A stretch of DNA of 64,000 bases from Bacteroidaceae bacterium (GTDB lineage Bacteria; Bacteroidota; Bacteroidia; Bacteroidales; Bacteroidaceae), in contig JAFSKK010000058.1 in the NCBI GenBank assembly GCA_017448965.1, forward strand, positions 961 through 64,960. The letters are read 5' to 3'. Of the stretch, positions 1 through 64,000 are shown piece by piece. A program made the position numbers and the translations under genes. Each line of letters opens with the position of its first letter. Position 1 is the stretch's first letter. Below the pieces are notes generated by a model. The model worked only from the letters and a program-made list of their open reading frames with translations, made no database searches and was not told where the DNA came from.

Positions 1-1
1 G

Positions 2-1069
2 TTTTATAAATTCTTGGATACTGATGGTGACGGGAAAATGGATGGGCAGGCTGAATATATCTTTAAGAACATAGACTATGCGGAAATGAGTATCTATGAC
101 CCATACAACCCGAATAAAGGATATGATGCCGTTGGATTCACTCAGACTGTGCATTTCCTTTCTACGATTCCGTTCAACGTAAAGAGTGATGCTCCGTGGT
201 TGTCTGTAGAGAAAAAGACTATTGCCGAAAATATTTACGCCATTGGTATCGTGGCTCAGCCCAATACGACTGAAAACAGAACTGCTCATGTAATATATAC
301 GGATAATTCGGGCAAAGAGCTGTGGACTTCCACCTATCAGCAGAAAGTTCCCGACGAGATGGTTCCACAGCGTTTCATAGTTGAAACATCTGGCAACGAA
401 TACAAATACATCATTAAAGAAAAAGTCGGTGTGAATGGCAAAGTTTATGATTTTAAAGAATTAGACAATAGCTACTATTATTATAGTGATAGAACTTCAC
501 GTTATTTCGATATTCCGAGCGCAGACAAGGCTAATGAATATCAATGCTATTTCCCGGTCAACATGGTATCCATGCCCGACGGAATAGGCTCTTATACACT
601 TACCATTCCAACCTCTTTAACAACAGATGATTTCCCATTTGTAGCGTTACGAAACGACGTATACGGACCAATAAACAATCCAACTTCAATCAGTTTTATA
701 CAGGCTTGTCCTGCCATCATGATTGAAGGTAGTATGTTTGAAGGTAGTTTTGAAACTATAGATCATCTTATCCTGACAGCCGACCAACCTATTTGTGGTA
801 CTGCTACTTATGACTTTCAAAGAGGATATTTAAATTCTGAGCCTCGGATAGATGAATCACAAACAAAACCAAACAGTAACGGAGTATATCAGATGACCAT
901 TAAAGTGAACTATCACGAAAATGTCGAGAGAATATTTATTCCTGTTTTACTAAGTAATTGTCTCGTAAAGGTCGCCTATTACGCAGCTAATGGTGACTTT
1001 ATTCAATCGGTGATACGACCCTCTTATTACTACGGAGGTGGATTCGGCGGACAGACTCGTGGAAAGTAA
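2..1069 (+). CDS. hypothetical surface/secreted protein, N-terminus outside window (BACON-like segment)
   Basis: The frame is open to the window edge, with no stop upstream of the TTG at 14. The segment SDAPWLSVEK...NRTAHVIYTD resembles BACON-type beta-sandwich repeats. No catalytic motif recognised. Confidence 0.55.
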   Translation, partial: FYKFLDTDGDGKMDGQAEYIFKNIDYAEMSIYDPYNPNKGYDAVGFTQTVHFLSTIPFNVKSDAPWLSVEKKTIAENIYAIGIVAQPNTTENRTAHVIYTDNSGKELWTSTYQQKVPDEMVPQRFIVETSGNEYKYIIKEKVGVNGKVYDFKELDNSYYYYSDRTSRYFDIPSADKANEYQCYFPVNMVSMPDGIGSYTLTIPTSLTTDDFPFVALRNDVYGPINNPTSISFIQACPAIMIEGSMFEGSFETIDHLILTADQPICGTATYDFQRGYLNSEPRIDESQTKPNSNGVYQMTIKVNYHENVERIFIPVLLSNCLVKVAYYAANGDFIQSVIRPSYYYGGGFGGQTRGK

Positions 1070-1178
1070 AAGACAACATCAACCATGCGATTGGCCGAAA
1101 AAACTATATTTTTTTATCCCTCAACATTTAAATTCTAAAAAAAACACGGAAAAGTTTTGGCAGTCGGTGAAAAAGTCG

Positions 1179-1186
1179 TACCTTTG
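1179..1186 (+). promoter_or_regulatory. Bacteroidetes-type -7 promoter box (TACCTTTG) for tRNA-Glu
   Basis: Matches the TAnnTTTG consensus and lies about 30 nt upstream of the tRNA 5' end. Confidence 0.4.
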
Positions 1187-1216
1187 CACTCGCAATTGAA
1201 AAATTGCCTACAGGTT

Positions 1217-1291
1217 GGCCCGTTCGTCTATCGGCTAGGACGAGAGATTTTCATTCTCTAAAGAGGAGTTCGACTCTCCTACGGGCTACCA
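1217..1291 (+). tRNA. tRNA-Glu (anticodon UUC), CCA encoded
   Basis: Cloverleaf folded by hand. Acceptor GGCCCGT/ACGGGCT (G1:U72 wobble); D stem GTCT/GGAC with GG in the loop; anticodon stem AGAGA/TCTCT with loop TT-TTC-AT. It has a 4-nt variable loop, T arm AGGAG-TTCGACT-CTCCT, discriminator A, then CCA. Confidence 0.85.
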
Positions 1292-1315
1292 GCCCACGCG
1301 CTGGGCGTTTTTTTT
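1292..1315 (+). terminator. intrinsic terminator after tRNA-Glu
   Basis: GCCCA-CGCGC-TGGGC hairpin followed by T8. Confidence 0.6.
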
Positions 1316-1432
1316 GAAAAGGATTTTTGCCGCTCAAAGAAAACAAACATGGAGATGGGTGCGAGGTCTAAGCGCCATACCACATCGGACTCCACAAAAC
1401 AACCAATCATTAACAATTAACAATTCAAACAA

Positions 1433-1687
1433 ATGGCACACCACAAATCATGTCTGAAGCGCATCCGCCAGAACGAGAAGCGCAGAATTCACAACCGTTA
1501 CTACGCAAAGACAATGCGTAACTACCTCCGCGACATCCGCAACACCAAGGACAAGGCTACAGCGCAGGAAATGTTCCCAACACTCCAGAAGATGCTGGAC
1601 AAGCTTGCTAAGCAGAACATCATCCACTGGAAGAAGGCTGCCAACCTGAAGTCAGGTACTGCCAAGATGATTGCAAAACTCGCTTAA
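1433..1687 (+). CDS. rpsT: 30S ribosomal protein S20
   Basis: 84-aa basic protein. The N-terminus [18 protein letters not shown]... is typical of S20. Confidence 0.9.
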
Positions 1688-1761
1688 ACGAAACCGACGC
1701 AGAAGCAAAGACCGACAACATAAAAGATGGTCATAGCTAAAACGATTCGTTAGAGATACGC

Positions 1762-1794
1762 GGTCAGGATTCACACAGAATCCTGACCTTTTTT
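1762..1794 (+). terminator. intrinsic terminator after rpsT
   Basis: GGTCAGGATTC / GAATCCTGACC 11-bp stem followed by T6. Confidence 0.75.
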
Positions 1795-1923
1795 ATGCCC
1801 TTTTGGGAAGTAAAATGTGCTCTTTGAAAGTTTTTTCCCCGTAGGGGAACTTTTCTTCACTTTTTCTTTCGTCATGTCAAGTTTTTTCCGTAACTTTGTA
1901 ACGAATAAAAGAGAATATAAACA

Positions 1924-3900
1924 ATGGATGAAACACTTATGAACGGGGCGGAATATTCTGCCAGTAACATCCAAGTCCTTGAGGGCTTGGAGGCCGTAAG
2001 AAAACGCCCCGCCATGTACATCGGTGACATCAGCGAGAAGGGTTTGCACCACCTCGTTTATGAAACCGTAGATAACTCTATCGATGAGGCGTTGGCAGGT
2101 TTCTGCACGCACATCGAAGTAACAATCAACGAAGACAATTCCATCACCGTACAGGACAACGGTCGTGGTATTCCTGTGGATATGCACGAGAAGGAGCATC
2201 GCAGTGCCCTCGAAGTGGTGATGACTGTGTTGCATGCCGGTGGTAAGTTCGACAAAGGCTCATACAAAGTGTCGGGCGGTCTGCACGGTGTGGGTGTGAG
2301 CTGTGTGAACGCACTTTCCACCCACATGACCTCGCAGGTGTTCCGCGACGGCAAGATTTATCAGCAGGAATATGAAAAGGGCAAGCCGCTCTACGACGTG
2401 AAAGTGGTGGGCGAGACAGAGCTGCGAGGCACCCGTCAGCAGTTCTGGCCTGACAAGACTATCTTCATCACCACCACATACAAGTATGACATCTTGGCAA
2501 ACCGTATGCGCGAACTCGCCTATCTGAACGCTGGCATCAAGATCACGTTGACTGATATGCGTCTGGACAAGAACGCTGAAGTGGGCATCGAAGGCATCCG
2601 TCAAGAAGTGTTCCACAGCGAAGGCGGTTTGAAGGACTTTGTGCGTTACATCGACTCTACACGCACCTGCCTGTTCGACGACGTGATTTATCTGAACACA
2701 GAGAAGCAGAACACGCCTATCGAAGTGGCTATCATGTATAACACTTCCTACAGCGAGAACATCCACTCTTACGTCAACAACATCAACACCATCGAGGGTG
2801 GTACGCACCTGCAAGGTTTCCGCACGGCATTGACCCGTGTGTTGAAGAAGTATGCTGATGACAACAAGATTACGGAGAAGCTGGAGAAACAGAAGATAGA
2901 AATCAGCGGTGAAGACTTCCGCGAGGGACTTACAGCTGTTATCAGCGTGAAGGTGGCAGAACCTCAGTTTGAGGGTCAGACGAAGACCAAGCTGGGCAAC
3001 AGCGAGGTAGCAGGTGCTGTTCAGCAGGCTGTAGGCGAGGCATTGTCTTACTATCTGGAAGAGCACCCCAAGGAGGCCAAGATGGTCATCGACAAAGTGG
3101 TGCTGGCTGCTGAGGCTCGTGTTGCCGCCCGTGCTGCCCGCGAGAAGGTGCAGCGCAAGAACCCGATGACAGGTGGTGGTCTGCCAGGCAAACTGGCTGA
3201 CTGCTCAGACAAGGATGCTGCCAACTGCGAGATGTTCATTGTCGAGGGAGATTCGGCCGGCGGCTCTGCCAAGCAGGGACGTGACCGCCACTTCCAAGCG
3301 ATATTACCTATCCGTGGTAAGATCTTCAACGTGGAGCGCGTCAAATGGCATCAGGCCTTCGAACACGAGGAGGTGAACAACATCTTCCAGGCACTCGGCG
3401 TGAAGTTCGGACTCAACCCAGAAGACCAGAAAGAAGCCAACTACGACAAGCTGCGTTACTACAAGACCATCATCATGACCGATGCCGATGTCGATGGCTC
3501 TCACATCGACACCCTTCTGATGACCCTGTTCTTCCGCTTCTTGCCACAGTTGATTCGCGACGGCCGTCTCTACATCGCCACACCCCCACTCTACAAGTGT
3601 ACAAAGGGAAAGGTGAGCGAGTATTGCTACGACGAGTCGGCTCTTCAGCGCTTTATCGACACCTACGGAGAAGGCTCCGAGGACAAGATTAAGGTACAGC
3701 GCTACAAAGGTCTTGGAGAGATGAACCCAGAGCAACTCTGGGAGACCACCATGAACCCCGCAACGCGTCTCCTGAAGCAAGTGACCATCGATGATGCTGC
3801 CGAGGCTGACTACACCTTCTCCATGCTGATGGGTGAAGACGTCGGTCCACGCCGCGAGTTCATCGAGAAGAACGCTACTTACGCCAACATCGACGCATAA
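1924..3900 (+). CDS. gyrB: DNA gyrase subunit B
   Basis: 658 aa. Contains GHKL ATPase motifs (LEAVRKRPAMYIGD, HAGGKF), Toprim EGDSAGG and PLRGKI-like IRGKIFNVE, and the C-terminal KGLGEMNP motif. Confidence 0.97.
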   Translation: MDETLMNGAEYSASNIQVLEGLEAVRKRPAMYIGDISEKGLHHLVYETVDNSIDEALAGFCTHIEVTINEDNSITVQDNGRGIPVDMHEKEHRSALEVVMTVLHAGGKFDKGSYKVSGGLHGVGVSCVNALSTHMTSQVFRDGKIYQQEYEKGKPLYDVKVVGETELRGTRQQFWPDKTIFITTTYKYDILANRMRELAYLNAGIKITLTDMRLDKNAEVGIEGIRQEVFHSEGGLKDFVRYIDSTRTCLFDDVIYLNTEKQNTPIEVAIMYNTSYSENIHSYVNNINTIEGGTHLQGFRTALTRVLKKYADDNKITEKLEKQKIEISGEDFREGLTAVISVKVAEPQFEGQTKTKLGNSEVAGAVQQAVGEALSYYLEEHPKEAKMVIDKVVLAAEARVAARAAREKVQRKNPMTGGGLPGKLADCSDKDAANCEMFIVEGDSAGGSAKQGRDRHFQAILPIRGKIFNVERVKWHQAFEHEEVNNIFQALGVKFGLNPEDQKEANYDKLRYYKTIIMTDADVDGSHIDTLLMTLFFRFLPQLIRDGRLYIATPPLYKCTKGKVSEYCYDESALQRFIDTYGEGSEDKIKVQRYKGLGEMNPEQLWETTMNPATRLLKQVTIDDAAEADYTFSMLMGEDVGPRREFIEKNATYANIDA

Positions 3901-3910
3901 AACTCATAGG

Positions 3911-3980
3911 ACTAGTCAAACTAGCCATTCTAGTCAAACTAGATATACTAGGGAAACTAGATATACTAGGGAAACTAGTT
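3911..3980. repeat. ACTAG-rich tandem repeats (18-bp unit ACTAGATATACTAGGGAA x2, plus two ACTAGTCAAACTAG copies)
   Basis: Perfect 18-bp tandem duplication at 3938-3955 and 3956-3973. Related 14-mers lie at 3911 and 3930. Confidence 0.8.
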
Positions 3981-4019
3981 TCAATTAGTACATTTCATTC
4001 AATTCTTACATATATTCTC

Positions 4020-4067
4020 GTGCCGACCATCCAGAAGTGATTCTAACCGCGTCGGCACATCTTTTTT
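4020..4067 (+). terminator. candidate gyrB terminator
   Basis: GTGCCGAC / GTCGGCAC stem with a 23-nt loop, followed by T6. Confidence 0.45.
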
Positions 4068-4107
4068 CTCATCCTCAGACCCACCCTTGAGGTAAATAAA
4101 GGACAAC

Positions 4108-4151
4108 AAAAAAAGGCTGGCTACGCTTCGCAAGCATAGCCAGCCTTTTTT
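4108..4151. terminator. bidirectional terminator between convergent gyrB and ftsZ
   Basis: A7-GGCTGGCTA...TAGCCAGCC-T6 hairpin flanked by an A-run and a T-run. Confidence 0.7.
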
Positions 4152-4168
4152 GTTGATGAGGATGAGTA

Positions 4169-5482
4169 TCAACTGAAAAGAATTGTTGCTCCTGGTTCCA
4201 ACACGTTCGACTTATTGGAACCCATATCTGTGAGTTGACGCAATGTCTCTTTTGAACGTTTGTAAGTAGGCGATGTCTCCACCATGCTGATGACATCTTC
4301 GTTGTCGAGGTCTTCCTCTTTGAAGATATAACTATAGATGGGACGACGGATGATGCTGTGGTTCTTGTCAGGACCATAGATGGTTTCGCGACGATGTGCA
4401 CGTTCAGCCTCCAGTTCCGCTTTCTCTGCATCACGCTGCTGCTGCTCCTTATCACGGGCCATCAGACGGTTACCAAGTTCATCAGAGTCGATGTCCTCCA
4501 CACCGAAGCCTGTGGCAAGAATGGTAATCTTCACCTGATCAGTCAACGACGGGTCAACAGAAAGACCCCACTTGGTCTCGACATCATCGCGCTTCACCTT
4601 GGCCATAAACTCATGCACCTCGTTCATCTCGTCCATCATCAGAGCGCTATTACCCTCTCCTGCCTCATCAGGCACGGAGATACGGATAAGTATCTTGTTG
4701 GCACGATAGATGTCGTTGTTGTTGAGCAATGGGGAATTCAAAGCATCGCTGATACCCTTCGTAACGCGGTTTTCGCCCGAACCATAACCCGTACTCATGA
4801 TGGCCACACCACCATCTTTCAACACTGTGCTGACATCGTTGAAGTCGAGGTTGATGATACCATGCATGGTGATGATTTCCGCGATAGAACGTGCCGCATT
4901 GCAAAGCGTGTCGTCTGCCTTTGCGAAGGCCTTGATGACGGTAAAGTCCTGATAAATCTCACGCAGACGCTCATTGTTGATAACAAGCAAAGCATCCACA
5001 TTCTTGCTCATCTCCTCCACACCGTCGAGTGCCTGGTCAATCTTCTTGTTACCCTCCCAACGGAATGGAATGGTCACAATACCCACGGTGAGGATGCCCA
5101 TGTCCTTGGCCGTCTTGGCAATGAGTGGTGCGGCACCAGTACCAGTTCCGCCACCCATACCAGCCGTAATGAAGGCCATCTTCGTTCCATCGGAAAGCAT
5201 GCTCTTGATTTCCTCGATAGACTCTTCTGTGGCCTTACGTGCACGGTCAGGACGGTTGCCCGCTCCAAGACCTTCACTACCCAGCTGAATCTTTTCTGGT
5301 ACAGGAGAGTCCTGCAACGCCTTGTTATCCGTGTTACACACGACGAACGTAACATCGTGGATACCTTCATTGTACATGTGGTTGACTGCATTGCTACCGC
5401 CGCCGCCAACACCAATCACCTTAATGATGCTTGTGGTGCCCTTTGTAAAGTTGAAAACACCAATATTATCGTCTTCTGCCAT
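4169..5482 (-). CDS. ftsZ: cell division protein FtsZ
   Basis: 437 aa with the tubulin signature GGGTGTGAAP and N-terminal IKVIGVGGGGSNAVN. Confidence 0.97.
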   Translation of the reverse strand: MAEDDNIGVFNFTKGTTSIIKVIGVGGGGSNAVNHMYNEGIHDVTFVVCNTDNKALQDSPVPEKIQLGSEGLGAGNRPDRARKATEESIEEIKSMLSDGTKMAFITAGMGGGTGTGAAPLIAKTAKDMGILTVGIVTIPFRWEGNKKIDQALDGVEEMSKNVDALLVINNERLREIYQDFTVIKAFAKADDTLCNAARSIAEIITMHGIINLDFNDVSTVLKDGGVAIMSTGYGSGENRVTKGISDALNSPLLNNNDIYRANKILIRISVPDEAGEGNSALMMDEMNEVHEFMAKVKRDDVETKWGLSVDPSLTDQVKITILATGFGVEDIDSDELGNRLMARDKEQQQRDAEKAELEAERAHRRETIYGPDKNHSIIRRPIYSYIFKEEDLDNEDVISMVETSPTYKRSKETLRQLTDMGSNKSNVLEPGATILFS

Positions 5483-5505
5483 ATCTTATTCTGTTTTTTA
5501 CTTGT

Positions 5506-7131
5506 TTATTGATCGTCACTCACAAGGTCATTAAGCGTACGCTTGATACGTCCCCAAGCGCTGTTTTCCTTGTTTGCATGATTCACATTCTCCGTCAGTT
5601 CATCAACAGCATCCTTGAGCAGGTTGGCAAGATCTGCGCCTTCTTTGAGGCTCTGCTTGAACTTATCCTTCCCTTGCAAGGCTGCAACAGCCTTTTCGTA
5701 CTTCTCGCCTATCGTTTCATCGAGAATGGCCAACGAAAGTTCTTTCGCATTCTGACGAACCTTCTTGTCACTACCATATTTCCTCAACTCATCGTTCTGC
5801 TTTTTGACCTTGTCAATTGCATTACGAATCTCTGTCTTCACGTTATCGAAAGCGATGGCATCCTGTGCCTCAGCTGCTGCTGCTGCATCAGCCTCTTCAC
5901 GAAGACGGCGACGCTCCTCTTCCTTCTGTTGCTGGTCAAACATGTCGGGAACACGGTCAAAGGTCTCACCGCCACAAGGAACTGTGCCTGCAAGCAACAG
6001 GGAAACAATGGTTGCCGACTGTGCACTGTCAAGCACAATGTTGGAGGCATTGGAAGTCTTCACCACCATTTGGTTCACCTTGGTGGCCACACGTACCTTA
6101 TCAATCTTTGTGCCCTTCACAAAGGCCTTCACAATGTTCTTCATGCTGCTGCCACCACCTGTGATAACCAACCCTGCCAGAAGTTTTCCGCTATAGTCAG
6201 AGTTAATAATCTGATTGCTGACATTAGCAATAATCTCGTTCATACGCGCCTCAGCCACATTCTTGATCGTTGCGATGTCTATCTGTCGACCATCTGACGT
6301 CGTGTAGAACTGTGGATCAGCCTCCTCAGACATGTCGGTGTCTTGGCAGGCATCCCCATACTTCAGCTTCACATCCTCCGTCTCAGCATCATCAATGGGC
6401 AAGGTGGCAAGGTCTTTGTTGATGTTGCTACATCCCAGTGGAATGGTGACAAGATAGCGAACAATGTTGTTTTTGTAAACCACCAGCGTAGTGGTGTCAG
6501 CGCCCAGGTCAACAAGCGCACAACCAGAACGCTTCTCTGCATCTGTCAAAACGTTGTTGGCCAACTGAAGCGGAGAAATCAATCCCTCAGCAATCGCCAC
6601 TCCTGCGTTAGCAAAGACCGTCTCGATGTTCGTGCGGAGATTCGACTTGGCTATCACATCCAGGAACTCACCTTCGATGTTCGTACCCATCACACCTACA
6701 GGATCAGCAATGATACTGGAATCCACCACATACTCCTGCGGGAAGTTCTCCAGCACTTCATAATCATTGAAAGGAATCTCGTAACTCTCCTGACGGATAG
6801 CGTCAATCGCCTCGTTGGTGATGTAACTCTGCGTGAGCAGGTTCCGTTTGATAACGCACTTGTAAGAACGTACCGACTGACCGCCCAAGCCAACATAAGC
6901 ACGAGAAATCTTGGTCTTGAGTACAGCCTCAAGTTTCGCGATGATGTTGTTGACACTCTGGTAGGTCTTCTCAATGTTGTAGACAACACCACGCTTCACA
7001 CACCCTACCGTTTTCTCTTCTGCATAGGCGAGAATTTGCATCGTGCCATCCTTTTTCTTGCCTGCGATGCCCGAAATCTTGGACGAGCCAAGTTCCACCG
7101 CAACAATGAACTCTTTATCTGAATTGGCCAT
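5506..7131 (-). CDS. ftsA: cell division protein FtsA (long charged C-terminal extension)
   Basis: 541 aa with an actin-like ATPase N-terminus (VELGSSKISGIAG, DLGADTTT, VITGGGS). It sits between ftsQ and ftsZ. Confidence 0.92.
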   Translation of the reverse strand: MANSDKEFIVAVELGSSKISGIAGKKKDGTMQILAYAEEKTVGCVKRGVVYNIEKTYQSVNNIIAKLEAVLKTKISRAYVGLGGQSVRSYKCVIKRNLLTQSYITNEAIDAIRQESYEIPFNDYEVLENFPQEYVVDSSIIADPVGVMGTNIEGEFLDVIAKSNLRTNIETVFANAGVAIAEGLISPLQLANNVLTDAEKRSGCALVDLGADTTTLVVYKNNIVRYLVTIPLGCSNINKDLATLPIDDAETEDVKLKYGDACQDTDMSEEADPQFYTTSDGRQIDIATIKNVAEARMNEIIANVSNQIINSDYSGKLLAGLVITGGGSSMKNIVKAFVKGTKIDKVRVATKVNQMVVKTSNASNIVLDSAQSATIVSLLLAGTVPCGGETFDRVPDMFDQQQKEEERRRLREEADAAAAAEAQDAIAFDNVKTEIRNAIDKVKKQNDELRKYGSDKKVRQNAKELSLAILDETIGEKYEKAVAALQGKDKFKQSLKEGADLANLLKDAVDELTENVNHANKENSAWGRIKRTLNDLVSDDQ

Positions 7132-7201
7132 ATATTTGAATATCTTTGAATTTGTTTTTTTCTATTTACTTTCTCTCGTTGTCATTAAGACGCTCATCTT
7201 A

Positions 7202-7960
7202 TCAACGTTTGGTGCAGATGATTTGTCCATCATACTCCAGGTTCACCCTTGCATACTTCTCCCAGCCCACTGTCTTTACGGCCTTGTTGTAGAATATCTC
7301 AAGTTTGTGGAGTTTCTTCTGATAGTCATCCATCTTACCTAAGAATACGATGTGGTTGCCAACGCGCGGAACGAGTTCCACCACACGCTCACCCTTTCGG
7401 TTCTTCTGCACATACACCTGTTCAATCTGGTTATTCCAGAACTCATCGTTCTGAAGGAACTGTCCAAACTCCGCCAACTTCGTACTGGCATACCGAGTAT
7501 CTATATCACCCGAAGCCACCACCAAGTCGGTAGCGTTGTTCTTATTGGGAATCACATTACCCTGTGCATCGACAAAATAGCCATCTTTGCCATCAGGAGA
7601 CACATAGATGACTGGCACACGCTGCTCCACACTGATGCAGAGTTTGCCATGAGAGGTCTTGTAGCACTCCACCTTCGAGATGAACTCGTTCTTGGCAATG
7701 GTCTCCTCGATTTTCTCCGTGTCCACATCCTTCATCAACTTGCCCGTTGGATAGACATGAGCACGTTTCAGCATCTTTTCCACATCTTGCTTGTCGATAA
7801 AAGCAGACTTCTCATTCTGCTTCACCTGCAATTCCACAGCCACACACCTCTCTTCTTCATCCGGTCCCGACAAGAACAGCATCGCATACGCCACATAGCC
7901 AACCAGCCCAATGGCGAGCAGCGACACCAGCGTAATCTTCACAATCTTTCCTGCTTTCAT
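7202..7960 (-). CDS. ftsQ: cell division protein FtsQ-like
   Basis: 252 aa with a single N-terminal TM helix, followed by a POTRA-like region. It sits between murC and ftsA. Confidence 0.8.
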   Translation of the reverse strand: MKAGKIVKITLVSLLAIGLVGYVAYAMLFLSGPDEEERCVAVELQVKQNEKSAFIDKQDVEKMLKRAHVYPTGKLMKDVDTEKIEETIAKNEFISKVECYKTSHGKLCISVEQRVPVIYVSPDGKDGYFVDAQGNVIPNKNNATDLVVASGDIDTRYASTKLAEFGQFLQNDEFWNNQIEQVYVQKNRKGERVVELVPRVGNHIVFLGKMDDYQKKLHKLEIFYNKAVKTVGWEKYARVNLEYDGQIICTKR

Positions 7961-8013
7961 CTTCTTGTTCTTATTTTGAGTGATTCGTTATCTTCTCCGA
8001 GAGGTTCTTTTGT

Positions 8014-9384
8014 CTATTTTGATAGAATCTCCGCAATCTGCGGAACATAGTTTTCAATGTCTCCTGCACCCAATGACATCAACACATCAAAGTTTCTGCT
8101 ACGAGCCACATCGAGGATGTCCTCTTTGTGAATGAGATGCTTCTCAATGCCTGGACGCAGATTGTCATAGATGAGCTGGCTCGTCACCCCTTCTATCGGC
8201 AGTTCACGGGCAGGGTATATGTCACACAGGTACACCGTGTCGAGCAGTGAGAGGGCTGCGGCAAATTCCTTGTAGAAGTCGCGGGTACGTGTGTAAAGAT
8301 GCGGTTGAAAGATGGCCGCAATCTTCTTGTCCTTGTACAACTCACGCACAGACTTCACGCTCTGCTCTATTTCGTTGGGATGGTGTGCATAGTCGCTGAG
8401 GAACACGATGTCCTCCTTCTTCACTTTGAAGTCAAAACGACGGTCAACCCCACCAAAACTCTTCATGCCCGCACGCAGTTCTTCTTCCTTCACTCCATTC
8501 AAGATAGCCAATGCCATCGCGGCGATGCCGTTGTCGATGTTGATGCTCACGGGCACACCCAGTTGAATGTCTTTCACCACTCCGTTGGGGTGCACAAAGT
8601 CAAACACGATTTCGCCTCCACCGATGCGGATGTTCTCAGCATGGAAGTCACCCTCCTCACGTGAATACTCATACACCTTCACACCTTCCTGCACATCGGC
8701 CTTCATCTCCAAACCCTTGTGGATAATCAGGGCACCACCTGGCTGAATGAGTGTGGTATATTTTCGGAAACTCTCCAGATACGCCTCTTTCGTTCCGTAG
8801 ATATCCAGATGGTCTGGATCAGTGGCCGTGATGACAGTCATATAGGGTCTCAGCCAGTGGAACGAGCGGTCGAACTCATCGGCCTCAATCACCACATAGT
8901 CGCTGTCGCTGAGGATGTAGTTCGTGCCATAGTTCTTCGAGATACCTCCCAAGAAGGCGTTGCAATCCACATGGCTCTGATGGAGCAGATGTGCCGCCAT
9001 CGTTGAGGTTGTGGTTTTTCCATGAGTACCAGCCACACACAGCCCCTTATGCGACTGCGTGAGGAAGCCCAACACTTGAGCACGTTTCTGTATCTCAAAA
9101 CCATTCTCGCGGAAGTACACAAGCTCCGCATGTTCTGCTGGAATGGCAGGTGTGTACACCACCAATGTGCTGTCTTTCTGTTTGAAGCAGTTGTCTATGG
9201 CATCCACATTCTCTTCGTAGTGTATCTTGGCACCCTCCTCTATCAACTTTTCGGTGAGTTCGCTGGGCGTCTTGTCATATCCTCCCACATGATAACCTTT
9301 CGTGAGGAAATAACGCACCAACGCACTCATGCCTATGCCGCCTGCGCCCACAAAATACACCGATTTTATTTCGTTCGTCTGCAT
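8014..9384 (-). CDS. murC: UDP-N-acetylmuramate--L-alanine ligase
   Basis: 456 aa. Has the Mur ligase P-loop GTHGKTTT and N-terminal FVGAGGIGMSALV. Position fits the dcw order. Confidence 0.95.
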   Translation of the reverse strand: MQTNEIKSVYFVGAGGIGMSALVRYFLTKGYHVGGYDKTPSELTEKLIEEGAKIHYEENVDAIDNCFKQKDSTLVVYTPAIPAEHAELVYFRENGFEIQKRAQVLGFLTQSHKGLCVAGTHGKTTTSTMAAHLLHQSHVDCNAFLGGISKNYGTNYILSDSDYVVIEADEFDRSFHWLRPYMTVITATDPDHLDIYGTKEAYLESFRKYTTLIQPGGALIIHKGLEMKADVQEGVKVYEYSREEGDFHAENIRIGGGEIVFDFVHPNGVVKDIQLGVPVSINIDNGIAAMALAILNGVKEEELRAGMKSFGGVDRRFDFKVKKEDIVFLSDYAHHPNEIEQSVKSVRELYKDKKIAAIFQPHLYTRTRDFYKEFAAALSLLDTVYLCDIYPARELPIEGVTSQLIYDNLRPGIEKHLIHKEDILDVARSRNFDVLMSLGAGDIENYVPQIAEILSK

Positions 9385-9398
9385 CAGTTCTCTATTTT

Positions 9399-10535
9399 TC
9401 AGTCTTTCTTATTCTTATATTCCACTGCCAGTTTCCACACCTCCTCGGCTATTACATCGGCCGAGTTGTGGAAAGTCAGTTTCTTCACGTTCTCACTCAA
9501 CGATGCCAGTTTCTTATCATCTGCCACTGTCTTCAGCGCCACTCCTATCAACGCATCCTTTGCATCCCTGTCTGCAATAAAAATCGCAGCATCCTTAGTC
9601 GAAAGTGCCATAGCATTCTTCGTTTGATGATCTTCTGCCACATTGGGCGAAGGCACCAGAATGCAGGGCTTACCCAACAGGCACAACTCCGAAATAGAAC
9701 TTGCTCCTGCACGGCTCACCACGATGTCGGCTGCCGCGTATGCATTGTCCATACTGCTGATGAAATCCATCACCTTCATGTTAGGCACCTCATCCGTCTT
9801 GCTCAAAGCCTCTGCGATGCTCTGGCTATAATACTTGCCTGTTTGCCAAATGATTTGCACATCGCTTTGACGGATATCCTCCAGATGAGCCAACACACTT
9901 TCGTTCATCGTCCGTGCGCCCAGACTTCCACCGATGATAAGTACCGTCTTCTTGTCGGGGTCGAGGCCAAAACTCTTTCTCGCCTCTTCTTTTGTCGTCT
10001 TGTTGTCAAGCAAATTCTGACGGACAGGGTTGCCTGTCATGATTATTTTATCGGCAGGGAAGAAACGTTCCATCCCACTATAAGCCACACAAACCTTCTG
10101 CGCTTTCTTGGCTAATGACTTGTTGGTCACACCTGCATAAGAATTCTGTTCCTGAATCAGACAGGGAATGCCCATCGAGTAAGCGGCATTAAGCGTCGGA
10201 GCTGAAGCATAGCCACCCACACCCACCGCCACTTGCGGACGGAAGTCGCGAATAATCTGCTTCACCATCTTCTTGCTCTTGAAGAAGTCCATCATCACAC
10301 CAAAGTTCTTCGGACTCCACAAAGGACGCACAAGGCCACGCACTGGCAAACCAACAATCTTGTATCCAGCAGCAGGCACACGCTGCATTTCCATACGTCC
10401 CTCCGCACCCACAAACAGAATCTCCGCCTCGGGATGCTGCTTCTTGATGGCATTAGCAATCGAAACGGCCGGGAAAATGTGTCCGCCCGTTCCACCACCA
10501 CTCACAATCACTCTGAAAGGTCTATTATCCTCCAT
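9399..10535 (-). CDS. murG: undecaprenyldiphospho-muramoylpentapeptide beta-N-acetylglucosaminyltransferase
   Basis: 378 aa with N-terminal GGGTGGHIFPA and a GT28 fold pattern. Position fits the dcw order. Confidence 0.95.
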   Translation of the reverse strand: MEDNRPFRVIVSGGGTGGHIFPAVSIANAIKKQHPEAEILFVGAEGRMEMQRVPAAGYKIVGLPVRGLVRPLWSPKNFGVMMDFFKSKKMVKQIIRDFRPQVAVGVGGYASAPTLNAAYSMGIPCLIQEQNSYAGVTNKSLAKKAQKVCVAYSGMERFFPADKIIMTGNPVRQNLLDNKTTKEEARKSFGLDPDKKTVLIIGGSLGARTMNESVLAHLEDIRQSDVQIIWQTGKYYSQSIAEALSKTDEVPNMKVMDFISSMDNAYAAADIVVSRAGASSISELCLLGKPCILVPSPNVAEDHQTKNAMALSTKDAAIFIADRDAKDALIGVALKTVADDKKLASLSENVKKLTFHNSADVIAEEVWKLAVEYKNKKD

Positions 10536-10575
10536 TTTCTGCTACACTTATGCTCTGATAGAACTATTGAATGGG

Positions 10576-10583
10576 CAAAAGTA
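10576..10583 (-). promoter_or_regulatory. candidate internal dcw promoter (-7 box TACTTTTG) upstream of murG
   Basis: Reverse complement of CAAAAGTA, about 40 nt upstream of the murG ATG, in the 135-nt ftsW-murG gap. Confidence 0.35.
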
Positions 10584-10670
10584 CGAAAAAATCACGAATT
10601 TCCTATCACAAATGCCCACAAATCACACTTTTACTTCGTAAAAAACTTTCACCGAAGCTTGTTTTGACTC

Positions 10671-12002
10671 TCAAGCCATAGCACCGTCCGTATAATACTC
10701 ACTTGTCTCACCATCAGGAACGGCTGTCACCAACGGTGCTTTCTGTTCTTTCTTCTCTGCGTATCGGCTCACACTGAGAATGACACCGATGTAGAAACTC
10801 GTTATCAAGATAGACGTTCCACCCTTACTGATGAGCGGGAGTGTCTGTCCCGTGACAGGTGCCAAACCAACAGCCACGCTCATATTGACAAACGCCTGCA
10901 GCACCATCATGATGCCAAAGCCCAGCACCAAATAGGCAGGGAAGAAACTCGTACACTTCTGCGCGATGCGCCCCACTCGAATGAGCAAGGCTAAATAGAG
11001 GAAAGCCACGAAGAACGCACCCAGAACACCCATTTCCTCCACAATGATGGCGTAGATGAAGTCTGACTCCGCATGCTGCAAGAAGTCGCGCTGAATGGAG
11101 TTGCCTGGGCCGCGGCCGATGACATCGGAATTGGCGATGGCAATGGATGCGTAAGTTGTCTGCGAGTTTTCATCGTCGAGCAGAATCTGTAGTTCGGTTT
11201 TCTTTGCCTTTTTCGCGGCCACATCACGACCAATGTTGAGTTTACGTTCAATACGGTGCTTCACCGTCACCACACGCTTACAGCCGGGGATTTGCTCCCA
11301 TGTGGTTTCGGGCACGACGATGACCAACATCACGAAGAACACACCCACACCCAAAATGGCACCAAGCCCTTTGAACATGAGGTCGTTGGGCACTTGACCA
11401 ATAAACATCATCACGACAATGACAGAAAAAAGCATCAAGGCGGTTGACACGTTATCCATAATGATCAGTCCACACACCAGCAAGGCTGCGCCACCCACAA
11501 TGGCGAAAGCCAGATAGCGCTTGCCCTTGATGGCACCCACCACCTTGCGTCGCTTGCCACGCACCACATCTTCACGTTCGGTTTGCGTTTTGGCCAACAC
11601 CACGGCCGCCGTCATCAGCAACGCTGCCTTCGCCACCTCTGAAGGCTGGAAACTGATGGAGCCAAAACTGAGCCAACGGTTGGTGCCGTTGATTTCGCCA
11701 CCACCGCCCAGCACTGCAATCAGCAGAAAGAGCACAGCCAAAGGAAACAACAGGAACGGAAAGAGCATGAACCACTTGCAAGGAATACGGTGAACCAAAA
11801 GGATAATGACCAACCCGGCCAGCAGGAAACCTGCCTGGCTGACCATTGGAGCCCAGTGGTGGCCACCCTCGAACGTCAGACGGCTCGATGCGCTATACAC
11901 TTCCACTAGCGAAATCATACAGAGGAAGAAGTATATCATCCACACTCCCTTGTCCCCCTTGAAAAGATTGCCCCCTAAGAGGGCGTTCACAAACTTTCCC
12001 AT
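10671..12002 (-). CDS. ftsW: FtsW/RodA/SpoVE family cell-division glycosyltransferase
   Basis: 443 aa, polytopic membrane protein with SEDS family motifs (SEVAK, DFIYAII, PLISKGGTS). Confidence 0.9.
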   Translation of the reverse strand: MGKFVNALLGGNLFKGDKGVWMIYFFLCMISLVEVYSASSRLTFEGGHHWAPMVSQAGFLLAGLVIILLVHRIPCKWFMLFPFLLFPLAVLFLLIAVLGGGGEINGTNRWLSFGSISFQPSEVAKAALLMTAAVVLAKTQTEREDVVRGKRRKVVGAIKGKRYLAFAIVGGAALLVCGLIIMDNVSTALMLFSVIVVMMFIGQVPNDLMFKGLGAILGVGVFFVMLVIVVPETTWEQIPGCKRVVTVKHRIERKLNIGRDVAAKKAKKTELQILLDDENSQTTYASIAIANSDVIGRGPGNSIQRDFLQHAESDFIYAIIVEEMGVLGAFFVAFLYLALLIRVGRIAQKCTSFFPAYLVLGFGIMMVLQAFVNMSVAVGLAPVTGQTLPLISKGGTSILITSFYIGVILSVSRYAEKKEQKAPLVTAVPDGETSEYYTDGAMA

Positions 12003-12039
12003 ATATCGTTTCCTTTTTCTTTCTCTTTCGACTGCCGTT

Positions 12040-12121
12040 GTTCATAACTTATGGATAATTGTTCATAACTTATGGATAATTATTCGCAACTTATGAACAA
12101 ATATTCATAACTTATGAACGA
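12040..12121. repeat. four phased copies (21-bp spacing) of a 15-bp palindromic motif TTCATAA-N-TTATGAA, including a perfect 21-bp tandem duplication
   Basis: GTTCATAACTTATGGATAATT at 12040-12060 is repeated exactly at 12061-12081. Degenerate copies begin at 12083 and 12104. Confidence 0.85.
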
Positions 12122-12153
12122 CTTCTCCACCGACAGTTCGTCCCAAGCGTTCC

Positions 12154-13485
12154 TTACAAATTCTTCACACACTCTTTGAACTGCTCGCCTCGGTCCTCCA
12201 TGTTCTTGAAGAGATCGAAGCTCGCGCAACAAGGGCTCAACAGCACGGTGCTGCCCGGTTTGGCCATCTTGAAGCACTCATCCACACAATCCTTCATGCT
12301 CCGCACATCGGCAATCGGAATGCCGAAACCGTCGAACGCCGCATGGAGTTTTGAATTATCGACACCCAAGAAGACGAGGCCAATGCACTTCTCCCTGACG
12401 AGGTCAAAAATCTCCGAATAATCATTGCCCTTGTCCTTGCCGCCGAGGATGAGCACGACGGGAGTGCGCATGCTGTCCAGCGCATACCAACAGGCATTCA
12501 CGTTGGTGGCCTTCGAGTCGTTGATGAACTCCACTCCACGCACACGGCCTGCCTTCTCCAAACGATGCTCCACACCCTCGAAACTCTTCAAGCCCTCGCG
12601 AATCTGTTCGTTGCTCACACCTGCCAAATCGGCCGTAATACCTGCGGCGAGTGAGTTGTAGAGATTGTGCTTGCCACGCAAAGCCAACTCCTCCTGCTCC
12701 ATGTTGAAAGGCGTGGGACCCTCAATCACGTATTCGTCCTCATCCACATAGCCAATCACGCTATCGCTCTTGAACTCGCTGAAGGGGCAGAGACGCGCCT
12801 TGATGTTATATTTCTTCAGTTCAGCCGCCACGATGGGGTCATCGTTCCAGAAGACGAAAGCATCGTCGGGTGTCTGGTTCTGGATGATGCGCATCTTGGA
12901 GTCGACATAATTTTGCATCTTGAAATCGTAGCGGTCGAGATGGTCGGGCGTGATGTTCATCAGCACGGCAATATCGGCCTTGAAATCATACATATTGTCG
13001 AGCTGGAAACTGCTCAGTTCTATCACATAGTAATCGTGCTGTTCCTCAGCCACCTGCAAGGCGAGGCTGCTGCCGATGTTTCCGGCCAAGCCCACATTGT
13101 AGCCCGCATTCTTCAGAATGTGATAAATCAGCGAGGTGGTGGTCGTCTTGCCGTTACTACCCGTAATACAAATCATCTTCGCGTTCGTGTAACGTCCGGC
13201 GAACTCAATCTCGGAGATGATGGGGATGTTCTTCGCCTTGACTTTCTGAATCATCGGCGCATTCTCAGGAATGCCAGGACTCTTGATGATCTCATCAGCA
13301 TTGAGAATCAGCTCCTCCGTATGATGTCCTTCCTCCCACACAATCCCGTGGTCGTTCAGGAGTTTCTTGTATTTATCCTTGATGTTCGACATGTCGCTCA
13401 CAAACACATCAAACCCCTTCTTCTTGGCCAACACGGCCGCACCCGCACCGCTCTCAGCAGCACCTAACACAACGATTCTTTTCAT
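12154..13485 (-). CDS. murD: UDP-N-acetylmuramoylalanine--D-glutamate ligase
   Basis: 443 aa. Has the Mur ligase P-loop GSNGKTTT and an N-terminal Rossmann motif VLGAAESG. Confidence 0.95.
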   Translation of the reverse strand: MKRIVVLGAAESGAGAAVLAKKKGFDVFVSDMSNIKDKYKKLLNDHGIVWEEGHHTEELILNADEIIKSPGIPENAPMIQKVKAKNIPIISEIEFAGRYTNAKMICITGSNGKTTTTSLIYHILKNAGYNVGLAGNIGSSLALQVAEEQHDYYVIELSSFQLDNMYDFKADIAVLMNITPDHLDRYDFKMQNYVDSKMRIIQNQTPDDAFVFWNDDPIVAAELKKYNIKARLCPFSEFKSDSVIGYVDEDEYVIEGPTPFNMEQEELALRGKHNLYNSLAAGITADLAGVSNEQIREGLKSFEGVEHRLEKAGRVRGVEFINDSKATNVNACWYALDSMRTPVVLILGGKDKGNDYSEIFDLVREKCIGLVFLGVDNSKLHAAFDGFGIPIADVRSMKDCVDECFKMAKPGSTVLLSPCCASFDLFKNMEDRGEQFKECVKNL

Positions 13486-13500
13486 CTTATTGTATGTTTT

Positions 13501-14760
13501 TTATCTAATTTTTAATGTAATGATGGTGATGGCGGCCAACAGGATGGTGACAATCCAGAAGCGCGTCGTAATCATCGACTCAAACAACAAACCCTTAGGA
13601 CGCTTGATGAGGTAGGTGACCCCCTCTTCCATCCTGTGACGATAGTGGTCGTGGAACGGCGCACGCTTGAACACACGCCACTTCTTCCCCCGCTTGTTGC
13701 CCTGCTTAGCATAGGCAATCTGGAGCATCACCGAAAGACTTTCCATCAGGAAGATGCCGCACAAGATGGGCAGCAACAGTTCCTTGTGAATGATGACCGC
13801 CGTGACGGCAATGACACCACCGATGGCCAAACTGCCCGTATCGCCCATGAACACCTTAGCAGGATATGCATTATACCAAAGGAAACCGACCAATGCACCC
13901 ACAAAGGCACTAAGGAAGACCACAATCTCCTCTGAGCCTGGAATATACATCACGTTCAGATAGTCGGCAAAACGGATGTGACCGCTCACATAGGCAAGAA
14001 TACCCAACGTGACGCCGATGATGGCAGAGTTGCCTGCACACATACCGTCCATACCATCGTTCAGGTTGGCCCCGTTGCTCACAGCAGCAATGACGAAAGT
14101 GGTCACCAGCACAAAGAGAATCCAGCCACAAGCACGTTTCGTCTTGCCATCCTTGATGAAGCTGAACACCTCGTAATAGTCGATGTTGTTGCTCTTCACG
14201 AAAGGCACCGTTGTCACCGTGCTCTTACGCGCTTCACTCTTATGATACACCTCCACCTTATCGCCAATTTCACGCTCCACATTCTCACGCACCACAGCGT
14301 CAGGACTGAGCCACAACGTCAGGCCTACCGCAACACCAAACACCAACTGCGCCAACATTTTCCATCGTGGCGCAAGACCATCCTTGTTGCCCGACAACTT
14401 GATTTTGTCATCCAGGAATCCGATGACACCAAAGAAGGCAATGGTCACAATCAGCAACACCACGTACACATTATTCAATCTGCCAAACAGCAAAGCCGGC
14501 ACAATCACCGCTGCGAGAATGACGACACCACCCATCGACGGCACACCTTTCTTCTGCACCCCGTATGGGTCGATGGCTGCATCACGAGCCTCCTCAATAT
14601 GCTTCTTCTTTCGCATATACTTAATGAAGTATTCTCCTGCCACCATCGAGATGAACAGCGAAAGAATGAGTGATAGCAAAGCCCGGAAGGACACATAACC
14701 AAACATGCCCGCTCCCGGGATGTCAAACTCTTGCAGATACTTGAATAAGTCGTATAACAT
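13501..14760 (-). CDS. mraY: phospho-N-acetylmuramoyl-pentapeptide transferase
   Basis: 419 aa, polytopic. Has MraY motifs KKGVPSMGG, NLNDGMDG, FMGDTGSLAIGG and HHH-like FHDHY. Confidence 0.95.
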   Translation of the reverse strand: MLYDLFKYLQEFDIPGAGMFGYVSFRALLSLILSLFISMVAGEYFIKYMRKKKHIEEARDAAIDPYGVQKKGVPSMGGVVILAAVIVPALLFGRLNNVYVVLLIVTIAFFGVIGFLDDKIKLSGNKDGLAPRWKMLAQLVFGVAVGLTLWLSPDAVVRENVEREIGDKVEVYHKSEARKSTVTTVPFVKSNNIDYYEVFSFIKDGKTKRACGWILFVLVTTFVIAAVSNGANLNDGMDGMCAGNSAIIGVTLGILAYVSGHIRFADYLNVMYIPGSEEIVVFLSAFVGALVGFLWYNAYPAKVFMGDTGSLAIGGVIAVTAVIIHKELLLPILCGIFLMESLSVMLQIAYAKQGNKRGKKWRVFKRAPFHDHYRHRMEEGVTYLIKRPKGLLFESMITTRFWIVTILLAAITIITLKIR

Positions 14761-14815
14761 GATTCTCTAATCAATATGGTAGTTACTAATCGTCTATGTT
14801 TACCGCCCGTTTCTA

Positions 14816-16261
14816 TCAAAAACAGGCTCTCACTTCTTCCTTATCGTCAAAGTGATGCTTCACACCTTTCACGTCCTGATAGTCCTCATGTCCCTTGCCG
14901 GCAATGAGAATCACATCACCCGGCTTGGCCATCACACAAGCGGTCTTGATGGCCTGACGACGGTCAACGATGGCTATCACCTTCTTCATCTGCTCCTCGT
15001 CAAGACCTGCAAGCATATCGTTGATGATGTCCTGCGGCTCTTCAAAACGCGGATTATCGCTGGTGATGATGACACGATCGCTCTGCTTCACAGCCTCACG
15101 GGCCATGAGCGGACGCTTGCCCTTATCACGGTTACCACCTGCACCGCATACGGTGATGACTTCACCCTTTCCCTCGAGCACACCATGAATGGCATTGAGC
15201 ACATTCTCCAAAGCATCGGGTGTGTGGGCATAGTCAACAATAGCCGTGTAACCTGAAGGGGAACGCAACGCCTCGAAACGTCCATTCACCGGCTTCATCG
15301 CGCTCAGCGCCACCAACACTTCCTGTTCGCTTTTGCCCAACATGATGGCTGCACCATACACCGCCAACAGGTTGCTCACATTGAATTTGCCGATGAACTG
15401 AACACCAACCTCTTTTCCATTGATATCGAGATACATACCCTCAAAGTGGCACTCTATAATCTTTGCTTTGAAGTCGGCAGGACTCTGCACGGAATAAGTC
15501 TTCACCTGCGCCTTCGTGTTCTGCACCATCACCAAGCCGTTCTTGTCGTCCGCATTCGTGATGGCAAAGGCCGTTTCTGGAAGGTTGTCGAAGAATTGCT
15601 TCTTGGCCTTGATGTAGTTCTCGAAAGTCTTATGATAGTCGAGATGGTCGCGTGTGATGTTCGTGAAAAGGCCGCCCACAAAGTTCAAACCGCCAATACG
15701 GTTCTGCACCACGCTATGGCTGCTCACTTCCATAAAGGCATATTCACATCCAGCCTCCACCATACGTGCCAAGAGAGCATTAAGCGTGATAGGATCAGGG
15801 GTGGTGTGCTCCGTCGGAACTGCCTCGCCATCAATGTAGTTGCACACAGTGGAAAGAAGTCCTGCCTTGTGCCCCATGTAACGGAACATCTCGTAAAGCA
15901 CGGTCGCAATGGTGGTCTTTCCGTTGGTACCCGTCACACCCACCAGTTTCAGTTTACTCGTCGGGGCACCATAGAAAGTGGTGGCCACCTGACCCACCGA
16001 CTGCTCCGTATTCGCCACCTTCACATAAGTGGCACCTTCTTGGGCATCAGCAGGAATCTCCTCACACAACACAGCCACAGCACCCTTCTCCAACGCCTTG
16101 TCTATATAGTTATGACCATCAGCCACCGTTCCTCGCACGGCTACAAAAAGGTTTCCATCCACAATCTGGCGAGAATCAATCTGCACACCAGTGATGTCAC
16201 GCTCCATGTCGCCCTGCACCGCGAGGACATCGAGTTTACTTACGAGTTTTTCCAGTTTCAT
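14816..16261 (-). CDS. murE: UDP-N-acetylmuramoyl-L-alanyl-D-glutamate--2,6-diaminopimelate ligase
   Basis: 481 aa with P-loop GTNGKTT and the DNPR motif near the C-terminus (TSDNPRFE). Confidence 0.95.
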
Positions 16262-16294
16262 TGTTTATCTGTTCTTTTAGTTCCACACCTGAGT

Positions 16295-18505
16295 TTACTT
16301 GAGCGCCAAAGTCAACATCACAGTTTGTCCCTTCACCACCTTGCTGCCACTTGACACACTTTGCGCAACCACCTTCCCACGTCCAGTCATCCGCACCTTC
16401 AAGCCACGATTGCTGAGCGCAGACACAGCATCTCTGGCACCCATTCCCAACACGTTGGGCACAATGTCATTGCCCACCTTCACCGACTGGAACTCAACCG
16501 CATCATCGCCTGCAACAGCAGTTCCCCACTCATATCCTTTACCGCCTTCTGACTTCACGCCCAATTTATTAAGCACATACTGAGCCGCTATCACATTGCC
16601 GTTCTTCACACCAGGCACAAAAACGGCTGTCGAGTCTTTCGCCACATTGATGTCGGTAGTCACGTTCTTGGAGTAAATGCGCTGCGCAATCTTCGAGAAC
16701 ACAGGACCCGCCTGACCACCACCACTGGCCACATAGTAAGAGTGGCGAATGGCCACGATACAAGTGTATTTAGGATCTTCTGAAGGATAATATCCACAGA
16801 AACTCACCAAGTGTTCATTCTGCCCACCTTTATAGCCACCCTTACCAGCCACCTGTGCAGTACCTGTCTTTCCGCTCACATGGAAATACGGATTGCCCGC
16901 CTTCTTTCCAAGTCCCTCGCGGTCGTTCACCACACGATAGAGAATCTTCTGGATGTCGTCCAATGCAGCCTGACCACAGATATGCGGACGGATCACCTCC
17001 ACAGGGAACTCTTCCACCATCTCGCCATTCTTCGAGATGCCCTTTGCGAAACGCGGACGCACCAGTTTGCCGTTGTTGGCTATCGCATTGTAGAAGGAAA
17101 CCGTGCTGATGGGAGGAATCTGCGTCTCATATCCAATTGACATCCACGCCAACGCCGTAGCTGACCAGTTGTCAGACATTTTATAACCACCTGTACGATC
17201 CTTATGAGGCATGCGGATTCTCGGTTCTGCAGCGCCATCGAAAGGCAAGCCAAGCGGCGTGCCAATACCCACACGGCGCAAACCTTCCACAAACTTCTCT
17301 GGTTGGTTATGATAATGAGCATCAATAAGTTTGCTCACGCCGACGTTGCTCGAGAACATCAACACGTGTGGCACATCAATGGTGCCGTAACCACCACGAT
17401 ACCAGTTGTGGTCCTTCATCTTCGCACCATACATGTTGCAGATACCACTTCCTGTGTCCACATGATCGTTCACCGTAATGTATCCATCATCCAGCGCCAC
17501 GAGAATGGAAGCGGTCTTGAAGGTGGAACCCGGCTCCATCAAGGCAGCCAGAGCAAAGTTTTGTGCCTCATAATAATTGCCGTCATCATAACGCACGAGG
17601 TTCACAATTGCCTTCACGTCGCCCGTCTTCACCTCCATCAGAATCACCACACCCATCGAGGCATCCACTTCGTACAACTTCTCGCGCAACGCACTCTCGC
17701 AGATGTCCTGCATACTCACATCGATGGTCGTCACCAAATCGTAGCCGTCCACAGGTTCCTTATCCACAATGGAGAGGTACTTTGAGAGCACTTTCTTGTT
17801 ATGCACCTTTCCAGGTTCGCCTCTCAGCAACGAGTCGTAAGCCAATTCCAAGCCTGAGCGTGCAGAGTCCTTCGCGCCATACATCTCGCCAAGAGTACGC
17901 TTTGCCAACGAACCAAAAGGTTTGTTGCGGTTGTTGCGTTCCTCTGCCACCAAACCGCTGCGGTTGCGGTTCTTCAAGTTGAAGATGGGGAGTTTTATCA
18001 ACTGGTTATACTGAATGAAATTCAGCACCGTGTGTGGACACACCTCCCAGTAGCGCTTGCGTTTCTCCAAACCTTCAAGCAGGTGCGCTTTGTATTCCTC
18101 GAATGTGTACTTCGGACAAATCTCCACCAACCCACGGCAAATGGTGTCCACATCAGCCCTCCACATGGAGTCTTTCTCATGCAACTGTTTGGGGTCATAC
18201 ACCTTCTTTTTCTGTCCAACAGCAATCGAGTCATACCACCACTCTATGCCTGAAAGAAAGTCCACATACACCTTGTAGTCGGGCAAACTGCTGGCCATCA
18301 ACTGACCGTCAGCGCTCAAGATGTTACCTCGATTCGGCTTCAGCAGCATCGTGTCGCTCACGCTCACCGCTCCCACTTTCTTCCATTTCTCATTCTGCAC
18401 AGTGGCCGTAAACACAGCTTTGCCGATGATGGCAAGCATCAGCAAGGCAGCCATCACAACAATGACCGTGATGCGGGTATTGATATATTTCTTGTCAAAT
18501 TTCAT
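16295..18505 (-). CDS. ftsI: penicillin-binding protein (class B transpeptidase, FtsI-like) with C-terminal PASTA-like domain
   Basis: 736 aa with an N-terminal TM helix. Has the active-site STFK motif (PGSTFK), SSN, and KTGT (SGKTGTA). Position fits the dcw order. Confidence 0.9.
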   Translation of the reverse strand: MKFDKKYINTRITVIVVMAALLMLAIIGKAVFTATVQNEKWKKVGAVSVSDTMLLKPNRGNILSADGQLMASSLPDYKVYVDFLSGIEWWYDSIAVGQKKKVYDPKQLHEKDSMWRADVDTICRGLVEICPKYTFEEYKAHLLEGLEKRKRYWEVCPHTVLNFIQYNQLIKLPIFNLKNRNRSGLVAEERNNRNKPFGSLAKRTLGEMYGAKDSARSGLELAYDSLLRGEPGKVHNKKVLSKYLSIVDKEPVDGYDLVTTIDVSMQDICESALREKLYEVDASMGVVILMEVKTGDVKAIVNLVRYDDGNYYEAQNFALAALMEPGSTFKTASILVALDDGYITVNDHVDTGSGICNMYGAKMKDHNWYRGGYGTIDVPHVLMFSSNVGVSKLIDAHYHNQPEKFVEGLRRVGIGTPLGLPFDGAAEPRIRMPHKDRTGGYKMSDNWSATALAWMSIGYETQIPPISTVSFYNAIANNGKLVRPRFAKGISKNGEMVEEFPVEVIRPHICGQAALDDIQKILYRVVNDREGLGKKAGNPYFHVSGKTGTAQVAGKGGYKGGQNEHLVSFCGYYPSEDPKYTCIVAIRHSYYVASGGGQAGPVFSKIAQRIYSKNVTTDINVAKDSTAVFVPGVKNGNVIAAQYVLNKLGVKSEGGKGYEWGTAVAGDDAVEFQSVKVGNDIVPNVLGMGARDAVSALSNRGLKVRMTGRGKVVAQSVSSGSKVVKGQTVMLTLALK

Positions 18506-19230
18506 TGTCCTTCAGTTTTTACGGGGTTCTGCGCCCCGGTTTCCGTCACTCCATTTTTCTTATTTTCCGTCTCTCCAGCCACTTCACCGCTGTCCTCCTT
18601 CTTCTGTTCAGCCGACTGGTTTTCAGTCGGTTTCTCCTCAGTCTTTTTCTTCTCCACCTGACCTTTCTTCGTTGCATCCTGTTGCTCTTGTGCCGCCACC
18701 AGTTCGGATGAGTCGACCAACACTTCTTCCACTTTCTCCTCATCAGCCACACTTCTGCGGTCATTCTGTTTAATGAGATAAGGTGGCGTAATGGAGTTAT
18801 GCAGCAGGCTATCGGGAGTGCTTTTCAGCATCTTCTCCACATTCGATTGCCTGGTCAAGTTCATCAACTCACTTGACTGCGTGAGCACATTATATTTGAC
18901 TTCCTGCAAACGTCCACGCAAGCTGTCTATCAAGATGGCATCTTGCTGACTATCATAACGATTTCCTGTATAAAGAATCATCAGCAACACACAGAACATC
19001 ACAAACATGATCTGCTTCACCATGAATTTACTCATCAAGAAATCACCGCCGAGGATGGACTTGACAGAGATTTCCCCCAAGTCATCTTCATCCTCGTTGG
19101 TAAATTTGCGGATTGCTTCAATCGCCTCTTGTTCCTCTGTGAGCACCACTTCTTCCGCCCCAGTGTCTTCGGGAAGAGTCATCGCCGACTCCTCCTGCTC
19201 TACATTCCTTTTTTCCTCTTTTTTGGACAT
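18502..19230 (-). CDS. FtsL-like cell division protein with extended acidic N- and E/K/T-rich C-terminal regions
   Basis: 242 aa with a single TM helix (IMFVMFCVLLMILY). It lies between rsmH and ftsI, where Bacteroidetes FtsL-like genes sit, and overlaps ftsI by 4 nt. Confidence 0.65.
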   Translation of the reverse strand: MSKKEEKRNVEQEESAMTLPEDTGAEEVVLTEEQEAIEAIRKFTNEDEDDLGEISVKSILGGDFLMSKFMVKQIMFVMFCVLLMILYTGNRYDSQQDAILIDSLRGRLQEVKYNVLTQSSELMNLTRQSNVEKMLKSTPDSLLHNSITPPYLIKQNDRRSVADEEKVEEVLVDSSELVAAQEQQDATKKGQVEKKKTEEKPTENQSAEQKKEDSGEVAGETENKKNGVTETGAQNPVKTEGQ

Positions 19231-19388
19231 AATACTCTTTCGTTGGCTATCTTCTCAAGCCTCTTCTTTTAATATAATAATGTATAACTCACTTTATCGC
19301 CTCTCTAAAGGCGTGGATTTCGCTATTTGAAGTTGTCTTGTGACTGAAACACAAGACTTGCTCACAGTCTTTTACAAACGCACTCGGC

Positions 19389-20327
19389 TCACACTCTCTC
19401 CGCCACTCTCAGTTTCGCGCTCCTGCTTCTCGGATTCTGAAGCATCTCCTCCTCGCTCGGCACAATCACCTGTCGGTTCACCAATCTGTAAGGAGTGTTC
19501 ACCCGGCCGAAGAAGTCCTTGTCTTCCTTCCCCTCCACATTGCCTGTCTTCATCAGGTTCTTCACGATGCGGTCTTCCAGCGAATGATACGTGATGACGA
19601 CCAAACGTCCGCCAGGCCTCAACATTTCCGTCGCCCCTTTCAGCATGTCGCGCAAGGCATCCATCTCGTGGTTCACCTCGATGCGCAACGCCTGGAACAC
19701 CTTCGCCAACTCCTTCTTCTCCCGCTCGTTGCGAAAGAACGGCTTGACTATCTCCAAGAAGTCGCCTATTGTCACCACCATCTTCGCTTGTCTTGCCTTC
19801 ACGATGGCGGCTGCCAACTTTCTACTCTGCTTCAGTTCTCCATAGAGATAAAACACATCGGCCAACTGCTTCTCATCATACGTGTTCACCACATCGGCGG
19901 CTGTCAAACCTGCCCGTTGGTTCATCCGCATGTCAAGTTTCCCTTCAAAACGGAAAGAGAAGCCGCGTTCGCTGTCATCGAAGTGGTGAGAACTCACCCC
20001 CAGATCGGCCAGCAAACCGTCTATCTGCTCGACGCCGTGATACTTGAGGAAGTTTTTCAAGAAGCGGAAGTTGCTCCTCACAAACGTGAACCTCTCCGCA
20101 TCAAACCCTTCAGCGTTCTTTTCCGCGTCGGCATCTTGGTCAAAACTGTACAAATGGCCGTTCCTGTCGAGCCTCGACATGATTTCACGGCTGTGCCCAC
20201 CGCCACCAAACGTCACATCCACATAGCAACCGCCCTGTCCGATGTTCAATCCGTCCACGCTCTCCTTGAGCAGCACCGGCACGTGGTAAGCAGTTCCTTG
20301 TTCAGCCATCATTGCGTCCTCCTTCAT
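19389..20327 (-). CDS. rsmH: 16S rRNA (cytosine1402-N4)-methyltransferase
   Basis: 312 aa. Has HVPVLL, DVTFGGGGHS and SLEDR motifs, and shares a TAATG overlap with mraZ. Confidence 0.95.
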   Translation of the reverse strand: MKEDAMMAEQGTAYHVPVLLKESVDGLNIGQGGCYVDVTFGGGGHSREIMSRLDRNGHLYSFDQDADAEKNAEGFDAERFTFVRSNFRFLKNFLKYHGVEQIDGLLADLGVSSHHFDDSERGFSFRFEGKLDMRMNQRAGLTAADVVNTYDEKQLADVFYLYGELKQSRKLAAAIVKARQAKMVVTIGDFLEIVKPFFRNEREKKELAKVFQALRIEVNHEMDALRDMLKGATEMLRPGGRLVVITYHSLEDRIVKNLMKTGNVEGKEDKDFFGRVNTPYRLVNRQVIVPSEEEMLQNPRSRSAKLRVAERV

Positions 20328-20791
20328 TAAACGTTCTGCATATCCGGCTGTCCAAACATCGCCTCCAGTTCCTGACCGAGATTTTCGTTCTGTGCTTTCA
20401 CCTCCTCCAGCGCCTGCTTGCTCCAGATTTCTATGCGGTCAACCATCGAGAGGAAACGCACGTCGCCCTCAATGCCTGCATATTGCAATTTCCGTTTCGA
20501 GATGAGCAAGCGTCCCTGGCTGTCCAGTTCTATGGGTTCGGCATCGGCTTCGAACATACGCAGCAACATCTGCTGCTTGCTGTTCCATTGATTCACTCTT
20601 CCGCGCAAATCCTCGAGTTGCCGTCCCCACACCGATTCAGGGTAGAGCACCAGGCAATGCTGAAAGACGTCTTGGCGCAGCACGAGCCCCTGCTCGCCCT
20701 CTGCCTCAAGCACCTTCCTGAACGCTGCTGGCAGGAAGACCCGCCCCTTTGCGTCGGTTTTTGCTGGATATTCACCTATGAATCGAACCAT
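20327..20791 (-). CDS. mraZ: transcriptional regulator MraZ
   Basis: 154 aa. The N-terminus FIGEY..K.DAKGR..LP is the MraZ/SpoVT-AbrB repeat, and this is the first gene of the dcw cluster. Confidence 0.92.
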   Translation of the reverse strand: MVRFIGEYPAKTDAKGRVFLPAAFRKVLEAEGEQGLVLRQDVFQHCLVLYPESVWGRQLEDLRGRVNQWNSKQQMLLRMFEADAEPIELDSQGRLLISKRKLQYAGIEGDVRFLSMVDRIEIWSKQALEEVKAQNENLGQELEAMFGQPDMQNV

Positions 20792-20857
20792 CTTGTCGCT
20801 GTTGAGATTTGTTACTGATTTTCAACTCTTTTCAAGTCGCGTTTTTCAAAACGTGTG

Positions 20858-20865
20858 CAAATATA
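20858..20865 (-). promoter_or_regulatory. candidate dcw promoter -7 box (TATATTTG)
   Basis: Reverse complement of CAAATATA, about 65 nt upstream of the mraZ ATG. Confidence 0.4.
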
Positions 20866-21141
20866 CAGAAATTCCCCACAATTCCCCACTTTTTATGAAA
20901 AAAAATAAAAAAAAGTTATCAACACAGTTGTTAATAACTACTTATTTTACTGATTTTGTTACATTTAATCATTTTTATAAAAAAGTGGGGGAACATCCAT
21001 TTGCAAAGTCGGAGTTTACAAACGACGTGTAAAACGCAGTCACTACCCACTTGCTTGTCCGCTTCGCCCACCTTTTCATACCCACCAAAGAGGTTGCGAC
21101 GCAGCCGCCTCTACCCCACACCAACAACCTCCCGTGCGTTC

Positions 21142-21233
21142 CTTCCACTGCCTCCAAACCGACGTCGGGGACATCGGTCGACCGACATCGGGGACATCGG
21201 TTAACCGACATCGGGGACGTCGGTTTAGAGGCT
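21142..21233. repeat. palindromic intergenic element, family A copy 1 (three 23-bp ACCGACRTCGGGGAC units)
   Basis: ACCGAC recurs at 21158, 21181 and 21204. The termini CCTCCAAACCGAC / GTCGGTTTAGAGG are inverted. It is closely similar to 31822-31923. Confidence 0.85.
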
Positions 21234-21415
21234 ACGACGGTGCCGAAATGACGGTAAACGAAAAGCCGCACAAGCGGCAAACGAACAACCCCTGAAGGGC
21301 TATTTTCAACACGGCCGACACAATTTTTCGTCCAAAACATTTCCGTATTCAAGAAAAAAGTGTTTACTTTGCCAACGAAAACCCATTTATTAAAAAACCA
21401 AAACACATAAAACGT

Positions 21416-22078
21416 ATGAAAAAGAACATCTTGAGCCTCACTGTCCTTGTGGCAGCACTCGCATTCGCAATGCCTTCTCAGGCACAAATCAAGTTTGGTG
21501 TTAAGGCCGGTCTTAACGTCAACTCTTTTAGCGTGAAGAATCTCCCTATGGCTGTCAACAAGAAAAACCGCAACGGTTTCTTCGCAGGTGTGACAGCCGA
21601 CGTCACTGTTCCTCTTGTGGGTCTTGGCGTTGACGCTTCATTATTGTACGACAACCGCTGCATCGGTCTTAGAGGCACTGAGATAGAATATGAGGATGAT
21701 GAGATCATACCAGTCGGACAGATTGAATCTCACAAGACTTTCCACTACATCTCAGTGCCTATCAACGTGAAATACACCGTGGGCTTGAGCAGTTTGGCAA
21801 GTGTCTATCTCGCCACAGGTCCTCAGTTCTCATGGAACGTCGGCGACCGTCACTGGCGTTTTGACGAATTGGACGAAGGTTGGGAAATGAAAAGTTCTCA
21901 ATTCAGCTGGAACGTTGGTTGCGGTGCTACTGTAATGAGCCACGTACGCGTAGGCTACAACTTCAACATTGCGCTCGGCAACACAGCCGAAACGACCTTC
22001 TGGACAGTGGGCGAAAAAGCCTTCAAGAGCAAACTCAAGAACAACACCCATCAGATTTCTTTGACTTATATCTTCTAA
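21416..22078 (+). CDS. outer-membrane beta-barrel (porin-family/OmpW-PorT-like) protein
   Basis: 220 aa with signal peptide MKKNILSLTVLVAALAFAMPSQA. It then shows the alternating beta-strand pattern QIKFGVKAGLNV... and ends in an aromatic residue (YIF). Confidence 0.7.
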   Translation: MKKNILSLTVLVAALAFAMPSQAQIKFGVKAGLNVNSFSVKNLPMAVNKKNRNGFFAGVTADVTVPLVGLGVDASLLYDNRCIGLRGTEIEYEDDEIIPVGQIESHKTFHYISVPINVKYTVGLSSLASVYLATGPQFSWNVGDRHWRFDELDEGWEMKSSQFSWNVGCGATVMSHVRVGYNFNIALGNTAETTFWTVGEKAFKSKLKNNTHQISLTYIF

Positions 22079-22081
22079 TTG

Positions 22082-24103
22082 ATGTTTGCCGACATCATAC
22101 TCCCCATACCATTCGACAGCTTCACATACCTCATTCCTCCGGCCTTGGAGGACAGAGTGATGCGAGGCTGTCGAGTTGTTGTGCCCCTCGGCAAGAACAA
22201 AATCTACACAGGCGTGGTGCTCCGCACTCACAACAATGCCCCAGCTGGCGTGGAGATGAAGGCCATCATAGAGGTGCTCGACAACACGCCCGTCGTGAAC
22301 GAGCCGCAATTCGCCTTTTGGCAATGGGTGGCCAACTATTATCTTTGTCCGCTGGGCGATGTGATGAAAGCCGCTCTGCCTGGCGCGATGAAACCCAAAG
22401 ACGAGAAGGCACTACGAGAGTCTTCTCGCAAACGTCGAAGCAGCACCATCGACTCGCTCTATAGCAATGATGTCGCAACGCTCTCGGCTCTCTCACCCCC
22501 TCAGCAGAAGGCTTTCGACGAAATCGGAACCTCTTTCCTCACCAAGAACGTCACCCTCCTTCATGGAGTCACCTCTTCGGGCAAGACGGAAATCTATATC
22601 CATCTCATCGACAAGTATCTAAGTCAGGGCAAGCAGGTGCTCTATCTTTTGCCAGAGATTGCCTTGACCACCCAAATCACCGATCGCCTTCGACGCTTCT
22701 TTGGCGACCGCATGGGTGTCTATCATTCCAAGTTTACAGACGCACAACGTCTGGATGTTTACAAACGTCAGGCCTCTCCCACCCCCTACCAACTCATATT
22801 GGGTGTGCGCTCCAGCGTTTTTCTTCCTTTCCAGAACCTTGGCCTCGTCATCGTCGACGAAGAGCACGAGCAGAGTTACAAGCAGCAAGAACCGGCACCA
22901 CGCTATCATGCCCGCAACGCCGCCATCATGCTTGCCCACATGTTTAAGGCCAAAACGTTGCTGGGAACAGCCACACCTTCCTTCGAGGTGTATCATCTGG
23001 CCAAGAAAGAGCGTTATGGCTACGTGCGGCTCACACAGCGCTTTCGCGACATGCAACTGCCCACCATCGAAGTCGTCGACACCAAAGAAGCCAAGCGCAA
23101 GCGGCTCATGAAGGGACTCTTCTCCCCTCGTCTCATCGAGGTGATGAAGACCGCCCTCGAAAAGAAGGAACAAATCATCCTCTTTCAGAACCGTCGCGGC
23201 TTTTCCTCTTTTATCGAGTGCAAGACGTGCGGCTGGGTGCCCCATTGCCCTCATTGCGATGTCACGCTGACCCTCCACAAGAAAACCTCTACCCTCACTT
23301 GCCACTATTGCGGCTACACCACACGCATTCCCGAGCGTTGCCCCGCCTGCGAAGAGAACAAATTCACAGATGTAGGTACAGGCACAGAAAAGGTGGAAGA
23401 ACAGATGGCCAAACTCTTCGAAGGCGCCACCACCCTGCGAATGGATCTCGACACCGCAACGACACGCACCCAATACGAACAAATCATCAGCGACTTTGCA
23501 GAACATAAGGCCGACATCCTCATCGGAACCCAGATGGTCACGAAAGGACTCGACTTCGACAATGTCTCTGTCGTGGGCATTCTCGATGCCGACACGATGC
23601 TCAACCTGCCCGATTTCCGCAGTTATGAACGCACCTTCCAGACACTCAGCCAAGTGGCTGGGCGTGCAGGTCGCAACAACACCAGCGGACACGTCATCCT
23701 GCAAACCCGCTCGGCCGACAGCGACATCATCCGCCAAATCACACAAGCCGACTATTGGCAGATGTTCTGTACTCAAATGACTGAGCGCCAGTTGTTTCAC
23801 TATCCACCCTTCCGCCGCCTCATCTACGTTTACCTGCGCCATCGCGACGACCAACTGCTCGACCATCTCGCCAACGATATGGCCGACCGCCTTCGTGCCG
23901 TCTTTGGAGAACGCGTGTTGGGACCTGACCGACCACCTGTGGCTCGCATCCACTCCCTCTTCATTCGCAAAATCATGCTTAAAATCGAGTTAGAAGCCTC
24001 CACAGAGAAAGTGCGGCAAAATCTCATCGCCATCCAGCAACAGATGCTCGCACTCCCTGTCGCCAAGAATCTCAACATCTATTACGATGTAGATCCGCTC
24101 TGA
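22082..24103 (+). CDS. priA: primosomal protein N' (replication restart helicase PriA)
   Basis: Has Walker A GVTSSGKTE, DEEH box VIVDEEHE and Cys-rich zinc motifs CKTCGW..CPHCD...CHYCG..CPAC. The ATG at 22082 is preferred over the TTG at 22079. Confidence 0.93.
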   Translation: MFADIILPIPFDSFTYLIPPALEDRVMRGCRVVVPLGKNKIYTGVVLRTHNNAPAGVEMKAIIEVLDNTPVVNEPQFAFWQWVANYYLCPLGDVMKAALPGAMKPKDEKALRESSRKRRSSTIDSLYSNDVATLSALSPPQQKAFDEIGTSFLTKNVTLLHGVTSSGKTEIYIHLIDKYLSQGKQVLYLLPEIALTTQITDRLRRFFGDRMGVYHSKFTDAQRLDVYKRQASPTPYQLILGVRSSVFLPFQNLGLVIVDEEHEQSYKQQEPAPRYHARNAAIMLAHMFKAKTLLGTATPSFEVYHLAKKERYGYVRLTQRFRDMQLPTIEVVDTKEAKRKRLMKGLFSPRLIEVMKTALEKKEQIILFQNRRGFSSFIECKTCGWVPHCPHCDVTLTLHKKTSTLTCHYCGYTTRIPERCPACEENKFTDVGTGTEKVEEQMAKLFEGATTLRMDLDTATTRTQYEQIISDFAEHKADILIGTQMVTKGLDFDNVSVVGILDADTMLNLPDFRSYERTFQTLSQVAGRAGRNNTSGHVILQTRSADSDIIRQITQADYWQMFCTQMTERQLFHYPPFRRLIYVYLRHRDDQLLDHLANDMADRLRAVFGERVLGPDRPPVARIHSLFIRKIMLKIELEASTEKVRQNLIAIQQQMLALPVAKNLNIYYDVDPL

Positions 24104-24222
24104 CTCACAATCCTTTCCTCTCAAACACCCACAATTCGCCCCTCTTTTTGTTTGGCTTGTGCCACAATGCCCTTGTTACAAATATTTTTTCATCTAAGCC
24201 TTTGATATTCCGAAAAGTTTGT

Positions 24223-24230
24223 TTACCTTT
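24223..24230 (+). promoter_or_regulatory. -7 promoter box TACCTTTG
   Basis: TAnnTTTG match about 38 nt upstream of the ATG at 24268. Confidence 0.45.
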
Positions 24231-24267
24231 GCCCCAAATGTTTTATGCTCATTAACTTGACTATCTT

Positions 24268-27200
24268 ATGACTTACACTAACCTATCTACTCATCTACAG
24301 AAAGCATTGTCTTTCGTCATCATTTTCACCTGCTTCTTGACCGCTAAAGCGGAACTCACCGCAAATGGTGAATACTACATCTGGCTCAACATCTACGAGA
24401 AATTGCTGGGTAGCAGCGAAGACGGCAGCGAGCCTGCTCTCTCTGCCTTTTCGAAAAACAGCGATGCTGACAGTTACGTCTTCGTGGCAGAAGCATCGGG
24501 TAAAAGTGGCTATGTCCTGCTGCGCCAGAAGAGCAGCGGAAGGTATCTTGCCGCCAGCAGTTCCAGCAGCTACAGCGTTGTTTTCGAGAGCAACCGCTCG
24601 ACAGACGACCGCTTTTGCTGGAAGGTGGACGAAGGCACTTACACCTACCTCATCAACAAGAAGAACAGCAAATACCTGGGCGTGGATGGAGCCAACAAAG
24701 GTTCCGACTACGTGAGCGTCTATTACAACAAGCCAAAGGGCAGCCACTCCCAGTTCTCAGCCATCCCCACCGCAGGAGGCACATGGTCGGTAGCACGCCA
24801 GTCTTACGAATCGGAAGTTTACACCAACGCACAGGGAATCAATGAGATTGACTATTGCCAACTGAAGAACAAAAGCATCAGCTACTCGGATGCCATCGAC
24901 ATCCACATCACGGCAAACGACAACCCTCTGCTCGGTACCACAACCATCAACCTGGGTAGCGAGGACACGTGGCTCATCTTCGACAACATCGTGCCCACCA
25001 GCGTCATCGGCAATTGCCTCAAATATGTGACCATCAACGGGAAGAAGGCAAAAGAAGGAACCAACTGCCGAGTGGCCATCTACCTGAATGGTGCAGCAGT
25101 CATTCCTACCCCTAAGACCGTTATGGCCTGCAACGGCACCAACGGCGAGTTCACGCTTGCTGTGGGCAACCACACCAACCTGAGCAAACAAAGCAACAGC
25201 ATGACCAGTTTCGTGCTTCGCCGCGGCTATATGGCAACGCTCGCAACAGGCTCTAACGGAAGCGGTTACAGCCGCGTCTATGTGGCTGATCATGCAGACC
25301 TTGAAGTCACTCTTCCCACGGCTCTGACCAAGCGTGTCACCTCTGTGAACGTGAAAGAGTGGCAATACCTGTCAAAGAAGGGATGGGGACATCTGGGTGG
25401 TTCTGCAGGCACCGACAAACTGCGTGCTACTTGGTTCTGGACATGGAGTGCCGACCAAAGTTCCACCAAGGATTATGAATACGTTCCCTGCCGGCAACAC
25501 CGCTACTGGCCAAGCAAAGACGACGTGAACAGCCATACGGCTACAGCCGCCATCTCGCTCAATGAGCCAGAGCACTCTGAGCAACACGATAAATGTGCTT
25601 GCGGAGGTACCATCGACGCATGGACGGCATACCAACTCTCTCCCGACTTTCTGGAAGGCGGCGGACGCATCGGCTCTCCACAACCCACCGACCTCAGTTA
25701 TCTCACCAAGTTCTGCGAATATGTGGACAACAACGCCAAACGCTGCGATTTTACGGTGACCCATGCCTACTGGGATCTTGCCAGTTACGACGAAACCAGT
25801 TATGCCAACTGGTTCTGCAACACTGAGTGCAAGAGCATCTGGAACAACACTGGCCGCCCCGTCTGGCTCACAGAAATGGAAATCAGCGCATCGTGGAACA
25901 CCAATAAAGTGAGCGACTACGAGCAGAACAGGAAATACCTGCAAGCGTTGCTGCAGAAGATGGATGAATGCCCCTGGATTGAACGCTACGCCATCTACGG
26001 CACCGACATGTGGCAGACCTACATGTTCTACGATGCCAACACCAGCAAGGGTCTCACCCCTGCTGGTCAGGTGTATCGTGACCACCGTGCCACCTTTGCT
26101 TACAACAGCAAATACACCAAAGTCCCCACATGGTGGCAGCCCAGCATGAAATCACCCACTCTCGACTACTCCATCAACGCATCGGCCAACACCATCACTT
26201 TCACGATCGGCAACACCAATGGCGACGCGACCGACCAACTCGTCCTGCAACGCAAAGTGGGGGACAATTGGGAAGACCTTTACAGCGTGACCAACCGCTC
26301 TCAGTTAGAAAACGAGAAAGTCACCTGCACCCTCTCGCTCGATGACATTGACCGCGAGAATGACATCTTCCGTGTGGCTGCCACCAACCTCTATGGTGGT
26401 GAAGCCACCAGCGAAGACAAGGGAACAGGGTTCATCACCAATCCTAAGATTGTGACCACCAGCAAGAGCGAAGTGCCAGGTTGGACTTGCGAGCGCAACG
26501 CCTTGAATGGCTACACCAAAGCAGAATCAGGAGACACCTATTTCGAGGTGTGGGGACCCACAGCCACACAAATGGACTTCAACTACTATCAGGACATCAA
26601 GGACATCCCCAATGGTGTTTACCAACTTTCTGCAGCATGCTTCAACGCCACCAACGGAGAGGCTGGCGCATCAGTGAACGGAAACGTTGGGCTTTACGCT
26701 GTGGCTGATGGAATTGGCTACTTCACGCCTGTGACTACCGACGGTGAACTGGACAGCAACAACCGCCTCACCGTCGATGCCATCATCGTGCGCAACAACT
26801 CCATCCGCATCGGCATCCGCAACATTGGACAAATGACCGCACGGTGGGCAGGAGCCGACGATTTCTCCCTGAGTTATCTGGGCACAGAGGAAGAGGTGCT
26901 GAGAGAGACCTATCAAGAAGTCATTGGAAGCGCCGAACAGGGCATCATCAACCTTTTCCCCATCCTTGGCAACGACCAGCGTGACGCTTCAGGCCTCATT
27001 GCCAATGCTGACTGCAGTAGAGGCACCACTGACCGTTGGACAGTCAACAACCTCAGCACCAGTGCCAGTGAGAACAACAAGACGCCCTACGACAATGATG
27101 CCAGCAACCCCTACTTCAACATCTGGAAGTCAGGCAGCCTCAACTCCTCCTTACAGCAAACCATTTCTTACCTGCCAGCAGGTGAGTATCAACTCCAGGC

Positions 27201-27627
27201 GTTGTTCCGAGGAACAGATGGGCTCGCCATCACGCTGAAAGCAGAGCTGAACAGAGCCGATGGCACCAGCCAAACCTTTAGTCAGAGTGTGACAGGCGTT
27301 GGAGCCTTAACCATTGAAGGAAGCAACTATCCATACGGATGGATGGAAGCCACAACAGAACCCATCACCGTCAAGCATGGAGACCAACTCACCATTGGTG
27401 CCGAAACCAGCTCCAACAAGACGGCATGGTGGAGTATCGACCACTTCCGACTCATCTTCAGCCCGCTGCCAGAAGAGCCTGATGTCATCAACGGCACAAA
27501 ATCCCGTACATCAACAGACGGCACTTTCTACACACTTGACGGTCGTAAGACACAAGGGAAGAAGGCACCTGGCATCTATATTATCCGCCATGCTGACGGA
27601 ACACCTCGCAAGGTGCTTGTTCGCTAA
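24268..27627 (+). CDS. T9SS-secreted multidomain protein with a glycosyl-hydrolase catalytic-core (PF11790/GH128-like) module, two CBM-like beta-sandwich repeats and a Por C-terminal sorting domain
   Basis: 1119 aa with a signal peptide. The core pattern is WFWTWS...YEYVPC...ISLNEPEH...GGRIGSPQP...DFTVTHAYW...PVWLTEME. The C-terminus FYTLDGRK...GIYIIRHADGTPRKVLVR is typical of T9SS CTDs. Confidence 0.6.
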   Translation: MTYTNLSTHLQKALSFVIIFTCFLTAKAELTANGEYYIWLNIYEKLLGSSEDGSEPALSAFSKNSDADSYVFVAEASGKSGYVLLRQKSSGRYLAASSSSSYSVVFESNRSTDDRFCWKVDEGTYTYLINKKNSKYLGVDGANKGSDYVSVYYNKPKGSHSQFSAIPTAGGTWSVARQSYESEVYTNAQGINEIDYCQLKNKSISYSDAIDIHITANDNPLLGTTTINLGSEDTWLIFDNIVPTSVIGNCLKYVTINGKKAKEGTNCRVAIYLNGAAVIPTPKTVMACNGTNGEFTLAVGNHTNLSKQSNSMTSFVLRRGYMATLATGSNGSGYSRVYVADHADLEVTLPTALTKRVTSVNVKEWQYLSKKGWGHLGGSAGTDKLRATWFWTWSADQSSTKDYEYVPCRQHRYWPSKDDVNSHTATAAISLNEPEHSEQHDKCACGGTIDAWTAYQLSPDFLEGGGRIGSPQPTDLSYLTKFCEYVDNNAKRCDFTVTHAYWDLASYDETSYANWFCNTECKSIWNNTGRPVWLTEMEISASWNTNKVSDYEQNRKYLQALLQKMDECPWIERYAIYGTDMWQTYMFYDANTSKGLTPAGQVYRDHRATFAYNSKYTKVPTWWQPSMKSPTLDYSINASANTITFTIGNTNGDATDQLVLQRKVGDNWEDLYSVTNRSQLENEKVTCTLSLDDIDRENDIFRVAATNLYGGEATSEDKGTGFITNPKIVTTSKSEVPGWTCERNALNGYTKAESGDTYFEVWGPTATQMDFNYYQDIKDIPNGVYQLSAACFNATNGEAGASVNGNVGLYAVADGIGYFTPVTTDGELDSNNRLTVDAIIVRNNSIRIGIRNIGQMTARWAGADDFSLSYLGTEEEVLRETYQEVIGSAEQGIINLFPILGNDQRDASGLIANADCSRGTTDRWTVNNLSTSASENNKTPYDNDASNPYFNIWKSGSLNSSLQQTISYLPAGEYQLQALFRGTDGLAITLKAELNRADGTSQTFSQSVTGVGALTIEGSNYPYGWMEATTEPITVKHGDQLTIGAETSSNKTAWWSIDHFRLIFSPLPEEPDVINGTKSRTSTDGTFYTLDGRKTQGKKAPGIYIIRHADGTPRKVLVR

Positions 27628-27652
27628 CGCACACGTACATACATATAATAAA

Positions 27653-27683
27653 GGGCATAAAGTTCGAACTTTGTGCCCTTTTT
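27653..27683 (+). terminator. intrinsic terminator
   Basis: GGGCATAAAGTT-CG-AACTTTGTGCCC hairpin followed by T5. Confidence 0.75.
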
Positions 27684-27748
27684 GCACTCTTTTCGCCCTT
27701 TTGAGCATTAAAAATCCTTTAATTCATGGCTAAACGGAAAAAATGTGG

Positions 27749-27756
27749 TAAATTTG
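27749..27756 (+). promoter_or_regulatory. -7 promoter box TAAATTTG upstream of etfB
   Basis: TAnnTTTG match about 85 nt upstream of the etfB ATG. Confidence 0.4.
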
Positions 27757-27841
27757 CAACTCGGAACGTCTTGTCCAAACCGCAGATAGACAAGGTAAGA
27801 AAGAGAACAAATATACCAAAAACTATCAATAACACTATTTT

Positions 27842-28651
27842 ATGAGTCTAAAAATTATTGTGCTCGCAAAGCAGGTGCCAGACACACGTAATGTTGGCCC
27901 TGATGCGATGACTCCAGAGGGTACTGTGAACCGTGCCGCATTGCCAGCCGTGTTCAACCCCGAGGACTTGAACGCCCTTGAACAGGCACTTCGCCTGAAG
28001 GACGCAAACCCAGGTTCCACCATCACTATGCTCACTATGGGTCTCCCCAAGGCTGCCGAGGTGCTGAAAGAAGGTATCTACCGTGGTGCCGACGAAGGCA
28101 TCCTCATTTCTGACCGTCCACTGGGAGGTGCTGACACCCTTGCCACTTCCTACACACTGGCTCAGGCCATCAAGAAGGTGGGCGACTACGACATCATCCT
28201 CTGCGGTCGTCAGGCTATCGACGGTGACACTGCACAGGTAGGTCCACAGGTGGCAGAGAAGTTGGGTCTCACCCAGATCACTTACACCGAGGAGATTATC
28301 TCTCTCGACAAGGAAGCCAAAAAGATTGTGGCACGCCGCCACATTGACGGAGGCGTTGAGACGGTGGAAGGTCCACTTCCCATCGTGGTTACTGTAAACG
28401 GAAGCGCCGCTCCTTGCCGTGTACGCAACGTGAAGCGTGTGTGGGCAAACAAGAACCGCGAGTTCACCACTTGGGGTGCTGCCGACATTGAGGCTGATCC
28501 AGCACAGATTGGTAAGGCAGGTTCTCCCACCAACGTGAAGGCTGTGAAGAGCATTGTCTTCAAGGCGAAAGAAAACAAGACCCTCACTTCCAGCGATGCT
28601 GACGTGGAGAGTCTGATTGTTGAACTCATGGAAAGCAACACCATCGGATAA
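27842..28651 (+). CDS. etfB: electron transfer flavoprotein subunit beta
   Basis: 269 aa. The N-terminus KIIVLAKQVPDT and the motif ILCGRQAIDGDTAQVG are typical of EtfB/FixA. Confidence 0.93.
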   Translation: MSLKIIVLAKQVPDTRNVGPDAMTPEGTVNRAALPAVFNPEDLNALEQALRLKDANPGSTITMLTMGLPKAAEVLKEGIYRGADEGILISDRPLGGADTLATSYTLAQAIKKVGDYDIILCGRQAIDGDTAQVGPQVAEKLGLTQITYTEEIISLDKEAKKIVARRHIDGGVETVEGPLPIVVTVNGSAAPCRVRNVKRVWANKNREFTTWGAADIEADPAQIGKAGSPTNVKAVKSIVFKAKENKTLTSSDADVESLIVELMESNTIG

Positions 28652-28660
28652 TGAATAGCA

Positions 28661-28773
28661 GACCCTCTCCCCAACCCTCCCCCATAATGGGGAGGGCGAC
28701 CGTGCGGGATGTTGGGAACAAGCCGGATGGCTCTCCCCATTACGGGGGAGATGTCCGAAGGACAGAGAGGGTC
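28661..28773. mobile_element. MITE-like palindromic element (family B) inserted between etfB and etfA, flanked by a duplicated CATCGGATAAT
   Basis: Terminal inverted repeats GACCCTCTC / GAGAGGGTC. Internal hairpins are CTCCCCCATAATGGGGAGGG and CTCCCCATTACGGGGGAG. The 11-bp direct repeats lie at 28642-28652 and 28779-28789. Confidence 0.75.
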
Positions 28774-28790
28774 TAAAACATCGGATAATC

Positions 28791-29831
28791 ATGAATAACG
28801 TATTTGTATATTGTGAACTTGAAGGCAACAAGGTTGCTGACGTAAGTTTGGAGCTTTGCACCAAGGGTCGCAAACTCGCCAACCAACTTGGTGTACAGTT
28901 GGAGGCTGTCCTTGTAGGTACAGGCCTCGACGGTGTTGAGAAGCAGGTGATTCCTTTTGGTGTTGACCGTGTACACATCTTCGACGCAGAGGGTCTTTTC
29001 CCTTACACATCACTTCCCCACACTTCTGCTGTCGTGAACCTCTTCAAGGAGGAGAAGCCACAGATTTGCCTCTTGGGTGCTACCGTCATTGGCCGTGACC
29101 TCGGTCCTCGTGTATCTTCTGCACTGCACTCAGGTCTGACTGCTGACTGCACCCAGTTGGAGATTGGCTCTTTCGACATGAAGGTGAAGGATGCTGAGGG
29201 CAACATGGTTGATAAGCACTACGAAGATCAGCTCTATCAGATTCGTCCTGCATTCGGTGGTTCCATCATCGCCACCATCGTCAACCCCGAACATCGCCCA
29301 CAGATGGCAACCGTTCGTGACGGTGTGATGAAGAAGGAAATCCTTGACGAGAACTACAAGGGCGAAGTGGTGAAGCACGATGTGGCCAAGTACATCCCAA
29401 CTACCGACTATGTGGTGAAGGTGCTTGACCGTCACGTAGAGAAGGCTAAGCACAACCTCAAGGGTGCTCCTATCATCGTGGCAGGTGGTTACGGCGTAGG
29501 TGGTCCTGAAGGCTTCAACCTCCTGTTCGACCTCGCGAAGGAGCTTCACGCAGAGGTAGGTGCCAGCCGTGCAGCTGTCGATGCAGGTTGGATTGACCAC
29601 GACCGTCAGATTGGTCAGACAGGCACCACAGTTCGTCCTAAAGTCTATATTGCTTGCGGCATCTCAGGTGCCATTCAGCACGTGGCAGGTATGAAGGACT
29701 CTGGCATCATCATCTCCATCAACTCCGACCCACAGGCACCCATCAACCAGATTGCCGACTACATCATCAACGGCACCATCGAAGAGGTTGTTCCAAAACT
29801 CATCAAGTATTACAAAAAGAACAGTAAGTAA
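28791..29831 (+). CDS. etfA: electron transfer flavoprotein subunit alpha
   Basis: 346 aa. Has the C-terminal FAD-binding pattern VYIACGISGAIQHVAGM and follows etfB. Confidence 0.93.
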   Translation: MNNVFVYCELEGNKVADVSLELCTKGRKLANQLGVQLEAVLVGTGLDGVEKQVIPFGVDRVHIFDAEGLFPYTSLPHTSAVVNLFKEEKPQICLLGATVIGRDLGPRVSSALHSGLTADCTQLEIGSFDMKVKDAEGNMVDKHYEDQLYQIRPAFGGSIIATIVNPEHRPQMATVRDGVMKKEILDENYKGEVVKHDVAKYIPTTDYVVKVLDRHVEKAKHNLKGAPIIVAGGYGVGGPEGFNLLFDLAKELHAEVGASRAAVDAGWIDHDRQIGQTGTTVRPKVYIACGISGAIQHVAGMKDSGIIISINSDPQAPINQIADYIINGTIEEVVPKLIKYYKKNSK

Positions 29832-30011
29832 ATGAATAATATCTTTTTGCATATTGCTACTATCGTATTGATTCTTGTCATTATGTTCTCCATTGTGGCA
29901 CTTCTGAGAGGAATCGTTAATCCTGCTATCGCTTATGCCCTTGGTGCTGGCATTGGCTATGTAATAGGCGTTAGTCTTACAAACGCAATAAGAAAAAGAA
30001 AAAAGAAATAA
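29832..30011 (+). CDS. small membrane protein (59 aa, two predicted TM helices, KRKKK tail); below the ORF-track cut-off
   Basis: The ATG directly abuts the etfA stop, and the TAA lies 2 nt before the acyl-CoA dehydrogenase ATG. Translation: MNNIFLHIATIVLILVIMFSIVALLRGIVNPAIAYALGAGIGYVIGVSLTNAIRKRKKK. Confidence 0.5.
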   Translation: MNNIFLHIATIVLILVIMFSIVALLRGIVNPAIAYALGAGIGYVIGVSLTNAIRKRKKK

Positions 30012-30013
30012 TC

Positions 30014-31723
30014 ATGGCAAATTCCTATACAGACGTTCCTGAGATTAAATTCCACATGGAACACCCTTTGATGAAACGTATCGTTGAGTTGAAGGAGAGA
30101 AATTACGCTGACTACGGTCAGTATGACTATGCACCCAAGGACTACGAGGATGCACAGGAGAATTATGACAGCCTGCTCGAAATCACAGGCGACATCAACG
30201 CTAACATCATCGGTCCTAACTCTGAGGATGTGGACGCTGAAGGTCCTCACTGCGAGAACGGCCGTGTGCGCTATGCCAGCAAGACCTACGAGAACCTTGA
30301 TGCTACCATCAAGGCTGGTCTCTGCGGCATGACGATGCCACGTCGTTACGGCGGCCTCAACCTGCCTAACGTGGTTTATACAGCAGCCAACGAAATCATC
30401 GCTGAAGGTGATGCAGGTTTTGAAAACATCTGGTCACTCCAAGACTGTATCGAGACCCTCTATGAGTTCGGTGACGAAGACCAGCGCAAGCGTTATATTC
30501 CACGTGTGTGTGCAGGTGAAACCATGTCTATGGACCTCACTGAGCCAGATGCTGGTTCCGACCTCCAGAGTGTGATGCTCAAGGCTACCTTCGACGAGAA
30601 GGAGAACTGCTGGCGTCTGAATGGTGTGAAGCGTTTCATCACCAACGGTGACGCTGACATCCACCTCGTGCTGGCTCGTTCAGTGGAAGGCACTCGCGAC
30701 GGTCGTGGTCTTTCCATGTTCATCTACGACAAGCGCAACGGTGGCGTGAATGTACGTCGTATCGAGAACAAACTCGGTATCCACGGTAGCCCTACTTGCG
30801 AACTTGTTTACAAGAATGCGAAGGCAGAACTCTGCGGCTCTGAGAAACTCGGTCTTATCAAGTATGTGATGGGTCTGATGAACGGCGCCCGCCTCGGTAT
30901 CGCATCTCAGTCAGTCGGTGCAGAACAGGCTGCATACGAAGAGGCTATCAACTATGCCCGCGACCGCAAGCAGTTCGGTAAGGAGATTATCCACTTCCCT
31001 GCCGTTTACGATATGATAGCCCGCATCAAGGCAAAACTCGATGCCGGTCGTTCACTCCTCTACATGACGGCTCGTTACGTGGACATCTACAAGTGCCTCG
31101 ACGACATCTCCAAAGAGCGCAAGCTCACCCCCGAAGAGCGTGACGAGTTCAAGAAGTACAGCAAACTCGCTGATGCCTTTACGCCACTGGCTAAGGGCAT
31201 GAACTCCGAATTCGCCAACGAAAGTGCTTACGACTCCATTCAAGTGCATGGTGGTTCAGGCTTCATGCTCGAGTACAAGTGCCAGCGAGTCTATCGCGAT
31301 GCCCGCATCATGTCTATCTATGAGGGTACTACTCAGTTGCAGACCGTTGCAGCCATCCGCTACATCACCAGCGGCTTCTATGCCAATGTCATCAAGGACT
31401 TTGAGGCAGAACCCGTCGCAGCCGAGTACGCAGCCTACGCTGAGCGCATCAAGGCAATGGCAGAGAAACTTGCCGCTTGCATCGACAAGGCAAAGGCACC
31501 AGGCAATCAGGACTTCCTCGACCTCTGCGCACGCAAGCTCTACGAGATGACTGCTTACGTCATCATGAGCCATCTGCTCCTGCAAGACACCCAGCGTGCT
31601 CCCGAACTCTTCGGCAAGTCGCTCGTGGTCTTCATGAACTACGCCGAGAGCGAAGTGGCCAAGCACAGCAACTACATCAACCAACTCGATGTAGAGCAGT
31701 TGGCAAGCTACGTGCAGGAATAA
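30014..31723 (+). CDS. acyl-CoA dehydrogenase family protein (long form)
   Basis: 569 aa. ACAD pattern: LTEPDAGSDL, KRFITNGD, QVHGGSGFMLEY...RDARIMSIYEGT. It lies adjacent to etfBA. Confidence 0.9.
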   Translation: MANSYTDVPEIKFHMEHPLMKRIVELKERNYADYGQYDYAPKDYEDAQENYDSLLEITGDINANIIGPNSEDVDAEGPHCENGRVRYASKTYENLDATIKAGLCGMTMPRRYGGLNLPNVVYTAANEIIAEGDAGFENIWSLQDCIETLYEFGDEDQRKRYIPRVCAGETMSMDLTEPDAGSDLQSVMLKATFDEKENCWRLNGVKRFITNGDADIHLVLARSVEGTRDGRGLSMFIYDKRNGGVNVRRIENKLGIHGSPTCELVYKNAKAELCGSEKLGLIKYVMGLMNGARLGIASQSVGAEQAAYEEAINYARDRKQFGKEIIHFPAVYDMIARIKAKLDAGRSLLYMTARYVDIYKCLDDISKERKLTPEERDEFKKYSKLADAFTPLAKGMNSEFANESAYDSIQVHGGSGFMLEYKCQRVYRDARIMSIYEGTTQLQTVAAIRYITSGFYANVIKDFEAEPVAAEYAAYAERIKAMAEKLAACIDKAKAPGNQDFLDLCARKLYEMTAYVIMSHLLLQDTQRAPELFGKSLVVFMNYAESEVAKHSNYINQLDVEQLASYVQE

Positions 31724-31745
31724 GCCGACACATATATATAATAAC

Positions 31746-31790
31746 AGCAAAAGGGCTGGCTTCGATGATGAAGCCAGCCCTTTTGCTATT
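31746..31790 (+). terminator. strong hairpin terminator after acyl-CoA dehydrogenase
   Basis: 18-bp perfect stem AGCAAAAGGGCTGGCTTC / GAAGCCAGCCCTTTTGCT with a 6-nt loop. Confidence 0.65.
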
Positions 31791-31821
31791 ATGGGTATCA
31801 CTCTATATCCTTTCAACATCC

Positions 31822-31923
31822 TCTTCCACTACCTCTAAACCGACCTCCCCGACGTCGGTCGACCGACATCGGGGACATCGGTTGACCGACGTCGGGGAGG
31901 TCGGTTTAGAGGTAGTGGAAGGA
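31822..31923. repeat. palindromic intergenic element, family A copy 2 (about 100 bp, 38-bp perfect arms)
   Basis: CTTCCACTACCTCTAAACCGACCTCCCCGACGTCGGTC is mirrored exactly at the other end. The centre carries ACCGACATCGGGGAC units as in 21142-21233. Confidence 0.9.
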
Positions 31924-32145
31924 AGTCATGAGCGCCTACGACGTAAAGACAATGGAGAATGTGCCGCCCAGGAGTAAGCGGTTCTTCCTCCACTTGTCAA
32001 AACACAGCGAAAATGCCCCTTCACGTAAATCCTTACGCCGAACTCACGTTTCTTAGACGATATTCCCATCTTCTTGGACAATCGTAACATCCTGTTCCAT
32101 CGTTTTGTTGTTACTTTGCCACAGAAAACAAAAAACATCATCCGT

Positions 32146-33657
32146 ATGAAGAAAACGCTTCTGACACTCCTGCTACTTGTTGCCTCGCTTAGTTTGCAGG
32201 CACAAATGGATTTTGAGATGCATTACTTCGTGACACCTGACACCACGAACCACTATCTCAACGTGACGCTCAACTACCAACAAACATCCGACACCAAGGA
32301 ACTGGTACTCAATATGCCCCGATGGGCACCGGGTTACTACGAGATGCTCGATTTTGCCAAGCACCTTTGCGACTTCTCTGCCATCGACAACCAGGGCAAT
32401 GCCCTCACATGGCGGAAAGAAGGTCTGAACCGCTGGCGAATTCAGTTGCCCGAAGACCGATGTGCCAAGGTGTCCTACCGTATCTATGCCAATGAACGTG
32501 ATGTAGCCTCCAGCCGTGTGGAAGGCAACATTGCCTTCATCGCTCCCCCAGGCGTGTTCATGCACGTGGATGGTCATCTGCAGCATCCCGTCACTGTCAC
32601 CTTTCTGTTGCCCCCTCATTGGCAGCACATCTCCACAGGCTTAAAGCCCCATGCCGACGACACCAGTACGTTTACGGCTCCCGACTTTGACACCCTCTAC
32701 GACTCTCCCCTCCTGCTGGGCAACTATTACTTATCGCACTTTTCCCACGAGGGGCACGACTATGAGTTTGCCCTCGAGACCCCTGATGGCGTAGAGGAGT
32801 GTGGTTTGCAAGAAGACTTCAAACGCATCGTCAGTGCCGCCACAGAGATGATGGGACATGTGCCCTACGACAACTACTGCCTCATCCACATGGGGCAAGG
32901 CGGAGGCGGCTTGGAACACCTGAACTCGCAAGCCTGCTACACCGACGGCACCTACCGCTTCCCATCCCGTCAGGCACACGTCAAGTTCCTCGCCTTCGTG
33001 GCTCATGAGTATTTCCACCTCTATAATGTGAAGTGCATCCGTCCTGCCGAACTTTGGCCGCTCGACTACGACCACGAGGCAATCACCCCGATGCTTTGGG
33101 TGAGCGAGGGTCTGACATGCTATTATGAATTCCGCCTCTTGCAGTATGCCGGCATCACCAACACCGACGAGGCTCTGCAGTTGCTTTCCACCTACTTCTC
33201 GCTCTATGCCCCCTACGAAGGGCAACGCCATACGAGTTTGCGTCAGAGTAGCTACGACATCTGGCTGAACTTCATGAACAAAGATGCCAACGAGCGTGAT
33301 GTGCGTGTGAACTACTACTTCAAAGGTCCCATCATCGGCCTGTTGCTCGATGTTGCCATCCGACAGCAGAGCCACCAGCAACATTCTTTGGACGACGTGA
33401 TGCGTCTGCTCTACAACCGCTACTACCGTCAGTTGCAGCGTGGATTCACCGAAGAGGAGTTTTGGGCAGCCGTTGCGGAAGTGGCAGGAACGCCATTGCC
33501 AGAGATGCGCCAGCTGGTGGACACCACCGCCGACATCGACTACGACCGCCTGCTCGCACCTGCCGGTCTCTGCATCGACACCACCGATTGGAGCATCCGC
33601 CGAGTAGCCAATCCCACCAAATCACAGTCAGCATTCCTCAAGTCCATGCAACTGTGA
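32146..33657 (+). CDS. M61 family (glycyl aminopeptidase-like) metallopeptidase
   Basis: Signal peptide MKKTLLTLLLLVASLSLQAQ begins at 32146. Has the HExxH zinc motif in VAHEYFHLYNVKCIRP, typical of M61. Confidence 0.8.
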   Translation: MKKTLLTLLLLVASLSLQAQMDFEMHYFVTPDTTNHYLNVTLNYQQTSDTKELVLNMPRWAPGYYEMLDFAKHLCDFSAIDNQGNALTWRKEGLNRWRIQLPEDRCAKVSYRIYANERDVASSRVEGNIAFIAPPGVFMHVDGHLQHPVTVTFLLPPHWQHISTGLKPHADDTSTFTAPDFDTLYDSPLLLGNYYLSHFSHEGHDYEFALETPDGVEECGLQEDFKRIVSAATEMMGHVPYDNYCLIHMGQGGGGLEHLNSQACYTDGTYRFPSRQAHVKFLAFVAHEYFHLYNVKCIRPAELWPLDYDHEAITPMLWVSEGLTCYYEFRLLQYAGITNTDEALQLLSTYFSLYAPYEGQRHTSLRQSSYDIWLNFMNKDANERDVRVNYYFKGPIIGLLLDVAIRQQSHQQHSLDDVMRLLYNRYYRQLQRGFTEEEFWAAVAEVAGTPLPEMRQLVDTTADIDYDRLLAPAGLCIDTTDWSIRRVANPTKSQSAFLKSMQL

Positions 33658-33687
33658 CAGGAAGCATATCGGTTCACAACAAAACAA

Positions 33688-33726
33688 AGCCCATCACCGT
33701 TCTCCACGATGATGGGCTTTTTCTTT
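33688..33726 (+). terminator. intrinsic terminator after M61 peptidase
   Basis: AGCCCATCA / TGATGGGCT stem followed by TTTTCTTTT. Confidence 0.6.
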
Positions 33727-33793
33727 TATTCTAAAAAGATAAAGCAAAGATGCCACAAGAAGTTCGCAAGAACCCTTTTTCTTTACCACCCTG

Positions 33794-34924
33794 TCAAAGG
33801 AAACGGCGACGGAACCATAGAGAAAACACAGGATCGGTCACATAAAGTTGGCGCATCTCGGAGTAAATAAGGTCACGCTCAATGAGTGCATCACGCAAAC
33901 GAACCATGTTGGAAGGGCTACCAAGGTCGAAGGTCGTTCGGACACGTTTTTCATTGTAGCCACTATGAACTCCTGAGACAATGGCACGAAGCAGGTTCAT
34001 CTGATAGGCAGACAACGGCTCAACCTGTTGCATGTACAGCATCTCGTTAGTACTAATCAATTCTGCTATCGATGGCTCCATCAGTTCCTCTGTCACCGCT
34101 TCACCTTCCTGTAGACGATGGAGAATGATGGAAGCGAGGTGCTGCACATAGGATGGATAGTTATCAACAACTTCACAGATACGTGTTGCAAATTCTTCAC
34201 TGATATGACGACCTGCTTGCTCAAAATGGCTGGTGATATAGCCTATCCAATCACTGGTAGGAATCTTTTGCAGCCACATCAAGTCACCAAACTGATAGAA
34301 AGGCATACTACGATTAAGGAAGATGCCACTCATCATGTGTTGTTTACCGCCAAACAGACAATAGGAGGTCATGTGATGATGTTGCCACACAGAACGAAGT
34401 CGAGCTTGTATGCTTCGGCTATTGTCCATTTCGCCAATTTGTTGGAACTCATCGATGCACACCACAACGTGTCGCCCTTTCTGCATCGCAATCCTTTCCA
34501 CCATGCCCAGCACCTGTTCGGGAGTATGTGTCTCGGGGGTAATGCCAAGCGACACACTAAAATCAGAAGAAGGGTCTGGTGAAAAAGAAATCTTTGGGGT
34601 GAGACGCATCAGAAAATCCCGTGCCTCTTCCATCCACAGCTGAGCTTTGCTGGCAGTCTGTTGCAAGACTGCTGTTGCCAATGCATTGTAAAACTCATAC
34701 TCACTCTTGCAACCGAAAATATCCAAATACACGGTAATAACATCACCACCAGCAATCTGTCGGCACACATGTTTCACCAAAGAAGTTTTACCCCAACGAC
34801 GTGGTGAAATAAGAATGGTATTTAGACCATTTTCAAAATTCAGTTTTAATCGCTGAGTCTCCTTCTCACGTCCTGTGAAATTGTAGTCAGTCACAGCCAC
34901 TCCATATACAAAACTTTTATCCAT
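33794..34924 (-). CDS. AAA+ ATPase (archaeal-ATPase/DUF234-type)
   Basis: The N-terminus FTGREKE...ILISPRRWGKTSLV carries Walker A, and VVCIDEFQ is Walker B. The start MDKSF at 34924 is downstream of the -7 box, so the longer ORF start at 34948 is unlikely. Confidence 0.75.
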   Translation of the reverse strand: MDKSFVYGVAVTDYNFTGREKETQRLKLNFENGLNTILISPRRWGKTSLVKHVCRQIAGGDVITVYLDIFGCKSEYEFYNALATAVLQQTASKAQLWMEEARDFLMRLTPKISFSPDPSSDFSVSLGITPETHTPEQVLGMVERIAMQKGRHVVVCIDEFQQIGEMDNSRSIQARLRSVWQHHHMTSYCLFGGKQHMMSGIFLNRSMPFYQFGDLMWLQKIPTSDWIGYITSHFEQAGRHISEEFATRICEVVDNYPSYVQHLASIILHRLQEGEAVTEELMEPSIAELISTNEMLYMQQVEPLSAYQMNLLRAIVSGVHSGYNEKRVRTTFDLGSPSNMVRLRDALIERDLIYSEMRQLYVTDPVFSLWFRRRFL

Positions 34925-34945
34925 GAGCAATCTCCATTTTCGGGG

Positions 34946-34953
34946 CAAAGATA
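34946..34953 (-). promoter_or_regulatory. -7 promoter box TATCTTTG for the ATPase gene
   Basis: Reverse complement of CAAAGATA, about 22 nt upstream of the ATG at 34924. Confidence 0.5.
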
Positions 34954-34965
34954 CATCTTTTATAC

Positions 34966-35004
34966 AAATTTCACAAACTTGTGAATCACAAGTTTGTGAA
35001 ATTT
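34966..35004. promoter_or_regulatory. 39-bp perfect palindrome (operator-like) overlapping the -33 region of the ATPase promoter
   Basis: AAATTTCACAAACTTGTGA-A-TCACAAGTTTGTGAAATTT. Both 19-nt arms were verified base by base. Confidence 0.7.
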
Positions 35005-35212
35005 ACTGATTTTTCCACTATTACATTGATTTTCTTTTCAATAAATGCATAGAAAACTATTCACCAAGTGGTGTAACGCGCCTGTTGGTGAACAGTTTTT
35101 GCTAGCCAAAAGTAAGTTTGAATACCTATACAACAAATGTTTTATTTATCCTTTATACCCCACCAGCATCTATAATGGGGCACCAGTTGAGCTTCTCAGA
35201 GCATACCCTTCG

Positions 35213-36238
35213 TCATTTCTTTTCTAAAATTTCTCTTAGAATAGACACACGTTCCACGAATCGATCTACGATCTCACGTTGTTCCATGGTCAATCCCTTT
35301 ATATCCCTACCGCATTGCGAACAGAATTTCTCATCTTTTCCATTTTTCTCACCACATTGGCAAATGAATTTCACACCGCCAGAGGAAAAAAGGCTCCCTT
35401 TCACTTCTTCTATTTTGCCCGTATCTGGCATATTCTGTAAGAAATTCACCAGTTCCTGCATTTCGCTTAAATCCTTCTTGTTATATGTAGGTTTGTCCGT
35501 TTTGAGCAAGCGGCACATCACATCAAAGTCTTCATTCGTTTGGGCATATTCCAAAATCTTTTTTGCATTGAAAAGATACAAATCTTTAATGATTCTAGTA
35601 TAGCACTGCTCTTTACCGTACATCAAGGAAACAGCTTGTTCATAACTCAATTTGGAGACATATATGGGGAAGTTGCGCCTTGTTTCCTCGCCAGTTTCTT
35701 CAGCGTATCCACTACATGCTTGAACATACGATAAGTATAATGGCTCCGATAATTCCGGCACATGATGGGCGAGAACATATTGCCATTCTTCTTTCGTCAA
35801 ATAATCACCATTGTTAAGTTTTCTTTCAAACACACGTTTATTGTATTCGCATTCCAAATCATCCATGTTGACAATACCAGAAGGTGCCTCCTCTCTGTTT
35901 TCCATCTCTCTCAACTTCACGGCAGTTCCCTGTATGGAAACCATAAACATCGACATGTTTTTTGCGGAGATGTTATCAAAATCCACACGCACACCAACGA
36001 CAGCATTTCCTCCCAATGCAAAGGCTTGCTGTGAAATGTTTTCTATCACATCAGAATACAAACGATTCATCTCATTGCGATAGGCTCCAGAGTTTCCTCC
36101 AAAGAAATCAGAAAAAGAGGCCGTAAAATCAGTGAGGAAACCAGTGCCTGCAACTTGATTGGCGGTGACCAAACCCAAATAAGCTTCAATAGGGATTCCC
36201 TCTACTGTTGGGGTTGTGAACAATCTAATACTTCTCAT
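35213..36238 (-). CDS. YbjQ (UPF0145) domain protein fused to an unknown helical region and a C-terminal zinc ribbon
   Basis: The N-terminal 110 aa (TTPTVEGIPIEAYLGLV...GGNAVVGVRVDFD...VSIQGTAVKL) match the YbjQ_1 pattern. The C-terminus is CQCG...CSQCG. The -7 box TATCTTTG at 36275-36282 makes the ATG at 36238 the usable start. Confidence 0.65.
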   Translation of the reverse strand: MRSIRLFTTPTVEGIPIEAYLGLVTANQVAGTGFLTDFTASFSDFFGGNSGAYRNEMNRLYSDVIENISQQAFALGGNAVVGVRVDFDNISAKNMSMFMVSIQGTAVKLREMENREEAPSGIVNMDDLECEYNKRVFERKLNNGDYLTKEEWQYVLAHHVPELSEPLYLSYVQACSGYAEETGEETRRNFPIYVSKLSYEQAVSLMYGKEQCYTRIIKDLYLFNAKKILEYAQTNEDFDVMCRLLKTDKPTYNKKDLSEMQELVNFLQNMPDTGKIEEVKGSLFSSGGVKFICQCGEKNGKDEKFCSQCGRDIKGLTMEQREIVDRFVERVSILREILEKK

Positions 36239-36362
36239 TATTCCATAAGATTTAAGTTTTATACTCCATTTTTGCAAAGATATAACTATATTCGTTACAA
36301 AAATACAATTTATTTTTGATGTTTCAAACGTTCCAAGAAGAAAAACTTTAGAGCATGCATAT

Positions 36363-37169
36363 CTATTTCAGAAGTTTTCTCTCCCCTTCCAGCACTTTCA
36401 TTTGCTGAATGGCTATCTGGTTGAGTTTCATGAGCCGTTCCGACTGGGGCATTCCTTCGTTGATGAGCACGGCATTGATGTTCTCCATGTTTGAGAGACA
36501 AATGAGTTCGTTGATGGTGGCATAGTCGCGGATGTTGCCTTGCAGAGTTGGATTAGCATCTCGCCATTGTTTGGCAGTCATGCCGAACATCGCCACATTG
36601 AGCACATCAGCTTCTTCAGCATAGATGATGCTGGCTTGCAAAGGGGTGACTTCTTCAGGTATCAGATGGTGCTTGATGGCATCTGTATGGATTCGGTAGT
36701 TTATCTTAGAGAGTTCCCGTTTAGCTGTCCAACCCAAAAGTTTTTGCTCATCTTCTTTCAAACGCTGGAACTCTTCAATCAGATAAAGTTTGAATGGAAC
36801 GCTTATCGCTGTTCCAAATTCAAAAGCGATGTCCTTGAAAGCGTATGTGCCACCATAACGACCTTTCTTCACGATAATGCCTATCGCATCAGTTTTTTCG
36901 ATCCACTCACTGACGCTCATGACAAAGCTTGGCATACCTGCCTGCATTCTAAAGTGGTCAAATTCGACCACTTTGAAATTTGGGTTATGAATCATCTCCC
37001 ACGTCCCGAGAAATTCGATAGTGTATCGAGTCCGAATCCAGTTCTTGATGATATCAGCCGCACGACTCTCATTTTGTTTGGCATTTGCCATATCAGTCAA
37101 TGAGATATAATCTTGCTCATGATGAGAAAGAACTGTGATTTCAGTATTCTGTACTGTAATTTTTGCCAT
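36363..37169 (-). CDS. KilA-N domain-containing protein
   Basis: 268 aa. The N-terminus TVLSHHEQDYISLTDMANAK...IKNWIRTRYTIEFLGTWE is typical of Bacteroidales KilA-N proteins. Confidence 0.75.
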   Translation of the reverse strand: MAKITVQNTEITVLSHHEQDYISLTDMANAKQNESRAADIIKNWIRTRYTIEFLGTWEMIHNPNFKVVEFDHFRMQAGMPSFVMSVSEWIEKTDAIGIIVKKGRYGGTYAFKDIAFEFGTAISVPFKLYLIEEFQRLKEDEQKLLGWTAKRELSKINYRIHTDAIKHHLIPEEVTPLQASIIYAEEADVLNVAMFGMTAKQWRDANPTLQGNIRDYATINELICLSNMENINAVLINEGMPQSERLMKLNQIAIQQMKVLEGERKLLK

Positions 37170-37414
37170 ATTGATTATCTGAGTTTATCCAAGGACTTGT
37201 TTCAATAGATCTTCTGAATTCTTCACATGGTAAAGTTTTCCTCTGCAAATGTCATCTTTACATCTGCAAATGTAAGGACTTTTTTCTTTACCATCCAAAC
37301 ATTTGCAACTTTCTTTTGAAAAAACAAAAACCAGTGGAAAGAAACACCAAAAGGGGGAGCGTCGCTTCCTCTTGATGGGCTTGCTCAGTTCCGCCAGAAG
37401 GGTGACGTATATAC

Positions 37415-37506
37415 CACAAAAACGGTGTGAGTCACACCGATGGGGTCGGTCTGAGTCAGACCGAGGGTGGCGGTGTGAGTCACACCGATTCTGAGGTTGT
37501 GGAAGA
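37415..37506. repeat. three phased palindromes (CGGTNTGAGTCANACCG, 24-bp spacing) ending in GAGGTTGTGGAAG; possibly a diverged family A element
   Basis: The palindromes lie at 37423-37439, 37446-37464 and 37471-37487. The terminal GAGGTTGTGGAAG resembles GAGGTAGTGGAAG at 31909-31921. Confidence 0.8.
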
Positions 37507-37598
37507 GGGGATGAGGAGGATGTGGAAAAGGGTATAAAGAGGATGTGGAAGGAAGGCTATGATGGCAAAGAAAGGGAGAGGGAATCGCATGGGTTCTC

Positions 37599-39671
37599 TC
37601 ACGCCGTTGTCTCATTTCCCTCGCCCAATTCCGGATAAGAAATGCGGGTGTGGTAGATGGTTTTCAGTTTCTCCTTCAACACGGCTTTGGCCGTGGCGAT
37701 ATCCTTGAAAGTGATGGAGCACTCGCTGAAGAAGCCTTCGGCCACCTGAGAATCGATGATTTTGTCGACCAACTGGTTAATGCTGTCTTCTGTGTATTCG
37801 GGCAGGGAACGGGAAGCAGCTTCGGTGGCGTCGCACATCATAAGGATGGCTTCCTCTTTGGTGCTGGGGTTAGGACCTGGGTAGGTGAAGGCGGCTTCGT
37901 CGATTTCCTCGTCGGGATGGTCTTTCTTGTAGGTGATGTAGAAGTATTTGGCTTTGCCCAATCCATGATGGGTGGTGATGAATCGCTTGATGGCTTCGGG
38001 AATGTGGTTCTTCTCAGCGAGGGCAACACCGTTCTTCACGTGGGCAATGATGACCTCGGCACTCTTCAGCGGTGTGAGGTGCTTGTGGGGCGAGATGCCG
38101 TTCTGGTTTTCGGTGAAGAAGACAGGACGTTCCATCTTGCCGATGTCGTGGTAGAGGGCTCCTGTGCGCACCAACTGCGCTTTGGCTCCAATCTTGTTGG
38201 CGACTTCGGCACTGAGGTTAGCCACCTGCATGGAGTGCTGGAAGGTGCCTGGAGCCACTTCCGTCATGCGTTGCAGGAGAGGGTTGTGCACGTTGCTGAG
38301 TTCGACGAGCGTGACGTCGCTGGTGAAGCCAAACACTTTCTCGAGCATCCAGAGAAGGGGATATGTGAAGAGGAGGAGCACACAGTTGACGGTGAAGCAA
38401 ACATACAGCCACGTGTCGGTGTTGAGGTCGTTCTCGTGATGGAGGGAATAACCTGTGTAGAAAAGTACATACACCAAGAAGATGATGAAGGCGGTGCGGA
38501 CAATCTGGGAGCGTTGAGAGAGTTCCCTGAGCGTTTGTATGGCCGCCATACCTGCCACGAGTTGCAGGATGAGGTATTCGTATGAACTTACGAGAGTGAT
38601 GGAGATGATGAGCACCATCGCACTATGGAACATGAAGGCGGTTCGCGAATCCATGAACACGCGGATGACGATAGGCACGAGGCAACATGGGAGCATGAAG
38701 ACATTGAGTATCTTGTGCGACACCATGAGGGATGCGATGATGCAGAAGAGGACGGGCAACGCAAACAGCAGGGTGACGTTGCGCACGTTCTCGAAATAGT
38801 CGGCACGGAAAAGGGAGAGATAGGTGATGAGCACAAAGAAGATGACGAACACGAAGATGGTTTGTCCGATGGTGCGATAGGGAATGCTGGTGGTCGTGGT
38901 GTTGCGACGCTCATATTCCTTCTCGTAAGACCTGAGGATGTCGTACACCTCGTCGGTGACGGTCTCGCCTCTATCCACAATCTTCTGACCTGCCTGCACA
39001 TAGCCGTTGTAGCTGGAGATGTGCTGCATCAACTCGTTCAGTTCAGTTTCCGACTTCAGAGCATCGTAGGTCAGGTTCGGCACGATGAGTTCGTTGATGT
39101 TGTATTGCCGCAGGACGGCTGGGGAGTATTTGGCCGTGTCGGCTGTCACGATGTAGTGATAGGCCATACGAGGCGTGAACAGATGGGTCAGCGGCTGGGA
39201 TGTGGCGATGCTGCCCGACACAACACGGACACTCTTGCGGTGCTCGGTGTCCTGAATGCGTGTGTAGTCATCGCTGGAGAGCACTCCTCGCCGATAGATG
39301 GTGTCGAGCAGCGTAGCGATGTAATGAACATACATGGCCGAGTTTTGCCCCTTCCAGTCGTTGGCAGAGTAGGCATAGAGACGGCGAACCATCGAATCCC
39401 TGACGGCAGGATTGGAGTTGTAGTAGGGTTGAAAGCTACGTATGGTGACCGCCTGCTCCTGCTTGATGATAGAGTCGTTCTTGAGGATGGGAAACTTGGT
39501 GTTGGCAATGAGCAAGCCATAATTCCAGGGCTTGTTGACTTCGTAAAGATAGCCAAACTCATCTCCACGCGGCATGAAGTAAACCACCAATGCTGTGGAG
39601 ACGATGACCAAAATACTCTTCATCAAGAAGCGGGTCAAATTGGTGCGTCGCTGCTGTTTGCTGGGTTTCAT
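37599..39671 (-). CDS. 7TM-receptor HD/HDIG phosphohydrolase (PgpH/YqfF-like)
   Basis: 690 aa with an extracellular N-domain and about 7 TM helices. The C-terminal HD domain carries HSMQV...LYHDIGK...HH. Confidence 0.85.
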   Translation of the reverse strand: MKPSKQQRRTNLTRFLMKSILVIVSTALVVYFMPRGDEFGYLYEVNKPWNYGLLIANTKFPILKNDSIIKQEQAVTIRSFQPYYNSNPAVRDSMVRRLYAYSANDWKGQNSAMYVHYIATLLDTIYRRGVLSSDDYTRIQDTEHRKSVRVVSGSIATSQPLTHLFTPRMAYHYIVTADTAKYSPAVLRQYNINELIVPNLTYDALKSETELNELMQHISSYNGYVQAGQKIVDRGETVTDEVYDILRSYEKEYERRNTTTTSIPYRTIGQTIFVFVIFFVLITYLSLFRADYFENVRNVTLLFALPVLFCIIASLMVSHKILNVFMLPCCLVPIVIRVFMDSRTAFMFHSAMVLIISITLVSSYEYLILQLVAGMAAIQTLRELSQRSQIVRTAFIIFLVYVLFYTGYSLHHENDLNTDTWLYVCFTVNCVLLLFTYPLLWMLEKVFGFTSDVTLVELSNVHNPLLQRMTEVAPGTFQHSMQVANLSAEVANKIGAKAQLVRTGALYHDIGKMERPVFFTENQNGISPHKHLTPLKSAEVIIAHVKNGVALAEKNHIPEAIKRFITTHHGLGKAKYFYITYKKDHPDEEIDEAAFTYPGPNPSTKEEAILMMCDATEAASRSLPEYTEDSINQLVDKIIDSQVAEGFFSECSITFKDIATAKAVLKEKLKTIYHTRISYPELGEGNETTA

Positions 39672-39688
39672 TGTTTCACTGAACTTTC

Positions 39689-39835
39689 GGAAGTTACCGC
39701 TTCGCTCAGAAGTTATAGAAGTTATCGCTTCGCTTAGGAGTTAAAGCCTATACCACCATGCGGGGTGTAAGTTACCATCTGTCGTACATAACATACGGCT
39801 TTAACTCCTCTAACTCCTTTAACTTCTTTAACTCC
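39689..39835. repeat. inverted GGAGTTAAAG-type decamer arrays flanking a 50-bp core (empty version of the 42422-42896 cassette)
   Basis: The left arm ends ...TTAGGAGTTAAAGCC (39745). The right arm is GGCTTTAACTCCTCTAACTCCTTTAACTTCTTTAACTCC (39797-39835). The left arm also has a 17-bp direct repeat, GAAGTTAYCGCTTCGCT. Confidence 0.8.
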
Positions 39836-39857
39836 AAGAAAGTGGAGCTTGCGAAAC

Positions 39858-41162
39858 TTAAGATTGTTTTATTAAATATTGCTTGAAGTCGGCAAAATCC
39901 TTCGTCATCGGAATGCTCTGCTTCGTACCCTTCATAAAGGCTTGCAACTTAGCTGGAATGTCGATATTGTCGTCAAGAATGCGGTCAACAGTATCCTTGA
40001 ACTTAGCAGGATGAGCCGTTTCCAAGAATACACCTACTTCGCCTGCCTTCAATCCCTCCTTCAAAGCACGATAGCCACAGGCACCATGAGGGTCACATAC
40101 ATAACCTGTCTCAACCTTCACCTCCTTGATGGTCTCGGCAATCTGCTCATCCTTGTAGGTCGCACCGCTGATGTCGGCACAGATGGCTTCGTGGCTCTTG
40201 CCATAGAGTTCATACACACGGGCAAAGTTGCTGGGGTCGCCCACATCCATCGCATTGGCAATGGTCTGTACCGATGCCTTGGGTTCATACTTGCCTGTCT
40301 GCAGATACTTAAAGAAGATGTCATTCGCATTGTTGGCAGCAATGAAACGCTTGACGGGCAGCCCCATCTTCTTGCCAAAGAGTGCCGAACAGATGTTGCC
40401 AAAGTTGCCCGAAGGCACACACACCACCAGTTGGTCGGCTAAACCCTTCTTCTTCATCTGAGCGTATGCATAGAAGTAGTAGAATGCCTGCGGGAGGAAA
40501 CGAGCCACATTGATGGAGTTGGCAGAGGTCAACTGCATGTGCTTGTTCAGGTCGGCATCCATAAAGGCATTCTTCACCAGTGCCTGACAGTCGTCGAACA
40601 CGCCATCCACCTCCACTGCGGTGATGTTCTGACCCAATGTCGTGAACTGACACTCCTGAATCGGACTTACTTTCCCCTTCGGATAGAGCACATACACATG
40701 AATGCCATCCACACCAAGGAATCCGTTTGCCACAGCACTACCCGTATCACCCGATGTTGCCACGAGCACATTCACCTGCCCTGCCCCTTCCTTCTTTAGG
40801 AAGAACTGCAAGAGACGCGCCATGAAACGTGCACCCACATCCTTGAACGCGAGTGTAGGACCGTGAAAGAGTTCCAGAGAATAGATGCTGTCGGTCACCT
40901 TCACACAAGGGCAATCGAACGCCAGCGTGTCATACACGATTCGCTTCAGATCCTCAGCAGGCACATCCTCGCCAAAGAAGGCATCAGCCACCGTATAGGC
41001 AATCTCTTGGAAAGAAAGGTTCTCTATGTTGTCGAAAAACTCCTGAGGCAAGGCCTTGATGCGCTCAGGCATATAGAGTCCCTTGTCCTCTGCGAGTCCT
41101 TTCACCACCGCCTTCTCCAGTGTGGCGATAGGTGCATGTCCGTTAGTCGAATAAAATTTCAT
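39858..41162 (-). CDS. thrC: threonine synthase
   Basis: 434 aa with the PLP lysine motif HGPTLAFKDVG. It is the last gene of the thr operon. Confidence 0.93.
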   Translation of the reverse strand: MKFYSTNGHAPIATLEKAVVKGLAEDKGLYMPERIKALPQEFFDNIENLSFQEIAYTVADAFFGEDVPAEDLKRIVYDTLAFDCPCVKVTDSIYSLELFHGPTLAFKDVGARFMARLLQFFLKKEGAGQVNVLVATSGDTGSAVANGFLGVDGIHVYVLYPKGKVSPIQECQFTTLGQNITAVEVDGVFDDCQALVKNAFMDADLNKHMQLTSANSINVARFLPQAFYYFYAYAQMKKKGLADQLVVCVPSGNFGNICSALFGKKMGLPVKRFIAANNANDIFFKYLQTGKYEPKASVQTIANAMDVGDPSNFARVYELYGKSHEAICADISGATYKDEQIAETIKEVKVETGYVCDPHGACGYRALKEGLKAGEVGVFLETAHPAKFKDTVDRILDDNIDIPAKLQAFMKGTKQSIPMTKDFADFKQYLIKQS

Positions 41163-41173
41163 GCTTATCTTTT

Positions 41174-42400
41174 TTATATCTTCATTAGCTCTTTAATAAA
41201 CTCATCCTTTTCCAACTGGCCGTAACTCCCCTTCTGGCAAGCCACCTCGTCAAAGGTCTCCACTTCATCTGCCTCTATGCCTGGTGCATAGATGAGGAAG
41301 GGAATCGGTTCGTTGGTGTGGGTGCGATGTGCCACAGGTGTAGGATGGTCGGGCAACACGGCGATGGCCACCTGCTGATCCTTCACGGCTTCATAGACTG
41401 GCTTCACGATGCGGCTGTCCAGATATTCAATGGTCTTCAGCTTCAGCTCCAAGTCGCCATCATGTCCTGCCTCATCCGAAGCCTCCACATGCACATAGAC
41501 GAAGTCGTCCGTCTCCAGTGCCTTGATGGCTGCCTGCGCCTTACCTTCGTAGTTGGTGTCAGCCAACCCTGTGGCTCCTGGCACATCAATCACTCTCAAT
41601 CCTGCCAACGTGCCAATGCCCCTGATGAGGTCAACGGCCGTGATGACAGCACCTCGCTTGATTTGCGGGAAAGTCTCGGTGAGCGGCACCATGTGGGGGC
41701 GATACCCTCCTGCCCAAGGCCAGATGCTGTTTGCCTGACGTTCGCCACGCTTCGCCTTCTCCACGTTGTAGGGATGACGAGCCAGCAACTCCTGCGAACG
41801 GAGAATCAAGTCATTGAGCAGGTCTGCTGTTTCCTGAGCCGTCAGTTCGTTATCTTTAGGTGCATCTGCCTTTGCCGTCACGAGCAGCGGACGCCAAGGT
41901 TCGCCTGGATGATCGTGTGGCGGCTGACATTCCACATGCTTGTTGCCGCCTTTGATGACGAGCAGATGGCGATATTGCACACCACAATAGAATCTCACCC
42001 TGTCTGTAGCCAGATGCTCATTGAGGTAGTCAATCAACACCGCCGCATCATCCGTCTGCAGATTTCCTCCATTGTGCGTGACAATGTTGCCGTCCTCCAG
42101 CGTGATGATGTTGCAGCGAATCGCCATATCGTCGGGCGCCAAGTCCACACCGATGCTGGCAGCCTCCAGAGGGCCACGACCTTCATACACCTCGTTCTGG
42201 TCATATCCGAGGATGCTACTGTTCGCCACTTCACTGCCCGGATGGAACCCGTCTTGCACCGTCTTCAACATGCCACAACGCCCCATCCTTGCCAACATGT
42301 CCATGTAGGGCGTCTCGGCATACTGCATTAAGGTCTTATTTCCCAGCGACTCAACTGGCCAATCGGCCATACCGTCGCCTAATATGATGATGTGTTTCAT
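41174..42400 (-). CDS. cofactor-independent phosphoglycerate mutase-like protein (proposed homoserine kinase of thrB-less Bacteroidetes)
   Basis: Start MKHIIILGDGMAD at 42400. It has an alkaline-phosphatase-superfamily metal-site pattern (DGMAD, HVEASDEAGH) and is embedded between thrA and thrC. Confidence 0.8.
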   Translation of the reverse strand: MKHIIILGDGMADWPVESLGNKTLMQYAETPYMDMLARMGRCGMLKTVQDGFHPGSEVANSSILGYDQNEVYEGRGPLEAASIGVDLAPDDMAIRCNIITLEDGNIVTHNGGNLQTDDAAVLIDYLNEHLATDRVRFYCGVQYRHLLVIKGGNKHVECQPPHDHPGEPWRPLLVTAKADAPKDNELTAQETADLLNDLILRSQELLARHPYNVEKAKRGERQANSIWPWAGGYRPHMVPLTETFPQIKRGAVITAVDLIRGIGTLAGLRVIDVPGATGLADTNYEGKAQAAIKALETDDFVYVHVEASDEAGHDGDLELKLKTIEYLDSRIVKPVYEAVKDQQVAIAVLPDHPTPVAHRTHTNEPIPFLIYAPGIEADEVETFDEVACQKGSYGQLEKDEFIKELMKI

Positions 42401-42421
42401 TGTCTCTATTTCTCTTGATGA

Positions 42422-42461
42422 GGAGTTAAAGGAGTTAGAGGGAGTTATAGGAGTTAAAGCC
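42422..42461. repeat. left inverted decamer array (GGAGTTAAAG GAGTTAGAGG GAGTTATAGG AGTTAAAGCC)
   Basis: About 93 percent complementary to 42856-42896 (two mismatches, one indel, aligned by hand). Confidence 0.9.
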
Positions 42462-42470
42462 AGATGCTGG

Positions 42471-42848
42471 CTACATTTCTGCACTATAATCCTTATCAAT
42501 TACTCCCTTACAATATGCATTAAGCATTTTGCTGGCATCTTCTATGGACTTTCCCATCATACTATACTCTTCTGTATTTATATAACCTAAGTCTCGCGAG
42601 AGAATGATATAATATCGACACTCCTCCAAACTTCCTTGTGCAATGTTAAAGAAACGGAGTTTGTCAGCCTTACTCAACTTTCTATATCCTTCTGCTATAT
42701 TAGCAGGAATGGACACAGCTGCTCTTTGAAACTGAGAGCCCAAACCGAATCTCTCATACTCAGGGAAATTTCTCGTCACCTGATATACTTTCAGCACAAA
42801 ATCATGTGCCTTCTTCCAAGCCACAATATCCTGAAAAGTATTTGTCAT
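42471..42848 (-). CDS. four-helix-bundle protein (23S rRNA intervening-sequence protein family, TIGR02436-like)
   Basis: 125 aa. Pattern: W.KAHDFVLKVY..T..FP..E.FGL.SQ..RAAVSIPANIAEG......K...FF.IA.GSLEE. Confidence 0.85.
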   Translation of the reverse strand: MTNTFQDIVAWKKAHDFVLKVYQVTRNFPEYERFGLGSQFQRAAVSIPANIAEGYRKLSKADKLRFFNIAQGSLEECRYYIILSRDLGYINTEEYSMMGKSIEDASKMLNAYCKGVIDKDYSAEM

Positions 42849-42855
42849 CGCATTC

Positions 42856-42896
42856 GGCTTTTAACTCCTTTAACTCCTTCTAACTCCTTTAACTCC
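42856..42896. repeat. right inverted decamer array (GGCTTTTAACTCCTTTAACTCCTTCTAACTCCTTTAACTCC)
   Basis: Reverse complement of the left array. It ends 4 nt before the thrA stop codon. Confidence 0.9.
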
Positions 42897-42900
42897 TGTT

Positions 42901-45396
42901 TTAAATATTCGCAATACTCATGATGTCGGCAAACACACCAGCTGCGGTCACAGAGGCACCGGCACCATAACCCTGAATGAGCATGGGGTACTGGTTGTAG
43001 CGTTCCGTAGTGATGAGAATGATGTTGTTCGAGCCTTCGAGGTCGTAGAATGGATGACGCTCACCCACACGCTCCAACGACACGGAACCCTTGCCGTTTT
43101 CCAGCTTGGCCACGAAGCGCCAATGCTGATGAGCTGCCTCCACCTCCTTGCGCTCTGCCTCGAACTGGGCATCGAGTGTTGGGAGGTTCTTCCAGAAGTC
43201 TTCCAACGAACCATCAAAGAAGGGCTGCGGAATGAAGAGGTTTTTCTCCACATCCTCCTGATTCATCTTGTAGCCAGCCTCACGAGAGAGGATGACCAAC
43301 TTGCGAATCACGTCTTTACCGCTCAAGTCAATACGTGGGTCTGGCTCAGCATAACCCTCTTCCTTAGCTCTACGCACCGTCTCGCTGAAAGGCACATTCT
43401 CCGAAATCGTGTTGAAGATGAAGTTCAGCGTACCGCTCAGCACAGCCTCCAACTTCAGAATCTTGTCACCCGAATTGATGAGGTCATTGATGGTGTTGAT
43501 AATCGGCAGACCTGCACCCACATTCGTCTCGAACAGATACTTCACACCACGCTTACGGGCAGTAGCCTTCAGACGTGCATAGTTATCGTAGTCGCTCGAT
43601 GCAGCCACCTTGTTGGCAGCCACCACCGAGATGTTATTGCTCAGCAAATCCTCATACAGCCCTGCCACATCGGCGCTGGCCGTGCAATCCACAAACACGC
43701 TGTTGAAGATGTTCATGCCGATGACTTCCTCCTTCAGACGTTCCAGGTCACTTGCCTCAGCAGCCTTCAAACCGGCACGCAGTTCTGCAATGGAGAACTT
43801 GCCATCCTTTTCCCACTGTGACAGGTTGATGCCGTTTCTGTCAAACATCGCATTGTGTCCGCTGGCGATGCCCACCACATTGATTTGCAGGTTACGCTCC
43901 TTCATCAGCTTCTGACGTTGCCCGGCAATCTGCTCCAACAGACTTCCACCCACGGTGCCGACGCCACACAGGAAGACGTTCAGCACCTGGTATTCTGACA
44001 GAAAAAACGAGTCGTGAATCACATTCAGCGACTTTCTGAGGCTCTTCCGCTCCACCACAAACGAGATGTTCGTCTCGCTGGCACCCTGTGCACAAGCAAT
44101 CACGCTGATACCGTTACGTCCCAACGTACCAAAGAGCTTACCAGCAATACCAGGCGTATGCTTCATGTTCTCACCCACGATAGCCACCGTCGCCAAGTCA
44201 CGCTCCAGCTTCATCTTGTACATCGCGCCCATCTCTATCTCCTTCGCGAACTCCTTGTTCAGCACCTCACAAGCACGGTCAGCATCCGCATCGGTCACAC
44301 CAATGGATGTGCTGTTTTCCGAACTTGCCTGACTCACCATGAACACGCTGATACCGTTCTCTGCCAAAGTCGTGAAGATGCGGCGGTTCACACCAATCAC
44401 ACCCACCATCGACAAACCGCTCACCGTGATCAGGCTCGTGTTGTTGATGGAAGAGATGCCCTTGATGGCACGTCCTTCATCCTCCGTCTCATCCATATTC
44501 GTGATGATGGTTCCCTTGTCCTCAGGACGGAACGTGTTCTTAATGAGAATTGGAATGTTCTTGAGGCAAACAGGGTAAATCGTCGGAGGATACACCACCT
44601 TCGCACCGAAGTTGCAAAGCTCCGTCGCCTCCACATACGAAAGTCGTTCGATGGGGTATGCCGTATTGATGACACGTGGGTCAGCCGTCATAAAGCCGCT
44701 CACGTCCGTCCAGATTTCCAACACCTCAGCATTCAGCGCAGCCGCCAAGATAGCAGCCGTGTAGTCAGAACCACCACGTCCGAGGTTCGTCACCTCGCCC
44801 GTCACACTGTCTGTCGAAATGAAACCACCGCAGACACCCACAGTATTCATTCCTGATTCCTCATTCCTAATTCCTAATTCACCAAAGGTTTCCAGAATCA
44901 GTGGCATACTGATAGAATTGCTGAACAAGTTACGACCCTGCTTCTTCTTCGTCTTGATGAACTCCAGCGAATTGTACCACTTGGCACCCGCAATCAACGT
45001 TGCCACGATGTTCGAACTGATACGCTCGCCATACGACACAATCGCATTGCTCGTCTTCTCGCTCAGGTCGCCAATCAGATACACACCCTGATAGATGCTC
45101 TTCAACTGACCCAGCAACTCGTCCACCGTCGCCAGCAACGTCTGTTTCTTCTCCGTGTCTGTGATAATGGCGTCAATCATCTGGTGGTGACGCTCCACCA
45201 TCTCTTCATAAGCCGTGAGGTACGCCCCGTCGCCGGCAACCGCCAGTTTCGAGGTGTTGATGAGCTTGTCGGTAATGCCGCCCAAAGCCGACACCACCAC
45301 CACGACAGGCTCCTGCTGTCCCTCCACAATCTTCTTCAAATTGAGAATGCTCTCCACGGAACCAACCGAAGTTCCGCCAAACTTTAATACCTTCAT
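42901..45396 (-). CDS. thrA: bifunctional aspartokinase / homoserine dehydrogenase
   Basis: Start MKVLKFGGTSVG at 45396 (aspartokinase N-terminus). It has ACT regions and a C-terminal homoserine dehydrogenase domain (FLCGVGTVGG). The longer ORF to 45531 runs through the promoter. Confidence 0.93.
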   Translation of the reverse strand: MKVLKFGGTSVGSVESILNLKKIVEGQQEPVVVVVSALGGITDKLINTSKLAVAGDGAYLTAYEEMVERHHQMIDAIITDTEKKQTLLATVDELLGQLKSIYQGVYLIGDLSEKTSNAIVSYGERISSNIVATLIAGAKWYNSLEFIKTKKKQGRNLFSNSISMPLILETFGELGIRNEESGMNTVGVCGGFISTDSVTGEVTNLGRGGSDYTAAILAAALNAEVLEIWTDVSGFMTADPRVINTAYPIERLSYVEATELCNFGAKVVYPPTIYPVCLKNIPILIKNTFRPEDKGTIITNMDETEDEGRAIKGISSINNTSLITVSGLSMVGVIGVNRRIFTTLAENGISVFMVSQASSENSTSIGVTDADADRACEVLNKEFAKEIEMGAMYKMKLERDLATVAIVGENMKHTPGIAGKLFGTLGRNGISVIACAQGASETNISFVVERKSLRKSLNVIHDSFFLSEYQVLNVFLCGVGTVGGSLLEQIAGQRQKLMKERNLQINVVGIASGHNAMFDRNGINLSQWEKDGKFSIAELRAGLKAAEASDLERLKEEVIGMNIFNSVFVDCTASADVAGLYEDLLSNNISVVAANKVAASSDYDNYARLKATARKRGVKYLFETNVGAGLPIINTINDLINSGDKILKLEAVLSGTLNFIFNTISENVPFSETVRRAKEEGYAEPDPRIDLSGKDVIRKLVILSREAGYKMNQEDVEKNLFIPQPFFDGSLEDFWKNLPTLDAQFEAERKEVEAAHQHWRFVAKLENGKGSVSLERVGERHPFYDLEGSNNIILITTERYNQYPMLIQGYGAGASVTAAGVFADIMSIANI

Positions 45397-45435
45397 TCCG
45401 TATATCTTTAGGGTACCATATTCAAAAAACAGTTG

Positions 45436-45443
45436 CAAAGGTA
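45436..45443 (-). promoter_or_regulatory. -7 promoter box TACCTTTG for the thr operon
   Basis: Reverse complement of CAAAGGTA, about 40 nt upstream of the thrA ATG. Confidence 0.5.
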
Positions 45444-45518
45444 CGTCATTTTCACCGAACGGCAAAGAAAAATCCTCAAAACCAACTTTTTGAGGAAGGA
45501 AAATGTAGGGGTAGAAAG

Positions 45519-45554
45519 AAAGAACGTGCATTCGATGTCGAACGCACGTTCTTT
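45519..45554 (-). terminator. hairpin terminator downstream of the GH115 gene
   Basis: AAAGAACGTGC / GCACGTTCTTT 11-bp stem, 9 nt after the stop at 45563, with a T-rich tail on the minus strand. Confidence 0.5.
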
Positions 45555-45562
45555 ATAAGTTA

Positions 45563-48073
45563 TCACAATGTCGGGTTCCCGAAGTAACTGTAGTGGTTGT
45601 TGTCGGGGTTGACCACGATTTGCTCGACGACGATTTCGGGGTCAATCATGATGAGTCGGAGCGTATGCTTGCCCTCTGCGATGTCGTGGAAAGTGACGGA
45701 GAGCCAGCGGAGGTTGTCGAACACTTCGTCACGACGGGGCAGTTTCCGTCCGTTCCAATAGCCGCTGAGGGCGAGTTGGCCGTGAGGCGGCAGGGGCTTG
45801 AGCACTTTGGAACGGGCGATATTCTTGGGGGTGTACTCCTGAAACTCGTCGTGCAATCCCTGACGGGCATCAATCGTCTGCATGGGCTGGTTGTCTATCT
45901 GCACGCCGATGCGGAGACCACGGGCAGGATAGATGTCCTGTGTGGGAAGGATGCCGATAGCCACTTTTCCTTCAGCGGTGAGATGGACTTCATATTCGAG
46001 TGTGGCTCCGCTGTCTTGTGCCTTCACGTTGCTGCTGCCCATGCAGCCGTCGGCACGTCCGAGGTCGGGCAGGAACATCCACGTGGCTTCCTTGCCGTCG
46101 GTTTTGCAGGTGTAGCGATGGGCTGGAATGCTGTATTCAAGAGTGGATGCTGTGCCGCTGGCGATATGGTCAACATTGAAACCGAGGGTCACAGGATTGA
46201 CGTTCTTGTCGGGAATCGACCACTTGGTGTAGCCGATGTGATTGTCCTGCATCATCTTGTTCCACTTGCCGCCAGCCAATTGGTGGTAGTAGTCGCTGAG
46301 TTGGCGGTCGCGAGCCATCAGTTGCTCCACGAGCGGAGAGTTTCCACGGGTGGCAGCGTTGTAAATCTGAACCACTCCTGCACTCGCCACCACGGGGTAG
46401 TACACCAACTGGTAGTAGGCATCCTGAGCATCAGCAGGAATCTTCGTCCGCAACGCCTCAGCACGGGCAGCAAGGGAGAGCCAAAGGCTGTCCATTCGGT
46501 TCATTTCTTCGCTGTTGAAGATGCCAGGCACTTGCACTTCGGGCTTGCGCAACAGGTTGTATTTCGAGTATTGCGCGATGAGGGCGGCGGATTCCTTGAC
46601 TATTTCAGCAGGACAACCGCTGAACACGGAAGCAGAGAACTGCTCCAGCCACGCCTGCTCGTCGCCAGCCTTGATGGCTTCGGGATTCCAGGCATAGTGC
46701 ATGATGAAGTCGATGGGCACCTCCTTGGGCTTCAGGTCGCCCACGTTGATGATCCAGATGCGGTCGATGCCCGTCTGATAGGCGAGGTTGAGTTGCTCGC
46801 GCAGTTTGGGAATGGTGGTGGTGTTCACCCATCGGTCGTTCCAAGGGCCACCGTTCATGTCGATATGGTAGTAGAGGCCAAGTCCTCCCTTGCGTTTGCG
46901 CTCGAAGTCGCGTCCGATGCGACGGATGTAGCCCCAGTTGTTGTCGCAAAGCAGCAGGGTCACGTCGTCGGGCACCGTGAAGCCAGCATCGTAGTAACGC
47001 TGCACTTCGGTGAAGATGGCCCACAATTGCGGCACAGCATCCTCACGCCCATACACCTTCTTGATGATGGCACGCTGACCCTTCACCACCTCGGCCAAGG
47101 TCTTCATGTTGTCCTCGTCATCGCCCTTTCCCATCGCCACATCGCCGTCGCCTCGCATACCGATGGTGACAAGATTGTCGTAGTTCTTGTTGCGCTGCAT
47201 GCCCTCGAGGAAAAACTCATCCACTCGCTGCTTGTTCGTGGCATAATCCCAAGGTCCCACCTGCTCCTTCCGCTTCAGGTATTCGCGATGCGACCGCATC
47301 ATCGGCTCATGATGAGAAGTGCCCATCACAATGCCGTACTCATCGGCCAGACGTGGGCTTTCGGGGTCATCCTCATTGAAGGCCGTTGCCCACATGGCTG
47401 GCCACAGGTAGTTGGCCTTCAAGCGCAAGAGCAACTCAAACATGTGGGCATACATCTTGGAGTTCACGCCTCCGAAGTGTTCCGTTGCCCATCCGCCAAA
47501 CGAGGGCCATTCGTCGTTGATGAAGATGCCACGATACTTCACTTTGGGCGATGGCTGCACAAAGCGTCCATCCGTCCAATACACCTCGTCCTGATGCTGC
47601 ACAGGCACATCTGCCCACCAGTACCAGGGCGACACACCTATTCTCTGGCTTATCTCGTAGATGCCGTAGATGGTGCCTCGCTTGTCGCTTCCAGCCACCA
47701 CCAGACAACCGTCCACCACATCGATAACGAACGACTCCCATTGCCCCTTCACCTTGTTTACATCGAGTTTCCTCTGCTTCACAAGCCCGTCAATCAAGCG
47801 GCTCTTACCAATGGTTCCGACATAAATGGTGCCAGTGCAATTTTCAATTTTCAACTTTCCATTTTCAATTTCCACAGCACTCGCTGTGCCCGTCACCCTC
47901 CGCACATCGTCGCCCAAGTCGCGGGCAGCGCGAATCACTCCTACCCAATCCTTCTCATCCACCACGATGGAAGCCGCCTTGCCGTCTTTGGCAATGCAGA
48001 ACTGCTTACTTTGTGCTGCCACGTTCATCGCCATCACAACACAGGCGATGCATATTGTCCATAATCTTTTCAT
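45563..48073 (-). CDS. glycoside hydrolase family 115 (xylan alpha-glucuronidase-like), copy 1
   Basis: 836 aa with a signal peptide. Has the hallmark GSDKRGTIYGIYEISQRIGVSPWYWWADVP and MGTSHHEPM. Confidence 0.85.
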   Translation of the reverse strand: MKRLWTICIACVVMAMNVAAQSKQFCIAKDGKAASIVVDEKDWVGVIRAARDLGDDVRRVTGTASAVEIENGKLKIENCTGTIYVGTIGKSRLIDGLVKQRKLDVNKVKGQWESFVIDVVDGCLVVAGSDKRGTIYGIYEISQRIGVSPWYWWADVPVQHQDEVYWTDGRFVQPSPKVKYRGIFINDEWPSFGGWATEHFGGVNSKMYAHMFELLLRLKANYLWPAMWATAFNEDDPESPRLADEYGIVMGTSHHEPMMRSHREYLKRKEQVGPWDYATNKQRVDEFFLEGMQRNKNYDNLVTIGMRGDGDVAMGKGDDEDNMKTLAEVVKGQRAIIKKVYGREDAVPQLWAIFTEVQRYYDAGFTVPDDVTLLLCDNNWGYIRRIGRDFERKRKGGLGLYYHIDMNGGPWNDRWVNTTTIPKLREQLNLAYQTGIDRIWIINVGDLKPKEVPIDFIMHYAWNPEAIKAGDEQAWLEQFSASVFSGCPAEIVKESAALIAQYSKYNLLRKPEVQVPGIFNSEEMNRMDSLWLSLAARAEALRTKIPADAQDAYYQLVYYPVVASAGVVQIYNAATRGNSPLVEQLMARDRQLSDYYHQLAGGKWNKMMQDNHIGYTKWSIPDKNVNPVTLGFNVDHIASGTASTLEYSIPAHRYTCKTDGKEATWMFLPDLGRADGCMGSSNVKAQDSGATLEYEVHLTAEGKVAIGILPTQDIYPARGLRIGVQIDNQPMQTIDARQGLHDEFQEYTPKNIARSKVLKPLPPHGQLALSGYWNGRKLPRRDEVFDNLRWLSVTFHDIAEGKHTLRLIMIDPEIVVEQIVVNPDNNHYSYFGNPTL

Positions 48074-48082
48074 CTTTTTGCA

Positions 48083-50557
48083 CTATTGATTCACCTGATA
48101 GGCTGACTCATCCATGAACAGATAAGAAGGCTTGTAGCCACCAAAGTCGATGACCAGTTTCTCGAACACGAGTCCTGGATGCTGCGGACGAAGCGTCAAC
48201 TCGTGGCTGCCATCCTTTCCAACTGACAGTTCCACCTCTTTCTCGATGACGCGGCGAGCCACCGTGGGATAGAACACTGAGTACATATAAGGTTGCTTGT
48301 CGAGTAGCGTCTTGTTGAAGTTGATGGTTTCGGGTTGCCCGCCGTCGAGGCTCACCCGACACTCATGACCGCCCACATTGAGGAAATCGAGGGTCGATTT
48401 GACAATGATGCGCACCTTCACCTTCTTCGTTCCATCGGGCAAGTTGAAGCGGTAAGTCAGCGAAGCATCGCCAACAGGTTGCGTGTAGGGGGTTAAGGCC
48501 ACAGCGCTGCGAGTACGTCCATAATACGGATAAACACTCCATTGGGTGCCCTTCGGAGCCTCGGCACGATAGTAGTGCTCGGCTTCCATCGATACATAAC
48601 CCTCACTCGCCTGGAAGGTGTAACCACCCTTCACATCGGTAGGCACAGCAGTGGTGGAAGGCAACATGTCTTTTGGGAATCTGTCATCCCAACTGGTGTA
48701 ACCGATATGCTTCTGTATCATCATGCCGTTCCACTTGCCGCCAGCAATATCGCGGTTATAGGAAGCACAGAGTAGCGAGTCGCGCTGGAAGCATCGCTTC
48801 ACCTCTGCTGCCCACTCATTGGCATCAGGACTTCCCTTTTTGGCCAGGTGCTGATTCATCGCCTGCGCATAGTACATATCGTAGAGGTTGGCCATTGCCT
48901 GCACGGGGAAGAGGATGAGTTGGCGATAGAAATCGCGGGCATCAGCAGGAATCTCCTGATACTGGCGCAGGGCACGCAATTCGAGGCGCTGGTAGGCATC
49001 GGCCACCTGACGCCATTCACCCGTCTCCACATTGTAGGTCTTGGCATCGAGCATCTCAGGCGTGACACGAGCCATATACTGACAATTGCGGTTATAGATG
49101 TCGGCTGCCTCATCTGCCACCTCATCGTTGAACACGCTGCTGAAGAATCGTCGTGTGTGGTCTTTCACTGTCTGCTGGGTGTATTCCTTCGGATTCCACG
49201 CCATATCCATGAAGAGCGTGATGGGATATTCCATCGGCTTCAAGTCACCCACATTGAGAATCCACATACGCTGGATGCCGAAGTCGTAAGCCAACGAGAG
49301 CTGCTCGAACATCTGCTGTGTCTGCGTCACATTAATCCACTTCGAGTTGCGGGGAGCGCCCACATAATCCACATGATAGTAGATGCCCCATCCACCCTTT
49401 CGGGCACGTTCCTCTTTGGTGACAGGCACACGCCGGATGTTTCCCCAGTTGTCGTCGCTGATGAGAATCATCACATCGTCGGGCACTTTGAGACCTGCAT
49501 CGTAGTAGTCCTGCACCTCCTTGTAGAGTGCCCACACCTGTGTGGTTTTCTCCGCAGGTTGACCCGTCACTTCCTTGATGATATTGCGCTGGTTGGTGAT
49601 GATGCTCTCCATCAACTTCGTGTCGGCCGTCTCACTCATGGCGGCATCGCCGTCACCTCGCATACCGATAGTCACGATGTCTTCGGTACCCTTCATGCGC
49701 TCGATGCCCTCACGGAAGAACTGGTCAAGTTTCTCCTTGTTGGTCTCGTAGTTCCAAGCTCCCCACTCCTTGCGGTTGCGCGCATATTCCTGATGGTTGC
49801 GTGCCATCGGTTCATGGTGCGAAGTTCCCATCATGACACCCATGCGGTCGGCCAACTTGCCATTCTCAGGGTCATCGGCATAGAAAGCCCACCCCCACAT
49901 GGCAGGCCACATCATGTTGCCCTTCAGACGGAGAATCAGTTCAAACACCTTCTCATAGAACGCGTGCCCTCCATAGTTGGTGCCAAAGGTGTTCTTCACC
50001 CATGTGGTCAGACACGGAGCCTCATCGTTCAGGAAGATGCCACGGAACTCCACCGCTGGCTCCCCGTCGGTGTAGGTGCCTTTCACGACGTAGGCATTGT
50101 CGTGCTTGCGGGCAGGAGCATCTGCCCACCAATACCAGGGTGACACACCCAACTGGCGGCTCAGTTCGTAGATGCCGTAGATGGTGCCGCGCTTGTCGCT
50201 GCCTGCAATGACAACCTTCTCGCCCACCGTCGTGATAATATACTTCTCGCGCTTGCCCTTCAGGTCAGCAAGTTTCAGTTTGTCAATCTCCTTGTTCTTG
50301 CCCAAGGTGCCAATCAGAATGGTGGGGTTGTCAGCCGATTCGGCAGGCACAAAACCCATCACCCGATTCATGTCCTCACGGAGATTCTGAATCGCGATTT
50401 TCACTCCTTCATACTCTTGTTCACTGTAACCGATGGTGGCACCCTTCAATGATACAGCATTTCCCTGCTGAGCATAAGTGACAAACGGTTCTGCAGCCAG
50501 CATCCCGTTGCACACAGCAAAGAATGCGATAAGCACTGTCAATGTTGTACGTATCAT
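48083..50557 (-). CDS. glycoside hydrolase family 115, copy 2 (tandem paralogue)
   Basis: Start MIRTTLTVLIAFFAV at 50557. It has the same motifs (GSDKRGTIYGIYELSRQLGVSPWYWWADAP, MGTSHHEPM) and lies 9 nt from copy 1. Confidence 0.85.
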   Translation of the reverse strand: MIRTTLTVLIAFFAVCNGMLAAEPFVTYAQQGNAVSLKGATIGYSEQEYEGVKIAIQNLREDMNRVMGFVPAESADNPTILIGTLGKNKEIDKLKLADLKGKREKYIITTVGEKVVIAGSDKRGTIYGIYELSRQLGVSPWYWWADAPARKHDNAYVVKGTYTDGEPAVEFRGIFLNDEAPCLTTWVKNTFGTNYGGHAFYEKVFELILRLKGNMMWPAMWGWAFYADDPENGKLADRMGVMMGTSHHEPMARNHQEYARNRKEWGAWNYETNKEKLDQFFREGIERMKGTEDIVTIGMRGDGDAAMSETADTKLMESIITNQRNIIKEVTGQPAEKTTQVWALYKEVQDYYDAGLKVPDDVMILISDDNWGNIRRVPVTKEERARKGGWGIYYHVDYVGAPRNSKWINVTQTQQMFEQLSLAYDFGIQRMWILNVGDLKPMEYPITLFMDMAWNPKEYTQQTVKDHTRRFFSSVFNDEVADEAADIYNRNCQYMARVTPEMLDAKTYNVETGEWRQVADAYQRLELRALRQYQEIPADARDFYRQLILFPVQAMANLYDMYYAQAMNQHLAKKGSPDANEWAAEVKRCFQRDSLLCASYNRDIAGGKWNGMMIQKHIGYTSWDDRFPKDMLPSTTAVPTDVKGGYTFQASEGYVSMEAEHYYRAEAPKGTQWSVYPYYGRTRSAVALTPYTQPVGDASLTYRFNLPDGTKKVKVRIIVKSTLDFLNVGGHECRVSLDGGQPETINFNKTLLDKQPYMYSVFYPTVARRVIEKEVELSVGKDGSHELTLRPQHPGLVFEKLVIDFGGYKPSYLFMDESAYQVNQ

Positions 50558-50595
50558 AATTTCAAAGTTTTCCTTACAAATAGTTTTTGGCGCTA

Positions 50596-50603
50596 CAAAG
50601 GTA
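50596..50603 (-). promoter_or_regulatory. -7 promoter box TACCTTTG for the GH115 pair
   Basis: Reverse complement of CAAAGGTA, about 40 nt upstream of the ATG at 50557. This argues against the ORF-track start at 50635. Confidence 0.5.
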
Positions 50604-50755
50604 CAACGATGAGGGAGAAAGCCACAACAGCACACGTTTCACAAACTTTACCATAAGTTACATAACACACTCAGGGGCTGCATCGTCGCCTCATACGAAA
50701 CAACAACACATCCCCTGAGTAACCTTGAAAGCAGGAGAATTATCTTTGCATCTCC

Positions 50756-52576
50756 CTATTTCTTGAATAATTTCTTTCCGTTCTTGATGTAGATGCCCCT
50801 TGTCGATGGACCATTTTCAATTTGATGGCCTTGCAGGTTGTAGAGGACACCTGATGCACCTTTGGTATCCGACACACGCTGAATGCCCGTCACTTCCTCC
50901 TCCGTGAGGGTGCGCAGCACAATGTTGCTGATGGCAATATCGTCGGTGGTTTTCTTGCGTATGAAGGAAAGCTTGTACTGCCCGAAGTCATCGTTATTGA
51001 TGTCGAAGTAGATGGTGACATCCTCGCCCACATTGACGGTCTTGTTGAACACCGTCTTCGAGGTCTGGAAACGCGTCATTTTCACGCTCACGGTCTTGCC
51101 CTCCTCGCCATCGGCTCTGAAGGAAAGCTTGTAGTGACCCGTGGTGAGTTGCAGCGATGGATACACATTCTGGTTGGCATCCGTCTTCGAGCCCTGTCCG
51201 AACGCCAGGAGCGTCGTGCCGCTCTTCACCGTCCAGCCATGCGTCTTAGGCGTGAATCCCTCCTCCTCAACACGAGGCATCCACTTCAAGGTGGGGTCGC
51301 AAGGCGAGTCGAGGGTGTACCGACGGAAGAAGCGCCACATCGTGAGCGACGAGTTGCCGTCCTCCGTGTTGGTCGTGAAGTCATTATGCCCCATGCCGTC
51401 AATTTCGTAGTAGATGTAGGGGAAACTGCCCTCTGTGGCTTCATACACGCTCTTGTCGTACTTGCCGCTCACCGCGCTCTTCACAGGAACTGGATTGGCA
51501 CCCATACGTGCCACCATCTCATCGACGATGGTCGGCATGAGCGAATACTTCACAAAATTGTCACCCTTTCCGTGGATATGCAGGAAAGGCACAGGACGTG
51601 CGCCCACATGACGCAGATGGAACTCATTGAGCGGGAAGCCGCTGATGCTGGCAAAGGCGGCAAACACATCGCTGCACACATTCGCCATCGCATAGGTGTT
51701 CATGCCTCCGTTGGAGAATCCGCAGCAATACACGCGCTTGCGGTCAATCCCGTAGTTCTCTGCCAGTTCATCCACAATCGCCCTGATGAAGGCTGCATCG
51801 GCATTATCCTCACCCGACGCATCCCATCCTGTGGTGTTTCCTCCAAACACAGGGAAGAAGATTTCGTCACCCTGCGGATAGGCAATGATGAACTTCGCCG
51901 TATCGGCAATCTCGTTGAAGTGTGGACTCTGATCGTCCATCTTGCCGCTGGCGCCATGCATGGCCACCACCAACGGAGCACCCGACGGACACCCCTTTGG
52001 CACATAGAGCCTGTACTGCCGCTGCTTGCTGCCCACGGTGATGCCCACCACCTCATTGATGGTGCCACCCTCGCTCACGTAGTATGCATCCGTCACCACG
52101 ACCGAAGCATTCTTCGAATTGTCGTCACGGGCACCACCATAGATGGTCAAGTCCTGAATCTTCGTGATGTCGCAGTTACCCCATGTCACACCCTCCAGAT
52201 TGATGTCGATGTCACCATTCTCATCAGGCGAAACCACAAACTCATTCGTGGGGCCATTCGGTGGGAACGACCCGTCGTTCTTCTTAAACACCACCCTCAA
52301 CTGCTTCGCACTGGCATTCGTGAAATTCTCCACATGCAGATGCAGGCGTGTCCAGCCGCTCAGGTCGCCGCTGATGCCCTCGGCAGCCATGAACGTCCAT
52401 GCAGAATTGGAACCACCCAATCCCCAAGTGAAGGTGTTGGTGCTCGCGTTCCATGTAGCGGCACAATAGTCCTCCGTTCTGAACGTCAGCGCCTGTTTCT
52501 TTTCGGCATACACCCCTGTTGCCATACAGGAGAACAGCACCAGCGTAAGCCATAATTTCATCATACTTCTTTTCAT
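50756..52576 (-). CDS. secreted esterase (PHB-depolymerase/feruloyl-esterase-type, CE1-like) with N-terminal CBM-like domain and T9SS C-terminal sorting domain
   Basis: 606 aa with a signal peptide. Pattern: LVVAMHGASG...CCGFSNGGMNTY (nucleophile-elbow-like GFSNGG)...HGKGD. The C-terminus VLYNLQGHQI...GIYIKNGKKLFKK is CTD-like. Confidence 0.7.
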   Translation of the reverse strand: MKRSMMKLWLTLVLFSCMATGVYAEKKQALTFRTEDYCAATWNASTNTFTWGLGGSNSAWTFMAAEGISGDLSGWTRLHLHVENFTNASAKQLRVVFKKNDGSFPPNGPTNEFVVSPDENGDIDINLEGVTWGNCDITKIQDLTIYGGARDDNSKNASVVVTDAYYVSEGGTINEVVGITVGSKQRQYRLYVPKGCPSGAPLVVAMHGASGKMDDQSPHFNEIADTAKFIIAYPQGDEIFFPVFGGNTTGWDASGEDNADAAFIRAIVDELAENYGIDRKRVYCCGFSNGGMNTYAMANVCSDVFAAFASISGFPLNEFHLRHVGARPVPFLHIHGKGDNFVKYSLMPTIVDEMVARMGANPVPVKSAVSGKYDKSVYEATEGSFPYIYYEIDGMGHNDFTTNTEDGNSSLTMWRFFRRYTLDSPCDPTLKWMPRVEEEGFTPKTHGWTVKSGTTLLAFGQGSKTDANQNVYPSLQLTTGHYKLSFRADGEEGKTVSVKMTRFQTSKTVFNKTVNVGEDVTIYFDINNDDFGQYKLSFIRKKTTDDIAISNIVLRTLTEEEVTGIQRVSDTKGASGVLYNLQGHQIENGPSTRGIYIKNGKKLFKK

Positions 52577-52617
52577 GTCGTGATAGTTTTATTGTTCGTC
52601 AATCTCTTACGGCTGCA

Positions 52618-52625
52618 AAGTTACA
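52618..52625 (-). promoter_or_regulatory. -7 promoter box TAACTTTG for the esterase gene
   Basis: Reverse complement of CAAAGTTA, about 42 nt upstream of the ATG at 52576. Confidence 0.4.
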
Positions 52626-53133
52626 CATCTATTTCGGAACTACCCACGTCAGAGCCACATTTTTTCATCTGGCTTGGGAGATTTGTCCTCATTTCGCCAT
52701 CGTGAGAGATGTATTTGCACTTCTTGTTCACATTGATAGGTGTGCTCTTCGGAAAGGCGATGCTATACGCCTTGTCGAGGGCATTCAGGTTCACCTTCCG
52801 CATGCCGATGCCCAGTTTCACGCAGACGATGGCTCTCAGCAATTCGCGGTGCTTGCGTGGATAGAGTTTCGGCGATGGCAGTTCATCCCATCCGCACACC
52901 TCGTCCTCTTCGTTGAGCACGTTCGATGCCTGAAAGCACACCTCCCAAATGAAGTCATCGTCGGCTTCACTTCCGAACCACGATTGCAGCACACGGCGGA
53001 TGCAGAACCGCCTGTACTGCCCCTTGAAGAGGCGCCTTGTGCGCTCCAGCCGAAGCCAGAGCTGCACAAAGCATTCTTGAGTATTTTGAATATCAATCAT
53101 AGCGGTAGCAAATTTTTCACCTTTCATTTTCAC
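52621..53133 (-). CDS. hypothetical protein (island gene)
   Basis: 170-aa ORF with no recognised domain. The first 11 codons are encoded by the heptamer microsatellite, so MIDIQNT at 53100 is an alternative start. Confidence 0.45.
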   Translation of the reverse strand: MKMKGEKFATAMIDIQNTQECFVQLWLRLERTRRLFKGQYRRFCIRRVLQSWFGSEADDDFIWEVCFQASNVLNEEDEVCGWDELPSPKLYPRKHRELLRAIVCVKLGIGMRKVNLNALDKAYSIAFPKSTPINVNKKCKYISHDGEMRTNLPSQMKKCGSDVGSSEIDV

Positions 53134-53178
53134 TTTTCATTTTTCACTTTTCACTTTTCACCTTTCACTTTTCACTTC
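53113..53178. repeat. heptamer microsatellite, about nine units of (G)TGAAA(A/G) on the minus strand
   Basis: TTTTCACC TTTCAT TTTCAC TTTTCAT TTTTCAC TTTTCAC TTTTCACC TTTCAC TTTTCAC. It lies between the stop of the 766-aa gene and the next ORF. Confidence 0.85.
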
Positions 53179-53180
53179 TT

Positions 53181-55481
53181 CTATACCTTCCCACCGATTT
53201 TCTGTTTGTATTCAGGCGTCTTGCAGAAGCGTCCGCAAACATCATCATAGGCAATGTATCCTCGGTTCTGCCATACTCGCAGGGTGCTTTCACCGTCACC
53301 TTTACGACCTTGCTGCTGGCGCATCTGGTGGTACTGCTCACGGGTGAACTCATCAGGCAGCAACTCCAGCAGGTTCTGAGGTCCCGACTGACGCTGAATC
53401 TCCACTTCCTCGCGAAGTTCACGTTCCAGTTGCTGACCGAAGTAGAGCATCTTGCACCAGAGATTGTACGACTGGCTCCAGCGGACGAAATCGGCAATCT
53501 CGTGCGACCACTTGTAGCCGTGAGCCACGTAGAGCACCATTCCCTTCAGCCAGGCAATCACGTTGGCACGATAGCTCAAAACTCGGTAGGCTTCGCTCTC
53601 ATACAGTCGGGCGGCGTCCTTGTTCTCCTGCTTCATGTCGAGCGACAGACGCTTGGCTTGCTGACATTCTATCAGCCCGTTGGCAGCCTCCAGACGGTCG
53701 ATATAGGGCTTCAGCTCATTGGCAAACAGATGGTCGTAGATGCCCAGGATAGGTGCCGTGTCATCGTCGTCATCTGAATGGATGATGGTGCTGATGTCGA
53801 GTCGGCTCACCGTGCCGTCATTGACCATTCGTGCAAAAAACTTCCTGGCATTGGGAGGGGTCGTCGAGGCGTTAAAATTCCATCTCAGAGGGGCAATTCC
53901 CGACACCGAATCCGCACCTACACGCTCCTGCCCTGCATCGGAGTTGTCAAACGCTTTTCTGATCAGCAACCCCACCTCATCGACCGTTCCCTTCGAGGTC
54001 ACCTTCTTCAAGGCCTCAATCTCGTCCACGATGGTGTAGATGAAACGCTGGCCGTTGTTGTGGGCATCGATGATGCGCTGGTTGAAGACCGCATCTGTCA
54101 GGTTGTCGATGAGCATCTGGATGCAGATGTCTGTCGGACGCGGGGCTTTCTTCTGCTTCGCACCCGGATTCTTCTGCTTCCAATCGGCCTCGCGCTGGCG
54201 GTTGGGGATGTCGCGCTGCTTGATGTCCTCCATGATGTACTCGATGGGCTTCTTGATGGTGCCCTTGCCGATACTCTGACGGCCAATCAAGACATTCATG
54301 AAGGTTGCCTCATGCTCCACGTTGTCCCAGTAGCGGAACTTCACGCCGTGCAGGTGAACACCCAGTGCTGGGAACACCGCATTAGCTACAGCAGGCTTGT
54401 AGAACCAGGGGACGTTCTTCGTCAGCAACTTCACCAGTGGCGGCAACTTCTTCGGCATCGGAGGAGGTGTGGTGAGCGTACCGCCACAAGCCTTCACACC
54501 TGCCTGCGACTTCAATGCCTGCAACACCTGCTTCAATCGGTACGGCATACCCTTCTTCGGCTCCTTCAGCGCGTTCTCGATGGTCTTGCGCCATTCGGCC
54601 ACATCCTCCTGGTTCTGGGTTCCCCAATAGTTCGGAATGATCTGCATCATCTTCTCCAACGAATATCCGCAGATGCTTCTCAGCGTCACAGCCAGCTCGA
54701 ACGTCAGCACATTGCGGTCGCCATCCACAGGCTCCTTGCCGTCGTTGAACAGCTCCCAATACTTCTGAATGATGTCCTTAAACAGCATCCCGTTGTACCT
54801 CGCGTCAGGGTCATAGGGAACCGATGTCAGAGGGCTGATGTTTGATGTCTGAGAGACAGCCTTTTCGGAACTGTAACACTGTAACACTGTAACATTTTCT
54901 GTTTCTCTCATCTCCACAGGTGTTGTATCAAAAATCTCGTCGTCCAGAAACAGCAACTCATCGTCATCAGCAGTCGTTGTGAAGAACACCCTCGTGATGT
55001 CCTTGGCACCCTCGTCGAACTTCACGCCCAGCACGTCGCTTGCCCACCGCAGGTTCTCCTCCTGTGAGAGGTCCTCATGGCGACGGAACACCAGATGGTA
55101 GCCCTTCGATGCCGAACGCTCCAGCATGAGCAACCCCAATGCCTCCCGTTTTTCCATCACGAGTTCTGGCACACACTTCATCTTCTCTTCCATCCAAGCC
55201 TTCTTTTCCTCCTCCGAAAGCCCTGCGGGAGCCACGAAGTCGATATCCATGCCCACCGAACGCGATGCCGTCTTGCACCCCTTCAGGGCACCATCCTCGC
55301 CGGGGATGCACGAGTAGTTCATCTGAATGAGCCGATGCTTCTGCCGGGTGTCGCCCTCTCTCACCGTCTTCAGAATTGCCTTCTGTTTCTCACTGCCACG
55401 CAGACGCAGATACTCGTCTCGTGAGAGGACGGGGCGCATCACCTTCGCCCCATCCTGATATGTTACAAAATATACACTCAT
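53181..55481 (-). CDS. VirE/BT4734-like primase-helicase-type protein
   Basis: 766 aa. The N-terminal roughly 190 aa follow the BT4734/VirE_N pattern (...REGDTRQKHRLIQMNYSC...SRSVGMDIDF). The central region has a P-loop-like LIGRQSIGKGT resembling VirE/D5 NTPases. Confidence 0.5.
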   Translation of the reverse strand: MSVYFVTYQDGAKVMRPVLSRDEYLRLRGSEKQKAILKTVREGDTRQKHRLIQMNYSCIPGEDGALKGCKTASRSVGMDIDFVAPAGLSEEEKKAWMEEKMKCVPELVMEKREALGLLMLERSASKGYHLVFRRHEDLSQEENLRWASDVLGVKFDEGAKDITRVFFTTTADDDELLFLDDEIFDTTPVEMRETENVTVLQCYSSEKAVSQTSNISPLTSVPYDPDARYNGMLFKDIIQKYWELFNDGKEPVDGDRNVLTFELAVTLRSICGYSLEKMMQIIPNYWGTQNQEDVAEWRKTIENALKEPKKGMPYRLKQVLQALKSQAGVKACGGTLTTPPPMPKKLPPLVKLLTKNVPWFYKPAVANAVFPALGVHLHGVKFRYWDNVEHEATFMNVLIGRQSIGKGTIKKPIEYIMEDIKQRDIPNRQREADWKQKNPGAKQKKAPRPTDICIQMLIDNLTDAVFNQRIIDAHNNGQRFIYTIVDEIEALKKVTSKGTVDEVGLLIRKAFDNSDAGQERVGADSVSGIAPLRWNFNASTTPPNARKFFARMVNDGTVSRLDISTIIHSDDDDDTAPILGIYDHLFANELKPYIDRLEAANGLIECQQAKRLSLDMKQENKDAARLYESEAYRVLSYRANVIAWLKGMVLYVAHGYKWSHEIADFVRWSQSYNLWCKMLYFGQQLERELREEVEIQRQSGPQNLLELLPDEFTREQYHQMRQQQGRKGDGESTLRVWQNRGYIAYDDVCGRFCKTPEYKQKIGGKV
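54859..54894. repeat. ACTGTAAC octamer-triplet repeat, copy A (inside the primase-like gene)
   Basis: GCCTTTTCGGAACTGTAACACTGTAACACTGTAACA. It encodes the linker VTVLQCYS and matches 61343-61380 in the same orientation. Confidence 0.9.
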
Positions 55482-55505
55482 ACGTCATTCACAGTTTTAA
55501 GAGTT

Positions 55506-55889
55506 TTACCACTGAGTCTCCGTGCGTCTCGTCTTGATGAACGCTGCCTGTTCCTCCGCTTCCTCCCGATGCAATGCCTCGATGAGAGCCTTGCCCAGTT
55601 TCTTGGGGAATCGCAGCAGGAAAATCACGCTCTCCTGCGTCTCCTTCACCTCGCCATGTGCAGTCGTGAAGAGCCTTGTGTAGCGGCTTCCGCTGTCCTT
55701 CGCATACGGGTGAAAATGGCTTGTTCCCGATTCGTCGGTCACCATCCGTCCCTTCTGACTTGCTTCGTTACCTCCCACCACGATGTGCTGTCCCAACTCG
55801 AACGCACAAGGAAAGATGTTGATGCCACCGTTCTGGCAGAAAACTGTCTGTGTCTCCATCTGGAGATTGTTAATGAAAATGTTGTTCAT
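55506..55889 (-). CDS. hypothetical protein
   Basis: 127-aa ORF, 24 nt upstream of the primase-like gene on the same strand. No recognised domain. Confidence 0.45.
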   Translation of the reverse strand: MNNIFINNLQMETQTVFCQNGGINIFPCAFELGQHIVVGGNEASQKGRMVTDESGTSHFHPYAKDSGSRYTRLFTTAHGEVKETQESVIFLLRFPKKLGKALIEALHREEAEEQAAFIKTRRTETQW

Positions 55890-56130
55890 GTTGTGATACT
55901 TCTAATTTTAATTTGAGAATTAAAAGCATCGTGCGCACGTTGCCGTAGTCAATGAAGATGTGTTTGCAACCACATGCTTCATGTCTGTGAGAGTTTGTCG
56001 GACCATTTCAAACTGATGGCGCAAAAAAACATTGCACCCCCGAAAGTCAGAAGCCATTTGTGTGTGCTTCTTTTCCTTTCGACGGTGCAAAGTTCGGGAG
56101 AATAAAAAATGTGTTTGTTTTAGTAAAACT

Positions 56131-56163
56131 CACAAAAATGTTTTAGTAAAACAACATTTTGTG
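56131..56163 (-). terminator. hairpin terminator at the end of the R-M-linked operon
   Basis: CACAAAAATGTT / AACATTTTGTG stem, 3 nt after the stop at 56167, with a U-containing tail on the minus strand. Confidence 0.45.
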
Positions 56164-56166
56164 AAA

Positions 56167-57015
56167 TCAGTCGTTTTGGGGTAGATTTTCCAATAGTTCA
56201 TCAAAATAATCCTGTATGTCCGATTTGTTTCGTTTATATGCGGCATTCAATAATTGTCCCACATTCGTTTCCTTTTTATTGAAAGCATACCGCATAATTT
56301 GTTTAATGGTCTTTTCTTTGTTTTTTACAGGTTTGCCTTTTCTGTCAACAAACCATTTTGCTTTATACATACAATCGAGCACCACAAGCATGGATGTTTC
56401 TTTGCCATCCGCTATTTTCAAATCAGCGGTTTCAACTCTGGGAGAAGAATCCAGAAGAGACACCTTACCATTGTCCACAGCATTTTCAACCATCTCTTCA
56501 ATCGTATCAGACAAAAACACATCACTCTGTATGTATTCTATAACAACGGCTCTCAATTTCTCTTCGCCTAAACGATAGACATTAGGCATGAATGTATTCC
56601 TCAATTCTTCCATACAGGCATCATGCTCATCCATCTGTTCCATTAGGCACAAAGCAAGGGTGTTATGTAAAGACTTTTTTGTCACAATCAGACACATGGA
56701 AACACAATACATCACCACATTCACAGCAAGAGCCAGTTCCTTTTCTTCTGTTCCATCATCTGACAGATCTCTAAAATCATTGTACATTCTGTCCCAAAGA
56801 TTTCCCATGTTGAAAACAGCCTTGCTCTCATCTTCCTTGATGTCATCAAGAACGGCAAGACACTCCATAAAAACCTCCTCTGCAGAAAGGCGGAACTTTG
56901 CCATCTTTCTACAGAAATGCTCGCAGGGATTCTTCAGGGAAAGATAGATGACATGCTCGCCATATTCATTTCTGACCGCCTCTCTTGCGCTTCTTCTTAG
57001 TCGGTTCCTCATCAT
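56167..57015 (-). CDS. hypothetical protein (operon gene 5, no recognisable domain)
   Basis: 282-aa ORF that overlaps gene 4 by 50 nt. An alternative ATG at 56904 (MAKFRL, 246 aa) would leave a 61-nt gap. No P-loop or nuclease motif seen. Confidence 0.55.
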   Translation of the reverse strand: MMRNRLRRSAREAVRNEYGEHVIYLSLKNPCEHFCRKMAKFRLSAEEVFMECLAVLDDIKEDESKAVFNMGNLWDRMYNDFRDLSDDGTEEKELALAVNVVMYCVSMCLIVTKKSLHNTLALCLMEQMDEHDACMEELRNTFMPNVYRLGEEKLRAVVIEYIQSDVFLSDTIEEMVENAVDNGKVSLLDSSPRVETADLKIADGKETSMLVVLDCMYKAKWFVDRKGKPVKNKEKTIKQIMRYAFNKKETNVGQLLNAAYKRNKSDIQDYFDELLENLPQND

Positions 57016-57940
57016 TGTATGTTTCTGTTATATGCCTCACGCTTTCCAACCATTGCATGATGGAAAAATCCCCTCTGTCCGTTTTCGTTCCAAAGGAAGT
57101 TTGACCAGAGATAAATTCCTTCAACATTTCGTCGCCCAAAGTCACCATGGCCTTCGTCTCCTGCCCGTGACGATACACTCCATACATGCGGAAATGCACG
57201 GCAATGTTATATCCGTTGTCACAACACAAATTCACCATCTGAGCCATATCTTCCTGTGTCCTGTCCAAATGCAAAGTGCCATCCTTCGATGCCTCAAAAT
57301 GCATTCCTGCTTTCTTCGCCCTGAAAGCCTTAGCCAAATAGTGCATCATCTCCAGACGTTTCTGCACATCGTCTGGGTCATCGACCGATTTCACCTTTTC
57401 GGAATCGGGGAAATCAAACACCACCTTCCTGACGGTATCGCCAAATTCCGTCTGCTTGCCGACTGCATCCCAGAAATCCTCGGCATTCATCTTGGCCTTC
57501 AACTCAAGGTGAATCCCGTAGTCATGTTCCAAAGTGCTGTTGAAAGATTCCTGCAAGATGTCACGCACCTTGTCGGGCTTGCTGTCGAAAGCCGCAGAAC
57601 GCTCGATGGCAATCAAACCGACATCAGCACGGTTATAAACCAACACATAACAGCCTGGCTGAGCCTTTTCCGTCAGTTCCTCATGCTTCTTGGGAATTTT
57701 CACATTCTTCTCATTGCAGACAAATAGAGCCATTGCGTCCCCATACTTCCGTTCCACATCACATTCCAGCGGCACCTGTTCACCCTTCCTGTTCGTCTTG
57801 CACACCTTCACATTGCCTCCAACAAACAGTGTGGAGAAATATTCATGCGCCTTGTCAATGGTCTTCACACCATCCTTGCCAAACACATCTTTCTGTCCAG
57901 CCTGTTCAAAATGAATTTTGTAAATTGCAAATACCGCCAT
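56966..57940 (-). CDS. hypothetical protein (operon gene 4, no recognisable domain, basic KKKRKRGGQK tail)
   Basis: 324-aa ORF starting 4 nt after the stop of the HpaII-family gene. No known motif recognised. Confidence 0.6.
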   Translation of the reverse strand: MAVFAIYKIHFEQAGQKDVFGKDGVKTIDKAHEYFSTLFVGGNVKVCKTNRKGEQVPLECDVERKYGDAMALFVCNEKNVKIPKKHEELTEKAQPGCYVLVYNRADVGLIAIERSAAFDSKPDKVRDILQESFNSTLEHDYGIHLELKAKMNAEDFWDAVGKQTEFGDTVRKVVFDFPDSEKVKSVDDPDDVQKRLEMMHYLAKAFRAKKAGMHFEASKDGTLHLDRTQEDMAQMVNLCCDNGYNIAVHFRMYGVYRHGQETKAMVTLGDEMLKEFISGQTSFGTKTDRGDFSIMQWLESVRHITETYNDEEPTKKKRKRGGQK

Positions 57941-57944
57941 ATAC

Positions 57945-59027
57945 CTATTTCTTAAACCTTATCTGCAAGTTCAACTTAATATATACCTCACCGTCTTCTC
58001 CTCGATACAAAGCCCCGAAATGGTAACGGCTGCGACTCGCGCGCTCAAAACGCGTATTATTATATAAATAATCTTCCACTTCGTTCCGATTGTAAAAATG
58101 ATAGCAAACGATGTCGCCATCCTTTTTCACAACCAAATAGCCACCATTGGCATCATAACGTCCAGTCCATTCCTTTGCCGGTGTCATACCTAGAGCAGCA
58201 TCTAGCAAAAGTACTTTCATCTTGTGCTCATAAAAAGTATAGACATTCTTTCCTGTAAATCCAAAGGGATTCTGTTTTGCCACCAGTTCTACTGCTTCTT
58301 TGATAGAAGATGTGGATGCTGGCATACTGTCGCAAATCAGACACATTGCAATGAATTCAGGCATACATAAATCGAGAAAAAGCAGATTATTCTTGAAAGT
58401 TTGATGTTCTATGTCTGAATACATCAACTGTAATCCCTTATCTTGGATTTTCTTCATCCTCGGAAGATGGTCTTCTATCGCATTAACTTCCCGTATCTCA
58501 TCGTCCGTTATCTGTCCTCCCTCTACACGATAGCGAATATTCGTTGTTTCTCCAGCATTGAGCAGAGTTGAAGCACTCCCCAATTGTGACTTTATGCTGA
58601 AACCAAGCAAGGGAGTCATATTTGTGCGTAAATCGTGGATAACAATGTGGATGTCCGCTTTGTCTTTCGAAGGGGCTTTCAGTTTTGTACACCCAATTTG
58701 GTTCATGAAACACTCTGTAGCGGGAATTGCAAAAGCACTTTTACTCCCTGCCTTTATCTCGTCAAGCAAGTTGGCTGATTCTTTCATGAACTTATCCATT
58801 GACACACGAACAAACTCTTTGCCATCTTCATCCACCACAACTATGTTCTGCTCACTGCAAGGCTTGTACTCATATTTTTTACTTTCTTCACGAATCACAT
58901 TCAAGATGGGATAATATAATTCCAACTTGTTAAGATTCTCGTCTCCAGCATGGACTTTTCCTTCTCCGAGGAGTCGGAACAATGTGTAAATCTCACTCCA
59001 TTCTCCTTTATTTCCTGTCAATGACAT
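57945..59027 (-). CDS. HpaII-family type II restriction endonuclease (putative)
   Basis: 360 aa. The N-terminal GNKGEWSEIYTLFRLLGEGK motif and the size match my memory of the RE_HpaII family. It also has a PD...SxK-like site (DIHIVIHD...GFSIKSQ) and sits next to a C5-MTase. Confidence 0.55.
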   Translation of the reverse strand: MSLTGNKGEWSEIYTLFRLLGEGKVHAGDENLNKLELYYPILNVIREESKKYEYKPCSEQNIVVVDEDGKEFVRVSMDKFMKESANLLDEIKAGSKSAFAIPATECFMNQIGCTKLKAPSKDKADIHIVIHDLRTNMTPLLGFSIKSQLGSASTLLNAGETTNIRYRVEGGQITDDEIREVNAIEDHLPRMKKIQDKGLQLMYSDIEHQTFKNNLLFLDLCMPEFIAMCLICDSMPASTSSIKEAVELVAKQNPFGFTGKNVYTFYEHKMKVLLLDAALGMTPAKEWTGRYDANGGYLVVKKDGDIVCYHFYNRNEVEDYLYNNTRFERASRSRYHFGALYRGEDGEVYIKLNLQIRFKK

Positions 59028-59075
59028 ATCTTTCCATCCTATTTTCTAAGAGTTATGACTAATTTATCGTTATGG

Positions 59076-59714
59076 CTACTGGAATTTGTCCATTTTCTTA
59101 TCCTTTGGGGTAGGATGAATGTTTACCAGATTTCCCTCCACAACATCAATCTTTGTAGACTCGCAGAACTTCATACTTTTCAATTTTGTGACGAGTTCAT
59201 CTATCTGTTTTGTGTTACAATCAATCACATCATCAAGACCGATAAGCAGACCTTCCGGGATTTTGGCTTTTGTGGCCCTTGCTTCTTGGGCATCCAATGT
59301 CAACAGATAACTTTGTGCCTTGCGATGAACATATTTCAATGCAATGGCTTCAAGGTCAGCCTGCTTGTATCTTTCACGAAGGCTTGTCTTTAGGGATAGA
59401 CATACAGGCCGTTCTTTCGAATAAAGAATGGTGTCAAACTCTATATTGGGAACAAAAGCCACTTTTGCCTGTGTGTAAAACGGCAGGATTCCCTCACGGT
59501 ATAGAAGAGTGTATATCACTAATTCGAAATAACCTCCCCCAATTGAATTGTTTTTATTTTCACATGCTTGATATTTGTCCCAATAAAATTTCACGTATTC
59601 ATGGGGATAAGTGTATTTGACATCGCAAAATGTCTCATTGGGAGTCATACTCTCAAAGAGTTTTGAGATTTCACCTTCATTTTTGATAAAACCGTTTTCT
59701 AATAGTACCGACAT
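59076..59714 (-). CDS. small PD-(D/E)XK nuclease with the SxK-x3-RER signature of CCGG-family restriction enzymes (putative)
   Basis: 212 aa from MSVLLENG (ATG at 59714, 11 nt after the MTase stop). Motif: EFD-x14-SLK-TSL-RER. The ORF-track start at 59870 would overlap the MTase by 145 nt. Confidence 0.5.
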   Translation of the reverse strand: MSVLLENGFIKNEGEISKLFESMTPNETFCDVKYTYPHEYVKFYWDKYQACENKNNSIGGGYFELVIYTLLYREGILPFYTQAKVAFVPNIEFDTILYSKERPVCLSLKTSLRERYKQADLEAIALKYVHRKAQSYLLTLDAQEARATKAKIPEGLLIGLDDVIDCNTKQIDELVTKLKSMKFCESTKIDVVEGNLVNIHPTPKDKKMDKFQ

Positions 59715-59725
59715 AACCTTTGTGT

Positions 59726-61042
59726 TTATAAAATCCCTAACATTTGTAATTCTCTCTCCGCTGTTGCTTGTATAGCTGGAATAGCCACAGAATTGCCAAA
59801 CTGCTTGTAAGCAGAAGCATCGGCCACAACAATTCTGAATCTGTCGGGAAATCCCTGCAATCTGGCCCATTCACGGGGAGTCATTTTACGAATTCCGTCA
59901 CGATTAACCTCGCCCTTGATATGAGTCTCTGGTACATAATTAGTCAGACGATTATCCACCACCAAATTGCACTCTCTCCCCATTCCTCCAACAACAATAG
60001 CATTTGCCACTCCATCAATATCAATAATCTTGTATCCAAAACCATGCCCAGCCGCTTCATGTCGTGCGCGATGACGTTTCAAAGTTTCAATATACACTGT
60101 AGAAAGATAATATTTCACCGAAACCTCGTGTTCTTCCATCACATCACGGAAACGTGGGCGTAATGCGCCAGGTGTAGTAGGCTCCGGATAACGAAATTCA
60201 TCAATGGCAACATGCAAGTCCTTTCTGAAACCAATGATATAAATACGTTCACGATGCTGAGGCACCCCAAAATCCATCGCGTTCAAAATCCGAGGAGGTA
60301 CAACATCATATCCTGCATCATCCAAATGCTCAAGGATTGTCCTCAGCGTTCTGCCTTTGTCATGAATGGCCAATCCTTTCACATTTTCAAGAAAGAAAGC
60401 CCTCGGCTGATGCTTCCGCAAAATATCTTCAATCTCAAAAAACAGCGTTCCCCTAGTCTCATCCTTAAAGCCGAGCCTTCTGCCAGCCAAAGAAAACGCC
60501 TGACAAGGAAAGCCAGCACAAAGGATGTCAAAATGCTCTGGAATATACTTTTTCGTGATGTCCTTCGTGATGTCACCAAAGGGCATCTCCCCATAGTTGG
60601 CAAAATATGACTCCTGTGCCTTTGCGTCAAATTCCGAAGAATACACGCACTTGCCACCCAGATTCTGCATGGCGATACGAAAACCTCCAATGCCTGCAAA
60701 CAAATCAATGAAAGTGAACTTAGGGTGCTCGGGAGCAGGGAATGGAACATCGAAGAAATCGTTGAACAAATCATATTGCAAAGGGTCTTCTGCCACATGC
60801 CACACATCCTCGTCAGAAGCCACATCCACAACATCCTGCCGCACATGTTTCCTTGCCAAAAAGTCACGGACAGCTTCTACAATCTCTCCACGCTCAGCAT
60901 CAGTCCCCCCATTATGCAGATACTGGCTCAGCACCGCCATCTGCGTTTCATAGGACAATTCTCCATACACCTTCATGCCCGTTGCCTCATCCACCTCTTC
61001 AGGGAAATCCGTCAATTTTATGTTTTCTTTCTTCTTTGCCAT
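59726..61042 (-). CDS. DNA (cytosine-5)-methyltransferase with about 100-aa N-terminal extension
   Basis: Motif I FIDLFAGIGGF, motif IV GFPCQAFS, motif VI ENVKGL, motif VIII QHRERIYI, motif X QFGNSVAIP. Confidence 0.93.
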   Translation of the reverse strand: MAKKKENIKLTDFPEEVDEATGMKVYGELSYETQMAVLSQYLHNGGTDAERGEIVEAVRDFLARKHVRQDVVDVASDEDVWHVAEDPLQYDLFNDFFDVPFPAPEHPKFTFIDLFAGIGGFRIAMQNLGGKCVYSSEFDAKAQESYFANYGEMPFGDITKDITKKYIPEHFDILCAGFPCQAFSLAGRRLGFKDETRGTLFFEIEDILRKHQPRAFFLENVKGLAIHDKGRTLRTILEHLDDAGYDVVPPRILNAMDFGVPQHRERIYIIGFRKDLHVAIDEFRYPEPTTPGALRPRFRDVMEEHEVSVKYYLSTVYIETLKRHRARHEAAGHGFGYKIIDIDGVANAIVVGGMGRECNLVVDNRLTNYVPETHIKGEVNRDGIRKMTPREWARLQGFPDRFRIVVADASAYKQFGNSVAIPAIQATAERELQMLGIL

Positions 61043-61065
61043 TTTGCAATAGTCTATTTGAGTTG

Positions 61066-61073
61066 CAAATTTA
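61066..61073 (-). promoter_or_regulatory. -7 promoter box TAAATTTG for the methyltransferase operon
   Basis: Reverse complement of CAAATTTA, about 24 nt upstream of the ATG at 61042. Confidence 0.5.
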
Positions 61074-61158
61074 CAATTTTTCTGTGAGATTTAGAAGAAA
61101 GCCCACAGAAAATATAAATTATTTAATAGAAACGCTTGGGCTTTTGTTTGCAAATGTC

Positions 61159-61223
61159 TATCTTTGCATCGGGATTCCCCGAAGTCCCTGCTTTCGCATA
61201 CTTCGGGGTTAGTGTTTTATTTT
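61159..61223 (+). ncRNA. candidate tiny transcript: -7 box TATCTTTG, 9-bp hairpin, U-rich tail
   Basis: -7 box at 61159-61166. Hairpin CCCCGAAGT (61177-85) / ACTTCGGGG (61200-08), followed by TTAGTGTTTTATTTT. Confidence 0.3.
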
Positions 61224-61235
61224 GAGTAAGGCAAC

Positions 61236-61270
61236 ACCGTGTTACAGCGTTACAGTGTTACAGTTCCAAA
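61236..61270. repeat. ACTGTAAC octamer-triplet repeat, copy B (inverted)
   Basis: CACCGTGTTACAGCGTTACAGTGTTACAGTTCC is the reverse complement of GGAACTGTAACACTGTAACGCTGTAACACGGTG. Confidence 0.9.
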
Positions 61271-61342
61271 AACAATCATGGAAGGCAAAAATAAACTCTA
61301 TATTTATATATAAATATAGAAGTATATTTAGGGGTTTGGAAA

Positions 61343-61380
61343 GGCCTTTCGGGAACTGTAACACTGTAACAAGTGTAACA
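61343..61380. repeat. ACTGTAAC octamer-triplet repeat, copy C
   Basis: GGCCTTTCGGGAACTGTAACACTGTAACAAGTGTAACA. With copy B it forms an inverted pair around an 85-bp AT-rich spacer containing CTATATTTATATATAAATATAG. Confidence 0.9.
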
Positions 61381-61468
61381 GATTGCGGTCAACTTCTTCA
61401 GTACAATTTTTTTTCAAATCGTTGAAACTTTTTTGGGGAAATATTCGTAGACCGCACTCTGGATGTTG

Positions 61469-61476
61469 TACCTTTG
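61469..61476 (+). promoter_or_regulatory. -7 promoter box TACCTTTG for the plus-strand G-rich unit
   Basis: TAnnTTTG match about 210 nt upstream of the ATG at 61689. Confidence 0.4.
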
Positions 61477-61688
61477 CATCGTCGAAAATGAGAGGGGCGC
61501 GGAGACGGTGTGCAGGGGGAAGGGTGCACGGCATGCACGGGGAAGCCTGCACGGCACACGCGGAGAGGCGGTGACGGGGTGAGCGATGGAGTGAGAATGG
61601 TTGGATGTGTGGAGTGAGAATGGGTTCGAAAATGTTGTTTAATCAGAAAAAGGAATTTAATCAGAAAAACGGAAAGGAGGACGGAAAG

Positions 61689-62189
61689 ATGAAGATACGG
61701 ATGTCGAGGTATTATGGCGACGGGAGCGTGACGAAGTCGGTCATGCGGATTGAGAGCGAGCGGGGCGGTTTCGAGCCGATGGAGTGCGAGGCGCGGGAGA
61801 TGGCTTTCAAGGTGTACACGGAGAAGTTCAGGGGCAGCAGCGGGTATTGTGTGCCGGAGGGGACTTACACGATGCAGCCGAGGTGCACGGAGTTTGGGGT
61901 GATGACGCTGCGCACGAAGGACATGAGGGGGCATGCGAACGTGAGCATCGGATGGAGCTGGACGAGGCAGACGAAGCATGACACCATTCTGGTGGGATGG
62001 AGCGACGGGAGCCAGGCGGCTGAGGTGAGGCGCATCACGGGGAGCAGGGAGTGCTTCGACGAGCTGACGAAGAGGGTGTATGCGGCTTGGGCGGATGGCG
62101 AGGAGTTCACGCTGGAGATTGTGAATGAAGACCCTCTCTGTCCTGACGGACATCTCCCCCATAATGGGGAGACCATGCGGAATGTTTAA
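61689..62189 (+). CDS. hypothetical protein, possibly DUF5675-like (phage L,D-peptidase-like fold)
   Basis: 166 aa from MKIRMSRYYG. It loosely matches the pattern T.S...IE....F...E......G.CVPEGTY.......F.......T.....H..V.IG.......T.ILVG. It has strongly G-ending codons, and its last roughly 18 codons are encoded by a family B repeat fragment. Confidence 0.4.
   Translation: MKIRMSRYYGDGSVTKSVMRIESERGGFEPMECEAREMAFKVYTEKFRGSSGYCVPEGTYTMQPRCTEFGVMTLRTKDMRGHANVSIGWSWTRQTKHDTILVGWSDGSQAAEVRRITGSRECFDELTKRVYAAWADGEEFTLEIVNEDPLCPDGHLPHNGETMRNV
62130..62180. repeat. partial family B element (half copy of the etfB/etfA insert)
   Basis: GACCCTCTCTGTCCTGACGGACATCTCCCCCATAATGGGGAGACCATGCGG compared with the reverse complement of 28723-28773, GACCCTCTCTGTCCTTCGGACATCTCCCCCGTAATGGGGAGAGCCATCCGG. 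Confidence 0.8.
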
Positions 62190-62275
62190 AAGGAAAAATA
62201 TATGTTGTTGCAACGGCTATATAAGTGTTTAAAAATGAATGTCTAACAAGTTTTAAAAAGAAAGGAGAAACGATT

Positions 62276-62713
62276 ATGTCTATTGTAGTTCGAAAGACGA
62301 AGATGAAGCTCACTTATCGTGAGGGAAAGCCCGAGGTGTACAAGATGCGCCAGCTGACTTACCAGCCGCTCACGTTCGAGCAGTTGCTGTCGGAGATTCA
62401 GGTGGTGGGTGTGAATCCCGCGCAGACGCAGGCGGTGGTGACTGCCTTGCTGAACCGAATGGTGCAGTATCTGAACCTCGGCCACGCGGTGCAGCTCGAC
62501 AACTTCGGCACCTTCAAGGTGTGCACCAAGTGGAAGGTGGCTCACACGCTGGAGGAGTGTACGGCTGACACGAACGTGGTGAAGAACCTCCGCTTCTACC
62601 CCTGCAAGGCGCTGCAGACGTTGCTGCGCGAGCAGACCATCAAGGTGAACGAGGCGGTGTCGGAGCAGGAGCCTGACAGCGGCGGTGGCGACGATGACGG
62701 CGACGGTGAGTAA
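62276..62713 (+). CDS. Bacteroidales HU-related DNA-binding protein with acidic tail
   Basis: 145 aa from MSIVVRKTKMKL, with AAGGAG 9 nt upstream. The pattern ...LTFEQLLSEI......QTQAVVTALLNRMVQYLNLGHAVQLDNFGTFKV matches the HU_rel family. Confidence 0.75.
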   Translation: MSIVVRKTKMKLTYREGKPEVYKMRQLTYQPLTFEQLLSEIQVVGVNPAQTQAVVTALLNRMVQYLNLGHAVQLDNFGTFKVCTKWKVAHTLEECTADTNVVKNLRFYPCKALQTLLREQTIKVNEAVSEQEPDSGGGDDDGDGE

Positions 62714-62719
62714 ATGAAG

Positions 62720-62756
62720 AGAGGGCTGACATCCGCAATGGTGCCAGCCCTCTTTA
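62720..62756. terminator. hairpin between convergent HU and gldN
   Basis: AGAGGGCTG / CAGCCCTCT stem with a 16-nt loop. The T-run is weak. Confidence 0.4.
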
Positions 62757-62791
62757 TGCTTGTGTGTGTGGGGGGGAGAAGTGGAAGAGCA

Positions 62792-63874
62792 TTAGTGGCG
62801 CTGTCTTCTGACAGACACACGGGGAGCGCCGCCACCGCTGGATGCACCACCTCCCGACTTTCCCTTCTTGCCCGAAGAGGCGGAGGAACCACGGCGGCTG
62901 GTGCGTGCGGCTGATGAGGAGGCTTTATCGGCAACGGACTTGCTCTTCTTGCCCTTGACCGATGCTGCGGCGATGGAGTCGCGACGTGCCTGCTCGACGG
63001 AATCGACGGGAGTGCTCCAGATGTGCTCTTCGAAGTCGGTGATCTGCTTCTCGATGCGGTTCTGCTCCTTCTTCAGCAGGGAGTCGGTGGCGCAGTATTG
63101 CTGGAGCGACTTGTTCTGCATGTTGGTAGTCATGTAGATTTCGCCCTTGTAGTGGTTGGTGGAGAAGAAATCATCCATCGACATGCGAGCTGCATTGTTG
63201 AGGTTGCTGGTCATCACTTCCTGGCCGCTGAGATAGGTCTTGACATCGTCGTATTTCACCCAGAAGAGAGGACGCTTCTGCACGTTGTCGGAGTAGGAGA
63301 ACTCGTCGGCTGCACGATGCAGCACAGGGCAAAGCGCCACGATGCGGCTATGGTAGGTGGCCGTGTTCTGGTCGTAGTAGCTGCTTTCCTTCACATAGTA
63401 ACTGAGCACTTCGGAAGAGGGTATGTCGCTCTGAGCCACCTTGATGCTGTTGCCATCCACCTCGTAGAAGATGTCCTGACGCTCCAACAAGTCCTTGAAG
63501 TGCATGCGGTTGCTCTGCTGGAAGTTTTCCACACCATCCAACTGATACTCGTAGGCAGGGATTTTGCCCGTGTTGAGCAGCTTGAACAGCAACGTGAACA
63601 GGTTCATGTTGCCGCCTTGTGGCTCGACGGGATAGTAGAGTGCCGCGTTCTCGTCCTTGGTCAGGTCGATGGAGCGGTAGATGTCGCGTCGCCAACTGGG
63701 GTCTTCAGGCACATCGACTGCCGTGGGGAACATGAGACTGGCTCTGTCGTTTCCTGTCGCACCTGTCTTCTTCGCAGCCGTTGTCTTTGTGTTCTGCACT
63801 CGGCTCTTCTGTGGCTGGGCAACCATCGTGCCAACCATGCAGAATGATAATAATATGAATAAAACCTTTTTCAT
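62792..63874 (-). CDS. gldN: T9SS/gliding motility protein GldN (PorN)
   Basis: 360 aa with a signal peptide. Has the pattern PSWRRDIYRSIDL...NAALYYP...NLFTLLFKLL..GKIPAYEY, a low-complexity C-terminus, and directly follows the gldM end. Confidence 0.85.
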   Translation of the reverse strand: MKKVLFILLSFCMVGTMVAQPQKSRVQNTKTTAAKKTGATGNDRASLMFPTAVDVPEDPSWRRDIYRSIDLTKDENAALYYPVEPQGGNMNLFTLLFKLLNTGKIPAYEYQLDGVENFQQSNRMHFKDLLERQDIFYEVDGNSIKVAQSDIPSSEVLSYYVKESSYYDQNTATYHSRIVALCPVLHRAADEFSYSDNVQKRPLFWVKYDDVKTYLSGQEVMTSNLNNAARMSMDDFFSTNHYKGEIYMTTNMQNKSLQQYCATDSLLKKEQNRIEKQITDFEEHIWSTPVDSVEQARRDSIAAASVKGKKSKSVADKASSSAARTSRRGSSASSGKKGKSGGGASSGGGAPRVSVRRQRH

Positions 63875-63881
63875 AATCTGA

Positions 63882-64000
63882 CTAATTTATGATGACCTCC
63901 ACTGGGGATGTCAATGTTCTTTCTATGCCATCGGGGCCAACCACACGGATGCGGCTGATGTTGAAGAGTTTGCCACGTGTGAGTGAACGGATGCGGTTGA
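63882..64000 (-). CDS. gldM: C-terminal end of GldM (PorM), rest outside window
   Basis: Hand translation gives ...NRIRSLTRGKLFNISRIRVVGPDGIERTLTSPVEVIIN-stop (TAG at 63882-63884). It lies 7 nt upstream of gldN, the standard gldLMN order. Confidence 0.6.
   Translation of the reverse strand, partial: NRIRSLTRGKLFNISRIRVVGPDGIERTLTSPVEVIIN

Follow-up and report, generated by a model that had tools for sequence, protein, structure and literature searches.

An overlapping gene pair on the inner border of a Bacteroidales defence-gene hotspot

Organisation of the locus and of the gene pair

The stretch of DNA analysed here (64 kb, referred to below as the window) contains a restriction-modification (R-M) system, a pair of overlapping genes which we term A and B and a replication unit, all read from the minus strand. 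The cargo upstream of the pair consists of a C5 cytosine DNA methyltransferase (59726..61042; PF00145, E 4e-94; TIGR00675), a 212-aa ORF (59076..59714) whose similarities to BsaWI (E 0.0014) and EcoRII-C (E 0.09) are weak and both below cut-off, and an HpaII-family restriction endonuclease (57945..59027; PF09561, E 1e-131; PADLOC REase_II). In identical loci the gene call for the middle ORF is also 212 aa. The endonuclease ORF ends in a TAG at 57947-57945, four nucleotides (GTAT) follow and the ATG of A lies at 57940.

Gene A (56966..57940, minus strand) encodes a 324-aa protein of an uncharacterised alpha/beta family with a disordered basic C-terminal tail, as judged from the ORF, its homologues and an AlphaFold2 model, and stops at a TGA (56968-56966) with the tail ending in DEEPTKKKRKRGGQK. 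Gene B (56167..57012, minus strand) encodes an all-helical protein. Its 5' end reads ATGATG at 57015, giving 282 aa and a 50-nt overlap with A from the first ATG or 281 aa and a 47-nt overlap from the second, conserved ATG at 57012, and the majority of B homologues start at the position of this second methionine (M2). The coordinates agree with the preliminary description of this DNA, which had placed a 324-aa ORF 4 nt past the HpaII-family stop and a 282-aa ORF overlapping its end by 50 nt. The alternative start for B that it had offered at 56904 is indeed an ATG (M38), but we reject it because the 37 residues upstream (MRNRLRRSAREA..NEYG..IYLALKNPCEHF) are conserved in every homologue.

Judged from the sequence both ORFs are far above chance expectation, and the dN/dS values (A, 0.01-0.15; B, 0.09-0.18) indicate genuine genes under purifying selection. 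A has 34 close homologues, and an exhaustive HMM search placed it in a family of 736 clusters at 50% identity (E<=1e-3), with at least 475 clusters at E<=1e-10. B follows A in every one of the 43 loci in which B could be detected, and its frame relative to A, offset by +1 nt, never varies. The best explanation is that A-B form a self-contained two-gene module confined to Bacteroidales. Literature searches on this type of Bacteroidales locus brought up no description of the pair.

The A/B overlap and the two protein families

The 47 nt at 56966..57012 (minus strand) are dual-coding, with the same bases specifying the C-terminal tail of A and the MRNRLRRSAREAVRN N-terminus of B. Out-of-frame overlaps of 41-92 nt, with a mode of 47, were found in all 43 loci, and in 40 distinct loci the lengths were 41 nt (1 locus), 44 (5), 47 (18), 53 (7), 56 (2), 59 (1), 62 (1) and 92 (5), every one of them equal to 2 mod 3. 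The strongly basic tail that had been remarked on in A is present and common to the family, with the consensus DEEPTxKKRKR, and its nucleotides encode in the other frame the conserved N-terminus of B. Across the loci compared the overlap appears unusually long, ancient and dual-coding. Because the relative frame is invariant we considered a programmed frameshift fusing A to B, which we rejected: each B starts at a conserved ATG of its own, and no slippery motif is visibly conserved beyond coding constraints. An RNA hairpin masking the start of B, as in classical coupling, was rejected because RNA folding of the overlap is weaker than that of shuffled sequence (z +1.74) and worse than in 197 of 200 shuffles. 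The internal start of B, set in an unstructured purine-rich stretch, would tie synthesis of B to the mRNA of A.

Sensitive homology and structure searches returned neither a characterised family nor a PDB fold for A or B. The window proteins gave nothing significant in Pfam, PADLOC, NCBIfam and PHROGs, nor did queries of PDB sequences with single proteins and with profiles, searches of 61 diverse A members against Pfam, PADLOC and PHROGs, or searches of 32 B members against Pfam. PADLOC-DB v2.0.0, with its candidate PDC systems included, yielded no family for A or B at E<=0.1 and the 61 diverse A members gave only three isolated single-member matches (E 8e-4 to 4e-3), and the pair thus appears to fall outside the anti-phage systems known to PADLOC. 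No P-loop or ATPase family was found for either protein in Pfam or NCBIfam, the sole trace being a non-significant match to KaiC (E 0.056). For A there was no nuclease family in Pfam and neither profile nor structure identified a PD-(D/E)xK fold, its IIDNR...AIER motif being like D...ExK by eye alone. D102 of IIDNR is the most conserved polar residue of the A family (at least 90% of the 61 diverse members) and is Tyr in the window protein.

The AlphaFold2 model of A (pLDDT 78.8, pTM 0.77) had no fold match in the PDB by Foldseek (best E 0.02, TM 0.19), and the same was true of the whole model of B (pLDDT 81.9). A search of BFVD, carried out for A alone, recovered only two uncharacterised phage proteins, which have the same fold as A (E 5e-13 and 4e-7). 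Small OB/Sm-like partial fold matches (Hfq, PriB; probability 0.4-0.6) were too weak for use. The absence of a known signature in either protein, as previously reported, therefore extends over Pfam, PADLOC, NCBIfam, PHROGs and PDB sequence and fold; both families are uncatalogued, the models suggest that they are apparently new folds, and a family description is merited for each.

B is divided into a conserved N-domain (approximately residues 1-184) and an exchangeable C-terminal domain of about 80 aa. Loci L019 and L033 have A in common (dN 0.04) as well as the N-terminal part of B and carry different C-terminal domains, for which rapid and modular evolution of B would be the best explanation. 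The C-terminal extension of a 415-419-aa variant of A was considered as a fused B and is unsupported (B family profile E 0.008-0.08).

Type II toxin-antitoxin (TA) and abortive pairs resemble A-B in having translationally linked genes, a faster domain-swapping partner and a location in variable regions of mobile elements. However A and B are large (324 and 281 aa), match no TA family or known toxin or antitoxin fold (Pfam, PADLOC, PDB), lack an upstream autoregulatory operator and overlap by 41-92 nt, where 1-4 nt is usual for type II TA genes.

Interchangeable cargo upstream and a replication unit downstream

Directly 5' of A we found SacI, EcoRII, BpuJI-type, DpnII, MutH-like, LlaJI-like, type I, type IIG, AbiH, AIPR, Schlafen-ATPase, Fic, HNH, AAA_14 and helicase/MazG cargos. 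The unrelated defence cargos comprise more than 20 families, all from loci found via A, so that enrichment beside defence genes is inseparable from hotspot anatomy, and one locus (L024) carries A-B without any recognisable cargo. In remote subfamilies (L046, L050, L054) an R-M system still adjoins despite a changed gene order. DNA homology between loci with different cargos begins -13 to +6 nt from the ATG of A, and from the varied cargo, the cargo-free locus and this homology edge we conclude that the HpaII system is one interchangeable insert.

The tight coupling to nucleases had earlier been taken to suggest an accessory role, and of that proposal the pair itself and its defence neighbourhood stand while the link to the HpaII nucleases is unsupported. 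Were A-B an accessory that serves the adjacent HpaII-type R-M system as its own sensor, effector or regulator and is coupled physically or functionally to its nucleases or methyltransferase, this would account for the shared strand and the 4-nt gap to the HpaII stop and for the co-inheritance of the R-M genes with A-B, which form a block of 98-100% identity present in two genomic contexts. We nevertheless regard this role as very improbable: relatives of A at 77-80% identity follow SacI or EcoRII systems instead (L014, L025), the upstream partner varies among more than 20 unrelated systems and can be absent, and comparison of cargo type with the C-terminal type of B showed no partner-specific co-variation. 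The 4-nt gap seen here does not make A-B an R-M accessory. The controller (C) proteins of type II R-M systems are HTH proteins of ~80-100 aa encoded upstream of their R gene with one R-M partner, a description that A-B do not fit, being 324 and 281 aa and downstream of R, matching no HTH model and having unrelated partners across loci. PrrC with EcoprrI, the model implied by the earlier reading, is alike in placing a gene with a function of its own inside or right next to an R-M operon. PrrC/RloC guards however join an N-terminal ABC-type ATPase domain to a C-terminal anticodon-nuclease domain within a type I locus, PrrC serving one type I system, whereas A-B are partner-independent, carry neither domain and match no P-loop or ATPase family.

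The base composition of A and B is cargo-like. In the window their GC contents are 0.473 and 0.398 compared with 0.547 for the primase, 0.554 for HU and 0.54 for the flanks, and in 15 of 16 loci both lie below the downstream replication module (means 0.442 and 0.422 versus 0.526). The window and locus L009 are different chromosomal sites that are 98-100% identical from the methyltransferase to B plus ~120 nt, whereas the region of the small ORF and primase is only 62-96% identical. In this one comparison A, B and the R-M genes moved as one unit of 5 kb, showing that A-B can travel together with cargo as a single block.

These breakpoints bear on the possibility that A-B are a passive anchor or a cargo-capture module, mattering mainly as the conserved stretch of homology on the right-hand side through which defence cassettes are exchanged or, more speculatively, encoding a new recombination or homing function that brings cassettes to primase loci. 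Consistent with such an anchor, homology breaks exactly at the ATG of A in many pairs of loci with different cargos, a second class of breakpoint lies ~120 nt past B, gaps between cargo and A are very short (<=50 nt in 18 of 40 loci) and a closely related block, 92% identical overall, occurs in two chromosomal contexts even though no integrase is found between the chromosomal flanks of the island at 52.6 and 62.8 kb. However strong purifying selection on A and B shows that the proteins are needed beyond the DNA alone, neither resembles a recombinase, transposase or nuclease, and ordinary homologous recombination already predicts sharp breakpoints at a conserved gene start, leaving an anchor function quite improbable.

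Downstream of B the 13-bp palindrome GTTTTACTAAAAC occurs in two copies 23 bp apart (56117..56152, minus strand), which begin 15 nt past the B stop with a T-rich run after them and are the sole matches to this motif in the window; they are a candidate terminator-like inverted repeat and/or operator. All five loci with B C-terminal type-2a carry the related form GTTTTA[C/G]TAAAAC as two copies 22-23 bp apart, and TGTAGTACTACA is found in four loci of the other main C-terminal type. A hairpin after the B stop (z < -2) is present in 17 of 29 loci, often with a T-run, and is followed by a TAnnTTTG box. TAnnTTTG is the -7 promoter box of Bacteroidetes and its near match GAACTTTG (56088..56095, minus strand), which we take from the Bacteroides consensus to be a promoter, is a candidate for driving the operon of the 127-aa ORF and primase, with TAnnTTTG(C) boxes at the equivalent place in most related loci. 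Scans of the island for Rfam families and for sigma-70 and terminator consensus gave nothing above background. Separate transcription of the downstream replication unit from A-B would be the best explanation for this arrangement.

The first gene of that unit is the 127-aa ORF (55506..55889, minus strand), which belongs to no known family, and it is followed by a 766-aa BT4734-like (VirE_N) primase-polymerase/helicase-type replication protein (53181..55481, minus strand) that is 37% identical over 673 aa (E 1e-129) to a 744-aa protein of locus L005 carrying PF08800; background on the BT4734-like family is given in PMC5862659 and PMC11724360. Four types of replicase were found downstream of A-B, namely BT4734-like, D5_N/DUF5906, DUF3987+Toprim and DUF3987+DnaG zinc ribbon, and whichever of these is present A-B are always the last genes before the replication operon.

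This fixed position raises the possibility, the main alternative to the role that we favour and in our view somewhat unlikely, that A-B are a sensor-regulator switch owned by the island. The C-terminal domain of B would bind the inverted repeats after B and govern either the operon of the small ORF and primase, by way of read-through or of its promoter, or the cargo operon, while A would be the signal-sensing partner, in a logic like that of satellite or plasmid replication-control modules. Several observations point to such a switch: the synteny of A-B, small ORF and replicase is fixed over four replicase types and down to ~25% identity in A, L024 retains A-B without cargo, the post-B repeats co-vary with the C-terminal type of B and neither motif tracks the small-ORF family, the non-coding stretch after B is better conserved than flanking coding DNA between L026 and L034, one C-terminal type of B is HTH-like by eye, and both proteins lack an enzymatic motif. 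On the other hand no Pfam HTH or winged-helix model matches any of the 32 B proteins (best FtsK_gamma, E 0.016, in one member), the repeats are plausible as intrinsic terminators and are contiguous with the 3' end of B such that linkage alone may explain their co-variation, and the GC of A and B is cargo-like rather than backbone-like in genes that travel with cargo between the window and L009.

Beyond the cargo on its other side two CTGTAACA octamer iteron arrays in inverted orientation, with 74 nt of AT-rich spacer between them, make up a candidate origin (61241..61371), and a third copy of the array is found inside the primase gene (54859..54894). The iterons gave 5 matches against 0.02 expected, and analogous element-specific arrays are present in L009, L014, L019, L023, L026 and L027. 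Those of L009 are a one-base variant (GCAAC for GTAAC) that is identical at all three sites. As A is identical and B 98.6% identical between the window and L009 beside iterons that differ at each of the three sites, we exclude A or B as the iteron-recognition factor, a further point against the regulatory switch. On the opposite side of the hotspot a divergent DUF5675-like gene (61605-62189, plus strand; PF18925, 24.7 bits, just below cut-off) and an HU-HIG DNA-binding gene (62225-62713, plus strand; PF18291, E 2e-14) form a backbone of host GC (0.55-0.57). The best explanation for the order of the locus is ori-like iterons, promoter, variable defence cargo, A-B, hairpin, promoter, small ORF and primase/helicase.

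Satellite P4 reportedly encodes the alpha primase-helicase and carries octamer iterons at ori and crr (Flensburg and Calendar 1987; Ziegelin et al. 1993). Likewise the octamer iterons here occupy two sites separated by several kb. One is next to or inside the gene for the primase-helicase and the other is inverted around AT-rich DNA, and the iterons are element-specific and change in concert at all sites. This P4-like layout of primase-helicase and iterons recurs in six other loci and suggests that the widespread HU and primase loci of Bacteroidales may replicate in a P4-like manner. The resemblance is one of layout, an analogy and not homology to P4 alpha. The replicase families here are unrelated to P4 alpha and A-B have no P4 counterpart. 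In other respects the element does not fit a P4-like satellite, which would have an integrase, helper-exploitation genes (equivalents of psu, sid, delta and epsilon) and a presence in virions or viromes: there is no integrase between the flanks, and relatives of A were not found in IMG/VR or INPHARED. P2 prophages and P4 satellites carry hotspots of defence systems (Rousset et al. 2022, PMC9122126), and these are alike in that small replicating elements harbour swappable anti-phage systems (R-M, Abi and others) in a short stretch of variable DNA between collinear conserved flanks. The present hotspot differs in lying on a Bacteroidales chromosome, in having no integrase, capsid-redirecting or cos functions that we could see in the window, in its BT4734-like, DUF3987 or D5-type replicase, and in an inner flank made up of low-GC A-B that can move with the cargo.

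Candidate roles of the gene pair

A and B are co-inherited and overlapping genes without a recognisable domain that, on the support of these comparisons, are set among defence genes, and a generic role as sensor, effector or regulator in defence is possible. We tentatively favour an autonomous conflict module that would stand alone, be it as an anti-phage, an abortive or an addiction-type system, and would be neither subunit nor accessory of HpaII. The pair would occupy the innermost slot of the hotspot and accompany whichever defence genes lie 5', with A, an alpha/beta protein with a basic tail, and B forming a non-enzymatic complex in which B would serve as adaptor and owe its specificity to the exchangeable C-terminal domain. 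Against this conflict module stand the apparent absence of any catalytic or toxin-like motif from A and B and the replacement by Tyr in the window protein of D102, the conserved residue of IIDNR. Free-standing defence systems typically occur in varied contexts. Relatives of A were found neither in INPHARED and PLSDB by tblastn nor in IMG/VR by pattern scan, and A-B are therefore not seen in such varied contexts; the primase had one weak phage-labelled match and no plasmid match. The position of A-B is unusually fixed for an independent defence system and a function linked to the island fits equally well.

Among other small gene modules beside many unrelated defence systems are the regulators CapH/CapP and BrxR/CapW. 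These have recognisable HTH/WYL or metallopeptidase domains and lie upstream of, or divergent from, the operon under their control, whereas A-B match no such domains and lie at the 3' end of the operon.

It is also conceivable, though improbable, that A-B, with two new folds, make up a two-protein system of anti-phage or back-up immunity in Bacteroidales that has so far escaped recognition, a second line of defence co-transcribed at the 3' end of the hotspot operon, in which the pair might sense failure or inhibition of the upstream R-M or Abi system. If this second-line function were true the locus that hosts the pair would typify a new class of defence islands that replicate from iterons and encode a primase, and such islands could be a source of further unknown systems.

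To our knowledge the defence systems of Bacteroidales and their mobile carriers are poorly charted. A-B provide a reproducible landmark in gut and rumen Bacteroidales, where the pair marks the inner boundary of a hotspot of defence genes, and the region upstream of A offers a route to new defence genes. Several cargo proteins upstream of A carry no annotation and are candidates.

An overlapping gene pair of two uncatalogued families

The minus strand of the window encodes, in this order, a C5 methyltransferase (59726-61042, PF00145), a 212-aa ORF (59076-59714) between it and an HpaII-family endonuclease (57945-59027, PF09561, E 1e-131), and then the 324-aa protein A (56966-57940) and protein B (56167-57012). 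The preliminary description had placed A 4 nt after the HpaII stop codon with a second ORF overlapping its end, and the sequence bears this out: the HpaII TAG lies at 57947-57945 and the ATG of A at 57940, and the TGA of A lies at 56968-56966 with the second ORF opening with ATGATG at 57015. As the N-terminal segment M-x-x-R-L-x-R-x-E-R-x-A-I-R-x-x-Y is kept in 9 close and about 30 distant homologues of B, and most homologues start at the second Met, we take 57012 as the start of B, giving an overlap of 47 nt; conservation of this segment rules out the later ATG at 56904, which had been offered as an alternative. The 212-aa ORF resembles the nuclease domains of BsaWI (E 0.0014) and EcoRII-C (E 0.09) below threshold only; it may represent a second nuclease-like subunit related to CCGG, or what remains of one.

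B starts inside the 3' end of A in all 43 related loci (numbered with the prefix L) in which it was detected. The overlaps measure 41, 44, 47, 53, 56, 59, 62 or 92 nt, with a mode of 47, and as all are 2 mod 3 the relative frame of the two genes never changes. The same purine-rich DNA is read two ways, as the conserved tail DEEPTxKKRKR of A and as the conserved N-terminus of B, the ATG of which sits within Asp-Glu codons of A and remains at the same motif where the A tail is longer. B was undetected in four loci carrying a 415-419-aa A variant or a remote relative (L046, L048, L049 and L050). Of 200 shuffled sequences, 197 were more structured than the mRNA around the B start, which speaks against hairpin-mediated coupling, and no conserved slippery site is visible at the overlap, which speaks against frameshifting from A into B. 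Since B starts within A under these conditions, we see it as probably initiating independently in an open A-rich context, which fits the Bacteroidetes, a group in which Shine-Dalgarno sites are rarely used. Of the translational coupling claimed earlier the obligatory overlap thus stands, but coupling by a hairpin or by frameshifting was not seen. That A-B is a real, ancient and obligatorily overlapping gene pair is firmly supported.

A word-indexed search returned 34 relatives of A, and an exhaustive profile search matched 736, 475 and 175 clusters at 50% identity (E<=1e-3, 1e-10 and 1e-30 respectively), nearly all of 300-350 aa; a profile search for B gave 20 relatives. dN/dS values lay at 0.01-0.15 in A and at 0.09-0.18 in B. 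Pfam gave no match for the window proteins, 61 diverse A members or 32 B members, PADLOC and PHROGs none for the window proteins or the 61 A members and NCBIfam none for the window proteins, and PDB sequence searches were empty. AlphaFold2 predictions are usable for both proteins: the A model (pLDDT 78.8, pTM 0.77) runs from an N-terminal beta-meander through an alpha/beta region to a disordered tail, and the all-helical B model (pLDDT 81.9) has a first domain spanning residues 1-184, joined through a disordered linker to a small C-terminal one. Foldseek found no PDB relative of either model, and the sole BFVD matches of A were two uncharacterised metagenomic phage proteins (E 5e-13 and 4e-7). 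The impression from sequence alone that neither protein has a recognisable signature therefore held in every one of these sequence searches and in the Foldseek comparison with the PDB, and it is firmly supported that A and B represent two uncatalogued families.

Among polar features, P-x-C-x-V-I-I-D-N-R is the best conserved in family A. Asp 102 of its IIDNR is the only polar position at least 90% conserved among the 61 diverse members; this residue is Tyr in the window A and Tyr or Trp in its closest relatives, which argues against an essential catalytic role for this position. A subfamily of 415-419 aa (L046 8001-9248; L048 5779-7038) has about 100 extra residues at the C-terminus, with no detectable relation to B, and no overlapping B; it lies beside type I or DpnII R-M genes, with small ORFs, DUF3987 and Toprim downstream.

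Interchangeable defence genes upstream of A

All 56 related loci were found through A, so that their enrichment beside defence genes is not an unbiased statistic. The genes directly upstream of A are almost always on the same strand. Type II systems in this position include HpaII, SacI, EcoRII (twice), BpuJI-type, DpnII and another type II REase, a MutH-like nuclease with a C5 methyltransferase, RE_endonuc and LlaJI-like enzymes, joined by several type I HsdR or HsdS and one type IIG enzyme. Beyond R-M we found AbiH (twice), AIPR with R-M, a Schlafen/HATPase_c_4 ATPase, Fic-HTH, ResIII/TnsA-like, HNH and AAA_14/DUF4143 genes, and MazG with an SLFN helicase and an AAA_11/12 helicase. In a single locus, L024, no cargo could be recognised: A is preceded there by NQR genes, an array of iterons and small ORFs.

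Comparison of loci that differ in cargo puts the start of DNA homology within -13 to +6 nt of the ATG of A (L015/L016 at -3 with 86% identity, L019/L033 at -9, window/L014 at +6, window/L025 at -1). The upstream stop codon lies a median of 72 nt from A, and in 18 of 40 loci this distance is at most 50 nt. The 4-nt HpaII gap is therefore one case of a generally compact junction with an interchangeable partner, and the link to the HpaII nucleases that had been read from the tight spacing does not survive the comparison of 56 loci, one of them cargo-free. That A-B has no specific link to HpaII is firmly supported, and a role as HpaII accessory is highly improbable.

Several genes directly upstream of A lack a Pfam or PADLOC match (L002 3204-3803; L030 19-1161; L034 71-2253; L036 608-2681; L045 1796-2533) and are, by their position, candidate undescribed defence genes.

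Replication module, iterons and possible island ends

After the B stop a hairpin (z < -2) is present in 17 of 29 distinct loci, often with a T-run after it, and most of these loci then have a TAnnTTTG(C) box, TAnnTTTG being the Bacteroidetes -7 promoter consensus. In the window two copies of the palindrome GTTTTACTAAAAC lie 23 bp apart between B and the 127-aa ORF (56140-56152 and 56117-56129), and GAACTTTG, a near-consensus -7 box, follows the palindromes and a T-run at 56088-56095. A small ORF (window 55506-55889) and a replicase (window 53181-55481) come next. Four replicase types occur among the related loci: BT4734-like primase-polymerase/helicases of 750-880 aa, D5_N/DUF5906 (L047), DUF3987 with Toprim_2 (L048), and DUF3987 or a 425-aa protein with a DnaG zinc-ribbon primase and DUF4248 (L024, L051). 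The 766-aa window protein is of the BT4734-like type, with 37% identity to a PF08800 carrier. BT4734-like enzymes, regarded as mobile-element replicases, occur next to defence systems as well (PMC5862659, PMC11724360).

Upstream of the methyltransferase gene (61241-61371) the window has two inverted arrays of the octamer CTGTAACA, separated by an AT-rich spacer of 74 nt, and a further array lies inside the primase gene (54859-54894), with 5 matches against 0.02 expected. Six more loci (L009, L014, L019, L023, L026 and L027) share this architecture, each with its own octamer and with the distal copy in or just after the primase gene; L009 has GCAAC in place of GTAAC at all three sites. The alpha primase-helicase of phage P4 binds ori and crr iterons, and the island layout resembles P4 ori/crr. 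By this analogy the arrangement suggests that cargo, A-B and replicase lie inside one replicon-like unit and that these HU + primase loci, a kind that is probably common without A-B, function or formerly functioned as autonomous replicons. The window and L009 have the same A, and their B proteins are 98.6% identical, although the iterons differ, which rules out either protein as the iteron-specificity factor.

Right after the primase stop (window 53100-53180) we observed TTTTCAC(T/C) repeated in tandem, with TAGCGGTAGCAAA ahead of it. In L009 (5091-5128 and 14740-14777) the same sequence lies in inverted orientation on both sides of the whole island, HU to primase, as a repeat of 38 nt that is 92% complementary. 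These repeats may be the island ends; a second copy was not found in the window.

Modularity of B and the possible role of the pair

The N-domain of B is conserved and its last ~80 aa are of several unrelated types. L019 and L033 have A (dN 0.04) and the beginning of B in common but differ in C-terminal type, so that the swap happens inside the B gene. Inverted repeats just after B, the class of the window palindromes included, follow its C-terminal type, with GTTTTA[C/G]TAAAAC occurring twice, 22-23 bp apart, in all five type-2a loci and TGTAGTACTACA, a perfect palindrome, in four loci that belong to the other main type; the repeats show no such relation to the small-ORF family on their other side (L026 vs L027), and between L026 and L034 the intergenic piece bearing them is more conserved than neighbouring coding DNA. 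These repeats could equally be the operator of a DNA-binding domain, a terminator linked to the 3' end of B, or both; Pfam HTH profiles had no match in 32 B proteins. Co-variation of the repeats with B, the fixed synteny, the existence of a cargo-free locus and the lack of enzymatic motifs in A and B all favour a regulator of the island or its cargo, the main rival to the reading we prefer; we consider it possible, if rather unlikely.

In the window A and B share a GC content of 0.39-0.47 with the methyltransferase, the 212-aa ORF and HpaII, and the primase, 127-aa ORF, HU, DUF5675 and chromosomal flanks have 0.51-0.57; in 15 of 16 loci A and B fall below the downstream module. The window and L009-L012 occupy different chromosomal sites (gldL/M/N-type gliding genes vs a capsule/glycosyltransferase locus) yet share a closely related block from the methyltransferase to a 170-aa ORF (window 52713-61045, 92% identical overall), and no integrase is present in the island. 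Identity is 98-100% from the methyltransferase ATG to ~120 nt past B, whereas the small ORF and primase are just 62-96% identical (primase protein 87.6%). Low GC and co-mobility with R-M genes thus group A-B with the cargo. Contrary to this, the window stays collinear with L014, at 77-79%, over the whole stretch from A to the primase inclusive, the R-M system alone being replaced, and all four replicase families keep A-B, small ORF and replicase in this order. Given this mixture we place recombination junctions on both sides of A-B, which sits at the inner edge of the hotspot. Passive or active capture of cargo by A-B is a minor rival, and an improbable one.

It is firmly supported that A-B has a fixed slot in iteron-bearing primase islands, with a hotspot of defence cargo on one side and the replication operon on the other; these islands occur in Bacteroidales, in gut and rumen MAGs of Prevotellaceae and Bacteroidaceae. 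We tentatively infer that A-B functions as an autonomous conflict module of the defence, abortive or addiction type, since its composition is cargo-like, it is co-transferred and co-transcribed with defence genes, the modular evolution of B is fast and R-M adjacency persists in remote subfamilies with other gene order (L046, L050, L054). Small replicating elements that carry a defence hotspot are already known (PMC9122126); what is new to the catalogues searched is the host clade, the backbone of replicase and iterons, and the A-B module.

Follow-up and report, generated by a model that had tools for sequence, protein, structure and literature searches.

Between a C5 cytosine methyltransferase gene and an HpaII-family restriction endonuclease gene, the window (the whole 64,000-nt stretch of Bacteroidaceae DNA analysed here) carries a small gene on the same strand (Table 1), and the question raised by this locus is what the product of that gene does. 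The first-pass annotation had proposed a second, very small nuclease with the signature of the CCGG family of restriction enzymes, sharing one methyltransferase with its HpaII-type neighbour. From the comparisons described below, the small protein is likely to be a Type IIP restriction enzyme of minimal size that recognises a CCGG core, and whose methyltransferase is held in common with the HpaII-type enzyme. It is probably a miniature PD-(D/E)XK protein of the CCGG family, making up with the methyltransferase a two-gene Type II module.

Table 1. Features of the locus, with positions in the window
Feature	Position	Strand	Description and basis
Small nuclease gene (putative)	59076..59714	-	212 aa + stop; ORF, translation, homologues, AlphaFold model
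Codons S107-E122 (SLKTSLRERYKQADLE)	59349..59396	-	predicted catalytic Lys109, CC:GG-reading R113-E114-R115 and second acidic residue E122 (K+13)
Codons E64-D94	59433..59525	-	predicted first catalytic Glu (helix 56-73) and catalytic Asp (strand 92-97)
C5 cytosine DNA methyltransferase	59726..61042	-	438 aa; Pfam DNA_methylase E 4e-94, TIGR00675
HpaII-family restriction endonuclease	57945..59027	-	360 aa; Pfam RE_HpaII E 9.9e-132, full length; PADLOC REase_II
Junction of conserved arm and variable cassette	59028..59140	.	divergent 3' tail of the small gene and 48-nt spacer

The small gene and its family

The small gene begins 11 nt past the stop codon of the methyltransferase ORF and ends 48 nt ahead of the start of the HpaII-family ORF. 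Its product has the N-terminus MSVLLENG. The frame stays open to 59870; since relatives begin at the methionine of an MS.L sequence, 59714 is the likely start. Residues 1 to ~197 correspond to the family core, and the last ~14 residues (NIHPTPKDKKMDKFQ) form a locus-specific tail that lies past a recombination breakpoint at about 59140. The identical protein was present on 22 contigs. RNA-seq contigs spanned all three genes and both junctions; these contigs are strand-less and may include DNA carry-over. A sigma-70 promoter and terminator scan, whose model does not include Bacteroidota promoter types, gave scores at the level of shuffled sequence, and Rfam and tRNA scans of the 52-64 kb part of the window returned nothing.

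Relatives of about 200 aa formed 2215 clusters at 90% identity (196-222 aa) and were present in 321 species genomes. Where sources name them, they are called 'hypothetical', and no model for the family was found in Pfam, NCBIfam, PADLOC or PHROGs. A search for biochemical data on any family member found none. The protein had been flagged as unusually short and as shorter than known CCGG-family members. Both points were borne out, with its 212 aa and the 196-201 aa typical of its family set against 272-303 aa for BsaWI and Kpn2I and 286 aa for a NgoMIV homologue. In one relative (P0233) the small protein is joined to an N4/N6 methyltransferase that has an SPPY motif, and on small Firmicute plasmids pairs of methyltransferase and small gene adjoin rep. 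A 636-kb phage genome holds one homologue with no methyltransferase alongside, an observation that runs against the restriction-enzyme reading.

Motif, profile matches and predicted fold

In the window protein the candidate functional residues follow the layout E64...D94-x14-K109-x3-R113-E114-R115-x6-E122, within the string ...VPNIEFD(94)-TILYSKERPVCL-S(107)LK(109)-TSL-R(113)E(114)R(115)-YKQ. The string first reported, NIEFD...SLK-TSL-RER-YKQ, is present, but its spacing of D-x14-SLK was wrong. The correct form is D-x14-K, as S107 is separated from D94 by 12 residues and K109 by 14. Conservation was assessed in an alignment of 112 family members, the most diverged of which share about 28% identity with the window protein. 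D94 was invariant, and G60, F63, E64, P78, S107, K109, R113, E114, R115, K117, Q118, L121, E122 and V129 were each at least 90% conserved. As it is conserved across 112 diverged members, the motif is not a product of chance.

In the published definition of the CCGG family, K-x12-13-E is accompanied by an R-(D/E)R that opens the helix following the catalytic Lys (PMC4652773, PMC6344858), and the permuted active site reads E...PD-x(21-53)-K-x(12-13)-E/D (PMC4652773). The K-x12-E of the window protein agrees with the published permuted site, and R113-E114-R115 stands three residues past K109, where predicted helix 115-129 begins. The D-to-K spacing of 14 is below the published range of 21-53, and Phe, not Pro, precedes D94.

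When 112 members were searched against Pfam, RE_BsaWI was matched by 106 at E <= 1 and by nine at E <= 1e-5, and was the sole family reached at the latter level. EcoRII-C was matched by 20 of the 112, and these two were the only recurrent models. For the window protein itself, the RE_BsaWI match had an E-value of 9e-4 and 19.7 bits, under the 26.2-bit curated threshold, and the EcoRII-C match an E-value of 0.056. Residues S107-E122 fall within the RE_BsaWI-matched region (residues 104-149). The small protein did not match the RE_HpaII profile (PF09561), nor the Vsr profile (PF03852) at E <= 1. Queries of the PDB by sequence, using the single protein or a 25-sequence profile, gave chance matches only. 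Comparison by hhalign of the 112-member profile with a NgoMIV-family profile, built from 18 sequences all at least 70% identical and therefore of low diversity, gave a probability of 0.15, which is not significant. In an hhalign run of the 112-member profile against a single NgoMIV homologue, also not significant, SLKTSLRE-RYKQADLEA was paired with SAKWTIRSDRAQNSRTEA.

The AlphaFold model (pLDDT 85, pTM 0.85) contains an alpha-beta-beta-beta-alpha-beta core made up of H56-73, E79-85, E92-97, E104-108, H115-129 and E134-139, as expected for a PD-(D/E)XK core; residues S107-E122 run from the end of strand 104-108 into helix 115-129. A Foldseek search of the PDB with the model gave nothing at E <= 1e-3. 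The leading nucleases among the matches were all of the PD-(D/E)XK type (Can2, Cdn1, OkrAI, Kpn2I, BsaWI, BbvCI and BamHI), and unrelated folds were also present at similar non-significant E-values. The best TM-score among solved structures was that of Kpn2I (0.49 over 227 columns, non-significant E of 0.099), and BsaWI had a non-significant E of 0.16. A CRISPR-ancillary role, to which the top positions of Can2 and Cdn1 might point, was rejected, as the protein has no CARF domain or matching context and the shared PD-(D/E)XK fold is generic.

The assignment of the signature to the CCGG family was supported by the recurrence of RE_BsaWI and EcoRII-C, the fit of the layout to K-x12-13-E plus R-(D/E)R, the position of the RER triplet at a helix start and the top TM-score of Kpn2I. 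Of the checks proposed by the first-pass annotation, the profile search gave family-wide matches to RE_BsaWI and EcoRII-C, with the window protein below the Pfam threshold, and the structure comparison gave a PD-(D/E)XK core with Kpn2I at the top, and no match at E <= 1e-3. This sub-threshold Pfam score, the D-to-K spacing of 14 and the non-significant hhalign, Foldseek and PDB results weigh against the restriction-enzyme reading.

Gene context and alternative functions

At 80 of 80 genome loci, a homologue of the window's methyltransferase was found directly upstream of the small gene on the same strand, with 52-89% identity (55-80% where most of the gene was matched). In a further 61 distant metagenome loci, the upstream same-strand ORF aligned as a C5 methyltransferase. 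The remaining flanking genes across loci were unrelated housekeeping genes. By this linkage the window methyltransferase would be the cognate modification enzyme. We infer CCGG as its specificity because the operon is shared with a full-length HpaII enzyme and because the observed/expected ratio of CCGG in the window is 0.29.

The HpaII-family gene was found downstream at 15 of the 80 loci, across phyla, in the order small-then-HpaII. A near-identical, otherwise syntenic sister island carries the methyltransferase and small genes without HpaII, and HpaII is also absent from a contig in run X11. Similarity to locus L177 extends from 61045 to 59140 at 86% and then ends, and the X11 contig diverges at the same position. 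On the 80/80 versus 15/80 counts and the syntenic island without HpaII, the conserved pair is the methyltransferase and the putative small nuclease, and HpaII is a separable add-on. Nucleases added to the pair comprised HpaII at 15 loci, NgoMIV at one and an HNH gene at eight, and the methyltransferase-small-HpaII arrangement is polymorphic within one island. The earlier identification of the neighbour as an HpaII-family enzyme was confirmed by an end-to-end RE_HpaII match. Sharing of one methyltransferase by two nucleases, as proposed, agrees with the comparative data; these add that the regular partner is the putative small nuclease and not HpaII. In the window the methyltransferase, small and HpaII genes stand in that order and are all intact, and both nucleases are presumed to be active. 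The PADLOC defence models detected HpaII and not the small protein. Two nucleases with overlapping specificity in one operon seem redundant, which speaks against a restriction function for the small protein.

The two nuclease genes lie side by side in the window and seem to be co-transcribed, and the small-then-HpaII order is kept in 15 loci across phyla, as might be expected if the HpaII-type enzyme relied on the small protein as an accessory subunit or regulator. Such a role is barely credible: the HpaII gene is missing from about 80% of loci, the sister island has the methyltransferase and small genes alone, and in F. psychrophilum the HpaII-family gene adjoins the methyltransferase by locus tag with no annotated small gene between. 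A heteromeric HpaII partner was ruled out by the same 80% of loci, and a C-protein-like regulator was rejected because there is no helix-turn-helix and the catalytic residues are invariant.

Several loci carry a damaged methyltransferase. In L013 and L017 it was destroyed by an HNH insertion, and among 81 sequences only these two had changes at G60 (G60S, G60D) and E64 (E64K). Compared to its sister L015, L013 differs at 44 of 195 positions, and G60 and E64 are the only differences among 66 conserved columns. With the fold-conserving positions kept and the predicted catalytic E64 lost, L013 looks like a case of selected inactivation over neutral decay. Read as a signature of toxicity, these changes favour the restriction-enzyme reading. 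In L001, only the C-terminal 191 aa of the methyltransferase remain, yet the small gene is undamaged and retains every key residue, and the sole nearby methyltransferase is of the NgoMIV type, a NgoMIV homologue adjoining the module. In L067 and L075, a 1.1-kb insertion splits the methyltransferase and the small gene is again intact. The intact small genes of L001, L067 and L075 beside truncated or split methyltransferases are an observation against the restriction-enzyme reading.

L013 also provides an example of a catalytically dead copy that persists. Together with the unusual pairing of one methyltransferase with two nucleases, and the detection of HpaII only by the defence-system models, it could suggest that the window copy is a defunct or decaying relic, or a non-catalytic DNA-binding protein, leaving HpaII as the sole working nuclease. 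This is highly improbable, as the window copy departs from the family in just two of the 66 conserved columns (L23M and V91I) and retains all catalytic and recognition residues, the full motif is present in all 15 HpaII-linked copies, and the gene is covered by RNA contigs and its exact protein found on 22 contigs.

A distinctly improbable alternative is a repair nickase, a Vsr analogue derived independently from the CCGG-family restriction fold, which would bind a CC:GG half-site and nick beside the T:G left by a deaminated 5-methylcytosine. This would account for the linkage to a C5 methyltransferase wherever the neighbour is readable (the P0233 fusion and the solitary phage copy being the exceptions), for the small size, with which action as a monomer is possible, and for the persistence of the intact gene in L001, L067 and L075. 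The redundancy with HpaII would vanish, and a second, true restriction enzyme in the operon would be tolerated. However, canonical Vsr genes lie beside the same module (6/67 upstream and 1/44 downstream), so that at no fewer than seven loci a nickase would be redundant; this co-occurrence argues against a Vsr substitute. The RER triplet is strictly conserved, as in readers of intact CC:GG, in which the Glu contacts N4 of both cytosines. The fusion of P0233 to an N4/N6 methyltransferase, the pairs of methyltransferase and small gene on small plasmids, and the loss of catalytic E64 in L013 with fold positions kept, resembling selected inactivation, also argue against a nickase.

Alternatively, the protein could be a methyltransferase-partnered PD-(D/E)XK nuclease acting at a longer CCGG-containing site, for example GCCGGC or WCCGGW. 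The solved CCGG-family enzymes read 6-8 bp, the CCNGG/CCWGG readers excepted, and the intact small gene of L001 is accompanied only by a methyltransferase of NgoMIV (GCCGGC) type. A subset specificity of this kind would also make the HpaII add-on non-redundant, and the similarity to BsaWI and EcoRII would carry no information on the flanks. Against this, most of the additional N-terminal and loop elements with which BsaWI, NgoMIV and AgeI read outer base pairs are missing from a protein of ~200 aa compared with 272-303 aa, and a longer site is considered unlikely.

Proposed mechanism, significance and known systems

For the favoured minimal CCGG restriction enzyme, we infer catalysis, site, cut position, dimeric state and methylation sensitivity by analogy with the CCGG family. 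A permuted Mg2+ active site would be built from E64, D94, K109 and E122. The R113-E114-R115 triplet, with which helix 115-129 opens, would enter the major groove and read one CC:GG half-site, so that two subunits on a CCGG-containing palindrome would cut both strands. The cut would probably fall ahead of the first C and leave a 4-nt 5' overhang; CCGG that the neighbouring methyltransferase has C5-methylated would be resistant. The HpaII-family enzyme (C/CGG), added downstream here and in about one-fifth of related loci, would depend on the same methyltransferase.

Should the small protein prove to be a restriction enzyme, hundreds of 'orphan' C5 methyltransferases across Bacteroidota and further phyla would become parts of complete restriction-modification systems; they would be scored as orphans because their partner is a 'hypothetical protein' to Pfam, NCBIfam, PADLOC and PHROGs. 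Estimates of restriction barriers would shift for gut and rumen Bacteroidales and for Flavobacteria, in which such barriers hinder genetic manipulation (PMC11837570). A protein of ~200 aa with the shortest Asp-to-Lys spacing of the family would represent a minimal scaffold bearing the CC:GG-reading RER helix, and a reference for the gain of outer-base-pair readers and tetramerisation surfaces in larger members. A cut at /CCGG would leave a 4-nt 5' overhang, compared to 2 nt from HpaII and MspI. The pair of methyltransferase and small gene acts as a platform for other nucleases, and provides a polymorphic case of one methyltransferase with several nucleases.

Among known enzymes, BsaWI (W/CCGGW; PF18643; PDB 4ZSF) has K165 and R169-D170-R171 in the positions of K109 and R113-E114-R115, and its first Glu, E92, lies on the preceding helix as does E64. 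It differs in its 272 aa, in a 69-residue N-terminal helical domain, in acting as a tetramer on two sites, in a D-to-K spacing of 19 versus 14, and in its second acidic residue, D175 (K+10), in contrast to the canonical K+13 Glu of the window protein. The layout of K-x3-R-E-R with a K+13 Glu is that of Ecl18kI and EcoRII. Ecl18kI, PspGI and EcoRII-C (CCNGG, CCWGG), represented by the second Pfam model matched by the family (PF09019), dimerise through larger N-terminal regions (272-305 aa) and flip out the central base pair; in EcoRII the triad is K328-D329-R330. An interrupted site is unlikely for the small protein, because the methyltransferase held in common with HpaII must protect CCGG. NgoMIV, Cfr10I and Bse634I (G/CCGGC, R/CCGGY) share the permuted E...PD...SxK...E arrangement and the Arg/acid/Arg reading of the major groove, but in their R-S/P-D-R triad one residue intervenes, and they are tetramers of 285-293 aa. 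Kpn2I (T/CCGGA; PDB 6EKR), with the top TM-score to the model, has 303 aa. AgeI (A/CCGGT) is an example of a CCGG-family monomer that dimerises on DNA (PMC5389614).

The FpsJI system of Flavobacterium psychrophilum consists of a C5 methyltransferase gene of ~1.27 kb and an adjacent HpaII-family nuclease gene; in vitro, this methyltransferase shields DNA from HpaII. The system is a barrier to DNA transfer, which deletion of the HpaII-family gene lifted (PMC11837570). To judge from the consecutive locus tags of the two genes, there is no small gene between them, and HpaII therefore needs no small protein. FpsJI was considered as a possible member of the small family and rejected, as the deletion primers encode HpaII-family termini.

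Eco47II and its partner enzyme Eco47I have nested sites, GGNCC and GGWCC. This system offers an earlier example of two restriction enzymes relying on a single methyltransferase (1995, Gene 157:49; cited for Eco47II in PMC3424549). It differs from the present case in its enzymes and sites, and the arrangement seen in the window recurs in 15 of 80 species loci.

The small protein and its likeness to CCGG-family enzymes

The 212-aa small gene lies between two other ORFs of the window, 11 nt downstream of the C5 methyltransferase (MTase) stop codon and 48 nt upstream of the first codon of the HpaII-family ORF; the whole-length Pfam match of the latter (table) confirmed the family named in the first-pass annotation. 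The translation contains NIEFD94-x12-S107-L-K109-T-S-L-R113-E114-R115-Y-K-Q. This string had been quoted earlier and is present, except that the spacer of 14 residues given for it spans D94 to K109 and not D94 to S107. In the alignment, a locus-specific C-terminal tail of ~14 residues extends past the usual family end (...GNLV(K)).

Coordinates of features in the window and at loci of other genomes (L numbers)
Locus	Feature	Position	Strand	Remarks
Window	Small gene	59076-59714	-	Open frame, 212 codons + stop, MSVLLENG...MDKFQ
Window	C5 cytosine methyltransferase, 438 aa	59726-61042	-	Pfam DNA_methylase, E 4e-94; TIGR00675
Window	HpaII-family ORF, 360 aa	57945-59027	-	Pfam RE_HpaII, whole length, E 9.9e-132; PADLOC REase_II
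Window	324-aa ORF	56966-57940	-	4-nt gap after HpaII
Window	282-aa ORF	56167-57015	-	50-nt overlap with 324-aa ORF
Window	127-aa protein	55506-55889	-	Conserved right arm of island
Window	766-aa protein	53181-55481	-	Conserved right arm of island
Window	DUF5675-like ORF	61605-62189	+	Sub-threshold match; adjoins island
Window	HU-HIG DNA-binding gene	62225-62713	+	Adjoins island
Window	gldN	62792-63874	-	Gliding/type IX secretion operon; adjoins island
L013; L017	HNH gene	3946-4707; 5240-5998		Replaces MTase C-terminal part
L067; L075	HNH gene	4520-5290; ~2627-3379		Inside MTase
L034; L091; L050; L153	HNH gene	6663-7394; 600-1310; 6597-6866; 2-304		Just down- or upstream of module
L067	Flavo-1 copies	4426-4504; 5477-5560	-; +
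L075	Flavo-1 copies	2521-2599; 3572-3655	-; +
L067	Split MTase, 301 + 141 aa	3608-4513; 5537-5962
L001	Other C5 methyltransferase and NgoMIV-family restriction gene	9-986; 928-1788
L001	Truncated family methyltransferase	1788-2363
L001	Intact small nuclease	2360-2962
L164	Family member on phage LR756504.1	3941-4606		Motif intact

A search of a 5.8-billion-protein collection returned 2215 clusters of relatives (E <= 1e-3); among the matches listed, relatives were 137-222 aa long, mostly 196-201, and the few with a name were called 'hypothetical protein'. A profile run exhaustively against 1.84 billion representatives gave 430 clusters at 50% identity, nearly all of 190-220 aa. When one genome per species was scanned, the family was found in 321 species, chiefly Bacteroidota (Prevotellaceae and other gut/rumen Bacteroidales, Flavobacterium, Chitinophaga), with some Proteobacteria, Verrucomicrobia, Firmicutes and Cyanobacteria. 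Across an alignment of 112 members, some of them only ~28% identical to the window protein, D94 was invariant and G60, F63, E64, P78, S107, K109, R113, E114, R115, K117, Q118, L121, E122 and V129 were each at least 90% conserved. The small gene is genuine, one of a large family of compact proteins that has no name.

CCGG-family enzymes are defined by three features: they have the PD-(D/E)XK fold, their active site is permuted (PD-x21-53-K-x12-13-E), and the helix that follows the catalytic Lys opens with an R-(D/E)-R triad, which recognises the CC:GG pairs in the major groove (PMC4652773, PMC6344858). The small protein has the layout E64...D94-x14-K109-x3-R113-E114-R115-x6-E122, with residue roles assigned by correspondence to this family. 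Its K-x3-RER and K-x12-E spacings fit the definition exactly, and its triad is uninterrupted, like R169-D170-R171 of BsaWI, and lacks the extra Ser found within that of NgoMIV; the D-to-K spacing, however, is longer in all published members.

Only two Pfam models matched the window protein, both of the CCGG family and both below threshold: RE_BsaWI (E 9e-4, 19.7 bits against a cut-off of 26.2, residues 104-149) and EcoRII-C (E 0.056). Within the family, 106 of the 112 members matched RE_BsaWI at E <= 1 (best 3.9e-8) and 20 matched EcoRII-C; at E <= 1e-5, nine still matched RE_BsaWI and no other Pfam family remained. The AlphaFold model (pLDDT 85, pTM 0.85) contained the expected core, with E64 on helix 56-73, D94 on strand 92-97, K109 ending strand 104-108 and RER opening helix 115-129. 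No PDB entry reached E <= 1e-3 in a Foldseek search. Among nucleases, the leading matches were PD-(D/E)XK enzymes, BsaWI included, with unrelated folds at similarly weak E-values, and the top TM-score (0.49 over 227 columns) was to the CCGG-family enzyme Kpn2I. Sequence searches of the PDB found nothing, and comparing the family profile with one from a low-diversity NgoMIV alignment gave no significant match. A single-sequence comparison paired SLKTSLRE-RYKQADLEA with SAKWTIRSDRAQNSRTEA of an NgoMIV homologue, which on sequence reads as the textbook correspondence. Judged by motif, Pfam profile and predicted fold, CCGG-family membership appears well supported; for the window sequence itself, which has no significant pairwise match, it is not proven.

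The methyltransferase partner and the function of the pair

A homologue of the window MTase lay directly upstream on the same strand in all of the best 80 genome loci (52-89% identical, or 55-80% where most of the gene was matched), typically 6-90 nt away. An HpaII homologue followed in 15 of them, and the other flanks were unrelated housekeeping genes (ribonucleotide reductase, PurL, a MiaB-like radical-SAM enzyme, histidine phosphatase, ABC transporter). Among 80 more distant metagenome loci, 31-48% identical to a remote family member, 61 had an upstream same-strand ORF aligning as a C5 methyltransferase of two subfamilies. On small plasmids of Desemzia incerta (13 kb) and Bacillus subtilis (18 kb), two genes that overlap, for a 318-aa C5 methyltransferase and a 200-aa 'hypothetical protein', adjoin rep, and in one representative an N4/N6 methyltransferase (SPPY motif) is fused to the small nuclease. 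In their genomic behaviour the MTase and small gene are like a Type II restriction-modification module reduced to two genes. One member with an intact motif (CISAKTTLRERYKQSDFES), on a 636-kb uncultured phage, has no adjacent methyltransferase and is preceded by two paralogous genes (544 and 575 aa).

The small protein is probably a restriction enzyme. A Vsr-like mismatch nickase is disfavoured by the plasmid-borne pairs, by the N4/N6 fusion, by the strictly conserved triad, of the type that reads intact CC:GG, and by true Vsr genes standing beside the module (6/67 upstream, 1/44 downstream). That it serves as an accessory of HpaII is excluded, as ~80% of loci have no HpaII.

At eight loci an HNH-endonuclease gene of ~252-256 aa, whose HNH region resembles PDB 6yex 'HNH endonuclease' (E 7e-8), was attached to the module. 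In L013 and L017 it stands in place of the last half or two-thirds of the MTase, leaving an N-terminal fragment that stops before the catalytic Pro-Cys motif (L013) or five residues past it (L017; GFPCH, then truncated). When 81 small proteins were compared at the 66 columns at least 90% conserved, those of L013 and L017 had the most deviations. G60 was changed only in these two (G60S, G60D), a coincidence of 1 in 3240 under random placement among the 81; the putative catalytic E64 was changed only in L013 (E64K), and L017 had seven further changes in the strand before D94. Because the 44 of 195 positions at which L013 differs from its sister L015 include only two conserved columns, G60 and E64, its fold would seem still constrained while the active-site helix has changed. 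This pattern is what would be expected if the nuclease were lethal without the MTase. With all key residues retained, the window allele is unlikely to be an inactive relic.

Intact small genes also occur where the MTase is truncated (L001, C-terminal 191 aa, preceded by an NgoMIV-type restriction-modification pair) or split by a 1.1-kb insertion (L067, L075). For these counter-examples the explanation could be that another methyltransferase gives protection, that the split enzyme still functions, or that the small nuclease has a narrower specificity. The different C5 methyltransferase of L001 is 30% identical. In L067 the break falls between motif VIII and the target-recognition domain, as in M.AquI, which is functional as two chains; by analogy, the L067 enzyme may also work in this way. 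The NgoMIV-family gene of L001 adds another kind of CCGG-core nuclease to the module. The HNH insertion in L067 and L075 is flanked on each side by a copy of the Rfam 'Flavo-1 RNA' motif (RF01705), the two lying in opposite orientation; three of the four copies score 58-72 bits, over the gathering score of 42. Flavo-1 may therefore represent the inverted end repeat of a small mobile element, instead of or besides an sRNA.

HpaII and the architecture of the island

In a neighbour-joining tree of small proteins, HpaII-positive loci fell in at least four clades, mixed among HpaII-negative ones, and their HpaII genes were 35% to 80% identical. The exact 212-aa protein was found on 22 contigs, all with the order gldL-M-N / HU-HIG / 271 aa / MTase / small / HpaII / 324 / 282 / 127 / 766 / 168 aa. 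The island of P0001, an 87% identical protein, lacks HpaII (MTase / small / 323 / 279 / 127 / 758); DNA similarity to the window runs from the MTase start to 59140, just beyond where the conserved part of the small protein ends, and returns at the 127-aa gene. A contig from gut-metagenome run X11, ~99.7% identical over MTase and small gene, also diverges at 59140 and lacks HpaII, and at the related P0002 420-aa and 141-aa genes occupy the variable slot. HpaII is a separable add-on to the MTase and small pair.

The 324-aa and 282-aa ORFs, with no match in Pfam, PADLOC or PHROGs, are 45% and 40% identical to their sister-island counterparts against 87-94% for flanking genes, and look like a fast-diverging two-gene cassette in this slot. 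The 766-aa and 127-aa proteins are 83-94% identical in relatives and had no family assignment in the same three databases. Upstream of the MTase, 61116-61381 and 62052-62285 are repeated elements that probably mark the island boundary; they had no Rfam or tRNA match. In gut metagenomes their contig depth was 100-600x against ~10x around them, with many loose ends. At the position of the DUF5675-like ORF, another gene caller placed a 271-aa ORF on the opposite strand. Island relatives also adjoin an HU-HIG gene, but in a different chromosomal neighbourhood.

Specificity, expression and comparison with known systems

Because a full-length HpaII-family enzyme lies in the same operon, we infer that the window MTase must protect CCGG. 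In the 64-kb window CCGG was the third most depleted 4-bp palindrome (45 observed, 156 expected, ratio 0.29). GATC was the most depleted (47 against 298, ratio 0.16), and AGCT (0.42) and GGCC (0.54) were also low, which hints at further restriction systems in the organism. The RER triad and the need for the partner MTase to protect its sites suggest that the small nuclease would also read CCGG, either bare or within a longer site. In RNA-seq contigs from four gut runs, MTase, small gene and HpaII were all covered at low depth (2-5), with contigs bridging the MTase/small (59660-59982) and small/HpaII (59005-59173) junctions. This is consistent with a single transcript, and also with DNA carry-over.

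In F. psychrophilum, a ~1.27-kb methyltransferase adjoining an HpaII-family nuclease guards DNA from HpaII in vitro (PMC11837570); it may belong to the methyltransferase family of the window MTase. The type of system is already known, CCGG-family Type IIP enzymes being well studied. Two endonucleases with one methyltransferase were reportedly described in 1995 for Eco47II. What is new is the subfamily, which is widespread, uncharacterised as far as the literature search reached, invisible to present annotation and defence-finding models, and the smallest of the CCGG group, in keeping with the short length remarked on initially. Also new is its role as the fixed companion of an HpaII-type methyltransferase to which further nucleases become attached.
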